Assembly: GCA_030390025.1 (NCBI GenBank)
Contig: JASTWF010000138.1
Location: forward strand, 372,001-436,000
DNA length: 64,000 nucleotides
Reading direction: 5' to 3'
From: Squalus acanthias
Lineage: Eukaryota
Shown here: piece after piece, positions 1 through 64,000 of the stretch
How positions within the stretch are numbered: the stretch's first letter is position 1
Layout: every line of letters starts with the position of its first letter
Position numbers and translations under genes: made by a program
Notes under the pieces: model-generated
The model's database searches: none
What the model saw: only the letters and a program-made list of their open reading frames with translations
What the model was told of the DNA's origin: nothing

Positions 1-656
1 TAGAGTTGGCTGACCCGCCTCCCTCTGGTCACTCGTGGTCACCTCTAGTTCGGCCTGGTCTGTAGCTGTAGTATTTCTTCTTTCTCCCGCCAGTTCCTTT
101 CTCCCGGGTGGACCGAACTTGCCGTCTGTTCTCAGAAACGTCACTCTTACAATCCCAATGGTTCACTTAAAACATTACCGGCAACTGGTTGGACAACTCA
201 AACTTTAAGTCTCACTCTTAACAGTGTATTAACTAAGAAACTCCGATTCACAAACTGTTCCTTTCTTTAAACCTCTGAATACATCTCTAGAAATATTTAA
301 ACATTTATGAGCACCTGTCACCTTCTTTCTCCCTCAAAACCTGTCTGCTTTAGGTGTCAAAAATACTATATCATATAAATTAATTTTAAAAGAACGATCC
401 CCCTTTCTCGTCTATACCCAAATCTGCCCAACGGAAGTGATCCGTTGTATTGTGAGATACTATTTTGTCAATCGCTAATCATACGTCAAAAATTTATATT
501 GAGCCAGCCTTGCTCATAAGCTGTGAAACTCCTTTGACTTTTTCTCACATAAAGTTAAGGCAACAAGACATTAGATATAAAGCACTGCTTTCCATTACTT
601 ATCCCAGATACTTCCTATCTTGGTCACTCAACATTCCTTCATTAAACCGTGTAAAA

Positions 657-760
657 CTTCTGACGAAAGGTCAGCGACCTGAAACGTTAACTCTGATTCT
701 CTCTCCACACATGCTGCCTCACCTGCTGAGTATTTCCAGCACTTTCTCTTTGTATTTTTG
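657..760 (+). mobile_element. Short interspersed repeat carrying a minimal type I hammerhead ribozyme motif (Penelope-associated type)
   Basis: CTGACGA (660-666), stem II AGGTC-agc-GACCT, then GAAACGTT-AAC, followed by ctctgattctctctccacacatgctgcc...ctgctgagtatttccagc. Same family as the - strand copy at 44562-44665. Confidence 0.7.
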
Positions 761-1144
761 TAAAACTTGGGTGTGCCCGTTCTCTGGACTCTAATTGGAA
801 CCAGCTGCTACCTGTGAAAATGTCTTTTTTTCTAGCACAACTTTCTGAAGTACCCACGGTTCTTAGTATCAACGCTCTCAATTTCCCCAAGGTTCCACGG
901 GACTGCTGCTAATCCCATTTTAGGTCCACTTCCCTATATACCGCTGCTCAATTATTCGGAATTTTGCGTCAATTTCAGCTGCGAGCCACTAGATGGCAGC
1001 GTGTTACTGTAATGAGATTGATACAGTTTGCTGTATTGCATTTCCTACCATTTAACATTATGGCAACAATGCTTGACTAAAATAGAAACAGTGATATTTG
1101 TACAGCAAAGATTTCCTCAAGTTAAGTTATTGTGGTGCTCCGTG

Positions 1145-1268
1145 TCCATTTCCCTGTGCTCTGGGTTGGCCGTTTCCCCTTCAGTTCTATCAGATTATAC
1201 GAACACTCCCTTTCCATTTACCTCTGCTCTGGGTTGGCTGTTTCCAGTTCAGTTCTATCAGATTATAG
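1145..1268. repeat. Tandem duplication, ~67 bp x2
   Basis: tccattt.cct.tgctctgggttggc.gtttcc..ttcagttctatcagattata occurs twice in tandem. Confidence 0.8.
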
Positions 1269-1896
1269 CTGGATGAACAGACAAGTTATAGCGTAAATCA
1301 AAATGCAGCGTAAAGATACATAAATATGAAACTGTGGGAAGTAACAGCGCTCAGATAGGCGAAGATCCTGTTTGGTAACGATAATACAAAAAGCATCAGT
1401 GTGACTGACAATACCTTTGATACTTTACATTACGAAAAATGTTAGAAGTATTTAAAGCTGGGAACAAAAAGCATACTGTAGAGAGAAAAAGACCCCATGA
1501 ATCAGTGAGTAAATGTGCCAACTGGTGCTACCAAATGCAGCCAGGAAAGTTCTAGATGAAGGTGCCGGTCTGTACTGAGTGAGCGATGGAGCGGTTACAG
1601 TGGGTGTCAACCCTCCATTTCCACGTTAGATCGGGGATCAATCAGCCGGAGATCCTGCTCCCGATCGCTATCTTACTATCACTCTAAGTGTGAATCAGGA
1701 GTGAGGAGAAGTTTGGACTCGCCTTTGATCAGCTACATGGTCCAATCTCACCATCGAGTCTCGCTGAGGTACCGAATGGGGCTGGAAGAGCCGGAAACTT
1801 TTGTAGATAGAATCAGCAGCTAAAGCAGAGGAAGAAAGGCACATGTGGGACCCAACTGAAGTTCTCAATATGAAGATACAGATATATAAAAAGGAC

Positions 1897-2827
1897 ATTG
1901 GTGCCCATCAAATAACAATGGTGATTAGTGTCCATCAAATAACAATGGTCATTGGTGTCCATCAAATAACAATGTTGATTAGTGTCCATCAAATAACAAT
2001 GGTCATTGGTGTCCATCAAATAACAATGGTCACTGGTGTCCATCAAATAACAGTGGTCATTGGTGTCCATCAAATAACAATGGTCATTGGTGTCCATCAA
2101 ATAACAATGGTCATTGGTGTCCATCAAATAACAATGGTGATTGGTGTCCATCAAATAACAATGGTCATTGGTGCACATCAAATAACAATGGTCATTGATG
2201 TCCATCAAACAACTATGGTCATTGGTGTCCATCAAATAACAATGGTCATTGGTGTCCATCAAATAACAATGGTCATTGGTGTCCATCAAATAACAATGGT
2301 CATTGGCGCCCATCAAATAACAATGGTCATTGATGTCCATCAAATAACAATGGTGATTAGTGTCCATCAAATAACAACGGTCATTGGTGTCCATCAAATA
2401 ACAATGTTGATTAGTGTCCATCAAATAACAATGGTCATTGGTGTCCATCAAATAACAATGGTCACTGGTGTCCATCAAATAACAGTGGTCATTGGTGTCC
2501 ATCAAATAACAATGGTCATTGGTGTCCATCAAATAACAATGGTCATTGGTGTCCATCAAATAACAATGGTCATTGGTGTCCATCAAATAACAATGATCAT
2601 TGGTGTTCATCAAATAACAATGATCATTGGTGTCCATCAAATAACAATGATCATTGGTGTCCATCAAATAACAATGATCATTGGTGTCCATCAAGTAACA
2701 ATGGTCATTGGTGTCCATCAAATAACAATGATCATTGGCGTCCATCAAATAACAATGGTCACTGGTGTCCATCAAATAACAATGGTCATTGGTGTCCCTC
2801 AAATAACAATGCCCATTTATGTCCATC
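1897..2827. repeat. 27-bp minisatellite, ~34 copies
   Basis: Unit attggtgtccatcaaataacaatggtc. It produces the repetitive ORFs IGVHQITMV (+) and DTNDHCYLM (-). Confidence 0.97.
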
Positions 2828-2961
2828 AACGCTGGCGCTGGGCTATAGTTGTGAATTGTGTTCGCGGTTCTAGTTTCTTCACTTTGTTTGGCTGTCCCGC
2901 CCTTTCCAATACCAAACCTATCGGTTTCTGGGAGACGCCTAGTAGACAAAACTGACAGCCG

Positions 2962-3013
2962 TGATTTGCATATTGCTCATTTATCCTGTATTGATGTCCA
3001 CGTAAATGCAAAT
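2962..3013 (+). promoter_or_regulatory. Putative V1 promoter with two opposed octamer motifs
   Basis: TGATTTGCAT at 2962-2971 and ATGCAAAT at 3006-3013, 80-130 bp upstream of the leader ATG at 3094. Confidence 0.5.
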
Positions 3014-3093
3014 GCCGCAGTTGAATATAATAACCTTCTTTTATGTGCAGCGTGTACTTCCGTACAGTGTAGTACTTGCACACGGAATAAAAC

Positions 3094-3181
3094 ATGACCA
3101 CGGCTCATTATTCCCAGTGTGCGTTATGGACCATAACAGTACCCGTCAAAGCGCTACTTTTCCTCTTAACTGTTCTACCGG
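3094..3181 (+). CDS. Leader exon of TCR alpha/delta V gene V1
   Basis: ATG at 3094 encodes MTTAHYSQCALWTITVPVKALLFLLTVLP with a hydrophobic core. Phase-1 donor G|GTAGGT at 3182 matches the phase-1 V exon at 3711. Confidence 0.75.
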
Positions 3182-3710
3182 GTAGGTATTTCATGAGATT
3201 GTAATAGTTCATTTGTTTATTAATGGTAGTTATATTTCTCCTCTAATGTTTATTGTCTCCACTGTTGACAACACTGCCATATTGACGTACGGTTCCTCGG
3301 GTTTTGCCCCCCGGTCAGTGAGTGTCCGTAGATTATTCCAAATAGCCACAACATGGCCGGTCACTGTAAACACGGCAGATTCACGGAGATGCATATTCCC
3401 GCGGGAACGGGACCCAGGCTGATTAACCCACTTGTTCCGAGACACTGTGACCATTGTACCGTCCACAGCCTGCGATCAGCTAAATGAGGCGCGAAAGCTT
3501 TGGACCTTCCCATTCTGTTTCACATTGGCAGTGCGGTTAACAGCTGAATCAGAGGGGAGATGTGTGTTTGATTGTGTGCTTGTTTGGGTGTATGTGTCTG
3601 CGTATGAATGTCTGTTTGTGTGTGTTGTCCAACTATGTGTTTGGTCTAAAGTAGAAAAACTCTTTATATCTAAATGTTCTATTGATAACCTCCTCTTACT
3701 CTGTTTCCAG

Positions 3711-4018
3711 AACCCAGCCGGCAGGATAACCTTTCTCAGGGGCCTTCACTAGCAACAGTGAGTGAAGGAGATACTGTGCTGTTGCCCTGTAACTACCCCG
3801 TCATCTACACAGCCGCTAACCTATTCTGGTATGTACAGTACTCGGGAACAGGCCTGCAGTATATGCTCGTCAGACACACTGCTGGGAATGAAGAGAACGC
3901 ACCGGCCTTTACAAAGCGGTTTTCTGCCGTACAGGACAGAATGAACAAAAAGATCCCTTTGAACATCACACACACCCAGCTGTCTGACTCCGCCGTGTAT
4001 TACTGCGCGGCTATGTAG
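3711..4018 (+). CDS. TCR alpha/delta variable exon V1
   Basis: Acceptor ctgtttccAG at 3710. EPSRQDNLSQGPSLATVSEGDTVLLPCNY...LFWYVQ...RFSAV...LNITHTQLSDSAVYYCAAM* has the canonical Cys/Trp/Cys and DSAVYYC. An in-frame TAG directly precedes the RSS. Confidence 0.92.
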
Positions 4019-4057
4019 CACGGCGTTACATGAACCCTTGACACTGGTACAAAAACT
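4019..4057 (+). other. Recombination signal sequence (23-bp spacer) of V1
   Basis: Heptamer CACGGCG (4019-4025), 23 nt, nonamer ACAAAAACT (4049-4057). Confidence 0.9.
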
Positions 4058-6227
4058 ACCAGTCCCAGGTCTTTTCAGGTTTGTGAATTCCCCGCTTCTA
4101 CCATCCCCCCACACAGAAAACCGGCACAGTGGGCGGACTCTCCGTCTACACCTGACTTTAATGATGGAATGTGTTGTTAACTTTGGGACTTCCTGAGATT
4201 GTGAAAGGCGCTGTATAAATGCAAATTCTTTCTTCCTTTCTTTTTATTTACTCTATAAGAATGCTCTTATAATATTGAATGACCTTTTTTAAATCATCCC
4301 GTGACCTTCTCTAAGGAGAACAATTCCAGCCACCCCCAGTCTCTCCATATAACCGAAGTCCCTCATCCCTGGTATCATATTTTGGTCCGATTTGTTTTAT
4401 ACCGTGTCCTCGCTCCTGTTTAGGAAAATGCTCCCATGATTGATTTGATGGCCCAGCAGGTTAAGATCATAGTTCCATCTCCAGGTCTGTGCTGGTGGCA
4501 GTCGGGTTAATGACTGCGCTTAGCGAATAGTGAATTCACATTATCATTCGGCTCTGTCAGTTAACAGTTCAAGTTAAAATAATAGACTTTATACATATTC
4601 ATCTTCTTCAATAACACAGAAAAGATGCCTCCTGGTGGTTAGGATAGCGAATAATAGTCTGTGTTTCTTCAATAAAAGTGACAGCTTGGGTTAGAATAAT
4701 TTAAATCTTTAACCGTATAAATTAGAATTAGAATTATACATGCAATTGACTAGTTGAAGGACATTCGGGTTCTCAGACCGGATCCCTCTACAGACCAGGT
4801 GTGAGCTTCCCTACTGCAGACAACACCTCACTCATTTTCTCTCGGGGAAACGGTCTGCTCAAATATTCCATAATCTCCAGAAGTAACCGTGATGGATACC
4901 AGAATATCCATCCATAATCACAGTTCTCAGAGCCGCCACAGACAGCGCTCCCACATTTAGGCACAATTAGAAGCCCGGGGTTCACAAATAACATCGGACA
5001 AGGACTTCCGAGTGACATGTTAACCTTCGTGTGCATAGTTACCTGAAGATCTTTTGGATCAAAGTGAATGTGGCGCCACTCTTCACCGACTGAGAGAGGA
5101 GAGGGACAAGAAATGGAATTAATTCTGCCATATACCAAACGCACGGTGGCGCTAATGTGCTTCTTTTTCAAATGCAAATAGTGACTGCAGCATTTTGCAA
5201 TCGTTATTCAGTGTTAGCCTTAACCAAAATCTAGAATCTTAGTAACTGTGTTACGGTTATTCTTTTGAAACGTAACATTGAATTCGATCATATTATGATC
5301 GCTGTTGGATGAATGTTCTCTTACTATTAGATTATTGACTAATTCTGGTCATTACTCCTTACTAAATCTAGTATAGCCTACCCTCTTGTTGGTTGTATAA
5401 CGTATTGCTCCACAAAACTAACTTGAAAGCACTCAAGAAATTCACTACCTTTCTGGCTTGAGCTACTCTGCTCTTCCAAATCTATATGAATATTAAAGTT
5501 ATACAATTAAAACTATTCTGCTTTTGCTACAAGCCTCACTAATTTCTGAATTAATGCATTCAGCCAGTTAATCGCTGCTGTCAGGAGGCCTGTAGACAAC
5601 TCCAATTACAGTTTTACTCCACTTTTATTCCTCATTTCTAACCATAGAGTCTCACTGATTGCTTTCCCTCACCTACATTCTCTCTTACTAATATTGCAAT
5701 CGTATTTTTAATCATAAAGGCTAATCGAGGGTCAGCTCCTAATTTGAGAATCCAGCGAAGTAAAGCAAATCGGTGCGACACCTGCTCTTGTTTTAGGGAG
5801 GGAAGTGCAGACTGGCACCGCTTCTGCTTTGTACCTTAGGAGTACCTGAAGTTTGCAGCGCTGAAGTAGGTCATTTCCCCCTCAAAACTGAAAGAGGCCA
5901 TTCGGCCCACCATGTTTGTGCCAGGCCTTTGCTGGAGTAATCCAAATATAGTCAAGCTTATCCACACTCTCCATAGTCCTGTATCCTCTCCTCAAAATGC
6001 CATCAGCTTTCAGACTTAGAAAAGACATCTACTCCTTTTGACAGAGGACTCCATCATTTTAATAACTATATGCATAACCATCTGCAGTTTATGAAGGAGG
6101 AAATGTAACGATATAGTGTAACTATGAAGAAAGCTCAACCACGGAGAGTCTGCACAATAGCACAGCAGGTAATGAGATACTGCTTGGCCACAACACTTGG
6201 ATGTAACCTTTCGCTTCACAGATTTTA

Positions 6228-6496
6228 NNNNNNNNNNNNNNNNNNNNNNNNNNNNNNNNNNNNNNNNNNNNNNNNNNNNNNNNNNNNNNNNNNNNNNNNN
6301 NNNNNNNNNNNNNNNNNNNNNNNNNNNNNNNNNNNNNNNNNNNNNNNNNNNNNNNNNNNNNNNNNNNNNNNNNNNNNNNNNNNNNNNNNNNNNNNNNNNN
6401 NNNNNNNNNNNNNNNNNNNNNNNNNNNNNNNNNNNNNNNNNNNNNNNNNNNNNNNNNNNNNNNNNNNNNNNNNNNNNNNNNNNNNNNNNNNNNNNN
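6228..6496. other. Assembly gap (269 N)
   Basis: Run of N. Confidence 1.
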
Positions 6497-6924
6497 ACCC
6501 TGTGCTCAGGGACCTGAATATACTTTGGTTGACTATTCTGACCAATGCTGATCTCTGTGTGACATTCCCTAATTTAAATGTCTGAACGTCACACATAGAT
6601 TACCATTTCTTTTTCACTTTGGAACCAATTCGCCCCCAGATCCGCACACCCATGAACTCCTTATCATCACAGTGTCCCTTCCTCATACAAATTACAGGAT
6701 ATTAAAACCCAAGTCTGAGATCAACCAAACGCCACTTCCTTATTTAGCTCCCTACTGCACTACTTTTTCGGCATTTCTGATGTCCTGCACTACAAGCCTT
6801 CTCATCGGCTTCTTAACACAAAACTGAATTCAGTTTTCTCAAGCACCAAACAACACCTTCCTCCGCATCTGTCTGCTTCTAAAATGCATTTTTTCAGATA
6901 GTAGAAGTTAACATAATTGCCAAG

Positions 6925-7370
6925 AAGCCAGTGGGGAGACGAGGAGACATTATTTTACTCAGCAAGATGTTATGATCTGGAATGCATTACCTGAAAGGCT
7001 GGTGGAAGCAGATTCAATAGTAAATTTCCAGCGGGAACTGGATATATTTTTAAAAAGGAAACATTTTCAGGTCTTTGAGGAAAAGCAGGGGGTGGGACTA
7101 ATTGGACAGCTCCTTAGATGAGCCGACACGGGCAGGAGGGGCCGAATGGCCTCCTTATGTGCTGAATGATTCTATGATTCTAAGTCTGGAACTCTCTCCC
7201 CCAAAAAGCTTTTGAGGCTAGGTCAACTGAAAATTAAAAAACAGATGGATAGATGTTTGTTAGGCAAGGCTATTAAGGGATGTGGAACGAAGGCGGGTAA
7301 ATGGAGTTAAGATAGAGATCAGCCATGATCTAACTGAATGGCGGAACAGGTCTACTCCTATTCCTATGTC
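6925..7370 (+). mobile_element. Two abutting CR1 LINE 3'-end fragments
   Basis: CR1 3' motifs ...gggccgaatggcctcct...tgctgaatgattctatgattct and ...agatcagccatgatctaactgaatggcggaacagg. Confidence 0.75.
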
Positions 7371-8239
7371 CCTTTTCCCAGTGCTTGAGTGATCAACTGT
7401 TCAATATGAATAATTGTCACCCAAAACCATCGTAAATTAGAACGGCTCATACACTTTCTGCAGCAGGTTAAGTTCCTTCGTGTTGGTTAAAACACATGAT
7501 ACTTGTGAGCGCAACATTATTCTGCAGTGAATCAAACAAATCTCCGAAATGTAACCAGAGAAGAACGCTTTTTCGATCTCAGCCACCTGAGACATTACAA
7601 GCTGTAAACTGGAAGTATTTACTCCCGTCCTATTCCCTCTGTCCTACAATATTTTCTATTTTGTTTCTTTTAACGCATCCTTAACATTGTGATTGACTCG
7701 CCCTCTATGGTCACTTGTGGTAATTTATTCCACATTCTAAGATAATATTATACATTACTATCATCATTCCGACACTAAGCCTAATGCTATGTTCCCTTGT
7801 TACCGGTCACCCAAGAAGTTCAGAAATGTATAGTAATGGTTTGCTTAAGAGACGACCATTGCTCTATGTACCCTTTGCATCACAAATGTCTCCTGACCTT
7901 CCTTGTGGTGATTCTAGATCTACCAGCTCTGTATCTCCTTTAGTGACATGAAATCTTCCCCTTCTTATAAACATTATCATGGCTTTCTGTTTCATCCCGC
8001 CGCTGGCAACATGTCCATAATAAGTTCCTTAAATTTAACAATGTTATTAAACGTTCACACTTTCCTTCCACACCCTTAACATTAATTCTTGTCCCCTAGT
8101 CATCTAACCCTGCGACACCCTGAATCAAAATTCTCCACAGTGGTAGCTTTCACTATTTAGCCTCTAATAGTTATTCTTAATATCGAGCACTAGATTTAGC
8201 TATCTGTGTTCCGGTAAACGCAGCTCTAGCTTTTCACAT

Positions 8240-11217
8240 TTCTCACAATTTCGGAACAATGGGTGATCTTTAAGGAGGAGATGTTCCAAGTACAGGCTAA
8301 GGTACATTTCAACAAGAGGGAAGGGTAAGTGAATCAAAACAAGGGCGCCTTGGATGACGAGGGAGGTAGAGAGATTGATGAAACAAACAAAGAGAGTGTA
8401 TGATGCATGTCAGGTGAATTCTCCATGGGAGAACCAGACCAAATACAATAAGTTGAGAGGGGAAGTGAAGATGAAAATGAAGATTGGCAAAGAGAGAATA
8501 TGAGAGTAGAATGACGGTTAAGAGGCTTCAAGGGGATCTCGACAGGCTCAGTGAGTGGGCGAGAACATGGCAGTTGGAATATAAGGTGGATAAATGTGAA
8601 GTTATCCACTTTGGTAGAAAAACAGAAAGGCAGAGTATTTCCTAAATGGTGAAAGATTGGGGAATGCAGATGCTCAAAGGGCCCTGCGTGTCCTTGCACA
8701 TGAGTCACTGAAAGTGAATGCGCAGGTGCAGCAAGTCATTAGGAAGGCAAATGTTATGCTGGCCTTCATTACAAGAGGATTTGAGTACAGGAGTAATGAA
8801 GTCTTACTCCAATTATTTGGGCATTGGTGAGACCTCACCTGGAGTACTGTGTACAATTTTGGTCTCCTTACCTAAGGAAGGATATACTTGCCATAGAGGG
8901 AATGCAACGAAGGTTCACAAGATTGATTCCTGGGATGGCGGGACTGTCGTATGAGAAGAGATTGAGTAAACTAGGCCTGTATTCTCTTGAATTCAGAAGA
9001 ATGAGATGGGGATCTCATTGAAGCATACAAAATTATTACAGGGCTTGATAGGATGGATGCTGGGAGAATGTTTCCCTTGGCTGGGGAGCCTAGAACCAGA
9101 GGCCACAGTCTCAAGATAAATGGTAGGCCATTCAGGACTGAGATGAGAAGAAATTTCTTCACACAGAGGGTGGTGAATCTTTGGAATTCTGTACCCCAGA
9201 GGGCTGTGGAGGCTCAGTCATTGGGTATATTCAAAACAGAAGTCGATAGATTTCTGACTAGTAAGGGTATCAAGGAATATGGCGCTAGGGCCGGTGAATG
9301 GAGTTGAGGCAGAAGATCAGCCATGATCTCATTGAATGGCGGAGCAGGCTCGAAGGGCCGAATGGCCTACTCCTGCTCCTATTTCTTATGTTCTTATGTT
9401 AACATAAAAGGGAACCCAAAAATCCTCTACCGGCATGTAAACAGTAAGCGGGTAGTAAGAGGCGGTGTGGGGCCTATTAGCGACAAAGAAGGTGATATAT
9501 GCTTAGAGGCGCAGGGCAAGGCTAGAATACTCAATGAGTACTTTGTATCGGTGTTTACTAAGGATGTGGATGCTGACAAAATATCGGTAGCAGTGGAAAA
9601 GGTAGAAGCAATGGAAGGGGAGTAAATTGATAGACAGGATATATTAGAAAGGCTTAAAGTGGATAAGTCACCTGGTCCAGATGGCTTGCATCCCAGGTTG
9701 CTAAGGGAATTGGGGGAGGAGATAGCGGAAGGGCTTGCCATAATTTTCCAATGTTCCCTAGATGCAGGGGAGGTGCCTGAGGATTATAAAGTGGCAAATG
9801 TGACACCATTGTTCAAGAAAGGGTGTAAGGACAATCCTAGTAACTACAGGCCGGTCAGTTTAACATCAGTGGTGGGTAAAGTTTTAGAAACAATAATCAA
9901 GAAAAAAATTAACGGGCACTTGGAGAGGGTTAAGTTAATTAAGGAGAGCCAACACGGATTTGTAAAAGGCAGATCATGTTTGACTAATCGAATTGATTTT
10001 TTTTGATGAACTAACAGGGAGGATCGATGAAGGGAATTTTAGGAAGGCGTTTGACAAAGTACCACATAGAATGTTGGTTAACAAAATTGAGGCTCATGGA
10101 ATAGGTGGGTCAGAGGCAGCTTGGATAAGGAATTGGCTTAAGGACAGAAAACAGCGAGTTGTGGTAAATGGCTGTTTTTCAGACTGGAGGATGGTAGACA
10201 GTGGTGTTCCCCAAGGGTCATTGCTGGGGCCACTGCTTTTTTTTAACATATATATAAATTACCTGGATTTTTGAATACAAAGTAGAATTTCTAAATTTGC
10301 CGATGACACCAAACTTGGGGGTGTGGCAAATAGTGAGGATGATACTAATCGACTGCAACAGGACATAGAAAGGCTAGCAGAATGGGCAGACAAGTGGCAC
10401 ATGGAATTTAATACAGAGAAGTGTAAGGTGCTGCATTTTGGCAGAAGGAACAGGGAGAGGCAATATATACTTAATGGCACAGTTTTAAGGTGTGTGCAGG
10501 GACACAGGGAGCTGGGAGTTAATGTGCATAGATCTCTGAAGGTGGTGCGACATATTGAGAGAGTGGTTAGCAAAGCATATGGGATGTTGGGTTGCAGAAA
10601 TAGAGGTATTGAGTACAAAAGTAGAGAAGTTATGCTGAACATTTATAAAGTGCTGGTTAGGCCACAACTGGAGTATTGCGTCCAGTTCTGGTCACCACAC
10701 ATTAGGAAGGATGTGAAGGCACTTGAGAGGGTGCAGAGGAGATTTACCAGAATGGTTCCGGGGATGGGGGATCTTAGCTACAAGGACACTTTGGAGAAGC
10801 TGGATTTGTTTTAATTGGAGCAAAGGAGGTTGAGGGGTGATTTGATAGAGGTGTGCAAGATTATGACGGGTTTGGATAGGCTAGACGGGGAAAGGCTGTT
10901 ACCACTAGTTGATGGTACAAGGACTAGGGGGACACAGATTTAAGGTTTTGGACAAGAGATACAGGGGGGATGTGAGGGAAAACTTTTTTACGCAGCGAGT
11001 GGTGAGGACCTGGAACTCGCTGCCGACGGAAGTGGTGGAAGCGGAGACACTCAATGTTTTCAAGGGGAGATGGGATAGGCACTTGAGGGAATAAACTTGC
11101 AGGGCTACGGGGATAGAACGGGGGAATGGGACTGACTGGATTGCTCTACAGAGAGCCGGCACGGACTCGATGGGCCGAATGGCCTCCTTCTGTGCCGTTA
11201 TGACTCTATCTCTATGA
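8240..11217 (+). mobile_element. CR1 LINE ORF2 (RT) remnant, interrupted by a second CR1 at ~8515-9399
   Basis: ORFs contain [43 protein letters not shown] and RPQLEYCVQFWSP. The 3' tail is tatgactctat. The host reads through across the insert (...gagagtagaatg / aacataaaagggaacccaaa). Confidence 0.9.
8515..9399 (+). mobile_element. 5'-truncated CR1 LINE nested in an older CR1
   Basis: VRPHLEYCVQFWSPYLRKD...RRNFFTQRVVNLWN, ending in (ttcttatg)2. Confidence 0.88.
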
Positions 11218-12326
11218 GTCATCAGAACTCTGTCGCTTGCCTGGTTCGATCTTAATGATTCTACTTTACGTTCTTTCCGTGGTTTCAATATTCTCTTTAT
11301 AATTAGGTCACCAAAAATTAGCTCTGTGCTTGAAATGTGGCGTCAGCAGTGTTGTGCAGTTTCTGGGTCGTCTATTACGCATAATCGTCATCATCATCGT
11401 CAGCCTAGAATTGCTCTGTTCTCCATTGAGTCCCATTTCTCTCTCGAGTCAGTTGGAGATCAGAAGCTGCCGTTGGAACCGGAAGTGCACCTGTATCGTG
11501 CTGACGCACCTTAGACCGCAACTGTCACCCCAGGTTGCAGCAGCAGTAAGCTCGACAGCACTAAATGGCTTCAACATAACCTCAACGGTTAAAAACATGT
11601 TAACAGTGTATGTTTGCTCAGCGAAACTTTATCACGTTGAAAGGGGCGTTTCATTCATTGTGGAAATAATTTCGCAGGTAAATGCAATAGAGATACAAAA
11701 TCCGTCCTGATCAGCAGGTGGCAAACTGAAAATGTAACACAATTATCTACAGGGGAAACCCCGTTATTTAGATATCCCTTGTTTAATTTGTCGTGAATTT
11801 CATCCAGGACCCTAAAAATCCCGGTGCCTCGCATGGACCTAACACCAAGAAGGAAAGGTTCAATATTTACACAAATATTTCCTCCAAGTTATTACTTTCT
11901 GCAACATTCAATGATGCGCCTATTGATACAGAATAATGTAATGAACTTTAATGTTCAAATTTTCAATAAACTAATTTAAAATTCATATTTTGGAGCGGTG
12001 TTCGCGATGTCAGCAAGTTCACACTCACACACGGAGAGCGAACTACGATATTGTAAATTGATGCCTTGGAACCATTCGCTCTTTCCCTCTGAATAAAATG
12101 CTTGTCCTGTTTGGACTATGAGTGGTTGCGGTTTGTGCGGTTGGAATATTTACTTTGTCATTGGCTGGAGACTGCCGGCCGTGCTTTAACCCAAAGACTG
12201 AACCTCACGGCACACCCGCGGGGACACTGGAGCGGGACAACCGACCCTCAGTGCGGGTTGTTTCAGCGTCCAAATCGTAGCAGTTTCCAGAGGTTACAAA
12301 GTTAATAAACACACGGCGGAGCAGCA

Positions 12327-12372
12327 ATGCGGTTAATCGCTATCTGTGCTGTGTTTGGAGCACTTATTACAG
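12327..12372 (+). CDS. Leader exon of TCR alpha/delta V gene V2
   Basis: MRLIAICAVFGALIT with phase-1 donor AG|GTAATT. The intron is 83 bp. Confidence 0.9.
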
Positions 12373-12455
12373 GTAATTATTCTGGGTCGCGATTTTCGGT
12401 CAAATGTGAATTTAAAAATGGTTTAGTTTTTGAGGTTGGTTTGCATTTCATTCAG

Positions 12456-12762
12456 GTCTGAGCCAGGAAATCTCTGTCAGACAGCGGCTTCCGACAGTGA
12501 GGAGGACAGAAGGAAGCATTGTAACTTTAGACTGTGTCTATTTCACCACCAAGAGTTCCTACAGCTTACTGTGGTCCCGTCAATACCCCGGCAGAGAACC
12601 GGAGCTTCTTGTTCGCAGGTTTTCAGGCGGTTACCAAATTAAAGCGGACTTTGCTCGCAGCCGTTTCTCCTCTGCGCTGGACGCCTCGAATGCCGCCTTC
12701 ACCTTAACCGTCTCCAAACTGCGGCCTGCTGACTCCGCCACGTATTACTGCGCGCTGACTCT
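12456..12762 (+). CDS. TCR delta/alpha variable exon V2
   Basis: Acceptor ttcattcAG at 12455. GLSQEISVRQ...EGSIVTLDCVYFTTKSSYSLLWSRQYPGREPELLVRR...KADFARSRFS...LTVSKLRPADSATYYCALT is an open frame. Confidence 0.93.
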
Positions 12763-12801
12763 CACAGCGGTGGGAACCAGTTAGACCCTCGTACAAAAAC
12801 T
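12763..12801 (+). other. RSS (23-bp spacer) of V2
   Basis: CACAGCG, 23 nt, ACAAAAACT (12793-12801). Confidence 0.93.
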
Positions 12802-12964
12802 AGCGGGGCCTTTGTGCCCTGGACATCATCCCTATTCGGGGCTGTGCAGACTGGCAGTGAGAGGAAGCAGTGCTCGGCTCACGGTGTGGTGTGAGGGTCA
12901 CAGGGAGAAGATATTACAGCGACCCAGAAACATTTTGACTGCAAATCGCCTTCAAACCTCCACA

Positions 12965-13170
12965 ATATTTATCCCTCAACCAACATAACAAAAACAGATG
13001 ATCTGGTCATTATCACATTGCTGTTTGTGGGAGTTTGCTGTGTACAAATTGGCTGCTGCGTTTCCCATTACAATAGTGACTTCACTTCAAAAGTACTTCA
13101 TTGGCTGTAAAGCGCTTTCAGACGTCCGGTGGTCGTGAAAGGCGCTATAGAAAAGCAAGTCTTTCTTTTT
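12965..13170 (+). mobile_element. DeuSINE (SacSINE1/AmnSINE-like) 3' half with L2-type tail
   Basis: ttgctgtttgtgggag...aaattggctgc...cacttcaaaagtacttcattggctgtaaagcgcttt...gtgaaaggcgctatagaaaagcaagtctttc. Related pieces are at ~4180-4240 (+) and ~52270-52390 (-). Confidence 0.75.
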
Positions 13171-13800
13171 TTCAAACCAACAGATGTCGGTGACCCGTAG
13201 AAAGGATCGGGTTCGATTTCCTTTCCTGTTAGAGATACAAACATGGAATTAAGATGTCTTGTGAGTTATTTCTAGCGAAATGGTAAAAATATGTTCATGC
13301 AGCGAAACGGTTCGTTCTATATTAATTTATTTATATTAACTTTTAGCTTTTGTCTGTTAAGCGAGTTTCTGTGAGCCATGCGCAGTTCGCTAGTTTAAAT
13401 TAAAAGGAATTCCAGGCAAAGACAACCTTAGGAAGCTCAGCAGAGACAAAATCAGACTTTCTTTGTTAGGCGGCTGCATCGAGCACCATCGATTTCACTT
13501 CTACTTTAAGTGAAGAAAAAGAGCAGGAAATTCAGGTCGAGAAGGCCACCCACTGAGAGCGGAGCCCGGGAATGTCCTTACATCCCAAATAATGGAAGGA
13601 AAATCTGTGGAGGGTGGCTCATTATAGGCGTGTAATTCACCCGCCCCCGGCAGATTTTCCTCTCTGTTCGCCAGCCAGGCGATGCCTTCTGTCCAGGCGG
13701 TAATTGCTAAAATGTAACATGAATTCCAGCGCTTCTGGGAACTACAGAACAAAGCAGCTCTTCCACCTTTTAAATATTTACTTCCGGAAAGAAAAATAAT

Positions 13801-14563
13801 GGCCCAGAAATTAGACTTCGATGGTTGCCGCGGGGGTAAGGATCGTGCGCGATCTTACCTACCGCGCCTGCCTTTATGGTTTTGGCCCACACGAACTTCT
13901 GCTCCTGGGCCTCTCCCTGGTGCCGACGCGCAGTGTGTGCGTGTCCCAGAGGCGCAGTTAGTTCGATGCGACCTCTGGATCACGTGGGCCAGTTAGAGCC
14001 AATGGCTGCACACCATCTTTCATTCATAGTTTTGACAGGAAGAGATGTCAAAACTATGAATACAAATTGCCCCCAAAAGAACAGCTAAACCTCAATTAAA
14101 TTGTTTTTAAAAACCATCACATTAATAAAATAACTATAGTTAAATAAATTAACCACTTCAAACAAAAATTTAAATTTTTGAAAAAATTTAAATTCTTTTT
14201 AAAAGTTATAAAAATAAACTTACCTTTCTTTAAAGTCTCTAAAAAAGATAAACCTGTTGAAAAAATTTAAAATAATACTTAATTAACTACTTACCTTGTT
14301 AAAAGGGGGTCTTACGCCTCCTTTTTTCATGTGTAAAATCTTCAATACTAAACCTCGCGTTCAAACCTGAAAAAAACCTAAGTGTGCTGCGTGCGCACGG
14401 CCTGTAGTGCGCTCGCGGTTCACTTAGGAACCGCCCCCTTCGCAATATCGGAAGTGCCGGTTTCCCGCGCATGCGCAGTGCATGCAGGGAACCGGCACTT
14501 CGGGACCGAATATGGGTGAGTACACAGTGCGTACTCTCCCGTATTCGGCCGAATTTCTGGGCC
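13801..14563. mobile_element. Non-autonomous TIR DNA transposon (MITE), family A copy 1
   Basis: Termini GGCCCAGAAATT...AATTTCTGGGCC, flanks AAT/ATT, AT-rich core. Homologous to 24298-25060 and 58608-59369, both in the opposite orientation. Confidence 0.85.
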
Positions 14564-14674
14564 ATTAGGCTCCTATATCAATTCAAAGACATTATTTAGA
14601 AGTTTAAACTGAAAGATAAGCAAATTTCATAGATCAAAGAAGATTCGGTCCATTGAATCTCATTGATCCTTTAC

Positions 14675-14794
14675 TCCTCCTCCCCCAGTATAGAAGCCAG
14701 CTCCAGAGGAAGCTCTATAATGCTCTGTCTCTGCCTCCTCCTCCTCCAGTATAGAAGCCAGTTCAAGAGGAAGCTCGATAATGCTCTGTCTCTG
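14675..14794. repeat. Tandem duplication, ~60 bp x2
   Basis: tcctcc.ccagtatagaagccag.t..agaggaagctc.ataatgctctgtctctg occurs twice. Confidence 0.8.
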
Positions 14795-15014
14795 TCACCT
14801 CGCCCCACTGATTATGTCACAAATATCGACGTTTGAGGATGGTTACCTCCAATTGTTGTTTAAACTAATTGCCCGGATGCAAATCCATCCTGAGCTGGCG
14901 CATGGGCCTACAGATTCGTCCCTAGTCCAGCAGAATCTCACACCCACACCCCTCACTCTCATCAACACACAAATGAGGGAAAATAAACCTAAGTAATTCA
15001 CTTGTTTCTAAAAA

Positions 15015-16452
15015 TCATAGAATGATACAGCACAGAAGGAGGCCATTCAGTCCATCGTGCCTGTGCTGGCTCTTTGGTAGAGGTATCCAATTAGTCCCAC
15101 TCCCCTGCTCTTTCCCATAGCCCTGTAATTTGTTTCCCTTCAAGTATGTATCCAATTCTCTTTTGAATGTTACTATTGAACCTGCATCCACCACACTTTC
15201 ATGCAGTGCATTCAGATCACAACAACTCGTTGTGTGAAAAAAGTTTCCTTATGTCACCTCCGGTTCTTTTGCCAATCACCTTAAATCTGTGTCCAGTGGT
15301 GACCAACCCTTCTGCCACTGGAAACAGTTTCTCCTTTCTCCTTATTTACTATATCAAAACCATTCATGATTTTGAACACCTCTATCAAATCTCCCTTTAC
15401 CCTTCTCTGCTCTAAGGAGAACATCCCCAGCTTCTCTAATCTCTTCACATAACTGAAGTCCGTTGTCCCTGGAACAATTCTAGTAAATCTTTTCTGCACC
15501 CTCTCCAAGGCCTTGACATCCTTCCTAAAATGTGGTGCCCAGATTTGAACACAAAACTCCAGCTGAGGCCTAACCGGTGTTTTATAAAGTTTAGCATGAC
15601 TTCCTTTGATTTTAAACTCTATTCATAAGAAATAAGAAATAAGAAATAGGCGCAGGATTAGGTCATACCGCCCCTGAGCCTGCTCCACCATTCAGTAAGA
15701 TCATGGCTGTACTTCTCCAACAACTCCCGTTTCCCGCCGTATCCCTTGATTCCGTTCGTGCCCAAAAATCTATCCATTTCTGTCTTGAATATACTCAACG
15801 ACCGAGCATCCACAGCCCTCTGAGAAAGAGAATTCCAAAGATTCACAACCGTCTGAGTGAAGACATTTCTCGTCATCTCGGTCCTAAATGGACGAGCACT
15901 TATCCTGTATTATCCTTTATTAATTAATCCAAGGAGTCCATAAGCTTTATGAACAGCCTTCTCAACTTATCCTGCCACCTTCAAAGATGTTTGTGCATAC
16001 ACCCCCAGGTCTGTTTGTTCTTGCACCCCCTTTTTAAAATTGCACCATTTAGTTCATATTGCCTCTCCTCATTCTTCCTACCAAAATGTATCACTTCACA
16101 ATTCTCTGAGTTACAGTTCATCTGCCATGTGTCTGCCATATCATCAGTATGTCTATGGTCTTCTGAGGTCTGTTACTGGCTACCTCATTGTTTACTACAT
16201 TTCCGAGTTTCCTATCATCTGCAGACTTTGAAATTATGCCCTGTATATCTTTTAAATTATGTCCTATACGTGATCCAGGAAATTGTCATTCTTCCGTATG
16301 CCCTGCAATGATTCCAGCCGCCCTTCAAGCTCAAAAATCCTGAGCTCGACTTCGTGCAACTGGAGGCACTTCCTGCACACGCGGTGATCCAGGTCACATG
16401 GAGTGTCCTGGAGTTCCCACATGGCATAGGAATTGCAGGCAACGGGTGTCAT
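15015..16452 (-). mobile_element. Cluster of CR1 fragments: RT 3' region with a nested second CR1 3' end at ~15625-15900, plus an ORF1 zinc-finger-like piece at ~16260-16450
   Basis: ERVQKRFTRIVPG, RNVFTQTVVNLWN, and CNSYAMWE...VCRKCLQL...ELEGRLESL. Confidence 0.8.
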
Positions 16453-16569
16453 TCTCTATGTAGAACACCACGAAGACCAGCTAGTCAAATATTAAATGTT
16501 TGACGTTTTCCTGCAAATGCTGTGTCAACATTTCTACTATAAATTCTTATGTTATATTCATAATGGAGA

Positions 16570-19390
16570 CTTATCTCACAAGTGTGAGGAGCTCATGAAC
16601 TTCTTTGTCTCTAAGATTGAAACCATCCGATCAGCTGCCTCTGCCACTTCCCTTCCTTCCCCTAGCCCACAGGGCCAAACTTCCTCTAAGGTTCCCCCCT
16701 GCCCTAGCCATGAACTTGCATCTTTCTCCAGTTTCTCTCCGATCTCCCCTCATGACCTGTTCAGGCTCATCTTGACCATGAGACCCTCTTCCTGCTCCCT
16801 CGACCCTATTCTCACCAAACTGCTGAACACCCAACTTCCTTTTCTGGCTCCCATGTCAGCTGACATTGTTAACGATTCTCTCTGGTTAGGTGCTGTGTAG
16901 GGGGTGGTGGTTTGTGTCAGCTTCACCTCTGACTTCTGAGCGGTTCGAATCGCTCCCAGTCCCTTGGTTCTAGACCTTGGACTTATTTGGGGGTTGTGAC
17001 AAAAAGTGCAGCAGACAACTGGTTTTGATGCAAGAACGTTGATCTTTATTCAAGAAAGTAAAATACAACACAACAATATTAACACTCTAATAAAATGGGG
17101 AACACTTCGGTACAAACGAGGGAAATAACATTCGGAGAATATTTCACCCCTCCCAATCCCACTTCACTAGCTAGGTTGGACCCTAGAGAACCAGGGATAA
17201 TGCTCACCAAACGAATCTTTGACAGTTGAGATAGGGTTTAGAGTCTTTTTAAGTAAAAAGTTTCGTAAGGCCCTTGTTGCCGCGAGGTGTCCGATGGTCA
17301 CTGAGGCGGTCGCTCTGGTCTCTTCTTGCATGTCGGCCTACTTGTGGAGCTGTTGGCCTTCTTTGTTGAACTTCTTTCTGTTGCCCCCTCGCCTTGTTGA
17401 ACTGTCTTCTTCAGAGCTGTGGAACTGCCTTTTTGCAGAACTGTGGAAGTGCCTTCTGCCGGACTGCTTGCTGAACTCCCTGCTGCTTGCTGTAACTTGT
17501 TTCTGTTCAACTGTGCAACTGTACTCGAGAACTCCTTTCTGTTGTTACTGTGTAACTGCTCCACCCTTGAACTCGAACTTGAGAACTTGTTGTAACTGCT
17601 GAACTGACTTCTTGAGAAAACAGGGCCTTCAATTATACCCATTGAAGCTTCATTATCTGCATGCCAAATCAAATCTTGGTCATTGTAAGATTTTGGAGGG
17701 CTCGTAAACAGTAACTGGTTTGTTAACGTGTGAAGTAGTTTCAGGAAGGCTCCATCCTGTCGATCTGTTGTTTAAGTGTAGTTGATTGTCCTTATGCATG
17801 TCTTTAATGGGCTCTGTAAATTGGGGTGGAGACTGGTTTTCCTCGGGTTTATTGTTAGGATGCTAATGTCTGATAGGGGCCGATTTAAACTCCAAGCGAG
17901 ATCATGCGGATCCGAGACAGTTCCCATTAGCTCCAATACCCAAACTGTTTTTACAGAGGTTGAGCCCACCTTCCTTCACAGCCTTTTCTCCCTTACAAGT
18001 CCAGACATGTCTTTTAAAATCCCAAATCTTGGTTTTTGCTCGAACAGTCCTTCGGTTAGGCCCAATGCACTTCACCACCCTGTAATAGCTAGGAAAGAGT
18101 CCAAAGTCTTTTTTCCTTAGGGGTTTTCTTAGAGTTTAGGGGGATCTGTGAATTTTGAGAATCTTACAGCTGTCCCCTCTCCTTCAAATCTGCCGTCATC
18201 ACTCCTCTCCTTAAAAAAACAACCCTTGACCCCTCTGTCCTCGCAAGCTACCACCCCATCTCCAAACTCCCTTTCCTCTTCAAAGTTCTTGAAAGTGTTG
18301 TCGCTTCCCAAATCCGTGCCCATTTTCCCCGCAGCTCCATGTTTGAATCCCTCCAATCAAGTTTCCGCCCCTGCCACTGTACGAAAACAGCTCTCATCAA
18401 AGTCACAAATTACATCGTTTGTGATAAAGGTAAACTATCTCTTCTCGTCATTCTCGACTTGTCGGCAGCCTTTGACACGGTTGACCACTCCATCCTTCTC
18501 CAACGCCTCTCCACCGTTGTCCAGCTGGGTGGGACTGCACTCGCCTGGTTCCATTCTTATCTATCTAATCGTAACCAGAGAATCACCTGCAACGGCTTCT
18601 CTTCCCGCTCCCGCATCGTTACCTCTGGTGTCCCCCAAGGATCTATCCTTGGCACATTCCTATTTCTTATCTACATGTTGCCCCTCGGCGATATCATCCG
18701 AAAACACAGCGTCAGTTTCCACATGTACGCTGATGAGACCCAGTTCTACCTCACCACCACTTCTCTCGACCCCTTCACATTCAATAAATTGTCAGACTGC
18801 TTGTCTGACATCCAGCACTGGATGAGCAGAAATGTTCTCCAAATAAATATTAGAAGGCCGAAGCCATTGCTTTTGGTCCTTGCTACAAAATCTGTTCCCT
18901 AGCCATCGCCTCTATTCCTCTCCCTGGCCACTGTCTGAGGCTGAACAACACTGTTCACAGCCTTGGTTTCGTATTTGACCCTGAAATGAGCTTCCGACCA
19001 CATATCCACACCATAACTAAGACCGTCTATGTCCACCTCTGTAGCATCGCCCGTCTCCGCCCCTGCCTCAGCTCATCAGCTGATGAAACCATCATCCATG
19101 TCATTGTTACTTCGAGACATGACTATTCCAACGCACTCCTGGCCGGCCTCCCACACTCTACCCTACGGAAACTTGAGGTCATCCAAAACTCGATCGCCCG
19201 TGTCCTAACTCGCACCAAGTCCCGTTCACCCATTACCCCTGTGCTCGCTGACTTACATTGGCTCCCGGTTAAGCAACAACTCGATATTAAAATTCTCATC
19301 CCTATCTCTGTAATCGTCCCCAGCCCCACAACCCCCACCCACCCCCCGCGAGATATCTGCGCTCCTCTAATTCTGCCCTCTTGAGCTTGA
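16570..19390 (+). mobile_element. L2-clade LINE RT remnant split by a solo LTR
   Basis: SSCSLDPILTKLL / FKSAVITPLLKK / LDLSAAFDTVDHSILL / GVPQGSILG / HMYADETQ / SPITPVLADLHWLPV. Confidence 0.88.
16896..18168 (-). mobile_element. Solo LTR (1273 bp) with 4-bp TSD
   Basis: Termini TGTA...TACA with GCTG duplicated at 16892-16895 and 18169-18172. The host L2 reads continuously across it. An AATAAA on the - strand near 17045 suggests the orientation. Confidence 0.85.
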
Positions 19391-20085
19391 GCCTCACTAG
19401 TAACAGATTGGGTACAGCGGCCACTTCCTGCAAGTGTCACACCGACTACCGCTAAAAAGATCCCTTTCACTCTCTGTTGATAAAACCCTAGTCACGGTGA
19501 CCAATGCCGCGGAATGGCTGCTTGAAACCTCATTAAATTTAAAACAGCTACAAAGTTCAGGAGAACTGCACGCTTGATTTGCTAAATACACTAAAAAATA
19601 TTGTTCATGTTTCGAATCAGTGATGTTTTCCAAGATTTTAGATGAAAAAGTGAAATACAAAGAAACCGAACGGCTAGGAATCAAACAACCCTTAGTAATT
19701 GCTGCTGTTATATTAGTAGGATCAATGAGCAACTTGTCGGTTAAACATCCCTTTACGGAAATGTTAGTCCATTATGGTAATCCGGGTAACACTTCCGTTA
19801 CGCGAATGTGTTAAATCTTGGCTGTTAATCCGCCAACAATACCAGCTGGGCAGCATATGACGACGCCGTTTAATTTTGCACCAATCGTGTTCCTTTTCTA
19901 AATGACGAAACTGACCCACGTGACCAGTACATAATGATGTCAAATCAGATCGAGGTTGTGCATGTGTTTTTCTTCCGGCAGGATAAACCAGTGAAGCATT
20001 TGAATGTTATTGTTCCCGTAACACTTCTCAGTAATTCCTGCCACAATACTCTGATCGATTTGTACCGAAGCTGTCTGCGCACAAG

Positions 20086-20143
20086 ATGCAAGAGTTTTTC
20101 AGATGGATGTTAATGCTTCTTATTCCGGTCAGCTTTATGACAT
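20086..20143 (+). CDS. Leader exon of TCR alpha/delta V gene V3
   Basis: MQEFFRWMLMLLIPVSFMT with phase-1 donor T|GTAAGT. A CRE-like ATGATGTCA lies ~150 bp upstream (~19934). Confidence 0.85.
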
Positions 20144-20204
20144 GTAAGTTTTTAAATGTGTGAGCTAACAGCGACAGCTCGTGTCCAGTTACATTACACT
20201 GTGT

Positions 20205-20870
20205 CCCTGGAGATGGGTACAGATATTTATTATCATATTTATTAATGACTTGGATTAAGGAACAGAGAGTTGTATATCCAAATTTGTAGATGACATTAAA
20301 TTAGTAGGGCCAGTAAGTAAGTAGTGCAGATGTAAGGAGGAAGTTGATAGATTAAATGAATGGGCAAAACTGGGGCATATTGAAGTTAATGTGGGCAAAG
20401 GTGAGGACATCCACCCTGGACCTAAGAAAGATAAATCGGAGTATTTTCTAAATGGTGAGAAACTAGGTATTGTCGAGGTGCAAAGTGAATTAGGAGCCCA
20501 AGCACACAAATCATTAAAAGCAACTAGACGTGTACAAAGTGCAATCAAAGGGGCTAATGGAATGTTGGTCTTTATCTCGCGGGGGCTGGAATACAAAGGG
20601 CTGAAAGTTCTGCTTCCATTGTGTAAAGCTCCGGTTAGACCGCATCTGGAGAACTGCGTTCAGATCTGGGCACCGCACCTCAGGAAGGATAGATTGGCCT
20701 TGGAGCGGTTACAGCGCAGATTCACCAGAATGATAACGGGGCATAGAACATTAAATTATGAGGACAGGTTGCATAAACTTGGGTTGTATTCCCTTGTGTA
20801 AAAATATTGAGGATTTTCAAATGTTAAACGTATTCGATACGTTAGAAATGGAGAAAATATCCCCTCTAAT
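20205..20870 (+). mobile_element. CR1 fragment inside the V3 leader intron
   Basis: KFVDDIK, VRPHLENCVQIWAPHLRKD, RRFTRMI. Confidence 0.85.
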
Positions 20871-20954
20871 CGGGAACGGCTATATTCCTGAGATATCTTT
20901 TGGAACTGACTGGTGTTGTCAGCTTTGCTCCATTAATAACATTGTTTTTCACAG

Positions 20955-21225
20955 GTAAAGAGGAAGTTGTACAAACATTTCCGTCACAGACTCCCAGTGA
21001 ATGGAAAACCATATCGATGAACTGTCACACAACCACTCCGTTCACCGCGATATACTGGTACGTGCAGCCTCCAACCCAGAGCCCAAAGCTGTTGATAATG
21101 GCATCGGAAAAGGGTGAACATAAAGGTCGATTTACAGCCGTCAGTCGAAGTTCAGAGAATCGCAGCTCCCTGACTATCGCGGCCTTACTTCTGACAGACA
21201 CCGCGACCTACTTCTGTGTCGTACA
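20955..21225 (+). CDS. TCR alpha-like variable exon V3
   Basis: Acceptor tttttcacAG at 20954. KEEVVQTFPSQ...ISMNCHTTTPFTAIYWYVQPPTQSPKLLIMASEKGEHKGRFTA...SSLTIAALLLTDTATYFCVV is open, with a short CDR2. Confidence 0.92.
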
Positions 21226-21264
21226 CACAGTGTAATAAGGAGCGACAGAGTCCGTACAAAAACC
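21226..21264 (+). other. Consensus RSS (23-bp spacer) of V3
   Basis: CACAGTG, 23 nt, ACAAAAACC (perfect consensus). Confidence 0.96.
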
Positions 21265-21306
21265 GGGGCTGCTTTTCGGATCGTATGTTTAGGAAGAAGA
21301 ACGAAT

Positions 21307-21490
21307 GGGGTAGATTTTCAATTTGCGCGATAGTGTAAACCGGATGATAGAGAATCGGCAGCCCGTTTTACATCTGTGCTGATTAATATTTCCATTGACA
21401 TCAGTGGAACTACACATCGGGGGAGATGTAAACCGGGCTGCCGACTCGCTCTCACCGGATTTACACTATCCCAGAGTGAAAATCTACCAC
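21307..21490. mobile_element. Hairpin MITE (~184 bp) with AAT flanks
   Basis: GGTAGATTTTCA...TGAAAATCTACC with internal inverted arms (gatagtgtaaa/tttacactatc, tcggcagcccg/cgggctgccga). AAT on both sides. Confidence 0.8.
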
Positions 21491-21639
21491 AATGTGCATT
21501 TGTTCAGCTCGTTTCAGGTCTCCAGCGCCCTCCAAAGCGCTTTAAAATTGGTGAATTGCATTTTGAAGAGTAATTACTGTTCTTCGGACGCAAACATGGT
21601 CGGCATTTTGCGCCGAGCAGGATCCCACCAACAACAAAC

Positions 21640-21990
21640 GAGATAAATAAGAGGTTCACTTGTTTTGGGGGTGCAGGTTGAAGGGGGTAAATTCAAATCC
21701 AAGCTGCAGAAACAATATTTCAGTGAATGAGTGGTCAATCTATGGGACAGGCTCCCTCGGGATACGGTGGAAACAATTAGTGTCGATTCATTCAAATGCA
21801 AATTGGACCGATTTCATTCATAGAATAAGATTTTGGGAGACAGTATATGAGTGATTTGAGACATGACGTGTGATAAGTGCAGAATGCTTGGGAGGAAGAG
21901 GTGACTTTGGACCTACAGTTTCCAAAGCTCTCCACCACTGGGGTTTTCCTCGCCTCATGTCTGGGTCTGTTGTAGACTCATTGGCCGCGA
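21640..21990 (+). mobile_element. Degenerate CR1-type 3' fragment
   Basis: gggggtaaattcaaatcc...tttcagtgaatgagtggtcaatctatgg...ttcaaatgcaaattggaccg resembles a CR1 C-terminus (F..RVVNLW). Confidence 0.55.
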
Positions 21991-22900
21991 ATTTAATTGT
22001 GGAGGCGGGATGGGAGCGGGACAGATGGTTTCCGCGTTCCGATCCCGCCCCCAGCTGCCTCCGCTCTGCAGATGTGATTTTACCGGCCAATTAACAGGAA
22101 GCTGGTCTGATGACGTCATTTGATGACGCGACATCTGCCGGTTTCCTTAAAGGGACCATGCACAATTTTATTTTGACAGTTGATCTGTCAGTGTTTGATA
22201 GCATTGAGGTGCTGCAAACACTGACAATCACTGCACAAAGGTGAACACTTGCACCCAGGCTCTCCAATGACTCCCTCCATATGCTTATGGAGGGAGTCAC
22301 AGCAGGCAGGGAGGTTCTCTTCCCTTCTAAGGGCGGAAGAGTCCTCCCCAGGATACCAACTTACCTGGAATCTCCACCCAACCCTCTATATCTATATGAC
22401 TTCCCCATCTCACTAGCCACCCTCACACTCACCCTCATCCTACTGCAAGCATACCAACTAACAATACACAAGGGTAGGCACTTGAGAGGTTTAACCAATG
22501 TCCATGTGAAGTTTCTGGTAATGTGTTGTCATACAGTGTAATATCCTTTACCAAAAATGCCCCTTATTGGACAGATCTGTACGCACATTGAGAAGTGTTT
22601 TACTCCCCCTCCCCCCGCCCCGCTATAGTGAAGAGTGTGCATGGAATGGCTTGGACATTAAAGGGATGCTTCACGTGCTGGTGAGGGATGGTGTCAACCT
22701 GGCGCATCATGTGGCAGCCAGGGTTCACAGCATCAAGTGAAGAAAATCTAGCATTGGTGGTGCCATCCTGGCCACCCGGCCAGCAATTTTGTCAGGGGCT
22801 GATGCCCTGTGTCCAGTGCTGCTTCAGGTGGGTGAGGATGAGGTTGGCGCTCCTGGTGCTGGTGTTGCTCTTGTGGCTGGTTGTGGTGCTGCCGCGGCTG
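21985..22900. mobile_element. Harbinger/PIF-like DNA transposon relic
   Basis: Shares tgacgtcatttgatgacgcg...gccggtttccttaaa..gaccatg and downstream blocks with the element at 35138-36800. Confidence 0.65.
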
Positions 22901-23051
22901 TACTCGGATTGTTGTGCTTGATATAATGTACTCGATTGTAGCGCTTGCTTTAATGTATTCGGATTGTAGCGCTCTCTTGCTATTCGTCTAACAGTATTAT
23001 TGGATATTGAAGTCTCTTTAAATAGACTCGCTGGACTTGTTTCCCTTTCAG

Positions 23052-23300
23052 GTGACTTCAGTCAGAGAATAATAGAGACCAATTTTAGTGAGTAGGAGGA
23101 TCGTCAGTCTGTCACCAGCACCTGGAATTTCCACGGTGACTAGAAATTGGGTAAACTATCGGTATCCAGAAGGAAATCACAGTCGGAAAACATTCCTCTT
23201 GGAGGACGATTTGTTGAAAGGAAGTGGTTTACTTTGGGAATGAAGGATCTGGGGATTGAATAAAGCGCCACCTACCGCTGCAAAGCTTAGTGTTGGTTAG
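23052..23300 (+). pseudogene. Decayed NAR/VNAR-like (NAR-TCR V-like) variable exon
   Basis: Acceptor tttccctttcAG at 23051 and donor G|GTAAGT at 23301 define a 249-nt phase 1-1 exon. One frame reads GDFSQRIIET...QSVTSTWNFHGD*KLG...SENIPLGGRFVERKWFTLGMKDLGIE*SATYRCKA*. It has VNAR-type GGRFVE and YRCKA, no CDR2, and several stops. Confidence 0.7.
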
Positions 23301-23366
23301 GTAAGTCCCAAAGAACATACAGTGGATTCTGCCATCCAAAGTATATCGACACAACTCCGATATATC

Positions 23367-25256
23367 ATAAAAACGTAAGAGCCTAAGAAATAGGAGCAGG
23401 AGTAGGCCATACGGCCCCTCGAGCCTGCTCCGCCATTCAATAAGATCATGGCTGATCTTCTACCTCAACTCCACTTTCAAGCCCTATACTCACAACTCTT
23501 GATTCCTTTATTGTCCAAAAATCTATCGATCTCTGTCTTGAATATACTCAAAGACTCAGCATTCACAGCCCTCTGGGGCAGAAAAAATTCCAAAGATTCA
23601 CAACCCTCTGTGTGAAGAAATTTCTCCTCATCTGAGTCCTTAATGGCCAACCCCTTATCCCAAGACTAGGTTCTAGACGCTCCAGCCAGGGCAAACCGCC
23701 TCTTAGCCTGAACCGTGTCAAACCCTATAAAAATTTCATACATTTCAATGAGATCGCATCTCGTTCTTCTGAACTCCAGAGACTATCGGCCCATTCTACT
23801 TAATCTCTTCTCAAAGGACAACCCTCTCATCCCAGGAATCAATCCAGTGAACTTTTATTGCACCCGCCTCTAAGGCAAGTATATTCTTCCTAGGTAAGGA
23901 GACCAAAACTGTGCACAGTACTCCAGGTGTGGTCTCACCGCAACCCTATATAATTGCAGCAATACTTATTCCAAATCCTTGCAATAAAGGCTAACATGCC
24001 ATTTGCCGCCCTAATTGCTTGCTGTAACTGTATGCTAAAGTTCTGTGATTCGAGTATAAGGACACCCAAATCCCTCTGCATACCAACATTTATTAGTCTC
24101 TCACCTTTTAAAAAATATTCTGCTTTGCTATTCTTCCTACCAAAGTGGATAATTTCACATTTCCCCACATTATGCTCCATCCGCCACCTTATTGCCCACT
24201 CACTTAATATGTCTCTATCCATTTGCAGGCTCTTTGTGTCCTCCTCACAAGTTAGTTACCCACCTAGCTTTGTATCGTAAGCAAATGTGGATACATAGGC
24301 CCGAAAATTAGACCTAATACGCGAGAGTACGCACTGTGTACTCTCCCGTATTAGTTCCAGAATTGCCGGTTTCCTGCATGCACTGCGCATGCGCGGGAAA
24401 CCGGCACTTCGTGTATTGCAAAGGGGGCGGTTCTTAAGTGAACTGCGTGCGCGCTACAGGTTGCGCGCACGCAGTGCACTTAGTTTTTTTTTCAGGTTTG
24501 AACGCGCAGGTAAGTGGTGAAGATTTTACACATAAAGAAAGCAGGCGTAGGACCCCCTTTTAACAAGGTAAGTAGTTAATTAAGTGTTATTTTAATTTTT
24601 TTTCAACAGGTATATCTTTTTTAGAGACTTTAAAGAAAGGTAAGTTTATTTTTATAACTTTTAAAAAGATTTTAAATTTTTTCAAAAATTTAATTTTTTG
24701 TTTAAAGTGGTTAATTTATTTAACTATAGTTATTTTATTAATGCGATGGCTTTTTTTAAATTTAATTGAGGTTTAGCTGTTCTTTTGGGGGCTTGTAGTA
24801 TTCATAGCTTTGACAGCCCTTGCTGTCAAAACTAAATATGAAAGATGGTGTGCTGCCATTGGCTCTAACTGAATCACGTGATCCCAGAGCTCGCACGAAC
24901 TAATTGCGCCTCAGGGACACGCAAGCACTGCACGCTGGCAACAGGGAGAGGCCCTGAAACTGAAGTTCGTGTGGGCCCAAAACAAAAAGGTAGGCGCGGA
25001 GTGCGATATCGCGGAGAATCCTTACCCCCGCGGGAACCATCGATGTTTAATTTCTGGGCCATTAACTCGATTACCTTATCTAAGATTGTAAATAGCTGAG
25101 ACCCAAGCACTGATCCTTGCAGCACTCCACGAATTGCACCATGCCATCCCGAAAATGACCCGTTTATTCCTACTCTCTGTTTTATGTCCGTTAACCAATC
25201 CTCAATCCATGTTGATATATTACCCCCAATACCATTAGCCCTAATCGTGCGTAACA
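23367..25256 (-). mobile_element. CR1 LINE fragment (RT 3' half) interrupted by a MITE
   Basis: SEWAIRWRMEHNVGKCEIIHFGRKN and KQRVGINGSFSGW...QGSVLG. The 3' end is near 23370. Confidence 0.85.
24298..25060. mobile_element. MITE family A copy 2 (inverted relative to copy 1)
   Basis: GGCCCGAAAATT...AATTTCTGGGCC. The internal sequence is the reverse complement of 13801-14563 with high similarity. Confidence 0.85.
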
Positions 25257-26149
25257 CGGGCAGGATTGTACCATCCCAAATATATCGGCACAAATCCAGC
25301 AGGATTCTACATCCCAAATATATCTACACAATCTCGTCATTTATCTGCCATCTGAAATATATTGACACAACTCCGGCAGGATTCTACCGACCCAAATACA
25401 TCTATCGAGCTCCTCGTAAGCTGATCCTGATATTTTATGCTTAACATTATCAAATCGAGAGGTATGTATAATTTGTAAATAATATATTGGTTTCAGTCTA
25501 GTTTTTTCCCAAATATTTGTGGTTCTAAAGAAAAAGGCACACACAAAGTGCATAAACAATAAAGAGGATGACAAAATCTGATGAACGAATAAAGAAGTTA
25601 AAAAGTCAATTCGAAAAATAAAGAGGAAATCTGAAATGAAAATACTAAAGGATATAAAAAGAAATAGTAATGTATTCTATCGGCACAAAAGTAACAAAAG
25701 GAGAATTATGATGTCGACAGAGCCACTAGAAGATAAGTAATGTAAACGCAGAGGAGATGATATTGACAATGATACTGAATAGGTACTTTATTTCAGTTTT
25801 CCCTGAGGAGCAACGAAAAAATGACAAACATTAAAGTTTTCAGCTGGGATATTGTAACAGTGAAGATAGAAGAAAGGAGAGACTAGAGAAACAATCCAAA
25901 CTTAAGGAGGACAAAGTCCTGGTTCCATATGGTTTGCATCCGTAGATACTCAAGACACGATGGAGGAGACAACAGAGGCACTAGTGTCCATGTATGAAAA
26001 ATTAATAGTGCCAAAGGGCAAATGTAATTGCTATGGTCAAAACTAGAGATAGAAAAAATCCAGGAAAGTGCAGACCAGTTCGCTAATTTCACTGAAAAAT
26101 GCCACTTTATAAAATAGTTATTAAGAACCTCATTAAATAGAACTGTTGT

Positions 26150-26470
26150 TCCTGGTGGGAAAATGGGGAAAGTTGGTTCAGTTTGGCGATAAATAAAAAG
26201 CTAGTATCAGTAAAAGTGACAGTGATGCTGTCCGTTTGCCGTAAAAACCAACTGGTTCCCTAATGTCCTTTGGAAGGAAACCTCCCATCCTTACTCGGTC
26301 CGGCCTATATGTGACTCCAGTCCCACTCCTACGTGGTTGAACTTTAACTGCCCTCTAATGTGGACCAGCACTCAGTTATAACAAACAACGATTCAAGAAG
26401 AAGTCCCACCACCACCTTCTAAGGTGGACCAAAAATGCCAGTTTTCTCAGTGATGCCCAGATCCCGAGAA
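26150..26470 (+). mobile_element. SINE fragment, same family as 45310-45710
   Basis: ctagtatcagtaa...gtaaaaaccca.ctggttc.ctaatgtcctt..ggaaggaaa.ct.cc.tccttac..ggtc.ggcctatat.tgactccag. Confidence 0.7.
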
Positions 26471-26859
26471 GTTATTTTTATGTGAAGAAATCCAATCAAA
26501 CTGATTAATTTTAATCCGTTAATTTTATTGAAAATCTCACTGGCAAAAAAATAAATATTAACAACCTCATCAATTTGAAACTAAACAAGATAATTCAGTG
26601 TCACATTGAGTATCACATTGAGTATAACTATTACACCGTGGTCATTGACTTGTCTCTCCATTTTTACAACATACAAAGCTATAGATACACTCAATAGCAC
26701 ACACAAATAGCAATCACAATTGGACGGTCGGATAAGCTGAATTTCATGTCACAAATGTAATACAAAGGAAATGTAATAGCTGCTCATTTACTGATTGTGT
26801 ATAATTGGGAGCACATTTGTTTCACTTGAGTGAACTGTGTAACATGATCCGATTTACAT

Positions 26860-27110
26860 TGGTCGATGGAAATGGTCCTCCATTGAACGCAATAAAGAAG
26901 ACAATCCCGTTGCTCTTTCGGCAGCTATAGGACGGAATATTTAACCGGCAATTTGCCGTCAACAACACAGCAGAGACCAATATTGTTGATGTTAAACAGA
27001 TGGCAGACATCAATGGCGCCGTCATTCAGTGAGTCATTTCACCTGTGAAAGAAATAAAATAAATGATAAAGGGTGATTTTATGTGTACATATTTGTACTC
27101 ATATTGTACT
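26860..27110 (+). pseudogene. Highly decayed TCR Vdelta/alpha-like exon, truncated by a CR1
   Basis: EDNPVAL, then after a frameshift GSYRTEYLTGNL...QQRPILLML...APSFSESF (26920-27039). This aligns with V1 EGDTVLLP-CNYPVIYTAANL...APAFTKRF. The FWY motif is deleted and there is no YYC or RSS. Confidence 0.45.
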
Positions 27111-27114
27111 CATG

Positions 27115-27500
27115 TTTTCATTAGAGCAAAGGAGGTTGAGGGATAATTTGATAGAGGTGTACAAGATTACGACGGGTTTGGATAGGCTAGACGGGGAAAG
27201 CTGCTTCCACTAGTTGATGGTACAAGGACTAGGGAACACAGATTTAAGGGGGGTTGTGAGGAAAAACTTCTTTACGCAGCGACTGTTGAGGACCTGGAAC
27301 TCGCTGCCGACGGAAGTGGTGGAAGCGGAGACACTCAATGTTTTCAAGAGGAGACTGGATAGGCACTTGAGGGAATAAACTTGCAGGCTACGGGGATAGA
27401 GCCGGGGAATGGGACTGACTGGATTGCTCGACAGAAAGCCGGCACGGACTCGATGGGCCGAATGGCCTCCTTCTGTGCCGTTATGACTCTATGACTCTAT
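27115..27500 (+). mobile_element. CR1 3' end, same subfamily as 10815-11217
   Basis: Near-identical to the 10815-11217 tail and ends in (tatgactc)2. Confidence 0.88.
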
Positions 27501-28429
27501 ATTATGTACCTAAAAAATTACAGTCAACAAAACTCGGAGTTCTATCAGCACCTCTTGAACTGTACTAATGTATCTTCTATTATTGTGTTCTTTCATATTT
27601 AATGCACAGTTATCATCTGATTTGAAATAAGATTCCAAATGATATAAAAGGAACCAATTGCACCCGAACTGGTATCCCCTGTTCTAGAGGTTTCTCTGTG
27701 AATGAACTAAAACTGCGGCTGAAGCTGTATTGATCACAAGAGATTGGAGAACAGAGAACGTGTGAGGTATTTTCTCTCCAGTAAAATCTCTTGAGCCAGT
27801 TCATTACACTGGGCGGGGGGTATTAGACAGTGCAGAATTTTTAAATGAATTTGCAAACTGTTTCAGATTTGCTGGCAATAAGTGTTAATCTTAATAGTTT
27901 CCGAAAGCTGACATATTCCGCTCTTCTTCCTCCACCTAGACAGCGATTCACTGTTTGACCCGAGCAGCTCCATTCCTCCCGGCAGCTGCCGCCTCTTTTC
28001 CGCCTCTTCTTCATTTGATTGACAATCGCGACCGCGCGACTAACAGAAATAGGACAAAAACATCTGAATGGGTTACAGTTGTTGCTGGTGACGTATGTCA
28101 GTGAGAGGATTCATGGAGTGAGGGGTGAAAGCAGAAGAGCAGCTGCCCCAATTAGCCCGGGAGAGGGGGGAGGACAATCCACGCAGCGTGGCGTTAGGAC
28201 AAGTGTGGGGGGCCGAAATATTCAGCGGGACCTGGCGAGAGGAGAGCGGAGAGCTCCAGCAGAGGATCTGCGCTCAGCGACCAGCGACCGCCGCCTCTCT
28301 CCCTTCGCAGCGAGCGGGGGCCTGGGCTACGCGACAGCTGCGACCGTCATCGCACAGACCATCGGGATGAGGGGAAACAGAGGTCCGAGTCGGGGCCCGA
28401 GCCGCCAGGTTTCTCAGCTCGATCCAACC

Positions 28430-28565
28430 TTTAAGCGACAGTGTATTTTTCTTTTTTCTTTTTTAAACAAGAATTTTTTTAATCCCGGGGATTATTTATG
28501 GTGGACCCTTTGAAATCTTCGCGCAAAACCCGAGGGGCCCGGGGGCCCCCGCTTGAGAACCCCTG
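28430..28565. mobile_element. hAT (Charlie-like) terminal fragment
   Basis: Ends TTGAGAACCCCTG, the reverse complement of the CAGGGGTTCTCAA hAT-Charlie-type terminus. The other end was not found. Confidence 0.5.
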
Positions 28566-28590
28566 GTCTAACCAATGTTCAATACAAGTT

Positions 28591-30312
28591 GACGAAGGAG
28601 CAGCGCTCCGAAAGCTTGTGATTTCAAATAAAGCTGTTGGACTATAACCTGGTGTTATGCGACTTCTAACATTTGTCCACCCCAGTCTAACACCGGCATC
28701 TCCACATCATGGCTACTATCGACACCACAAACTGCCGGCTCAAAGTGGAGAGGATCTCCAAGAAGATCGCGCATATCGACACAGACATCAAGTTTCTACA
28801 GAGATGCAAGAAAGCAGACAAGATCCCGAAAGGACTACAGATCACGAACTCACTCAAGACGCCATACAACACAGACTACGCTGAGAGACTCTGCCGTCGT
28901 ACCTCTCGCACACTCCTCAACCATCTCGTACACCAGCTCTACAGCAAACGCCGCAACCTCGAAACCAAGATAGAGTCCATGCTCTCAGCCTGTGCTCAGG
29001 ACACAGCAGACCAGTTACGAGACACCGCCAAACAGACGAGGCAACGGAACTACGCTGCCTACATGCACACCAAGAACAGGAAACTTGAGAAACTCGGCAT
29101 CACCACCAGCAGCAACCAAGCCTCCCCCGGTACCACGGTTGCAACCACAGGGAAGTCCATCGTCAACTTGGCCGACCACACCCTTCAACCAGACGAAATC
29201 GAAGTTCTCAGCCGAGGGCTCATTTTCTGCCCCACCACCAAAATGAACCCCATCGGTCTCGCGGCAGATGCAGAGGAATTCATCAGGAGAATGAGGCTCT
29301 GGGAATTCATCCACGAATCCCAAGATGTCAGCAGCGAACCCAATGAGACAATCAATGATCCAGAACAGCAGACAGAGGGACCCGCAGTGCAGCAACCGAA
29401 GAAGAAAGAGTCAGATTGGACCCCTCTAGGGATCGCTGCCCTAAGCTTGACATGTATGCTCAAGCTGTCAGGAGATGCATCAACGCCAGAATCATCAGCC
29501 GCACCCACAAGACAGTCCAGAATGTCAGCCGAGCACAACGCAATGCCATCCACGCTCTCAAGACCAACCGCAACATCGTCATCAAACCAGCGGACAAAGG
29601 AGGAGCCATCGTCATACAGAACAGAATGGACTATTGCAAAGAAGCATACCGACAACTGGACAACCAGGAACACTACAGACAGCTACCCGCAGATCCGACC
29701 AAAGAACACACCCGCCAAGTCAATAGACTGATCAAGACCTTCGATCCAGACCTTCAAAGCATCCTACGCGCTCTCATCCCACGTACTCCCCGCGTGAGAG
29801 ACTTCTACTGACTCCCAAAGATACACAAAGCCAACACACCCGGACGTCCTATCGTATCAGGCAACGGAACACTGTGTGAGAACCTCTCTGGATACGTCGA
29901 GGGCATCCTGAAACCCATCGTACAGGGAACCCCCAGCTTCTGTCGCGACACTACAGACTTCCTACAGAAACTCAGCACCCACGGACCAGTTGAACCAGGA
30001 ACACTCCTCGCCACGATGGACGTCTCGGCACTCTAACCAGTATCCCCCACGATGACGGCATCGCTGCGACAGCCTTAGTACTCAACACCAACAACAGCCA
30101 ATCTCCAGACGCCATCCTACAACTCATTCGCTTCATCCTTGACCACAATGTCTTCACCTTCGACAACCAGTTTTTTACCCAAACACACGGAACAGCCATG
30201 GGGACCAAATTCGCACCCCAATACGCCAACACTGACGAAGGAGCAGCGCTCCGAAAGCTTGTGATTTCAAATAAAGCTGTTGGACTATAACCTGGTGTTG
30301 TGCGACTTCTCA
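28591..30312 (+). mobile_element. Penelope-like retroelement, truncated, with 77-bp terminal direct repeats (hammerhead-like core) and an 11-bp TSD
   Basis: Direct repeats at 28591-28667 and 30234-30310. TSD CAATACAAGTT at 28580-28590 and 30313-30323, inside a - strand CR1. ORF from 28709 has VLSRGL.FCPT, IVIKPADKGGAIVI, LPKIHK...GRPIVS and GTAMGTKFAPQYAN, with frameshift/stops. No YxDD or GIY-YIG. Confidence 0.92.
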
Positions 30313-30494
30313 CAATACAAGTTTAGCAGAACTTCTCTACTTTTCAATTCTATCTCTCCAGAAATAAACCCCAGTGCTTGTTTTGCTTTTCATGGCCATA
30401 TTAACCTGCTTCGCTACTTTTAGTGATTTGTGTGTTTGTACCCCGAGATTCCTTTAGATTCTTATTTTCCCAGTAATTCGAAGGATTTTAGAAT

Positions 30495-32180
30495 TCAGCA
30501 AAGGATGTCCAAAAATTGTGAAAGAGAGAAAAAATAGAATGAGTGTAAATTAGCAAGAGGCATAAATACGGATTGTAAAAGCATCTGTAGGTATGTAAAA
30601 AGGAAGAGATTCGCGAATGTAAGCATGGGTCCCTTACAAGCAGAGACGGGATAAATTATAATGGGGAATAAGGAAATGGCAGAGACATTAAACAAATACT
30701 TTGTATCTGTCTTCACGGAAGACACAGAAAACATTCCAGAAATAATGGGGAACCAGGGGTTTAGTGAGAATGAGGAACGTAAAGAAATTAGTATCAGTAA
30801 AGAAATAGTACTGGAGAAAATTATGGGACTAAAATCCGACAAAACCCCTGCACCTCATGGCAATATCCTAGGATTTTAAAAGACTTTAAAGGCTACAGAT
30901 ATAGTGGACTCATTGGTTTTAATCTTTCTGTATTTCCATCTTCCAGAACGGTCCTCGCGGTAGCAAAAGTAACCCCGCTATTCAAGAAAGGCAGGGGAAA
31001 GAATACAAGGAACTATAGACCAGTTAGCATTCGATCAGGTACCACACAAGAGGTTATTAAACAAAATTAAGGCTCATGGGATTGGGGGTAATATATTACC
31101 ACGGATTGAGGATTGGTTAACGGACAGAGAACAGAGAGTAGGAATAAACGGGTCATTTTCGGGTTGGCAGGCTGTAACTAGTGGGGTACCGCAAGGATCA
31201 GTGCTTCGGCCTCAACTATTCACAATCGATATCAATGATTTAGATGAGGGGACCGAGTGTAATGCATCCAAGCTTGCTCACAATACAAAACTAGGTGGGA
31301 AAGTAAGTTGTGAGGAGGATGCAAAGAGGATGCAAATGGATATACACTGGTTAATTGAGTGGGCAAGAACATGGCAGATGGAATATAATGTGGAGAAATG
31401 TGAAATTATCCACTTTGGAAGGAAAAATAGGAAAGCAGAATATTTGTAAATGGTGAGAGATTGGGAAATGTTGGTTTCCAGACGGAACTGTGTGTCCTTG
31501 TACACGCATCACTGAAAGTTAACATGTAGGCACAGCAAGCAATTGGGAAAGCAAATAGTATGTTAGCCTTTATTACAAAATTATTAGAGTAAAGACATCT
31601 TACTGCAATTATATAGGGTCCTGGTGAGACCACACCTGGAGTATTGTGTACAGGTTTGGTCTCCTTACCTAAGGAAGGATATACTTGCCATAGAGGGAGT
31701 GCAGCGAAGGTTCACTAGACTGATTCCTGGGATCGGGAAAAGTTCTATGACGAAAGATTGAACAGACTATACTCCCCAGAGTTTAGAAGAATGAGAGGTG
31801 ATCTCACTGAAACCAATAAAAACTTTACAGGGCTTGACAGGGTAGATGCAGGGAGGATGTTTCCCCTGGCTGGGGAGTCTAGAACCAGGTGTCACAGTTT
31901 CAGAATAAGGGGTCGGCCATTTAGGACTGAGATGAGGAAAAAAATCTTCAACAAAGGGTTGTGAATCTTTGGGATTCTCCACCCCAGAGGGCTGCTTTGA
32001 TGAATGTTTGAGTACATTCAAGACGGAGATAGATATATTTTTGGACTCTAGGGGAACCAAGGGATATGGGGATCGGGCGGGTAGGTGGAGTTGAGGTACA
32101 AAATCAGCCATGATCTTATTGAATGGTGGAGCAGGCTCAACGGGCCGAATGGCCCACTCCTGCTCTTATTTCTTATGTTA
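30495..32180 (+). mobile_element. CR1 LINE ORF2 remnant
   Basis: MAETLNKYFVSVFTE, GVPQGSVL, EWARTWQMEYNVEKCE and a CR1 3' tail. Confidence 0.88.
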
Positions 32181-32199
32181 TGTAATATGTGACCTCCTT

Positions 32200-32855
32200 A
32201 TTTTACTTACCAAAATGTATTGCCTCACACTTATGCGTTGAAATTCGTTTGCCAGTTATGTGCCCTTTCTGGAAGTTTATTAATGTCTTCTTGTAATTTG
32301 TTGCAACCTCCTCAGTATTGACAATCCCACCCCACCACCCCCCCCCCCCCCCCCGCCCCAATTTGGTTTCATCCGCAAATTTAGAAATTGTGTTTTTGAT
32401 TCCAAAGTATAAATCGTTAATATAAATTGTGAACAACCGTGGTCCGAGCACTGATCCTTCTGGGACCCCACCTTCCACCTTCTGCCATTCAGAATAGCTA
32501 GCCTTTATCCCTACACTCTGCTTTCTGCCTTGAAGCCAGCTAGCTCTCCATTCTGCTACTTGTCTGATAACTCCGCATGCTCTGACCGGGTTCATTAATC
32601 TGTTATGTGGCACCTTATCGAAGGCCTTTCGTAAATCTAGATTAATTACATCAACTACATTACCCATGTCTACTTTCTCTATTAGCTCTTCAAATATTTA
32701 AATCTGGTTCGTCAAGCATGAATTAACCTTTTGAAATCCATGCTCACAATTCATTATTATAGTTTCGGTTTCGAAATATTTTTCTAATTTCTCATTTAAC
32801 AAGGATTCCATTATCTTTCCTACCACCGATGTTAAATTGATTGGTCTATAGTTCC
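32200..32855 (-). mobile_element. CR1 RT fragment
   Basis: [30 protein letters not shown]. Confidence 0.85.
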
Positions 32856-33109
32856 AAAAGTGAGGCGATTAGCACAGATGCTATTTAAGGGGAAGCTAGA
32901 TAAGAACATGAGGGAAGAACGAAAAGGAGGATTTCCTGATAGAGTAAAAGCTGACACGACTTGTTGGGCCAAAAGGGGCGAGGCGGGGCGGGACTGGTCC
33001 CTCTGTCAGTTTACTGTTCACAGGCGGACGAGCCGCTGAGGCCCACCGCCCCCTGGGAATCCTCGGGGAAACGGGCTCGGACCAAACTGCAGCCGGGAGG
33101 TCTGCTTCG

Positions 33110-34635
33110 GTGCTGCAGACTCTGTAACTGTGTAAAGTGATGTGTGAGGAGAAGGGCGGTGCTGCAGACTCTGTAACTCTGTGTAATGTGATGTGTGGGG
33201 GAGAAGGGCGGTGCTGCAGACTCTGTAACTCTGTGTAATGTGATCAGGGGAGAAGGGCTGTGCTGCAGTCTCTGTAACTCTGTGTAATGTGGTGTGTGGG
33301 GAGAAGGGCTCTGCTGCAGACTCTGTAACACTGTGTAATGTGATGTGTGGGGGAGAAGGGCTGTGCTGCAGACTCTGTAACTCTGTGTAATGTGATGTGT
33401 GGGGGAGAAGGGCTGTGCTGCAGACTCTGTAACTCCGTCTAATGTGATGTGTGGGGAGACGGGCTGTGCTGCAGACTCTGTAACTCTGTGTAATGTGATG
33501 TTTGGTGAAAAGGGCTGTGCTGCAGACTCTGTAACTCTGTGTAATGTGATGTGTGGGAGAAGGGCTGTGCTGCAGACTCTGTAACTCTGTGTAATGTGAT
33601 GTCTGGAGAAGGGCTGTGCTGCAGACTCTGTAACTCTGTGTAATGTGATGTGTGGGGAGAAGGGCTGTGCTGCAGACTCTGTAACTCTGTGTAATGTGAT
33701 GTGTGGGGAGAAGGGCTGTGCTGCAGACTCTGTAACTCTGTGTAATGTGATGTGTGGGGGAGAAGGGCTGTGCTGCAGACTCTGTAACTCTGTGTAATGT
33801 GATGTGTGGGGAGAAGGGCTGTGCTGCAGACTCTGTAACTCTGTGTAATGTGATGTTGGGAGAAGGGCTGTGCTGCAGACTCTGTAACTCTGTGTAATGT
33901 GATGTGTGGGGAGAAGGGCTGTGCTGCAGACTCTGTAACTCTGTGTAATGTGATGTCTGGAGAAGGGCTGTGCTGCAGACTCTGGAACTCTGTGTAATGT
34001 GATGTGTGGGGGAGAAGAGCTGTGCTGCAGACTCTGTAACTCTGTGTAATGTGATGTGTGGGGGAGAAGGGCTGTGCTGCAGACTGTGTTACTCTGTGTA
34101 ATGTGATGCGTGGGGAGAAGGGCTGTGCTGTAACTCTGTAACTCTGTGTAATGTGATGTGTGGGGGAGAAGGGCTGTGCTGCAGTCTCTGTAACTCTGTG
34201 TAATGTGATGTGTGGGGGAGAAGGGCTGTGCTGCAGACTCTGTTACGCTGTGGAATGTGATGTGGGGAGAAGGGCTGTGCTGCAGTCTCTGTAACTCTGT
34301 GTAATGTGATGTGTGGGGGAGAAGGGCTGTGCTGCAGACTCTGTAACTCTGTGTAATGTGATGTGTGGGGAGAAGGGCTGTGCTGCAGACTCTGTAACTC
34401 TGTGTAATGTGATGTGTGGGGAGAAGGGCTGTGCTGCAGACTCTGTAACTCTGTGTAATGTGATGTGTGGGGAGAAGGGCTGTGCTGCAGACTCTGTAAC
34501 TCTGTGTAATGTGATGTGTGGGGGAGAAGGGCTGTGCTATAGACTCTGTAACTCTGTGTAATGTGATCAGGGGAGAAGGGCTGTGCTGCAGACTCTGTAA
34601 CTCTGTAATGTGATGTGTGGGGGAGAAGGGCTGTT
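33110..34635. repeat. ~51-bp minisatellite, ~30 copies
   Basis: Unit gctgcagactctgtaactctgtgtaatgtgatgtgtggggagaagggctgt. Confidence 0.97.
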
Positions 34636-35137
34636 TGAAATGCCTGATTCCGGGTCAACCACAGATCTGGGCGTGGTCTGCAGGGCACCTTTGTGATGTC
34701 ACAAAACTCAGGCACAGCTACACGGGAGTTTCACCTCTTTGCGACATAACATATACTGAAGTTCCTAGCAACCAACCTAGCACCCAACCTCTCTGATCAT
34801 TGCTTATTATGTGCTGTGTTTAGCTCGGCGCTTTCCCAGGCAGTGAAAGAGGAGCTGGGCTCAGTTTGTGTGGCGTGTGTGCGTGGATCACATACCCTGC
34901 ACATCACCACATTGATCAGGCAGTATAAAATTAAGAGACGTAAAATTATTATTGAAACTTGACTCTCTGGTCTTCAGACCATGATCTGACTGTGTTCAAG
35001 GTGAGATGGGCACAGTTCATGGTTCACTCTCCCCAAATGCTGTCTTCAAAGGGTCAGTTCGTTTGGTGAATTTCACTGGGAGATAATCCGTCCACAGGAG
35101 AACTTTTAATCCCAAGGGTGGATAAATGGAAACAAGG

Positions 35138-36800
35138 GCCGCGATTTTTCTGACCTCGGCGGCCGATGTCGGTGGCGAGTCCCGACCCCGGTTTCCGCTC
35201 CATTCGGCTGTGTAAAATGATTTTCCATTGATGTGGCTCGTAAAGGCCGGCCACGCGTTTCCCGGTCCAATTCGAGGAAGCGGGTCTGGTGACGTCATTT
35301 GATGACGCGTCATCAGCCGGTTTCCTTAAAGAGACCATGGCCAACTTAACCTTGACATTTGTGCTGTCAGTTTCTGCAGCATTGAGGTGCTGCAAACACT
35401 TACAGTGACTGCACAGATGCACAAGGCTGCACGCAGGCTCTCCCATGACTCCCTCCATATGCATTTGGAGTAGTCAAAGCACGCAGGGACGTCGTCTGCC
35501 CTTCCCATGGGCAGAAGAGACCTCCCCAGGAGACCTAAACAGGCTGGTTGCACATTGCAGAGGAGGGCACAAGCAGGGATGTGGTCAGGAGGACCAGTCT
35601 GCAGTGCCGCAAACGTTTCAATTATCTCAGTAGATCACGAAACGTTCGTACAAAGCCACACTCAACCTCATCCTACTGTGCGTCTCATCACATCCCCATC
35701 ACTCTGCCTTCCCTATCCTACTCCTGCACATCCTTACACATATCAACTTAACTTGCACCTCTACCCATCCCTCTCTATCTATCTATATTACTACATCACC
35801 ATCTCCCTAGCCGCGCCTCACACTCAACCCCAGCCTAGTGTAATCATACCAATTAACAACACACAAGGGTAGGCACTTGGGTGTTTTATGCAATGTCCAT
35901 GTAAAGTTTCTGTTAATGTGGTGTCAAAGATTGAAACCTTTATTTTCAACACTCTGCGTTCTTGGACAGATTTGTGTGCACCTTTAGAAGTGGCTTAGTG
36001 AGTTGCAGTGAATGTTGAGACATAACGGTAACCCCCGTACTGGTGATGAGTGTGAAAGGAATGGTTTGGGCATTGTGGGGATGTTTTATGGTGTTGGTGT
36101 GGGGTGGTGCCAACCTGGCGCATCATGTGAGTATACAGAGTCAAGTGAAGTAACTCTGGCCATGGTGAGGCTACCCCTGGCCTCCTGGGCAGCAATGTGG
36201 ACGGCTGCTGCTGCCCTCTGTCCTGTGCAGCATCAGTTGATTGCGGAGAAGGTTTGTGCTGTTGTTGGTGCTGCTGGTGTGCTTGGTGCTGTTGGTGTTG
36301 GGGCTGATCGTGCTGGGATCCTGAGGACCAAGGTGAGGGAATATAAAGGGCACTTTTGCTGATGGAATAGATGGCAGGTGAATTAGAAATGACAGAAGCG
36401 ATCTGTCAATGGTGAGATCGGTAATGAGATTAAACTGGATGTAGATTTGTGTGAAGATTGCAGCATGGTGAATCTGTTGTGAAAATGCAGTGAGGAATAG
36501 CTTGTGGCTGAGGGAAGATATCTCTGTAAGGTGGGAGCTTTAACTTGACATTTGAAGTTGTCGACTCATCAGCTGATTCAATGGCCACTGACCTCCCTCC
36601 TCAGCTTCACAGAAGAGGTCTTGGCACAGCGTGAAACCCGTGAACGAGCTGTCACATTCAAAAGGTCAGTTTAAAACCATTGTTCAGTGGCTGTAAACAA
36701 GCCACTAATCATTTAAATTGGCTCCCCCGCCGCTGCGTGTCGGGTCCACCCAACCCGCCTCCGATCGCGCCCACTGACCCCACAACCAGAAAATCTCGGC
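35138..36800. mobile_element. Degenerate Harbinger/PIF-like DNA transposon with Myb/SANT remnant
   Basis: Imperfect TIRs GCCGCGATTTTTCTG...CAGAAAATCTCGGC. The + strand VVRRTSLQCRKRFNYL (~35580-35628) matches the RTxxQCRKRFNDL motif of Harbinger Myb/SANT proteins. Confidence 0.7.
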
Positions 36801-36824
36801 GGCTGTACCAGTTCCAAACTAATT

Positions 36825-37205
36825 CTACTGCCCACTCTCTCCCCATAGCCTTGTATCAGTCCCAAACTAATCACACTTCTACACTCTATGAACAGACCTG
36901 TATAAATCCCCAAACTATTCCAACTACCCCGCACTCTCCCCAAATCCCTGGATCAATCTAAAACGAATTTCATCGCCATGCTCTCTCCCCCTGGCAATCC
37001 AAAACGAATCTCAATTTCCGCGCACTCCCCATAGACTTTTTTCAATCTCAGACGAAACCCATTGTCCTTCTCCCTCCCCTTAATCCTGTATCAATCCCAA
37101 ACTCACCCCTCTGTCTCACACTCTCTCCAAAGGCCTGGAACAATCCAAAAAAAAAACCATCCCGCTCCCTCCCGATAGCGCTGTATCAGTCCCAAACTAA
37201 TCCCA
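36825..37205. repeat. Degenerate ~40-60-bp C-rich tandem repeat
   Basis: Recurrent ctctccccatagcc.tgtatca.tcccaaactaat. Confidence 0.6.
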
Positions 37206-37506
37206 GTCAGAGGGACCATGAACTATGATGTCACACAGAGATTCCAGAGCAATGGACTCCTCATTACCAGAAAGGGAGCACAAAAATAAAACAGCAATAG
37301 AAAATTAACAGATGTATTCCAGATTTAATAAGCAACTACCAGATGATACACAAAGTAAAATAACGACACACTTTCCATTGTCAAACAGTGAGTCATGGGA
37401 TAACCTTGAACGGACGTTGAGCTCATGCTCTCATTAAAATTCCCGCCTGTAGCAGAGAAATTCAGGGCACAACATCTGCAAAGCGCTTGACTGAGAAATT
37501 AGTGCT

Positions 37507-38765
37507 CACCTGTCAGAAAATAGTGATGTCTTTGTCATTGGTACAGTAAGGACAACTGACAGCAAATTAGGATGTTTGTGTCTCTGGTACAGGCAGGTCA
37601 CCTGTCAGTAAATTGGGATGTTTGTGTCTCTGGTACAGTTAGGACAACTGACAGCAAATTAGGATGTTTGTGTCTCTGGTACAGGCAGGTCACCTGTCAG
37701 TAAATTGGGATGTTTGTGTCTCTGGTACAGGAAGTCACCTGTCAGTAAATTGGGATGTTTGTGTCTCTGGTACAGGAAGTCACCTGTCAGTAAATTGGGA
37801 TGTTTGTGTCTCTGGTACAGGCAGGTCACCTGTCAGTAAATTGGATGTTTGTGTCTCTGGATACTGGCAGTCCTGTCAGTAAATTGGGATGTTTTGTGTC
37901 TCATGGTACAGGCAGGTCACCTGTCAGTAAATTGGGATGTTTGTGTCTCTGGTACAGGAAGGTCACCTGTCAGTAAATTGGATGTTTGTGTCTCTGGTAC
38001 AGGAAGGTCACCTGTCAGTAAATTAGGATGTTTGTGTCTCTGGTACAGGAAGGTCACCTGTCAGTAAATTGGGATGTTTGTGTCTCTGGTACAGGAAGGT
38101 CACCTGTCAGTAAATTGGATGTTTGTGTCTCTGGTACAGGAAGTCACCTGTCAGTAAATTAGGATGTTTGTGTCTCTGGTACAGGAAGGTCACCTGTCAG
38201 TAAATTAGGATGTTTGTGTCTCTGGTACAGGAAGGTCACCTGTCAGTAAATTGGGATGTTTGTGTCTCTGGTACAGGAAGGTCACCTGTCAGTAAATTGG
38301 GATGTTTGTGTCTCTGGTACAGGAAGGTCACCTGTCAGTAAATTGGGATGTTTGTGTCTCTGGTACAGGAAGGTCACCTGTCAGTAAATTGGATGTTTGT
38401 GTCTCTGGTACAGGAAGGTCACCTGTCAGTAAATTAGGATGTTTGTGTCTCTGGTACAGGACGGACACCTGTCAGTAAAATGGAATGTTTGTGTCGCTGG
38501 TACAGGAAGGTCACCTGTCAGTAAATTGGGATATTTGTGTCTCTGGTACAGGAAAGTCACCGGTCAGTAAATTGGGAGGTTTGTGTCCCTGGTACAGAAA
38601 TACCACCTGTCGGTAAATTGGGATGTTTGTGTCTCTGGTACAGGAAGATCACCTGTCGGTAAATTGGGATGTTTGTGTCTCTGGTACAGGAAGGTCACCT
38701 ATCAGTAAATTGGGATGTTTGGGTCACTGGTACAGAAAGGTCACCTGATAGTAAATTGGGATGTA
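37507..38765. repeat. ~46-bp minisatellite, ~27 copies
   Basis: Unit gtcacctgtcagtaaattgggatgtttgtgtctctggtacaggaag. Confidence 0.96.
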
Positions 38766-38986
38766 AGGTCTCCACCCCATTCCACAACTCTATGCTGCTC
38801 ATTGCACTGTTGGAATCTTATCTTTACACTAATATAAATGGTGATATTTGTATGCCACCGAACAGGGAGATGTTTCCTGTTTACATCAATACATTCCCAG
38901 CGGCGGAAATTTTTTTTTTCCAAATGTAAAGCAGGCTCGAGCTATTCTGAAAAGGCAGAATTGTTGCTGGAACTTAATTTTTTTCT

Positions 38987-39888
38987 TTATTTAATTAATT
39001 TACCTATGGGGCCCAGCGGATATCGCACCATATTCTTTAACTGCTCCCTGAATTTGCTCTGAGTCACTGCATAAATAAACGTGTTTGTGCAGCAACTCAA
39101 CAGCTGAAGCATATTTGCGCTTTCTAGGAGGATAAATTTGGGGTCACTGAAACCGTTGATTTTATAATCAATTGTAAATCGCTCATAAAAGAATTGTCCA
39201 ACATACGTCATCCACAACAGGATGAAACTACCCGAAATGGCGAAGAGTAAAACGATGGATTTTCTCCGGCTTTCCATCTCTGGGTCACTCTGATTCTCTC
39301 CATTGCTGTTGGCCCGGAGTCTCCTGCGGGCTCTACTGGCTGCTAGAATGTATCTGACGGTCAGAGCATTGAGCAGCAATATCAGGAAGAACGGGAGACA
39401 TGGGGTTAAAAGACGATCAGACCAATCAAATACTGTCCATACAAGCGAAGTATAACGGATATCCTTCTGTCTGCAATACCACGGGACATTGTTAATTATG
39501 TAGATGGGTTCGTATATAAAATACCAGGGAACGCTTTTAAAACATCCCAGCGCACAAACCGTTCCTATAACAACAGCCGCCGTTTTCTCGGTGCAATATT
39601 TTGCCTTCAGCTTCTGGCAACAAATGGCTACAAATCGATCAAAGGTGAAAGTGACTGTTAACCAGACAGAACTGTCTCTGGCTGCATAAATTAACGCAAT
39701 GCTGAGGCTACATACGGGAGTAATGGACAGGAAGCTACCTGGAAAATAAATGCTCGGAATCCGGTTTAATATCACAGCAGTGATAATGACCAAGAGATCC
39801 GTCACCGCCATGGACACCAGGTACCGAGTGATACATCTGGAGAGACCGCACCTTCCTCGGGACAGGATCACAATCGCCACTAAATTAA
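38987..39888 (-). CDS. GPR139-like rhodopsin-class GPCR, exon 2 (rest of TM1 through TM7)
   Basis: Acceptor tctttcttacAG at 39890-39889. (V)NLVAIVIL...YLVSMAVTDLL...FTFDRFVAIC...WYC...PCLPF..ILLLNALT...TNTFIY...FR. With exon 1 it gives 972 nt, 323 aa, uninterrupted. Confidence 0.93.
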
Positions 39889-39971
39889 CTGTAAGAAAGA
39901 GAGCGAAAGAAGAGAAGTTACAGAGTAAACTCCCAGCAGAAGGAATATATTTAACGGAATTATTGGTCAGA

Positions 39972-42390
39972 GATGGGGAGAGCAGGGAGAGATAAACCGA
40001 ACGGATGGGGAGAGCAGGGAGAGATAAACCGAACGGATGGGGAGAGCAGGGAGAGATAAACCGAACGGATGGGGAGAGCAGGGGAGAGATAAACCGAACG
40101 GATGGGGAGAGCAGGGGAGAGATAAACCGAACGGATGGGGAGAGCAGGGGAGAGATAAACCGAACGGATGGGGAGAGCAGGGAGAGATAAACCGAACGGA
40201 TGGGTCGAGCAGGGAGAGAGATAAACCGAACGGATGGGGGAGCAGGGAGAGATAAACCGAACGGATGGGGAGAGCAGGGAGAGATAAACCGAACGGATGG
40301 GGGGAGCGGGGAGAGATAAACCGAACGGATGGGGAGAGCAGGGAGAGATAAACCGAACGGATGGGGAGAGCAGGGAGAGATAAACCGAACGGATGGGGAG
40401 AGCAGGGAGAGATAAACCGAACGGATGGGGAGAGCAGGGAGAGATAAACCGAACGGATGGGGAGAGCAGGGAGAGAGATAAACCGAACGGATGGGGAGAG
40501 CAGGGAGAGATAAACCGAACGGATGGGGAGAGCAGGGAGAGATAAACCGAACGGATGGGGAGAGCAGGGAGAGATAAACCGAACGGATGGGGAGAGCAGG
40601 GAGAGATAAACCGAACGGATGGGGAGAGCAGGGAGAGATAAACCGAACGGATGGGGAGAGCAGGGAGAGATAAACCGAACGGATGGGGGAGCAGGGAGAG
40701 ATAAACCGAACGGATGGGGGAGCAGGGAGAGATAAACCGAACGGATGGGGAGAGCAGGGAGAGATAAACCGAACGGATGGGGAGAGCAGGGAGAGAGATA
40801 AACCGAACGGATGGGGAGAGCAGGGGAGAGATAAACCGAACGGATGGGGAGAGCAGGGAGAGATAAACCGAACGGATGGGGAGAGCGGGGAGAGATAAAC
40901 CGAACGGATGGGGAGAGCAGGGAGAGATAAACCGAACGGATGGGGAGAGCAGGGAGAGATAAACCGAACGGATGGGGAGAGCAGGGAGAGATAAACCGAA
41001 CGGATGGGGAGAGCGGGGAGAGATAAACCGAACGGATGGGGAGAGCAGGGAGAGATAAACCGAACGGATGGGGAGAGCAGGGAGAGATAAACCGAACGGA
41101 TGGGGAGAGCAGGGAGAGATAAACCGAACGGATGGGGAGAGCAGGGAGAGATAAACCGAACGGATGGGGAGAGCGGGGAGAGATAAACCGAACGGATGGG
41201 GAGAGCAGGGAGAGATAAACCGAACGGATGGGAGAGCGGGGAGAGATAAACCGAACGGATGGGGAGAGCAGGGAGAGATAAACCGAACGGATGGGGAGAG
41301 CAGGGAGAGATAAACCGAACGGATGGGGAGAGCGGGGAGAGATAAACCGAACGGATGGGGAGAGCAGGGAGAGATAAACCGAACGGATGGGGGAGCAGGG
41401 AGAGATAAACCGAACGGATGGGGGAGCAGGGAGAGATAAACCGAACGGATGGGGAGAGCGGGAGAGATAAACCGAACGGATGGGGAGAGCAGGGAGAGAT
41501 AAACCGAACGGATGGGGGAGCAGGGAGAGATAAACCGAACGGATGGGGAGAGCAGGGAGAGATAAACCGAACGGATGGGGAGAGCGGGGAGAGATAAACC
41601 GAACGGATGGGGAGAGCGGGGAGAGATAAACCGAACGGATGGGGAGAGCAGGGAGAGATAAACCGAACGGATGGGGAGAGCGGGGAGAGATAAACCGAAC
41701 GGATGGGGGGAGCAGGGAGAGATAAACCGAACGGATGGGGAGAGCGGGGAGAGATAAACCGAACGGATGGGGAGAGCGGGGAGAGATAAACCGAACGGAT
41801 GGGGGGAGCAGGGAGAGATAAACCGAACGGATGGGGAGAGCAGGGAGAGATAAACCGAACGGATGGGGAGAGCAGGGAGAGATAAACCGAACGGATGGGG
41901 AGAGCGGGGAGAGATAAACCGAACGGATGGGGGAGAGCGGGGAGAGATAAACCGAACGGATGGGGGAGCAGGGAGAGATAAACCGAACGGATGGGGAGAG
42001 CAGGGAGAGATAAACCGAACGGATGGGGAGAGCAGGGAGAGATAAACCGAACGGATGGGGAGAGCAGGGAGAGATAAACCGAACGGATGGGGAGAGCAGG
42101 GAGAGATAAACCGAACGGATGGGGAGAGCAGGGAGAGATAAACCGAACGGATGGGGAGAGCAGGGAGAGATAAACCGAACGGATGGGGGAGCGGGGAGAG
42201 ATAAACCGAACGGATGGGGAGAGCAGGGAGAGATAAACCGAACGGATGGGGAGAGCAGGGAGAGATAAACCGAACGGATGGGGGGAGCAGGGAGAGATAA
42301 ACCGAACGGATGGGGGAGCAGGGGAGAGATAAACCGAACGGATGGGGAGAGCGGGGAGAGATAAACTGAACGGATGGGGAGAGCGGGGAC
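39972..42390. repeat. ~32-bp purine-rich minisatellite (~75 copies) in the GPCR intron
   Basis: Unit gggagagataaaccgaacggatggggagagca. Confidence 0.97.
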
Positions 42391-42939
42391 AGCGAATCCG
42401 AGCAGGAGCCCGGGATGGAAGTTCCTGGGAAATGGGCTATTCTTGAATCCAGTCACTTACTTCATTGTTGTGAATTATCAATAACGCGTTGAGCTATAAC
42501 TTACTTCAATAAGTTAATTCCTTCACACCAAATCACAATTTCATTACTTATTGAATTAACTCACCCAATCTTAATTTATTAATTACTTAATCAAAGCAGT
42601 TAGTGATAAAAGCATTTGAGAAATTCAGCCAGGAACGACATATTTCTGAATCGGTATTAAATCTGGTAAAAATAAATGTTAACAGAAGACAAATAGCAAT
42701 TCCATTCACGTCATACAGTCATGTCCATTAATTGTTGGCCCTTTGTATTCTCGTGGCCTGTTCAATTTTGAGAGGGCCAGGATACCAAGTTCCCCAACCT
42801 CATCTTCCACTCACATGATCTGCGGGTTCTTCAGTTTAATGGTGGGATGGACTTTGAACATGTGGGCAAGGTTACTGCATTTTTCACAATATTACACATG
42901 TTGGAGTTCACTGCTTGTTTCACAGCCGCTAAACAGATT

Positions 42940-43480
42940 AGGAAACTAGGAGCAAGAGGAGGCCATTCAGCCCATCTAGCGTGCTCCGCCTTTCAACTAA
43001 ATCATGGCTGATGTGAATCTTAACTCCATTTACCCGTCTCGGTTCCATATCCCTTAATGCCCATGCCTAAAAAAAATCTCTCATTCTGAGTTTTGACATT
43101 TTCAATTGCCCTAGTCTCAACAGAATTTTTGGAGATAGAGATCCAGTTTTACACTACCCTTTGTGTGAAGAAGTGTTTCATCACTTCACCCCTGAACGGC
43201 CGAGCTCTAATTTTACGGTTATGCCCCTTTGTTCTGGATTCTGTCGCCAGAGGAAAAGTTTCTCTCTATCTACCCTATCATCGTAAACACCTCTTGATCT
43301 TCTATTCTCAGGGAATTCAAACCACGTTTATGCAACCTGTCCTCATAATTTAACCCTCTAAGCCCCGGTATCATTGTGGTGAATCTGCCTTGCACCTCCT
43401 CCAAGGTCAATGAATTCTTCCTGAGTTGCGGTGCCCAGAACTGAACACAGTACTTCAGATGCGGTCTGACCAGGGCGTTG
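42940..43480 (-). mobile_element. CR1 3' fragment in the GPCR intron
   Basis: ALVRPHLKYCVQFWAPQLRK...RFTTMIPG. Confidence 0.85.
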
Positions 43481-43549
43481 GTATTCCAGCACTTGGAGAT
43501 AACAGCTAACAATCCATTAATTAATGACTAGCTTGCTGCAGTACTTTAC

Positions 43550-43619
43550 CTGGAACAGCGATAGCTGCAAGGGCAGTGTAGTAAATGGCATAGACCGGGC
43601 CTTCGGGCGGGACGTGCAT
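43550..43619 (-). CDS. GPR139-like GPCR, exon 1
   Basis: ATG at 43619 encodes MHVPPEGPVYAIYYTALAAIAVP with phase-1 donor AG|GTAAAG. TATA-like TATAAT lies ~70 bp upstream. Confidence 0.88.
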
Positions 43620-44561
43620 TTTCTGTGAGAAGCAGCGATGTCTGTTCGGGATCCCACACGCGCTCTGTTCGACATTCGAAGGATCGCTTATTATACCTGA
43701 TGTTAACCCCCCATGGACATAATTAGATAGAATCAACATTAATGTTAGTCACGCTCATTGAACAAACATCTTAGGTGACATCACCATTTATGTTAGCGGC
43801 AGTCATTGAAGAAATAGAATAGGTTTCATTACCTTTAATGTTAGTTACAGTCATTGAACAAACAAGTTAATGCAGTCGATTTTACCTTCATTTTTAATGC
43901 AATAGAATGGATAAACATAGAGGTCACAGAGTTTTAAAGGGAAACGTTGCATCCTTTAGGAAAGAAAACCTCCTGTACATACCCGGTCTGGCCGAAAAGT
44001 GACTCCAATCCCATACCAACGTGGTTGACCATTAACTGTCCTCTGAAGGGGCCCAGCAACCCAGTCACTTGTATCAAAAAGCTACAAAGGAACAAAAGAA
44101 TAAAACCGGATGGACCATTGGCTGCGACATAATCACAGAATTCGGAGACAACAAAAGCACACCCAGCCCAGTCCACCCTGCCAAGTCCTTCACACTAACA
44201 TCTGGAGATTGGAGCCAAAGTTGGGAGAGCTGCCTCACAGAGTAGTTCATCAACAGCTTGACATAGTTATGATCCCAGAATCATACCGACAAGCCAAGGT
44301 CCCAAACTCCTCCATCACCATGCTTGCGTATGTCATGTCCCACCAGCAGGACAGACCCACCAGAGGTGACGGTATACAGTCTAGGGGTGGCGGCCCTGGG
44401 AGTCTTCTATGTTGATGCTGTGCTCCATGACGCGCATGGCTTCAGCTCAAACAAGGGGAAGGAAACCTCCTGTTCATTACCACCCCACCATCTCTCAGCT
44501 GATGAATCGGTACTGTGCAATGTTGAAAACCTCTTGCAGGAAGCAACGAGGAGATAAACGG

Positions 44562-44665
44562 AAATAACAACAGAAAACGCTGGAAAAACTCAGCAGGCCA
44601 GGCAGCATCCGTGGAGAGAGAAACAGAGTTAACGTTTCAGGTCGAAGACCTTTCGTCAGAACGGT
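44562..44665 (-). mobile_element. 104-bp hammerhead-ribozyme mini-element with 12-bp TSD
   Basis: The - strand reads GTT-CTGACGA-A-AGGTC-ttc-GACCT-GAAACGTT-AAC (44662-44628). GGAGATAAACGG is duplicated at 44550-44561 and 44666-44677. Confidence 0.85.
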
Positions 44666-45309
44666 GGAGATAAACGGTGTAGAACCTACTCTGGGAGGGG
44701 GACTTCAATGTCCATCGCCAAATGTGGCTCGGTAGCAACACTACTGACCGAGCTGGCCGAGTCCTGAAGGACATAACTTTCAAACTGGGCTTGTGACAGG
44801 TGGTGAGATAAACAACACCAGGGAATAAACTACTCGATCTCAGACTCCGGAATCTACCTGTCGTGGATTCATCTGTCCATGACAGTATTGGTATGAATGA
44901 CCACCACACAGTCCTTGTGGAGTCCCCTCTTCACACTGAGGATACCCTCCATCGTGTTGTGTGACACTACCACCGTGCTAAATGGGATAGATTCAGAAGA
45001 GATCCAGCAGCTCAAAACTGGGCATCCATGAGGCGCTGTGGGCCATCAGCAGCAGCAGAATTGTATTCCACCACAATCTGTAACCTCATGACCCGGCATA
45101 TCCCTCACTCTACCATTACCAGCAAGCCAGGGGATCAACCCTGGTTCAATGAAGAGTGTAGAAGAGCATGCCAGGAGCAGCACTAGGTGTACCTATAAAT
45201 GAGGTGCCAACCTGGGGAAGCTGCAACACAGGACTACATGCATGCTAAACAGCGGAAGCAGCGTGCTATAGACAGAGCTAAGCGATCTCACAATCTCACG
45301 GATCAGAGA

Positions 45310-45710
45310 ACGGTAGCATAGTGGTTATGTTACTGGACTAGTGATCCAGAGACCCTAGATTAATGATCAGGAGACATGAGTTCAAATCCCACCACAGGCA
45401 GCTGGGGAATTTAAATTCAATTAATTATATTAATCTGCAATTAAAAACTAGTATCAGTAATGGTGACCATGAAACCACCGGATTGTTGTAAAAACCCATC
45501 TGGTTCTCTAATGTCCTTTAGGGAAGGAAATCTGCCGTCCTTACCTGGTCTGGCCTATATATGACTCCAGACCCGCAGCAATGTGGTTGACTCTTAATTG
45601 CCCTCTGTGGTTCACAAAGGCGGCTCACCACCACCTTCTCAAGGGCAATTAGGGATGGGCAATAAATACCGGCTTTGCCAGCGACGCCCACATCCCATGA
45701 ACAAAAAAAA
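45310..45710 (+). mobile_element. tRNA-derived SINE sharing its 3' end with the host LINE
   Basis: A-box-like tagcatagtgg and B-box-like gagttcaaatcc. The tail gcggctcaccaccaccttctcaagggcaa...cccacatcccatgaac(A)n matches the host LINE 3' end at 47368-47462. Confidence 0.8.
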
Positions 45711-48371
45711 AGATTAAAGCTCTGCAGTCCTGCCACATCCAGTCGTGAATGGCGGTGCACAATTAAACAACTAATGGGAGGAGGAGGCTCCATGAATATC
45801 CCCATCCTCAATGATGACGAAGCCCAGCAGGCGAGCGCAAAAGACAAGGCTGAAACATTTGCAGCCAGAAGTGCTGAGTGGATGATCACATCATCCCCAC
45901 GATCACAGAAGCCAATCCGATTCACTCCACGTGATATCAAGAAACGACTGAGCGCACTGGATACAGCAAAGGTTATGGGCCCTGACAACATTCCGGTTAT
46001 CGTGCTGAAGACTTCTGTTCCGGAACTAGCCAAGCTGTTTCAGTACAGCTACACAACTGGCATCTATCCGACAATGTAGAAAACTGCCCAGGTATGTCCT
46101 GTCCACAAAAAGCAGGACCCGGCCAATTACCGGCCCATCAGTCTACTCTCAATCATCAGAAAATTGATGGAAGGTGTCATCGACAGTGCTATCAAGCGGC
46201 ACCTTCTCACCGATGCTCACTTTGGGTTCCGCCAGGACCACTCGGCTCCAGACTTCATTAAAGCCTTGGTCCAAACATGGACAAAAGAGCTGAATTCCAG
46301 AGGTGAGGTGAAAACTACTGCCCTTGACATCAACGCAGCATTTGACCGAGTGTGGTATCAAGGAGCCCTAGTAAAACTGAAGTTAATGGGAATCAGGGGG
46401 GTAATGCTCCACTGGCTGAAGTCATACAAAGGAAGATGGTTGTGGTTGTTGGAGGTCAATCATCTCAGCCCCAGGTCATCGTTGCAGGAGTTCCTCAGGG
46501 CAGTGTCCTAGGCCTAACCATCTTCAGCTGCTCCATCATTGACCTTCCCTCCATCATAAGGTCAGAAGTGGGGATCTTCGCTGATGACTGCACAGTATTC
46601 AGCGCCATTCGCAACTCCTCAGATAAGGAAGCACTCCATGCCCGCATGCACCAAATCCTGGATGACATTCAGGCTTGGGCTGATAAGAGGCAAGTAACAT
46701 TGCGCCACACAAGTGCCAGGCAATGAATATCTCCAACAAGTGAGAGTCTAACCACCGCCCCTTGACATTCAACGTTATCACCATCAACATCCTGGGGGTC
46801 ACCATTGACCAGAAACTTAACTGGACCAGCCACATAAATACTGTGGCAACAAGAGCAGGTCAAAGGCTGAGTATTCTGCGGCGAGTGTCTCACCTCCTGA
46901 CTCCACAAAGCATTTCCACCATCTACAAGGCACAAGTAAGGAGTTTGATGGAATACTCTCCACTTGCCTGGATGAGTGCAGCTCCAACAACACTCAAGAA
47001 GCTCGTCACCATCCAGGACAAAGCAGCCCGCTTGATTGGCACCCCATCCACCACCTTAAACATTCACTCCCTCCACCACCGGCGTACCGTGGCTGCAGTG
47101 TGTACCATCTACAAGATGCACTGCAGCAACTCGCCAAGGTTTCTTCGGCAGCACCTCCCAAACCCGCGACCTCTTCCACCTAGAAGGACAAGGGCAGCAG
47201 GCGCATGGGAACACCACCACCTCCAAGTTGCCCTCCAGGTCACACACCATCCTGACTTGGAAGTATATCGTCGATCCTTCATCGACGCTGGGTCAAAATC
47301 CTGGAACTCCCTCCCTAACAGCACTGTGGGAGTACCTTCACCACACGGACTGCAGCGGTTCAAGAAGGCGGCTCACCACCACCTTCTCAAGGGCAATGAG
47401 GGATGGGCAATAAATGCTGGCCTGGTCAGAGACGCCCACATCCCATAAACGAATAAAAAAAAGACATACCGAAACCGTGTGTAGTTTGTTTCCTTTTCTG
47501 CACCACATTCTTTTCTAATATGAGTGAAAGTTGTAAGGACAGTTTTTCACGCACTGCTGGTGTTAAGCTGTTGTTAACGAGGACCCGCCCTACACCTCAC
47601 CCTGGGGGTTTGAACCCGCTCCCGCGCTCTGCTCCCGGGCACTTTAAGCAGATTTGCAGTAAATTGCTGAAAAGCGCCGCTCGGCTGTTCCCTCCATTTT
47701 CTCTCAGTGCAAATCCAAAATCTGAAAATTATGGAACCTTAAATTAATCATTACAGGCACAAAGAAGGTCAGAACTTACCAGATCGATTTTAAACAGCAC
47801 TTTAAATGCAAACCACAGGAGGGGTCGGTGTTTGAAATGATGTTTAAATTACAGGGAGAGTTTATTCTTTAAGTCTGTTAAATTGTTTGTTCATGAACAG
47901 CAGACGCCATCGTTCTAATATCACGGATCTATAAATCACTCAGACAACAGACGGGATCATTGTTAGTTCTTTAGTTCACTGACCCGTGAGAGAAAGCTCA
48001 CTGGAGTCACGGTTACCAGTGTCCTGACGGTATGGCGAACGGAATTCTAGAGAACGAATTGACCCCGGAATAAACCAAACCAATTAATAACCCTGTGCTT
48101 CCCGGTTACAATAACCAGAAAATGATCTCTTTTCCACCCCCGGTCTCTAAAAGCGGAACCATTCCCCTATAAGGACACTGACTGTAGCCCAGCTCGGGGT
48201 GTTTCCATTCACTGGCAGCCAGCTCACCACCTACCGGTCTCACAGCACCACTGGGGACACAAGGAAGTGAGGTGAGAGCATCCTGAGACACGACAGCAGA
48301 TTATTGAGGGCGGGGATTAGAACGGGTGTCTTCAAATATCCAACTCCCCTTTTACAGAGCGGAAAGCGACA

Positions 48372-48417
48372 ATGCGGCTACTCAGCATCTGGGCTGTGTG
48401 GGGGGCATTTCTGACAG
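48372..48417 (+). CDS. Leader exon of TCR delta/alpha V gene V4
   Basis: MRLLSIWAVWGAFLT with phase-1 donor AG|GTAATT, paralogous to the V2 leader. A GC box (GGGCGGGG) is at ~48308. Confidence 0.92.
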
Positions 48418-48528
48418 GTAATTGTGGACCAAACACATCTCATCTTTTCTCTCATTTCTGATATGATTTAAATCTGAATTTTAAACACCTGCCGGTCTGA
48501 TCTTTTCCTGTTTGAACATGTTTTTCAG

Positions 48529-48835
48529 ATCTGAGTCTTGGAGATTCTGTCACTCAGCCGCTGTCCTCAGGAGTTAAGACAGAAGGAGAAGCGGTGACTT
48601 TAAACTGTACCTATGATACTACACAGAGCGGCTATTATTTATACTGGTACCGGCAACACCCAGACACACAGCCCGAGTTTATACTGTGGAAACACTCGAG
48701 CGGTTCTGAAGATAAAGCAGATTTTGCTAAAACCCGTTTCTCTGCTGTGCTCCAGACCTCGACTAAATTCACCAGTTTAACCATCTCCGGGCTGCAGCTG
48801 ACTGACGCTGCCGTGTATTACTGCGCCCTGAGACT
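48529..48835 (+). CDS. TCR delta/alpha variable exon V4
   Basis: DLSLGDSVTQPLSSGVKTEGEAVTLNCTYDTTQSGYYLYWYRQHPDTQPEFILW...DKADFAKTRFS...LTISGLQLTDAAVYYCALR is a typical TRDV/TRAV framework. Confidence 0.96.
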
Positions 48836-48874
48836 CACAGTGATGGAAAGCAGTCTCAGCCCTGTACAAAAACT
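48836..48874 (+). other. RSS (23-bp spacer) of V4
   Basis: CACAGTG, 23 nt, ACAAAAACT (48866-48874). Confidence 0.96.
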
Positions 48875-49218
48875 GCCATTGGACTGTAGGGCGGAGCTCC
48901 TGTCTGTTGGGGTTGTGTGGAATCGCGGGCAGATGCAGCCACAATGTGCAGCGCGCTGTCAGGCGCTCAAACACACACCGAGAGGAAACCAAATTAACCT
49001 CGGATCAAACTGTCACCCAACTGTTTCCAGGAGCGGCCGAGAAAACAAACTGCAGAATCCAATCGGCCCGAAAGATCGATCACAGAATGAACCGACCGGT
49101 TAAACTGTCCTTTCTGCTTCTGATCAGCTGTTTTCCCTTAAAGTCATAGATCGATGTTCAGATCAGCTCCGAGAAAGAGGTTGCTGACAGCGCCAGGAAC
49201 TTCCTGCTGGTCGCTCCG

Positions 49219-50403
49219 TTTTTTTATTCGTTTATGGGATGTGGGTGTTCCTGGCAAGGCCAGCATTTATTGGCCATTCCTAATTGCCCTTGAGAAGGTG
49301 GTGGTGAGCCGCCATCTTGAACCGCTGCAGTCCGTGTGGTGATGGTACTCCCACAGTGCTGTTAGGGAGGGAGTTCGAGGATTTTGACCCAGGGACGATG
49401 AAGGATCGGTTATATATTTCCATGTCGGGTAGGTGTGTGACTTGGAGGGGAGCTTGGAGGTGGTGGTGTTCCCATGCGCCTGCTGCACTTGTCTTTCTAG
49501 GTGGAAGAGGTCGCGGGTTTGGGAGGTGCTGTCGAAGAAGCCTTGGCGAGTTGCTGCAGTGCATCTTGTAGATGGTACACACTGCAGCCACGGTACTCCG
49601 GTGGTGGAGGGAGTGAATGTTTAAGGTGGTGGATGGGGTGCCAATCAAGCGGGCTGCTTTGTCCTGGATGGTGTCAAACTTCTTGAGTGTTGTTGGAGCT
49701 GCACTCATCCAGGCAAGTGGGGAGTATTCCATCACACTCCTTACTTGTGCCTTGTAGATGTTAGAAAGGCTTTGGGGATTCAGGAGGTGAGATATTTGCC
49801 GCAAAATACCTAGCCTCTGACCTGCTCTTGTTGCCACAGTATTTATGGGGCTGGTCCAGTTAATTTTCTGGTCAATGGTGACCCCCCAGGATGTTGATGG
49901 CGTGGGATTCGGCAATGGTAATGCCGTTGAATGTAAAATTGCCGTGATTAGACTCTCGCTTGTTGGAGATAGTCATTGCCTGGCACTTGTGTGGCGCGAA
50001 TGTTCCCTGCCACTTATCAGCCCAAGCCTGAACGTTGTCCAGGTCTTGTTACATGCGGGCATGGACTGCTTCATTATCTGAGGAGTTGTGAATGGCACTG
50101 AACACAGTGCAGTCATCAGCGGACATTCCCATTTCTGACCTTATGTTGGAGGGATGTCATTGATGAAGCAGTTGAAGATGGTTGGGCCTAGGTCACTGCC
50201 CTGAGGAACTCCTGCAGCTATTTCCTGGGGCTGTGTTGATTGACCTTCAACCAACACAACCATCTTCCTTTGTGCTGGGTATGATTCCCGCCAGTGGAGA
50301 GTTTCACCCCAATTCCCATTGTCTTCAGTTTTACTAGGGCTCCTTGATGCCACACTCGGTCAAATGCTGCCTTAATGTCAAGGGCAGTCAATCTCACCTC
50401 ACC
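49219..50403 (-). mobile_element. 5'-truncated copy of the same LINE family as 43960-47462
   Basis: LDIKAAFDRVWHQG, GVPQGS, ATRAGQRLGILR...HHHLLKGN. The poly(A) end appears as a T-run at ~49219. Confidence 0.9.
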
Positions 50404-51459
50404 TATAGGACAGGATCTGGTTCCCATATTCTGCCTGTGTGTGTTATTTCTTTCAGTGTATTCCTTCGAACCCGGATATTTAATGAGCTCGGTCCGTGCT
50501 TCAGCTTTCCCTCTGGAGGCTGGTATAAATTGCCATTCAGTGGTTCAGTTGTATCACACCCTATCAATGATTAAAGCGGCCAATCAGGACAGAGTTTCCC
50601 ACAATGCACAGCGGACCAGAAAAGCTCCTTTGTCGACCACGGGCCGCGCTGCACAATGGGAGCACTGTTCGCACATGCGCCACTCGCCAACCGCGTTAAA
50701 AGTCGCTATCTGTATCTTTATCTCTGTCGCATATTTTCTCCTTTTTATTAAGAAAGGGAGACTTTTTCTTTCGTGGAAATTGAAGTCACACGTCACATCG
50801 CACGTCACACAAACATGGCCGCCGCCGCTTTGCCCTGCAGTGGATGACGCCACAATCCATTCTAAATGTCACAGTACTGTAATTGGCTGCTTTTCACATT
50901 CAGTCACGGACAGAGTCAGGGGCAGTCTACAGCGTCCACTCTAAGCTAAAGTGTTCCAGTTTGAGCAGTCTGTGACCCCTGACTCAGGGCTCCGACCACG
51001 GGGGAATGTATCACCCCGGGGCGTCTTAAAGGGGCCCTGCACCGCCAGAGAGTCCTCGAGCCTGGGGTCAGGACAGGGACGGGGAGACATAGTGATGGTT
51101 GCTAAAAGTAATTGTAGCTTAGAGGGGAGGGAGAGAGACTGCGGCAGAGACAATTTCAACACCAACTCCATCCATTCCCAAACTTCCTTCCGAGCCCTGC
51201 AGAAGGGCCGCTAATTCTTCCCTCCCTTACCCTGATGTGATATTCAAACACAAGAGACATCACGCCTGAACTCCGGGAGTTTCGAGGAAAAGCAGCGCCC
51301 CAGCAGAAGGAACATTCTGGAAGATACTCGGGCCTGGTCAGAAACCTCTGGAGATGTTCAGGTGGCCGGGAGGCTCCGAAAGAATCCGATAAGACGGTGA
51401 AGGAGGAGGAGCGAAACTTTAGTGAAACAGGGAGCGAAGGTCTGACGGTCACTGACGGA

Positions 51460-51720
51460 ACCCTGGAGTGATGTTCAGTGAGTTCGGGTAGATGGTATCA
51501 GAGGGCATTGAGCAGAGCAGCGAGAAATGATCCCTGGGGTGAAGTTCGGTGAGTTCAGGTAGATGGTATCAGAGGGAATGGAGCAGAGCAGGAAGATAGG
51601 ATCCCTGGGGTGATGTTCATTGAGTTCGGGTAGATGGTATCAGAGGGCATTGAGCAGAGCAGCAAGAAATGATCCCTGGGGTGAAGTTCGGTGAGTTCAG
51701 GTAGATTGAGCAGAGCAGGT
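51460..51720. repeat. ~70-bp tandem repeat x4 (two ~141-bp dimers)
   Basis: ccctgg.gtga.gttc..tgagttc.ggtagatggtatcagaggg.a..gagcagagcag repeated. Confidence 0.8.
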
Positions 51721-52773
51721 AGACAGGTCGTCAGGGATAAAGGAGACAGAGGGTCAGGGTTAATGTGTGTGGCTAAGATTGGAGAAGGGTTGGAACTGGT
51801 TACCACAGAGCTCGGCCTACTTTATTCCTCGGTCCGTGTGAAACATTTGGACTCGGGTCTCCTTTAAAGGGGCGAATCCAAAATAAAAATACATTCTATG
51901 GTGCCCACCCCGAGAGGACGGCTCCACTCGCACACTTGGCTGAACAAAACCAAAATGATGTTCCATAATAATAGAATTTTGCCCGTCTTTCATAAAACCT
52001 GTATTCAGCGGTGACCACCGGCCGCAGAAAGTTCCAAATGTACCTGTGGGCACCGCGTGATCCCTCACCTGCTCTCTATCAAATACAGTCTCTCCTTCTT
52101 TCCTCTCTGCCTTGGGCGTCTGAGTGTGTGTAAACAAAACAGATGGCGATAGAGTCTGTGTGTCAGTTCGGCCCAGTCTCTGGGAATCATTCCCAGTGTT
52201 TGTGCTTCCTGGTGTGCCTGTGTCAGATATCTAACCCATGCTGTACCTGCCCTGGGCGTGTTTGATGGGAAAGAAAGAAAAATAAAGACTTGCATTTATA
52301 TAGCGCCTTTCACGACCACCGGACGTCCCAAAGCGTTTCACAGCCAATTAAGTACTTTTTGAAGTGTAATCACTGTTGTAATGTAGGGACAGTGTAGAGG
52401 GAGATTTACTCTGCCATGTACTGTACTGTAGGGCTGTGATGGAGCAGAGCACTGCTCTTTAATAGAACCTGTCATGTGACTGTGACAGACCATAATATTA
52501 GAGGGGAGTGCGAGGTCGCTGTGCAGTCTTTCCGCCTCTGGGCCTTGACATGAAAAGTCAGGGGTAAAGGTGTCGTTATTCTGATGGGACACTGGGTGGC
52601 GCAGTGGCTCCTTAACGGGAGAGACTTGGGTTCAAATACAACCCAGACAGGACGGGTGAAAAATACCTGTCAGGGAAATAAAACAAAGTGTGATAGGCAA
52701 AAGGGAGCGGTGTGGAGGAGCCTTGGAGAAAGGAATTCAGCAAAGTCCAAGTTAGTTAATTTGTCATTCCAGA

Positions 52774-53151
52774 TTTATTAATAATTTCACAGAGAACAAT
52801 TTACAGAGAAGTTTAAAAAAACTTAACATCAAAGTGAATATAACAACTGAGCGTCACATTGAGACCAGAATACAGGCGTTCTGAGCTGCCAGTTATCTGT
52901 ACAACTGTAACAGGCACCAGGAGCTCAACATAAAGGGAAGGGAACAATCGTGGATTAGGAACGAGAAACGTTATTATTTACACATGAAACATTCAAACAA
53001 CTGTAAGATGCATTTACATTATGGTCACGATGATCTCAAACATTTCAAACACAGAGACGGAAATCCCGTTTATGATTTTCTCAGCTACAGATTCTGATCT
53101 ATTAACTGAAGGCATTTGACTCTGAGAATCACCAAGAGGACATATTTTATT
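52774..53151 (-). terminator. Candidate poly(A) signals of the membrane IgM transcript
   Basis: AATAAA on the - strand at 53151-53146 and 52779-52774, in AT-rich sequence 3' of TM2. Confidence 0.5.
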
Positions 53152-53213
53152 TTCATGACACAGAGATGTTAATAAACAAAGGAGGAAAATCCACGGCGTC
53201 CAAATTCAACCGT

Positions 53214-53222
53214 TCACTTCAC
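53214..53222 (-). CDS. IGHM: IgM heavy chain TM2 exon (VK*)
   Basis: ...ttgtcacAG|GTG AAG TGA completes the canonical K-V-K cytoplasmic tail in phase 0 with TM1. Confidence 0.8.
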   Translation of the reverse strand: MK

Positions 53223-53231
53223 CTGTGACAA

Positions 53232-56200
53232 TGAGTTCTCAGGTGACTGATGAGCCCAATGCGGGACCTACTGTCTCTGTCACAGGTGGGGCAGACGGTG
53301 GTTGAAGGGGCAGCTGGGTGGGGTGCTTGGGTTGACGTGCGCTCCTTCTGCTCTTTGCGCTTGGCTTCCACTTGCTCCCGACAAAGAGACTCGAGGTGTT
53401 CGGCGCCTTCACGGATGCTTCTCTCCACTTTGTGTGATCTTGGACCAGGGATTCCCAGGTATCGGTGGGGCTGTTGCACTTTTTCAAGGAGGCTTTGAGG
53501 GTGTCCTGGAAGCGTTTCCTCTGCCCACCTGGGGCTCTCTTGCCGTGTCGGAGCTCCGAGTAGAGCGCTTGTTTTGGGAGTCTCGTATCGGGCATGCGGA
53601 CGATGTGACCCGTCCATCGGAGCTGATCGAGCGTGGTCAAAGCTTCGATGCTGGGGATGTTGGCCTGAGCGAGCACACTGACGTTGGTGCGCCTATCCTG
53701 CCAATGGATTTGCAGGATCTTGCGGAGGTGCGTTGGTGGTAACTCTCCAGTGCTTTGAGGTGCCTGCTGTACATGGTCCATGTCTCTGAGGCATACAGCA
53801 GGGCGGGTATTACTGCTGCTCTGTAGACCATGAGCTTGGTGCTGGGTGTGTGGCCCTGGTCTTCAAACACTCTCTTCCTCAGGCGACCGAAGGCTGCACT
53901 GGCACACTGAAGGCGGTGTTGGTCTTCGTCATCGACGTCTGCCATTGTTGACAGTAGGCTGTCGAGGTATGGAAAGTGGTCCACGTTGTCCAAGGCCTCG
54001 TCATGGATTTTGATAATCAGGGGGCAGTATTGTGTGGCGAGGGCAGATTGGTAGAGGACCTTTGTCTTCCGGATGTTTAGTGAAAGGCCCATGCTCTCGT
54101 ATGCTTCGGTGAAGGTGTTGACGATAGTTTGGAGTTCGGCCTCAGAGTGAGCGCAGACGCAAGCGTCGTCTGCATACTGTAAATTCGATGACAGAGGATG
54201 GGACGACCTTGGATCTGGACTGGAGGCGACGGAGGTTGAACAGTTTTCCGTTTGTTCTGCAGATTAGCTCCACTCTAGCGGGGAGCTTACTGAGGGTGAG
54301 ATGGAGCATTGCAGCCAGGAAGATCGAGAAGCGCGTTGGTACGATGACACAGCCTTGCTTGATACGCTTCGTACGTGAATTAGGTCTGTGGTAGATCCGT
54401 TGGTCAGGATCCTGGCTTGCATGTCATCGTGAAGCAGGCGGAGGATGGTGACAAACTTTTGAGGGCAGCCGAATTTGCGGAGGATACTCCATAATCCCTC
54501 ACGGTTGACAGTGTCGAAGGCCTTTGTGAGGTCAAAGAAGGCCATGTACAGCGGTTGGTGCTGTTCCCTGCATTTCTCTTGTAATTGACGTGTGGTGAAG
54601 ATCATGTCCATTGTGCCTCTTAGTGGGCGGAATCCTCATTGCGACTCTGGGAGGAGTTCTTCAGCCACTGGGAGAAGGCGATTGAGGAGGATTCTTGCGA
54701 TGACTTTCCTTGTGGCAGTCAGCAGGGAGACTCCTCTGTAATTACCGCAATCGGACTTGTCACCTTTCTTGAGGATGGTCACCATTACGGCATCTTTGAG
54801 ATCCACAGGCATGCTCTCCTTCTTCCAAATAAGAGAAATGAGTTCATGTATTCGCGCCAATAGTGTTTCTCCGCCATGCTTCAGCGCCTCGGTGGGGATT
54901 CCATCTGCTCCTGAGGCCTTGTTGTCCTTCAGTTGTCGGATGGCCTTTTCAACCTCATGCCAGGCTGGGGTTGTGCTGAGGTGGTTGCGGGTAGCGTGCT
55001 GCTGGATGGAGTTGAGGACACTCGCTTCGAAGACAGAGTCTCGGTTAAGGAAATCTTCGAAGTGCTCCTTCCAGTGGGCACTGACTGCCTCTCTATCCTT
55101 GATGAGTACCTCTCCGTTCTTGGCCCACAGTGGGGTAGGGCCTTGGGTGCTTGGGCCGTAGATGGTCTTGACTGTGCTAAAGAATCTACGCACGTCGTGA
55201 TTGTCGGCTAGCTGCTGGATCTCCTGCGCTTTCTCCACCCACCATCTGTTCTTTAGGTCGCGAGTTTTTGTTGGACCTCGGCCTTCAGGCGTCTGTAGAG
55301 CTGCTTTCTTGCTCTCTTGTTCTGTTTCTGCTTCCAGATCAGGAATGCCTTGCGCTTGCGGCTTATTAGCTCCTGGATCTCCTGGTCGTTCTCGTCGAAC
55401 CAGTCTTGGTGTTTCCTGGTCGAGTGACCGAGTGTCTGTTCACATGTGCTGATTATGGAGGCCTTGAGTGCAGACCAAGCGCTGTGGACACTTTTGTCTC
55501 TGCATTACTGGGAGCCGTCACGTTGTTTTTGAGGCGCAGCCTGAATAGGGCTTTCTCAGCAGGGTGTTTGAGTGCTCCAGCGTTGATTTTCCTGCGCCAT
55601 TATTTCTGTTGCTGACGCTGTTTTGGGGCTACATTGATGGAGATGACAGAGCAGATTAGGCGGTGGTCTGTCCAGCAGTCGTCAGCTCCTGTCATGGCGC
55701 GGGTGATATGGACATCCTTGCTTGGACGATGATGTAGTCCAGCAGATGCCAGTGCTTGGACCGAGGGTGTTGCCTTGAAGCCTTGTACCTGTCTCTCTGA
55801 CGGAACAAAGTGTTGGTTTTGACAAGGCCAGGTTCTAAGCATTTCGTCAGGAGGGTACCGTTGGAGTTGGCTTTCCCTACCCCTTCTCTGCCGATCACAC
55901 CTCCCCAGAGGTCTGTGTCCTTTCCAACTCTGATGTTGAAGTCGCCGAGGAGGATCAGCTTGTCGCCCTTTGGGACTCGGGACAGGGATTGTTGGAGACT
56001 GAAGTACACTTCCTCTTTGGTCTCCTCTGTGGCTTCCAGTGTTGGGGCGTATGCACTGATGACCGTAGCGCACTGATTCTGGGCTAGGGTGAGCCGTAGA
56101 GTCATGAGGTGTTTGTTTATTCCGCAGGGGGAGTCTCTGAGACATTCAACTAGTTCATTTTTTATGGCGAAGCCTATCCCATGGAGACGGCGTTCTTCTT

Positions 56201-56640
56201 CAGGTTTGCCTTTCCAGAAGAAGGTGTAACCACCACCTTGCTCCTTGAGCTGGCCTTCCCCTGCCCACCGGGTCTCGCTTAGGGCGGCGATGTCCATGTC
56301 GAAACGTCTTAGCTCCCGGGCAACAATAGCAGTACGGCCTTCCAGTCTGTCACTGTTGGGGTTGTCCATGAGAGTCCTGACGTTCCAGGACCCGAACTTC
56401 ATTTTAAAGGGTGGAAAATGCCTGTGCGTGAATTCTTTTAACGTGGGGTGGCCATTGCACACCAGCTACCACACGGGCTTGACAAAGCAAGGTCTTGGTC
56501 CAATGGAAAGGGGATCCAAGACGATTGGAGACCAGGCTCTGCTACATCGGCCGAGCACACACACACAAACATACTCCAACTGCCCTCCTCCCTCCTCCCG
56601 CAGGTCCTCTCTGCCTGGGTTTCACACGCTGCAGTGTGGT
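53232..56640 (-). mobile_element. Near full-length RTE (BovB-like) LINE, frameshifted
   Basis: KFGSWNVRTL...IAALSETR...GYTFFWKG, LGDFN, GADGIP, NYRGVSLL, FFDLTKAFDTV, QYADD, QLRWTGHIVRM, C-terminal CPTC...GLISHLRTH. Confidence 0.93.
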
Positions 56641-56674
56641 CCCCCCGACCCCGCTGCTGGTCCACGCTGCGCCA

Positions 56675-57090
56675 CTCCTGGGCCTCGACCTCGCTGCTGG
56701 GCTCGTCCTCGCTCCTGGGCCTCGTCCTCGCTCCTGGGTCCCGACCTCGCTCCTGGGCCCCGTTCTCGCTCCTGGGTCCCGACCTCGCTCCTGGGCCTAG
56801 ATCTCGCTCCTGGGCTCCGTACTCGTCCCTGGGCCTCGTCCTCGCTCCTGGGCCTCGACCTCGCCCCTGGGTCTTGTCCTCGCTCCTGGGTCCCGACCTC
56901 GCTCCTGGGCCTCGACCTCGCTCCTGGGTCCCGAACTCGCTCCTGGGCCTCGTTCTCGCTCCTGGATCCCGTCCTCCTTTTAGTGTGTCTCCTTCCAGTG
57001 AGTGTGTCCCGCGGTGCGTCTCCTTCCAGTGAGTGTGTCCCACGGTGCGTCTCCTTCCAGTGAGTGTATCCCGCGGTGCGGCTCCTTCCA
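56675..57090. repeat. 19-bp GC-rich repeat (~15 copies) followed by a 31-bp repeat x3
   Basis: ctcgctcctgggcctcgac-type units at 56675-56970 and tccttccagtgagtgtgtcccgcggtgcgtc at 56985-57090. Confidence 0.85.
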
Positions 57091-57098
57091 CTTCTCAC

Positions 57099-57226
57099 CT
57101 TCACGAGAGTGACGGCAGTGCTGTAGGAAATGCTCAGGACGAACAGGATGATGAATGTGGAAGCGGTTGTCCAGATGTTGCCGTTCTCTTCCTCATAGTC
57201 TTCAATCGAGATGTGGTCTGAGGAAT
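57099..57226 (-). CDS. IGHM: IgM heavy chain TM1 exon
   Basis: Acceptor catccccgtAG, then (D)SSDHISIEDYEEENGNIWTTASTFIILFVLSISYSTAVTLVK, then donor AAG|GTGAG. It has the acidic spacer and the WTTASTF...YS Ig TM signature. Not in the ORF track. Confidence 0.95.
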
Positions 57227-57869
57227 CTACGGGGATGTAGTGGCGGAAATATATTAAGATCGTTTATTAATCCAAGATATCATATTATTATTATATATTC
57301 TCCTTTCTTTTCCTTAAGTTATTAGTTTGTTCTCTAATTTAATTTTTAATGTGTCTCTTGTGTTAATTTAATCACTCTCAGCAATCTATCTCTGTTCCTA
57401 ACTCCACAGCCGATCTTCCTTTATGATCCTCCTATAGTCCGTGTTGGACAATATGACATTTTTTCTTCAATGACATACGCAAATTGATTTTGCATTAATT
57501 TCGTACGATTTATCAGTCGGGAATAATATGATAAAATATCGAGGGATGTTTACTGACTAAAATCGATTATTTTAACGACAGGTTTTTATAGATAGTTATT
57601 TGGAGACTGTCAAGGGAGCTGGGAAAGAGATCAGATGTGAGTTATAATCTTGCTTATTTGTTTCTTATGGCAATGCTCTGAACATAATTAACTTGTATCA
57701 GTTTCCAACAAGAACATTGATTCAGTGTATGTGTAGGACCAGAATAGAGAAATGTGAGATGTTACGTTATGAGGAATTATTTATTCAGTACAATCGTTGA
57801 AGACTGTGTCCGTAAAAACTGCATTTTAATTCTACATTCGTCGATAGCCTGACGTTTTTTGGGCGCTTT

Positions 57870-58385
57870 AGTGATTGTGTTTGTGTGTATGACGAACTTT
57901 TGTTTTGGATTAGTCTGAGTTTCTGTGTTAATGTGTGTGTTGATGTGTAAGTGTGTGTGTATTTATGTTTAAGTGTGTGCGTGTTTTGTATAAGTGTTTG
58001 TCTATATTTACGTGTCAGCACGTGCGTATTTAGGTGCAACTGTGTGTGTTTGCCTGTATGTGTGTGTGTTTGTGTGTAATTGTGTATGTGTTTATGCAAG
58101 CGTGTGTGTGTGAATGCGTGTGTTTGTGTGTGTTTTGTGTAATTGTGTGTGTGTATTTTTGCTATTGTTCAAAGTTTCAGAGAGTACCAATAACTGGGTC
58201 TGATAATGACGCTGTGTATTGTATTCTGGGTATGTGTAATATACGGTGTCAGTGTGTTAATGTGTGTGTTTGTGTGTAAATCTGTGTGTGCTTGTGTGTA
58301 AGTGTGCACTTACAATAAACACACATACTTACACAAAATCGCAAACACACTTACACATAAACACAGACACACTCACTTTACACGC
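57870..58385. repeat. Degenerate (TG)n tract followed by an inverted (CA)n tract
   Basis: TG-rich to ~58300, CA-rich from 58305 to 58385, centred on tgtaagtg-tg-cacttaca. Confidence 0.8.
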
Positions 58386-58607
58386 ATTCTTCCCCGCTCT
58401 GTGTAAATGTGTTCTGTGTGAGACGCAATGTGACGTCAACCGATGGAGTGCAATAATTCAACCGATGGGCCGCAGAACCATCAGAGACACAACCGTGAGA
58501 AACCCGCAGAGGATTCAATCAACATTTAGATTTGGACTATTAAAATACAATCTGTTAGTTTACAAATAACAGGGACAGGTTTACTCCCAGCACTTGTTAA
58601 AGATAAT

Positions 58608-59369
58608 GGGCCAAAAATTCGGCACTTGCCGGGTGAGTACGCGCTGTGTGCTCACCCGGGAGGGGCTCCTGAAGTGCCGGTTTCCTGCATGCACTACGCA
58701 GGCGCGGGAAAACAGAACTTCCGGTCTCGTGAAGGGACCGGTTCAGAGGTGAACCGCGTGCGCAGAAGAGGCTCCGCGCTCGCAGCGAACTTCGGTTATT
58801 TTTCAGGTTTCTCCGGGAGGGTAAGTATTGAAGAAGCTGTGCTTTTAAAAAGGAGGCGCGAGACCCGTTTTCAACAAGGTAAGTGGTTAATTAATTACAA
58901 TGTAAATTTTTTTTCAACAGGTTTATCTTTTTTAGATACTTTAAAGAAACGTAAGTTTATTTTTAGCACTGTTAAAAAGAATTTTAATTTTTTCAAAGAT
59001 TTAAATTTTTGTTTAAAGTAGTTAATTTATTTAACTTATAGTTATTTTAAAAATGTGATGTTTTTTTAAAATTTATTTGAAGTTTAGGTGTTGTTTTGGG
59101 GCCGATTTCAATTCATAGATTTGACAGGTCCTGTCAAATCATTGAATGAAAGATGGTCTGCTGCCATTGGCTCTCCATGGCCCACGTGATCCCAGGGGAC
59201 GCATCATACTAACTACGCCCCTGGGATACACAAGCACTGCGCGCAGGCAGTTGGGGGAGGCCCAGGAGCTGAAGTCCCCATGGGCCGATTGGTCAACGGC
59301 AGGCACGGTAGGTAGGTGCGCGCGGGATCCTTGCACCCGCGGGAAGCCAGGGAGCCTAATTTCTGGGCC
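58608..59369. mobile_element. MITE family A copy 3 (more divergent)
   Basis: GGGCCAAAAATT...AATTTCTGGGCC with AAT on both flanks. The core is homologous to copies 1 and 2. Confidence 0.8.
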
Positions 59370-59494
59370 AATATGTTGACTAAATATTTATAACACAAAA
59401 TGATTCCCATGCAGCAAGATTAATGTTTTCGGACATTGAGTTAGAAGCTGACTTACTACTGATGGCAACTGAGTTCATATAATTGAGATTGGTT

Positions 59495-61320
59495 CACCAC
59501 CCCTCTCTATGATGGGAGAGTGGGAGGAACAGTGGGTTCACAATTGCACTTCCCCCTCTCTCTGGTGAGCGAGTGGGAGGTGCAGTGGGATTACAATTAC
59601 CCTTTCCCCTCTCTCTGGTGGAGGACTGGGAGGCACAGTGGGTTAAAAATTGACCTTCCCCCTCTCTCTGGTGAGGGAGCGGGAGGTACAGCGGGTTAAC
59701 AATTGCCCTTTCCTCTCTCTCTGGTGGGGGAGTCGGGGTACACTGGGTTAATAATTGCCCTTTCCCCTCTCTCTGGTGGGGTAGTGGGAGGTACAGCGGG
59801 TTAACAATTGCCCTTTCCCCTCACTCTGGTGGCAGAGTGGGGGTAGAGTGGATTACCAATTGTCCTTTCCCCTCTCTCTGTTGCGGGAGTGAGAGGTACA
59901 GTGGGTTAACAATTACACTTTCCCCGCTCTCTGGTGGGGGAGTGGGAGTACAGTGGGTTAACAATTACCCTTTCGCCTCTCTCTGGTGAGGGAGTGAGAG
60001 GTACAGTGGGTTAACATTTACCCTTTCCCCTCTCCCTGGTGGGGGAGTGGGGGTACATTCGGTTAACAATTGCCCTTTCCCCTTTCCCTGGTGGGGGAGT
60101 GGAGGTAAATTCGGTTAACAATTGCTCTTTCCTCTCTCTCTGGTGGGGGAGTGGGGGTACAGTGGGTTAACAATTGCCCTTTCCCCTCTCCCTGGTGGGG
60201 GAGTGGGGGTACATTCGGTTAACAATTGCCCTTTCCCCTCTCTCTGGTGGGGGAGTGGGAGGTACAGTGTGTTAACAATTGCCCTTTCCCCTCTCTCTGG
60301 TGGGGGAGTGGGGGGTACAGTGGGTCAACAATTGCCCTTTCCCCTCTCTCTGTTGGGGGAGTGTGAGGCACAGTGGGTTAACAATTGCCCCTTCACCTCT
60401 CTCTGGTGGGAGAGTGGGAGGTACAGTGGGTTAACAAGTGCCCTTTCCACTCTCTCTGGTGGGGGAGTGGGGGTACAGTGGGTTAACAATTGCCCTTTCC
60501 CCTCTCTCTGGTGGGGGAATGGGAGGTACAGTGGGCTGACAATTGCCGTTTCCCCTCTCTCTGTTGGGGGAGTGTGAGGCACAGTGGGTTAACAATTGCC
60601 CTTTCCCCTCTCTCTGGTGGAGGAGTGGGGAGTACAGTGGGTTAACAATCGCCCTTTCCCCTCTCTCTGGTGGGGGAGTGGGGGTACAGTGGGTTAACAA
60701 TTGCCCTTTCCCCTCTCTCTGGTGGGGGAGTGGGGGTACAGTGGGTTAACAATTGCCCTTTCCCCTCTCTCTGGTGGAGGAGTGGGGGGTACAGTGGGTT
60801 AACAATCGCCCTTTCCCCTCTCTCTGGTGGGGGAGTGGGGGTACAGTGGGTTAACAATTGCCCTTTCCCCTCTCTCTGGTGGGGAAGTGGGAGGTACAGT
60901 GGGTTAACAATTGCCCTTTCCCCTCTCTCTGGTGGGGGAGTGGGAGGTACAGTGGGTAAACAATTGCCCTTTCCCCTCTCTCTGGTGGGGGAATGGGGGG
61001 TACAGTGGGTCAACAATTGCCCTTTCCACTCTCTCTGGTGCGGGAATGGGGGGACAGTGAGTTAACAATTGCCCTTTCCCCTCTCTCTGGTGGTGGAGTG
61101 GGGCTACAGTGGGTTAACAATTGCCCTTTCCTCTCTCTCTGTTGGGGGAGTGGGGGGTACAGTGGGTTAACAATTGTCCTTTCCCCTCTCTCTGCTGGGG
61201 GAGAGGGCGTTACAGTGTGTTAACTATTGCCCTTTCCCATCTCTCGGCTGGGGGAGTGGGGGTACAATGGGTTAATAATTGCCCTTTCCCCTCTCTCTGG
61301 AGGAGGAGTGGGGGTACAGT
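59495..61320. repeat. ~53-bp minisatellite (~34 copies) in the Cmu4-TM1 intron
   Basis: Unit ccctttcccctctctctggtgggggagtgggaggtacagtgggttaacaattg. Confidence 0.97.
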
Positions 61321-61708
61321 TCGTGTTCGTGTGTGGCCTCATTTCAGATCGCAGAGGTTGCGATGCTGCAAAATAAAATTGGCCCCAATTCTGAAGGGTT
61401 GGACAACACGAGAAACAGGGACACCGAGACCTAAATGTGCCGCGTTTGTTTGTCGGAAGTGGGAACTTTACAGATTCCCCCCAGCGGGAGGAAAGTTGCT
61501 GACGTGACTTTGAGGAATCCTGTCATGAAAGAGCTTTAGTCTGTCTCTAACCCGTGGTGTATCTGAGCTGGGAGCGCTGGCTGTACAAGCCTTGGGCCCG
61601 AGACCGGCAAATATCCTGATTCAGATAAACAGCCCTCCCCTTGGCCAAAATGGGAAACAAAATTAATCGAGCGGCTGTGTGTGTAACTGACGATTGGAAG
61701 AAAAGGCC

Positions 61709-61723
61709 TTTATTGGTTTTATT
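61709..61723 (-). terminator. Tandem poly(A) signals of secretory IgM
   Basis: AATAAA on the - strand at 61723-61718 and 61714-61709, 30-40 bp after the stop. Confidence 0.85.
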
Positions 61724-61751
61724 CAAGAACTGAAATGCAATCGAGAAATTC

Positions 61752-62143
61752 TCATTGACAAGAATTGACGGTGTCCATCAGAACAAGGGAAATGTTCACA
61801 AAACTGGGTTTACCGCTGGATTTATTAACCGTTCTGTTGATGATCTTCAAGGGGATCGCTTCATGTCCCACCACACAGGAGTAAGAAGCGCCGCTGGCCC
61901 ACTCCTCCGCTGCAATGGATAACAGGCTGTACATGAAGAAGGAACTGCTGCCGTTCTCCGCCATCACCTCGGTGTTCTTGTAGTTGCCGGAATTCACCGG
62001 CTTGTCATTGACGGTCCACTTGACGAAGATCTCTCGTGGGGAGAAACCTCTCACTAAGCAGGTGAGGCTGACGAACCACTGAGCGGAGACTCCTTCTGCC
62101 GGGGGCAGGAGGACAGACACGGACGGTTCCCGCGGATCTTCAA
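61752..62143 (-). CDS. IGHM: IgM heavy chain Cmu4 plus secretory tailpiece exon
   Basis: Acceptor ttctgcAG, then (V)[14 protein letters not shown]...[17 protein letters not shown]...[25 protein letters not shown]...[23 protein letters not shown]. It has the tailpiece NIS glycan site and penultimate Cys. The internal donor AGCG|GTAAAC at 61813 serves the membrane form. Confidence 0.96.
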
Positions 62144-62661
62144 CTGCAGAACAATTACAATAAAGGTCAATAAACTGGAGAATTCCAGAGACAATGAAAC
62201 CGGCGGTTAGATGTGAGAGAAATGTGCTTTGCGCTGAATTTTAAAGGACTCCCTTTTCCCCTCTGTGTCCTGTCCGGTTTTCCAGCCCGGAGCAGAGGGA
62301 GATAGAATCCTTCTTTCTGGGAGCTTGAAGAGTTGGAATGGAAAATTACATGGAATTCACATCATAGAAACAGACCATTCGGCCCAACTGGTCAATGCCG
62401 CTGTTTATGCTCCACACGAGACTCCTCCCACCTTACTTCATCTAACCCTAATAACATATCCTTCTATTCCTTTTTTCCTCATTGACTTATCCAGCTTCCC
62501 TTTAAATGCATCATCTCGGGTCCCAGAGGTTTTAATTAGTGGAATTACCCATTGAATTATCAGAGCAGTCCATTAAAACACTGAATAGAACGAATTGGGC
62601 CGTGAACAAGCACCAGAAATAGTCACAGAGTCTCACTCATTGCTACAATCTCACCGCTCAC

Positions 62662-62970
62662 CTTTTTCCTTGTGGATGGAATCTCTTATAGGAGTCGCCA
62701 TATCCTGATGGCTCACCACGCAGTAGAACTCATCCCCACTCAACCAGGCTTGTGTCGAGATGTTTAAGTTGCTGATCACACTGTTGGGAGCCTCTCCGGG
62801 TTGGACGGCAATCTCTGATTTCAAAGTCTCCTTTTCTCGGGTCCAGGACACGTTGACTCCATAAGGAGCATTAGACACGACGCAGGTTAAGGTCACCGTC
62901 GCCTCCAGTAAGACCTGTTCCAGTGACGGTTGCGGAAGAGTGATTTCTGGATCGCTGCATGAGGAACCAT
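62662..62970 (-). CDS. IGHM: IgM heavy chain Cmu3 exon
   Basis: Phase 1-1, 309 nt: (D)[42 protein letters not shown]...[19 protein letters not shown]...IHKEK, donor G|GTGAG. Upstream exons lie beyond the window. Confidence 0.95.
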
Positions 62971-63669
62971 CTGTGAACAGAAATGAAAGTCAAGCAAAGC
63001 TTCATCTTCAGAATCAGGACACCAGTATTCAGCCTTCACTCTCTCAGGGAGAATAAATCACCTTTGAGATATTAACCTCTCGCTGTTGCATAAACACCAT
63101 CGTTATTCGAAGGACAAAGAATTGACAACCATTCCTGGAGGCTCTTTAACATTTCCTGTGTATTTGCTTCCATAGCCTCCTGTAATGGGCTGTGAAGCAA
63201 ATAACCGGCGTAAAAACATTGAATAAATTCGGCCGCAATTTTATTAGGCAGTAAATAGCGCTCTTCCTGAAATCCCTTGCTCCTTTACGCCCGTCTATAG
63301 ATCCTTGTGCCCGAACGCATTCCCGATCATTATAATGGCTCCGCCCCCAGGGTCAAGAGCTCTACACGAAACTTACACTGGTTCAAACCGAGTGTCAAAT
63401 GAAATCCAGAATTTTAGGTGCAACAGGAAACAAAATTAATTTTCTGGTATCTTGTTGCGATTTTGGGGGCGATGAAAATGTGCAGGAATCAGTTGCAGCC
63501 CCGCCAGAGGAAAAGTGAAAGGTCGGGTGTTGGAATTCCAAGGGGTCCTTTGTGGTGGAGAATAATGTGTAATGCCGATGTGAAGTAGTTTGTTCATTTC
63601 TGTCATTAGTAAGCATTTAACATGTCTGGTGAGAGAGTCAGAAGGAAATATGACCTCAGGGCAGTAATA

Positions 63670-64000
63670 GCAACATGGGAACAGGAGTAGGCCCTTCAGC
63701 CCATCCAGTCTGTTCCGCCATTCAATTAGATCACGGTTGATCTACACCTCAACACCATCTACCCGCCTTGTTTCTGTAACCCTTGATACCTTTGCCTACC
63801 AAAGATCTATCAATCTCAGTTTTGAAATTTTCAATTGACTCCCAGCCTCAACAGCATTTGGCGGTGAGAGAGTTCCAGATTTCGACTGTCCTTTGTGTGA
63901 AGAAGTGTTTCCTGACATCACCCCTGAACGGCTCAGTTCTAATTTTAAGGTTATGCCCCTTGTTCTGGACTCCCGCACCAGAGGAAATAGTTTCTCTCTA
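63670..64000 (-). mobile_element. CR1 3' end in the Cmu2-Cmu3 intron
   Basis: ESRTRG...gtcaggaaacacttcttcacacaaagg...tgaatggcggaacag. Confidence 0.8.

Follow-up and report, generated by a model that had tools for sequence, protein, structure and literature searches.

A dead VNAR-type V exon in an antigen-receptor complex of Squalus acanthias: a probable relic of a NAR-TCR cassette

The locus, the pseudo-exon and its copies

The window, that is, the whole stretch of 64,000 nucleotides of Squalus acanthias DNA analysed here, carries four TCR alpha/delta-type V exons, three of which are followed by a 23-RSS with at most two nonamer mismatches. The TCR V exon at 3731-4060 reads TAG right after Cys2 in all three copies of the region and is then followed by a weak RSS. 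On the strand opposite to the TCR V genes, at 61770-62180 (minus), lies an IgM-like last constant exon with a secretory tail, whose V and J are located past the window end. The constant-domain motifs present in the window all lie on the opposite strand, and none was found on the same strand as the exon under study. The locus is an elasmobranch antigen-receptor complex; in the accessible part of PMC12227049, such a complex is described as linking IgH clusters to TCR alpha/delta V genes. Outside the window, at G000:C449:547728-548050 (G000 being the genome assembly), an IgH V has its D and J joined in the germline, with WGQGT in frame. A retroelement-like insert at 28590-30320, possibly Penelope-like, contains a 346-aa ORF and has direct repeats at both ends. 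A minus-strand exon candidate at 26400-27050 was discarded, as Pfam gave nothing meaningful for it.

The feature of interest is a pseudo-exon within this complex (Table 1). The sequence-only reading had described an exon of 249 nt and phase 1-1 between a strong acceptor and GTAAGT, and such an exon is indeed present at 23052-23300, with its reading frame running from 23054. The translation quoted at the time, the change of the first Cys to TGG (Trp, 23123-23125) and the several stops were all reproduced, and four stops were counted, at 23093, 23141, 23261 and 23288. The alternative two frames hold four and seven stops; with all three frames closed, no three-domain TCR-delta chain is possible from the pseudo-exon. 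CGT at 23102-23104 occupies the site of the a-b loop Cys codon of NAR-TCR V, and no Trp is found at the WYRK-motif position, in a stretch that is decayed and poorly aligned. A 15-bp deletion near 23215 is private to the window copy. The shortness of the region around GGRFVE and FTL is partly due to this deletion.

Table 1. Features in and around the pseudo-exon, in window coordinates (the slash in G/GTAAGT marks the exon boundary)
Feature	Position	Strand	Basis or remark
High-copy repeat at the expected place of the leader	22760..22900	.	1916 candidates; 40 scored, 91-100% across many contigs
Splice acceptor (pyrimidine tract + AG), leader intron remnant	23039..23051	+	Sequence; position as in intact NAR-TCR/IgNAR V exons
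Decayed VNAR-type V exon up to Cys2-Lys-Ala	23052..23287	+	Trp at Cys1, CGT, 3 stops, deletion
V 3' tail and likely D-derived bases	23288..23317	+	TAG stop first; holds donor-like G/GTAAGT, 23300/23301-23306
Decayed recombination signal, TACAGTG and first 39-bp unit; likely D-type 3' 12-RSS	23318..23359	+	9-nt exact match; marginal PWM score
LINE-like high-copy repeat with inner element, splitting the 39-bp array	23377..25255	.	Minus-strand RT-like ORFs, other copies, heavy repeat cover
Tandem 39-bp array, 3.7 copies	25259..25402	+	Identity to first unit: 28, 16, 28 and 23 of 35 nt
Likely relic of NAR-TCR D 3' RSS spacer/nonamer and D-J flank	25380..25527	+	One match in G000

A genome search found three matches to the pseudo-exon: the window copy, a second one 87 kb further along the same contig, and a third on contig C29, which is either a separate duplicate or another haplotype. 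The four stops and the TGG are common to all three copies, and the gene was therefore dead before the duplications. Over 11212 columns, the window copy has 146 private substitutions and the others have 55 and 48, which indicates that the window copy split first and, in turn, that GTAAGT is ancestral among the three. The donor reads GTAACT in the C29 copy only; the idea that this was the sign of a recently gained donor was rejected, the window copy being the outgroup and GTAACT derived. Window positions 1-53000 match G000:C449 458-499 kb and C29 8.468-8.512 Mb as a segmental duplication of a TCR V block with an identity of about 97-98%; the C449 and C29 copies of the block are without window 24.7-31.8 kb and have 31.85-33.8 kb inverted.

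Kinship with NAR-TCR and IgNAR V domains

The sequence-only reading had proposed a homology search against VNAR sequences, and this search returned VNAR-type matches. The read-through translation of the window copy had 33 matches in the PDB at E<=10, the best at E 1.1e-4, and the top 29 of the 33 are named VNAR, new antigen receptor, antigen receptor or nanobody; by name or alignment, 29 of the 30 best PDB matches are shark V-type domains. The undeleted duplicate matched a VNAR in the PDB at E 5.7e-9. Pfam gave no match for the read-through of the window copy, and for the undeleted duplicate it gave V-set at E 0.0076, under the curated cut-off. When the read-through duplicate served as query for a word-indexed protein search, no candidate came up. 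Among 1.84 billion protein representatives, all ten matches were shark proteins with an ordinary NAR-TCR-like V, 35-56% identical, several of them extending into J and supporting V, and no intact family closer than these was found among the same representatives.

The spacing between Cys1 and Cys2, 57 aa in the undeleted copy, compares with 61 in IgNAR, 62 in NAR-TCR V and 72 in a neighbouring TCR V. Together with the PDB matches, it identifies the domain as a VNAR-related V without CDR2, and on these sequence grounds the exon is a VNAR-type V pseudogene. TAILV segments are IgH-like V segments with a full CDR2 in the TCR-delta locus, and the CDR2-less anatomy argues against membership of that group; the accessible part of PMC12227049 names TAILV.

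By identity, the exon is about equally close to both single-domain families. The undeleted exon is 60-66% identical to 20 NAR-TCR V exons (L033, which has no usable acceptor, was excluded) and 62-64% identical to six IgNAR V, and a single NAR-TCR/IgNAR pair taken for comparison is 61% identical. A DNA tree of 18 NAR-type rows and five outgroup rows gave a trichotomy in which the pseudo-exon joins NAR-TCR with support of 59/23, and AU tests on this tree rejected no grouping (p 0.46 for the IgNAR grouping). In a protein tree with other sharks, from which one protein without the anchor motif was omitted, the pseudo-exon falls on a very long branch outside the 16-row NAR-TCR clade (93/81, unstarred).

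The two ends of the exon differ in affinity. Diagnostic bases divide 23:5 between NAR-TCR and IgNAR in two 5' blocks and 10:20 in the 3' block, a contrast with a Fisher p of 2e-4 for blocks picked after inspection and with the middle part unused. In the 3' 39 codons, five diagnostic residues are IgNAR-like, one is NAR-TCR-like and three are tied, and in an unrooted tree the 3' part lies on the side of IgNAR (99/99). This contrast, along with the AU result for the IgNAR grouping, would suit an IgNAR V pseudogene that had been displaced, or a chimera of IgNAR and NAR-TCR that arose by gene conversion, instead of a NAR-TCR lineage of its own; the chimeric part is compatible with the best explanation given below. 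As a rival, this reading is distinctly unlikely, given that the 5' end, the a-b loop codon and the tail are NAR-TCR-like, that NAR-TCR-type bases are scattered through the 3' block (10 of 36), and that the IgNAR V genes found on C29 (16.7-18.0 Mb) are remote from the pseudo-exon copy on that contig (8.49 Mb). In anchored alignment, the flanks of IgNAR V, D1 and D2 showed no resemblance, and near the pseudo-exon no IgNAR D, J or flank likeness was found, its neighbours being TCR V and opposite-strand IgH C exons. Regarding the a-b loop, CGT is one change from TGT, the Cys codon of intact NAR-TCR V, whereas IgNAR has GGA. According to the accessible part of PMC1845163, an a-b loop Cys, a defining trait, and a lack of the canonical Trp of the WYRK motif are features of NAR-TCR V.

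The mosaic would be expected from a basal lineage, from a chimera and from differences in rate alike. Among sites shared by NAR-TCR and IgNAR, the pseudo-exon departs from both at 8/31, 3/28 and 7/22 according to codon position, a pattern that would fit long decay after some time under selection. Descent from a NAR-TCR V cassette is most likely, and the exon does not have the features of a functional member. The proposal of a dead NAR-TCR V is supported by the PDB and protein-library matches, the TCR V setting and the NAR-TCR-specific 5' residues; against it, the 3' half is IgNAR-like and the trees do not put the exon within NAR-TCR V. As a tentative possibility, the relic might represent a lost third lineage of single-domain V, that is, a V-D-joined NAR-TCR cassette with an IgNAR-type 3' half, near the branch that gave rise to IgNAR V. 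It may also belong to a known NAR-TCR V family. A figure legend in PMC1845163 mentions four NAR-TCR V sets in the nurse shark. Two further sources may have a bearing on NAR-TCR V families, table S1 (PMC12227049) and Note XI (PMC3964593).

The 3' end: donor-like motif, recombination signal and D-type flank

Paralogues from the same genome served as controls. Searching G000 at the protein level yielded 38 matches out of 40 candidates, and the 30 loci fetched comprise the three pseudo-exon copies, six IgNAR V and 21 NAR-TCR V. The sequence-only reading had suggested finding intact paralogues and asking whether they carry an RSS or a donor; among the 21 NAR-TCR V loci, 13 end in a 22-type RSS, six are fully V(D)J-joined with J and donor, and two are V-D joined. 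Intact NAR-TCR cassettes are organised as V-22RSS / 12-D-12 / 23-J, followed by a supporting V. The notion, raised by the 22-spacer RSS, that the majority of NAR-TCR V are V-D joined was rejected, for the mapped cassettes show that this RSS belongs to V. Fully joined NAR-TCR exons have a VDGSGTVVTV J before the donor, and in the five with a short junction the donor comes 75 nt after Cys.

The joined loci offer observations of their own. The six fully joined NAR-TCR exons are L007, L011, L012, L013, L018 and L024 (G000:C29 6.8-9.0 Mb; C3620); junctions are near-identical in five of them and the leader pattern is matched by four. Four joined exons stand in tandem cassettes with the order rearranging V, J, joined VDJ and supporting V, which could splice into a four-domain chain. 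L028 and L030, together with G000:C29:8438966, are V-D joined NAR-TCR V that have kept the D 3' 12-RSS, and L017 is an IgNAR V joined to D1. In L029, the V tail finishes on its 3' side with the same bases as the end of its own cassette's D segment, which hints at conversion between V tail and D. In another shark, a Heterodontus francisci gene model (P0012, XP_067869961.1) has a NAR-TCR V+J unit twice in tandem, with the same junction in both, ahead of a supporting V, which suggests a germline-joined and duplicated NAR-TCR V.

In the pseudo-exon, 19 nt separate Cys2 from the GT of the donor-like motif, a stretch that starts with TAG and encodes no J-type G strand. The sequence-only reading had considered, as one option, that germline joining left this motif as a J-type donor; spelled out, the pseudo-exon would be a fully joined V(D)J exon that subsequently lost most of its J but kept the true J donor. 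The 7-mer G/GTAAGT is identical to real J donors of NAR-TCR and IgNAR, stands in phase 1 and is ancestral among the copies; its chance rate in random stretches is 0.002 per 30 nt, for a motif singled out after being seen and not beforehand, and fully joined NAR-TCR V exons exist in G000 (6/21). Nevertheless, only one of 13 bases before it is identical to a true J end, the distance from Cys2 is 19 nt and not 75, and the 70 nt after it have no likeness to nine J-donor flanks (p 0.29-0.74). An RSS-like heptamer and a D-type flank lie downstream of the donor, which is the wrong order for a J. Furthermore, the intact V of L014/L015 has GGTAAC at the same offset, and the tail of the pseudo-exon is identical to that of the intact NAR-TCR V L014 at 11 of 18 positions, as against 1-10 of 18 for eight other V tails. 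A surviving J donor is thus very unlikely, and GTAAGT is most likely a chance look-alike inside the V/D tail.

The other option offered, a non-rearranging VNAR-like exon, here conceived as part of a UrIg-like gene, is extremely improbable. Its splice sites at both ends, in phase, and the existence of a non-rearranging VJ gene, UrIg2, in the elasmobranch complex (PMC12227049, accessible part) would agree with it; the VJ domain of UrIg2, however, is one exon, whereas here there is no J or G-strand, all frames are closed, the constant-domain motifs seen in the window belong to the other strand, and on the 3' side there is an RSS-like relic. Excess conservation of the exon among the copies was not seen either, with 2 substitutions against about 5.5 expected from the flanks, a difference that is not significant.

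The earlier statement that no RSS follows Cys2 is correct for a functional RSS, but a decayed heptamer, TACAGTG, stands at 23318-23324, 36 nt past Cys2. RAG requires the first C of the heptamer, and the pseudo-exon, whose heptamer is without it, cannot rearrange. At present, the exon gives rise to no protein and undergoes no rearrangement. Three contig sets presumed to derive from RNA gave no cover of the exon or of the neighbouring TCR V, and thus say nothing about expression. Scored as a 23-type RSS, the motif reaches 5.8 bits, a value equalled or beaten by 4.4% of 4998 random stretches and exceeded by all of 56 real RSSs (minimum 6.4, median 26 bits). The best RSS-like match has the form TACAGTG-24-ACACAACTC and could be the own decayed 23-type RSS (7+24+9) of a dead NAR-TCR-type V that was never joined, its D, J and supporting V having been deleted. 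The 39-bp repeat period, which is the length of a 23-RSS, and the 13 unjoined loci among the 21 of NAR-TCR type are in line with this account. It is nonetheless rather unlikely, as the 36-nt tail exceeds the tails of about 19-26 nt found in unjoined V, the flank behind the 39-bp array is D 3'-like, and likeness to V-RSS flanks is absent (z<=0.7).

The signs of a D-type flank are as follows. Nine bases, ACAGTGGAT, are those that start the NAR-TCR D 3' RSS, a coincidence expected at about 2e-4 in 45 nt by our own arithmetic. The first 39-bp unit alone had no significant alignment to 12 reference flanks. In a local comparison over 8.7 kb, the D 3' flank matched best at 25393-25527, directly behind the last unit (p 0.02, one of 20 tests). 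When alignment was anchored at the last unit, three NAR-TCR D flanks reached z 3.3-4.1, the nine other references stayed at z<=1.8, and between 0 and 14 of 20000 GC-matched positions attained the scores of four D flanks; these statistics of the V-D join are weak and were selected after inspection. An nhmmer profile of eight D flanks missed the relic, and in the vicinity of the locus there was no match to the nhmmer profiles built from D, J, V-RSS and IgNAR flanks. Of the three copies, only the window copy has kept the D-flank relic. Taken together, the D 3' signal probably abuts the V tail in a V-D join like those of L028 and L030, and the unit of the 39-bp minisatellite appears to derive from the recombination signal.

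Other parts of a cassette were sought around the exon. No leader exon was found in 21264-23052; a signal-peptide-like ORF at about 22838 was rejected as a leader, for it belongs to a high-copy repeat. The intron remnant is marginally similar to the NAR-TCR intron, at p 0.04 for one of three NAR-TCR references, and the three IgNAR references are not significant. No J relic was detected in 23288-32000 (best p 0.18), and no supporting V scoring at least 11 bits lies behind any of the three copies.

Proposed history and comparison with known systems

The best explanation, to which we assign a probability of roughly 0.6, is that the exon is a dead, orphaned NAR-TCR V relic whose V and D were likely germline-joined before decay. 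Under such a history, a NAR-TCR cassette with a V of divergent lineage would have been seated among the TCR alpha/delta V genes, and either germ-cell RAG activity or simple deletion would have moved the V tail beside the D 3' 12-RSS. Leader, J and supporting V would then have been lost and repeats inserted, the RSS-bearing 39 bp would have been amplified in tandem, and the whole block would have been duplicated twice once the gene was already dead. The V-D joined state has precedent in G000, in 2 of the 21 NAR-TCR loci (L028 and L030).

The value of the relic is historical, not functional. The accessible parts of PMC12227049, PMC4279169 and PMC3964593 propose that a single-domain V moved from NAR-TCR to an Ig cluster, thereby making IgNAR. 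The combination of NAR-TCR cassette features with IgNAR-like 3' residues is the expected look of an intermediate lineage, and shark or ray orthologues could help to polarise the transfer; without them, the exon is an ordinary dead V segment. No description of a relic of this kind came up in searches of a literature consisting mainly of open-access papers, among them the accessible parts of PMC6795676, PMC7615758, PMC12907318, PMC3457774 and PMC3964593.

Four known systems provide a frame for comparison. NAR-TCR, reported on by Criscitiello in 2006, is a doubly rearranging TCR-delta of cartilaginous fish. The set of NAR-TCR V features used here was drawn from the accessible parts of PMC1845163 and PMC12227049. 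Like NAR-TCR V, the pseudo-exon is CDR2-less, is located among TCR alpha/delta V genes, starts with FSQ and has a QSxTxT strand; it also shares a codon left over from the a-b loop Cys (now CGT), a long 3' tail, a likeness to D-type flanks and, as far as the decayed stretch can be aligned, the lack of the canonical Trp. Unlike NAR-TCR V, it is dead, its leader, J and supporting V were not found, its nucleotide identity is about 63%, its 3' half is IgNAR-like, and it falls, on a long branch, outside the cross-species clade.

With IgNAR V it has in common the GGR(Y/F)VESVNK and KDL motifs, a short Cys1-Cys2 spacing and a nucleotide identity that is likewise about 63%. It departs from IgNAR V in its NAR-TCR-like 5' half and flanks, in the absence of IgNAR D, J and C, in the apparent absence of the C-strand Trp, and in not being part of a V-D-D-D-J-C(NAR) minicluster. 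With UrIg and UrIg2, compared by their published description, it shares the gene complex and the presence of an exon of Ig V type flanked by two splice sites, whereas it has no J strand, open frame or C1 exons and its V is of the VNAR and not the UrIg type.

Finally, germline RAG joining is documented for Ig genes of cartilaginous fish in the accessible parts of PMC4279169 and PMC5192425. Unlike the joined Ig genes of these reviews, the present exon is a pseudogene whose join is deduced from decayed sequence. Like germline-joined genes, it has a likely V-D join with the D 3' RSS kept, as in L028 and L030 of the NAR-TCR type and L017 of the IgNAR type. If true, this V-D join would be one further instance of a T-cell-receptor gene joined in the germline.

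Follow-up and report, generated by a model that had tools for sequence, protein, structure and literature searches.

How the 3′ half of an antibody gene comes to lie beside T-cell receptor (TCR) variable segments is the question raised by a 64,000-nucleotide stretch of the Squalus acanthias genome (contig JASTWF010000138.1, positions 372,001 to 436,000; below, the window, whose own numbering is used for all coordinates). On direct reading, the 3′ half of an IgM heavy-chain gene on the − strand was found tail-to-tail with a TCR alpha/delta-type V segment on the + strand. The original prediction was that a single, still functional IgM cluster may lie in inverted orientation inside the TCR alpha/delta locus; its VH could join TCR delta segments by inversion, the cluster would be deleted by other joins, and one locus would serve both B and T cells.

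The Cmu3 exon (62662 to 62970, − strand) is bounded by the acceptor cacag/AT and the donor AAAG/gtgagc, both in phase 1. It contains a Pfam C1-set domain (E 8.9e-10) and shares 58 of 101 residues with the Cmu3 part of P0033. Cmu4 with the secretory tailpiece (61752 to 62143, − strand; C1-set E 1.9e-21) ends in a TGA stop at 61754-61752 and includes an internal donor for the membrane form, G/GTAAA, between 61814 and 61813. Residues 6-128 of Cmu4 and tail align to solved IgM mu chains; a fragment from Chiloscyllium punctatum is 83% identical, and Callorhinchus IgH 63%. The tailpiece, with its N-glycosylation site and penultimate cysteine, is kept in four of five aligned relatives, the fifth being tailless. 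Two AATAAA signals (61723-61718 and 61714-61709, − strand) follow within 45 nt of the stop. The intron between Cmu4 and TM1 includes a 53-bp tandem array of 34.6 copies (59500 to 61320; Tandem Repeats Finder). Cmu1, Cmu2 and VH-D-D-JH fall past base 64000, and the window covers the 3′ half of the gene.

The TM1 exon (57099 to 57226, − strand; acceptor ccccgtag/AT, donor AAG/gtgaga) carries the conserved receptor transmembrane motif and matches the mammalian mu membrane isoform (E 5.4e-08; six of eight PDB matches). Tandem arrays of 19/38 bp and 31 bp (56675 to 57090; Tandem Repeats Finder) start 9 nt past its donor. The remainder of the TM1-TM2 intron is largely filled by a decayed, frameshifted non-LTR retrotransposon (LINE) fragment (53230 to 56462, − strand), recognised from its open reading frames and an endonuclease domain (E 5.7e-11). 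This fragment lacks a 3′ end of its own, and no second copy was found in the 64-kb window. Its homology stops at 53230, 7 nt upstream of TM2, and four X5 contigs diverge below that base. Since a LINE without a 3′ end reaches this far, the branch point and pyrimidine tract of TM2 must be LINE-derived.

TM2 itself (53214 to 53222, − strand; acceptor gtcacag/) consists of two codons and a stop (GTG AAG TGA, Val-Lys-stop); in the best TM1 match, the chain continues two residues beyond the end of the alignment. When the 41 bases that follow its stop codon are compared in register with those of a TM2-like site at 27042, 23 of 41 positions agree, a level reached by one of 19892 random 41-mers. This match, the end of the LINE immediately upstream and the status of TM2 as the only ag/GTNAAR-stop candidate from TM1 to the V recombination signal sequence (RSS) show that it is more than a chance occurrence. 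A candidate membrane poly(A) stretch lies 3′ of TM2 (52774 to 53151, − strand), with AATAAA at 53151-53146 and 52779-52774. The site at 27042, also on the − strand, is an orphan relic and the second TM2-like site of the window.

That Cmu3, Cmu4 with tailpiece, TM1 and TM2 are open, that their splice sites are canonical and that both forms have poly(A) signals had been noted before and is borne out. The constant-region 3′ half combines C1-set homology, a secretory tailpiece with poly(A) signals and membrane-form exons, as in the IgM of shark miniclusters. From such a gene, secreted mu mRNA would terminate after the Cmu4 tailpiece, and membrane mu mRNA would be spliced from the conserved internal Cmu4 donor to TM1 and on to the two-codon TM2.

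The position of the LINE also suggests a different reading, namely that the cluster is a pseudogene or deficient in the membrane form, either because the insertion spoils TM2 splicing or because the 5′ exons are damaged. In addition to the end of LINE homology at 53230, the TM2 acceptor has 11 pyrimidines in 20 positions versus 14-16 in the other three acceptors. Furthermore, run X11, which behaves like RNA because it covers only repeat bins in the depth analysis, is almost blank downstream of TM2 (52448-53155, one bin at 3.45). However, membrane mu mRNA is reported to be far scarcer than the secreted form (PMC2435157), hence little can be concluded from a single contig set in which it is missing. 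The Cmu3 and Cmu4 exons, the tailpiece and TM1 are moreover open and conserved, and AG and GT are present at every splice site. Of the words sampled from 61700-62980, X11 contains 0.40 (about 0.55 by an exon-only estimate) and the RNA-like runs contain 0.26-0.41, which reflects near-identical Cmu3/Cmu4 and is not cluster-specific. Among the runs listed, the best reaches 0.47 of the Cmu3-Cmu4 words, so that none attains one half, and these words could stem from paralogous clusters. A defective cluster is considered unlikely; the 3′ end for the membrane form is genuine, though modified.

The V segment facing the IgM gene (48372 to 48874, + strand; the 48-kb V) is complete and of TCR alpha/delta type, with a leader at 48372-48417, a V exon at 48529-48835 (V-set E 3.3e-16) and, as found by an RSS scan, CACAGTG-23-ACAAAAACT at 48836-48874. 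Upstream of it, the + strand carries another three Vs, which belong to other families. The 12.5-kb V (12327 to 12801) is also complete, with a leader at 12327-12372, a V exon at 12456-12762 (V-set E 1.3e-14) and the RSS CACAGCG-23-ACAAAAACT; it is 48% identical to the 48-kb V. In both, the leader is followed by a phase-1 intron, and the V-set exon carries the conserved Cys, Trp and Tyr-Tyr-Cys. For the 21-kb V (20955 to 21264; V-set E 7.6e-12), which has a consensus 23-bp RSS at 21226-21264, a leader exon was looked for and not found. The 4-kb V (3711 to 4057; V-set E 9.7e-14) has an in-frame TAG as its last codon, no leader in the 260 nt upstream, and an RSS with the non-consensus heptamer CACGGCG, a 23-bp spacer and the nonamer ACAAAAACT. 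Pairwise identity is only 27-49%, which places the four Vs in different families. All four carry the 23-bp-spacer RSS at the 3′ end (heptamers CACAGTG in two, CACAGCG and CACGGCG), and each RSS points toward the IgM gene.

Because IgH V segments share the 23-bp spacer (PMC2435157), its length cannot separate them from TCR alpha/delta V segments, and the type was assigned from protein comparisons. Among 31 candidates, 28 database proteins matched the 48-kb V with E≤1e-5. The closest is from C. punctatum (72%), and five Callorhinchus proteins are 59-61% identical. The name T-cell receptor alpha/delta variable is given to four of these 28, and none is named as an Ig heavy or light chain. A different origin of the + strand Vs, for instance from Ig light chains or some other receptor family, might be argued from the PDB searches, in which multi-V-domain antibody constructs score highest overall. 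These top scores are, however, sums over two or more stretches. Among the 60 matches listed for the 48-kb V, 14 are single-stretch, and nine of these, including the two best, are TCR alpha or delta chains. TCR alpha chains are also among the PDB matches of the 21-kb and 4-kb Vs; those of the 12.5-kb V are all antibody constructs and uninformative on family. By sequence similarity, the nearest named relatives of the + strand Vs are thus TCR alpha/delta V segments and not Ig, as originally proposed, and assignment to a non-TCR family is most improbable.

Between the last base of the TM2 stop (53214) and the end of the 48-kb V RSS (48874) there are 4340 bases without N, in agreement with the predicted gap-free distance of about 4.3 kb, and the tail-to-tail observation is confirmed. 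Most of the spacer (48875 to 53213) is repetitive, with part of a LINE at about 49.2-50.4 kb (from open reading frames and contig depth), a 71-bp array at 51461-51706 (Tandem Repeats Finder) and a high-copy element at 52.1-52.45 kb (contig depth). In the analysis of contig depth and layout, no DNA contig was found to span it, and contiguity of the IgM gene and the V thus rests on the assembly. The assembly might accordingly have misjoined two contigs here, one with IgM and one with a TCR V, very high-copy repeats being present at 49.1-50.5 kb and 52.1-52.45 kb. Such an error is nevertheless very unlikely. The sole N run of the window is at 6228-6496, and none follows to its end. Both X5 and X3 have one contig in which 49220 is followed directly by 50408, without a 1187-base repeat insert (the shorter side of these contigs being only 29 letters), which indicates that the two flanks are neighbours in other copies. 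Junctions of this kind have also been published for other species (PMC12227049).

Contig depth, summed values of which are not equal to copy number, is about tenfold higher over the 48-kb V and over the sequence 3′ of TM2 than in the intervening spacer. In X5, it is 2535-6340 over 48200-49084 and 1963-2707 over 52625-53155. In the non-repeat bins of 50501-52624, it is 125-408 in six and 987 and 1230 in two, leaving out the 71-bp array (51563-51739, 2785) and two high-copy bins (52094-52447). X3 and X1 give the same pattern; X11 has zero depth over the 48-kb V (48200-49084). The DNA contig depth fits several near-identical copies, and the TM2-like relic at 27042 is a further sign of recurrence. 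Work by Flajnik et al. in 2025 on four elasmobranch species (PMC12227049) presents IgH miniclusters with intervening TCR alpha/delta-type V exons as a general feature of elasmobranch genomes. The arrangement of IgM gene and TCR-type V recurs in the genome, matches the published elasmobranch pattern and is not a one-off insertion, and a lone, stranded, inverted IgM cluster does not fit.

Of the earlier interpretation, the intact constant region within the window and its tail-to-tail position relative to the Vs stand, and the single inverted cluster does not fit the tenfold depth and the generality of the pattern. As a whole, a single functional cluster engaging in VH-TCR delta inversion joins, removed by deletion and serving both lineages, is unlikely. 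The geometry is as described, and chimeras of IgM and IgW V with TCR delta are reported in sharks (PMC12227049 and PMC5931798, both citing Criscitiello et al. 2010), the proximity of the segments being offered as a basis for such transrearrangements (PMC12227049). The original prediction also pointed to Ig clusters reported inside the nurse shark TCR delta locus, described there as chiefly pseudogenes. On the other hand, no D, J or TCR C segment was found in the 64-kb window, and none of the eight hits of the RSS scan is a credible J-type signal. Moreover, 97 partial rearrangements from nurse shark B-lineage cells are reported as intra-minilocus, with one possible exception (PMC2435157).

Thus, the window is most probably one junction of an elasmobranch region in which IgH miniclusters are interleaved with TCR alpha/delta-type Vs. 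In B cells, the IgM gene would be used via rearrangement inside its own cluster, and in T cells the Vs would be used with D, J and C segments located elsewhere. By the tail-to-tail geometry, the 23-bp RSS of the 48-kb V would be oriented like the RSSs 5′ of the neighbouring IgM D segments, which lie past the window end, and inversion could hence build a TCR-V-D-J-Cmu chain, the mirror image of the known chimeras of IgH V with TCR delta. That TCR-type Vs and IgM miniclusters form one duplication unit, which would act as a dispersed V reservoir and yield this hypothetical chain by inversion, is conceivable and highly improbable.

The junction is real, is ordinary for elasmobranchs and was already described in 2025, the linkage and interleaving of Ig and TCR genes having been published in PMC12227049. 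If the region works as proposed, the same chromosome stretch would supply antibody genes to B cells and Vs to T cells. This would bear on the evolutionary separation of the Ig and TCR loci and on the making of shark Ig-TCR chimeras. The window adds base-level detail of a junction: how far apart the two genes lie (4.3 kb) and how they are oriented, the intact signals for splicing and poly(A) addition, the LINE fragment next to TM2 and an orphan second TM2-like relic. Annotation can profit from this, as can the design of primers addressing cluster-specific expression and rearrangement.

Criscitiello et al. in 2010 and Deiss et al. in 2019 reportedly described VH-type segments used by TCR delta, with Ig and TCR segments close together. 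The closeness is shared with the window, whereas here it is TCR alpha/delta-type Vs that stand beside the IgM gene.

In PMC12227049, IgM, IgW and IgNAR miniclusters of elasmobranchs (sharks and rays) show linkage with TCR alpha/delta, and the region is linked on the same chromosome to the TCR alpha/delta constant genes and PSMB5. Like this complex, the window has an IgH minicluster with a TCR alpha/delta-type V alongside; the link with PSMB5 and with TCR C genes is not visible within its 64 kb. The main text of PMC12227049 is without base-level anatomy, orientation and distances (coordinates are in its table S1), which are supplied by the window.

The shark IgM minicluster, reviewed in PMC5192425, is organised as VH-D1-D2-JH-Cmu1-4-TM and includes germline partly joined forms. 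The window agrees with this plan in Cmu3, in Cmu4 with its tailpiece and internal donor for the membrane form, in TM1 and in a TM2 of two codons, and differs from it in a TM1-TM2 intron filled with LINE sequence to 7 nt of TM2. Frogs, birds, coelacanth and others also have VH-like V genes within their TCR delta loci (PMC12227049), where Ig-type and TCR-type segments are mixed as in the window. What those loci contain, however, are individual V segments rather than complete V-D-J-C antibody genes that have both a secretory and a membrane end.

The 3' end of an IgM heavy-chain gene lies on the - strand, tail-to-tail with a TCR-type V segment on the + strand, and the original prediction of this arrangement was confirmed by exons, signals and a recombination signal sequence (RSS) read in the sequence. 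All IgM exons are on the - strand and were read directly. Cmu3 (62970..62662) is flanked by an acceptor cacag/AT and a donor AAAG/gtgagc, and Cmu4 with the secretory tail (62143..61752) is followed by two AATAAA signals at 61723-61709. The membrane-form donor G/GTAAA is conserved at 61814/61813. TM1 occupies 57226..57099 and TM2, which comprises two codons and a stop (Val-Lys-stop), 53222..53214; AATAAA signals follow at 53151 and 52779. Intron phases are consistent: the Ig exons and the splice from Cmu4 to TM1 use phase 1, and the splice from TM1 to TM2 uses phase 0. The sole N run of the window (6228-6496) is far from the IgM/V junction. In the Cmu4-TM1 intron a 53-bp unit is repeated 34.6 times in tandem (59500-61320), and arrays of 19/38-bp and 31-bp units (56675-57090) start 9 nt past the TM1 donor.

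The IgM exons were each searched singly. Pfam identified C1-set domains in Cmu3 (E 8.9e-10) and Cmu4 (E 1.9e-21), and returned no domain match for the 42-residue TM1. Solved IgM mu chains align with Cmu4 and its tail across residues 6-128, and 18 of 21 protein-database candidates for this exon fall at E<=1e-10, the top relative being a Chiloscyllium punctatum fragment (83% identity). One assembly protein is 91% identical across 78% of the query, and the Callorhinchus 'immunoglobulin heavy chain IgH' shares 63%. The domain cysteine, tryptophan and tailpiece are all conserved in the Cmu4 alignment. Cmu3 is identical at 58 of 101 positions to the Cmu3 part of the database relative P0033. TM1 matched mammalian mu in its membrane isoform (E 5.4e-08; 6/8 matches at E<=1), and in the best TM1 match the chain stops two residues beyond the alignment, as is expected if TM2 supplies two residues.

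The + strand carries four V-set exons (Pfam E 3.3e-16 to 7.6e-12). The V nearest the IgM gene, at 48 kb, is complete in sequence, with a leader at 48372-48417, a V exon at 48529-48835 and an RSS at 48836-48874 (CACAGTG-23-ACAAAAACT); 4340 bases separate the end of this RSS from the final base of the stop in TM2. The V at 12.5 kb (12327-12801) is also complete, with the heptamer CACAGCG. The 21-kb V (20955-21264) has a consensus 23-bp RSS, and its leader exon was not found; this V begins cacag/GTAAAG, which is also readable as a strong splice donor. In the 4-kb V (3711-4057) an in-frame TAG is the last codon before a weak heptamer, CACGGCG, and a search of the upstream 260 nt revealed no leader; this V is possibly a pseudogene, or possibly rescued by trimming at the joint. 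Pairwise identity among the four Vs is 27-49%, hence they represent different families and not recent copies. A 297-residue GPCR, encoded by a single open exon, is situated between V segments (38987-39880, - strand; Pfam 7tm_1, E 8.3e-20), and its nearest Atlas clusters (score 0.97) are named 'probable G-protein coupled receptor 139'. Long satellite-like arrays at 39967-42456 and 1813-2955 read as very long repetitive ORFs; at 40-42 kb the purine skew is extreme owing to the first of these arrays.

The V segments were typed by their nearest named relatives. For the 48-kb V, 28 of 31 protein-database candidates fall at E<=1e-5; a C. punctatum protein ranks first (72%), and five Callorhinchus proteins share 59-61%. 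Four teleost entries among these 28 relatives are named 'T-cell receptor alpha/delta variable', and none of the 28 bears an Ig-chain name. In the PDB, antibody constructs that carry several V domains have the top totals, and for this reason only single-stretch rows were used for typing. Among the 60 rows listed, TCR alpha or delta chains account for 9 of the 14 single-stretch rows, including the two best. TCR alpha chains were also among the PDB matches of the 21-kb and 4-kb Vs, and the PDB search was uninformative for the 12.5-kb V.

The assignment of TM2 was doubted at first. Its coding part is only nine bases, and the TM1-TM2 intron holds a decayed non-LTR retrotransposon (LINE) fragment, with an endonuclease domain (E 5.7e-11), several frameshifts and its own 3' end missing, whose - strand reading frame passes straight through TM2. 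The TM2 codons might for that reason be taken as LINE sequence. Further copies of the LINE, sought in the window to set its 3' boundary, were not found, and the boundary was set from loose contig ends in the read data. Four contigs of sequencing run X5 resemble the LINE above 53230 and differ in their letters below it; therefore the LINE homology ends 7 nt before TM2, and neither the acceptor nor the exon is LINE. This divergence of other LINE copies at 53230 rules out a LINE origin of the TM2 codons. The fragment has displaced the native TM1-TM2 intron as far as position -7. The TM2 acceptor has 11 pyrimidines in 20 positions, compared with 14-16 at the Cmu3, Cmu4 and TM1 acceptors, and, judged from its sequence, this membrane acceptor is compromised.

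Between TM1 and the RSS of the V, TM2 is the single ag/GTNAAR-stop site. Elsewhere in the window the exact motif AG-GTGAAR-TGA occurs at one place, on the - strand at 27044, within an orphan TM2-like site at 26993-27050 (tttcacag/GTGAAATGA). In register, 23 of the 41 bases past the stop are identical at the two sites; random 41-mers gave 10.3 +/- 2.8 identities, and 1 of 19892 reached 23. This count was preferred to a gapped local alignment of the 300 nt after both sites, which equalled the best of 500 shuffles and was out of register. Site uniqueness, the LINE boundary and the in-register likeness to the 27-kb site support the candidate TM2 as a real exon. No Cmu or TM1 relics were found near the 27-kb site at E<=1, and this site is possibly all that remains of a further IgM cluster on the - strand. 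Some 30 nt upstream of it is a LINE tail on the + strand.

Of 22 runs listed for 61700-62980, all of them in the form of contigs, 20 contain part of this region. The top word share is 0.47, so that no run reaches half; for exon-only words the share is estimated at ~0.55. Comparison of 48200-53500 with the contigs of X5, X3, X11 and X1 revealed none that spans this region; the junction appears contiguous in the assembly. In DNA-like runs, the V and the 530 bases downstream of TM2 are approximately ten times deeper than the non-repeat spacer between the RSS and TM2. In X5, depth is 2535-6340 over the V, 1963-2707 downstream of TM2, and 125-1230 in eight non-repeat spacer bins (125-408 in six of them), leaving out the bin of a 71-bp array (2785) and two high-copy bins. 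This pattern is consistent with several near-identical copies, summed contig depth not being equal to copy number. In one contig each of X5 and X3, 49220 is joined to 50408 with four other letters between and a shorter side of only 29 letters, skipping a 1187-base LINE-derived repeat insert; thus the flanks adjoin in other copies or alleles without the insert.

In X11, depth is confined to repeat bins (14/30), and therefore this run behaves like RNA. It contains 0.40 of the Cmu3-Cmu4 words, which are not specific to this cluster; hence near-identical IgM constant exons appear to be transcribed. Depth over the 48-kb V is zero and 52448-53155 is represented by a single bin (3.45), and this RNA-like run supports neither that V nor the membrane 3' end.

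A still-functional IgM cluster, inverted within the TCR locus and serving both B and T cells, had been proposed. This interpretation is supported in part. The proposed geometry is correct, and the 3' half of the IgM gene, which is the part within the window, is intact, but the sequence of the membrane acceptor is compromised, and the picture of one cluster inside a TCR locus gives way to that of a probable recurring architecture, for which the depth pattern and the 27-kb relic are partial checks. It is very improbable that TCR-type Vs were amplified together with IgM clusters and that inversion could connect them to IgM D-J, yielding TCR-V-Cmu chains. In nurse shark, Malecek et al. 2008 (PMC2435157) found that partial IgH rearrangements take place inside the minilocus, apart from a single possible exception. 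Germline clusters that are partly joined (VD-J, VD-DJ) are described as common in cartilaginous fish in a review (PMC5192425). Literature searches gave no account of IgM/TCR-V interleaving more detailed than that of Flajnik et al. (PMC12227049), whose table S1 may list this locus. That paper reports some TCR alpha/delta-type V exons between IgH clusters, and proposes proximity as an explanation for Ig V to TCR delta transrearrangements. The arrangement is of a kind already in print in this 2025 paper.
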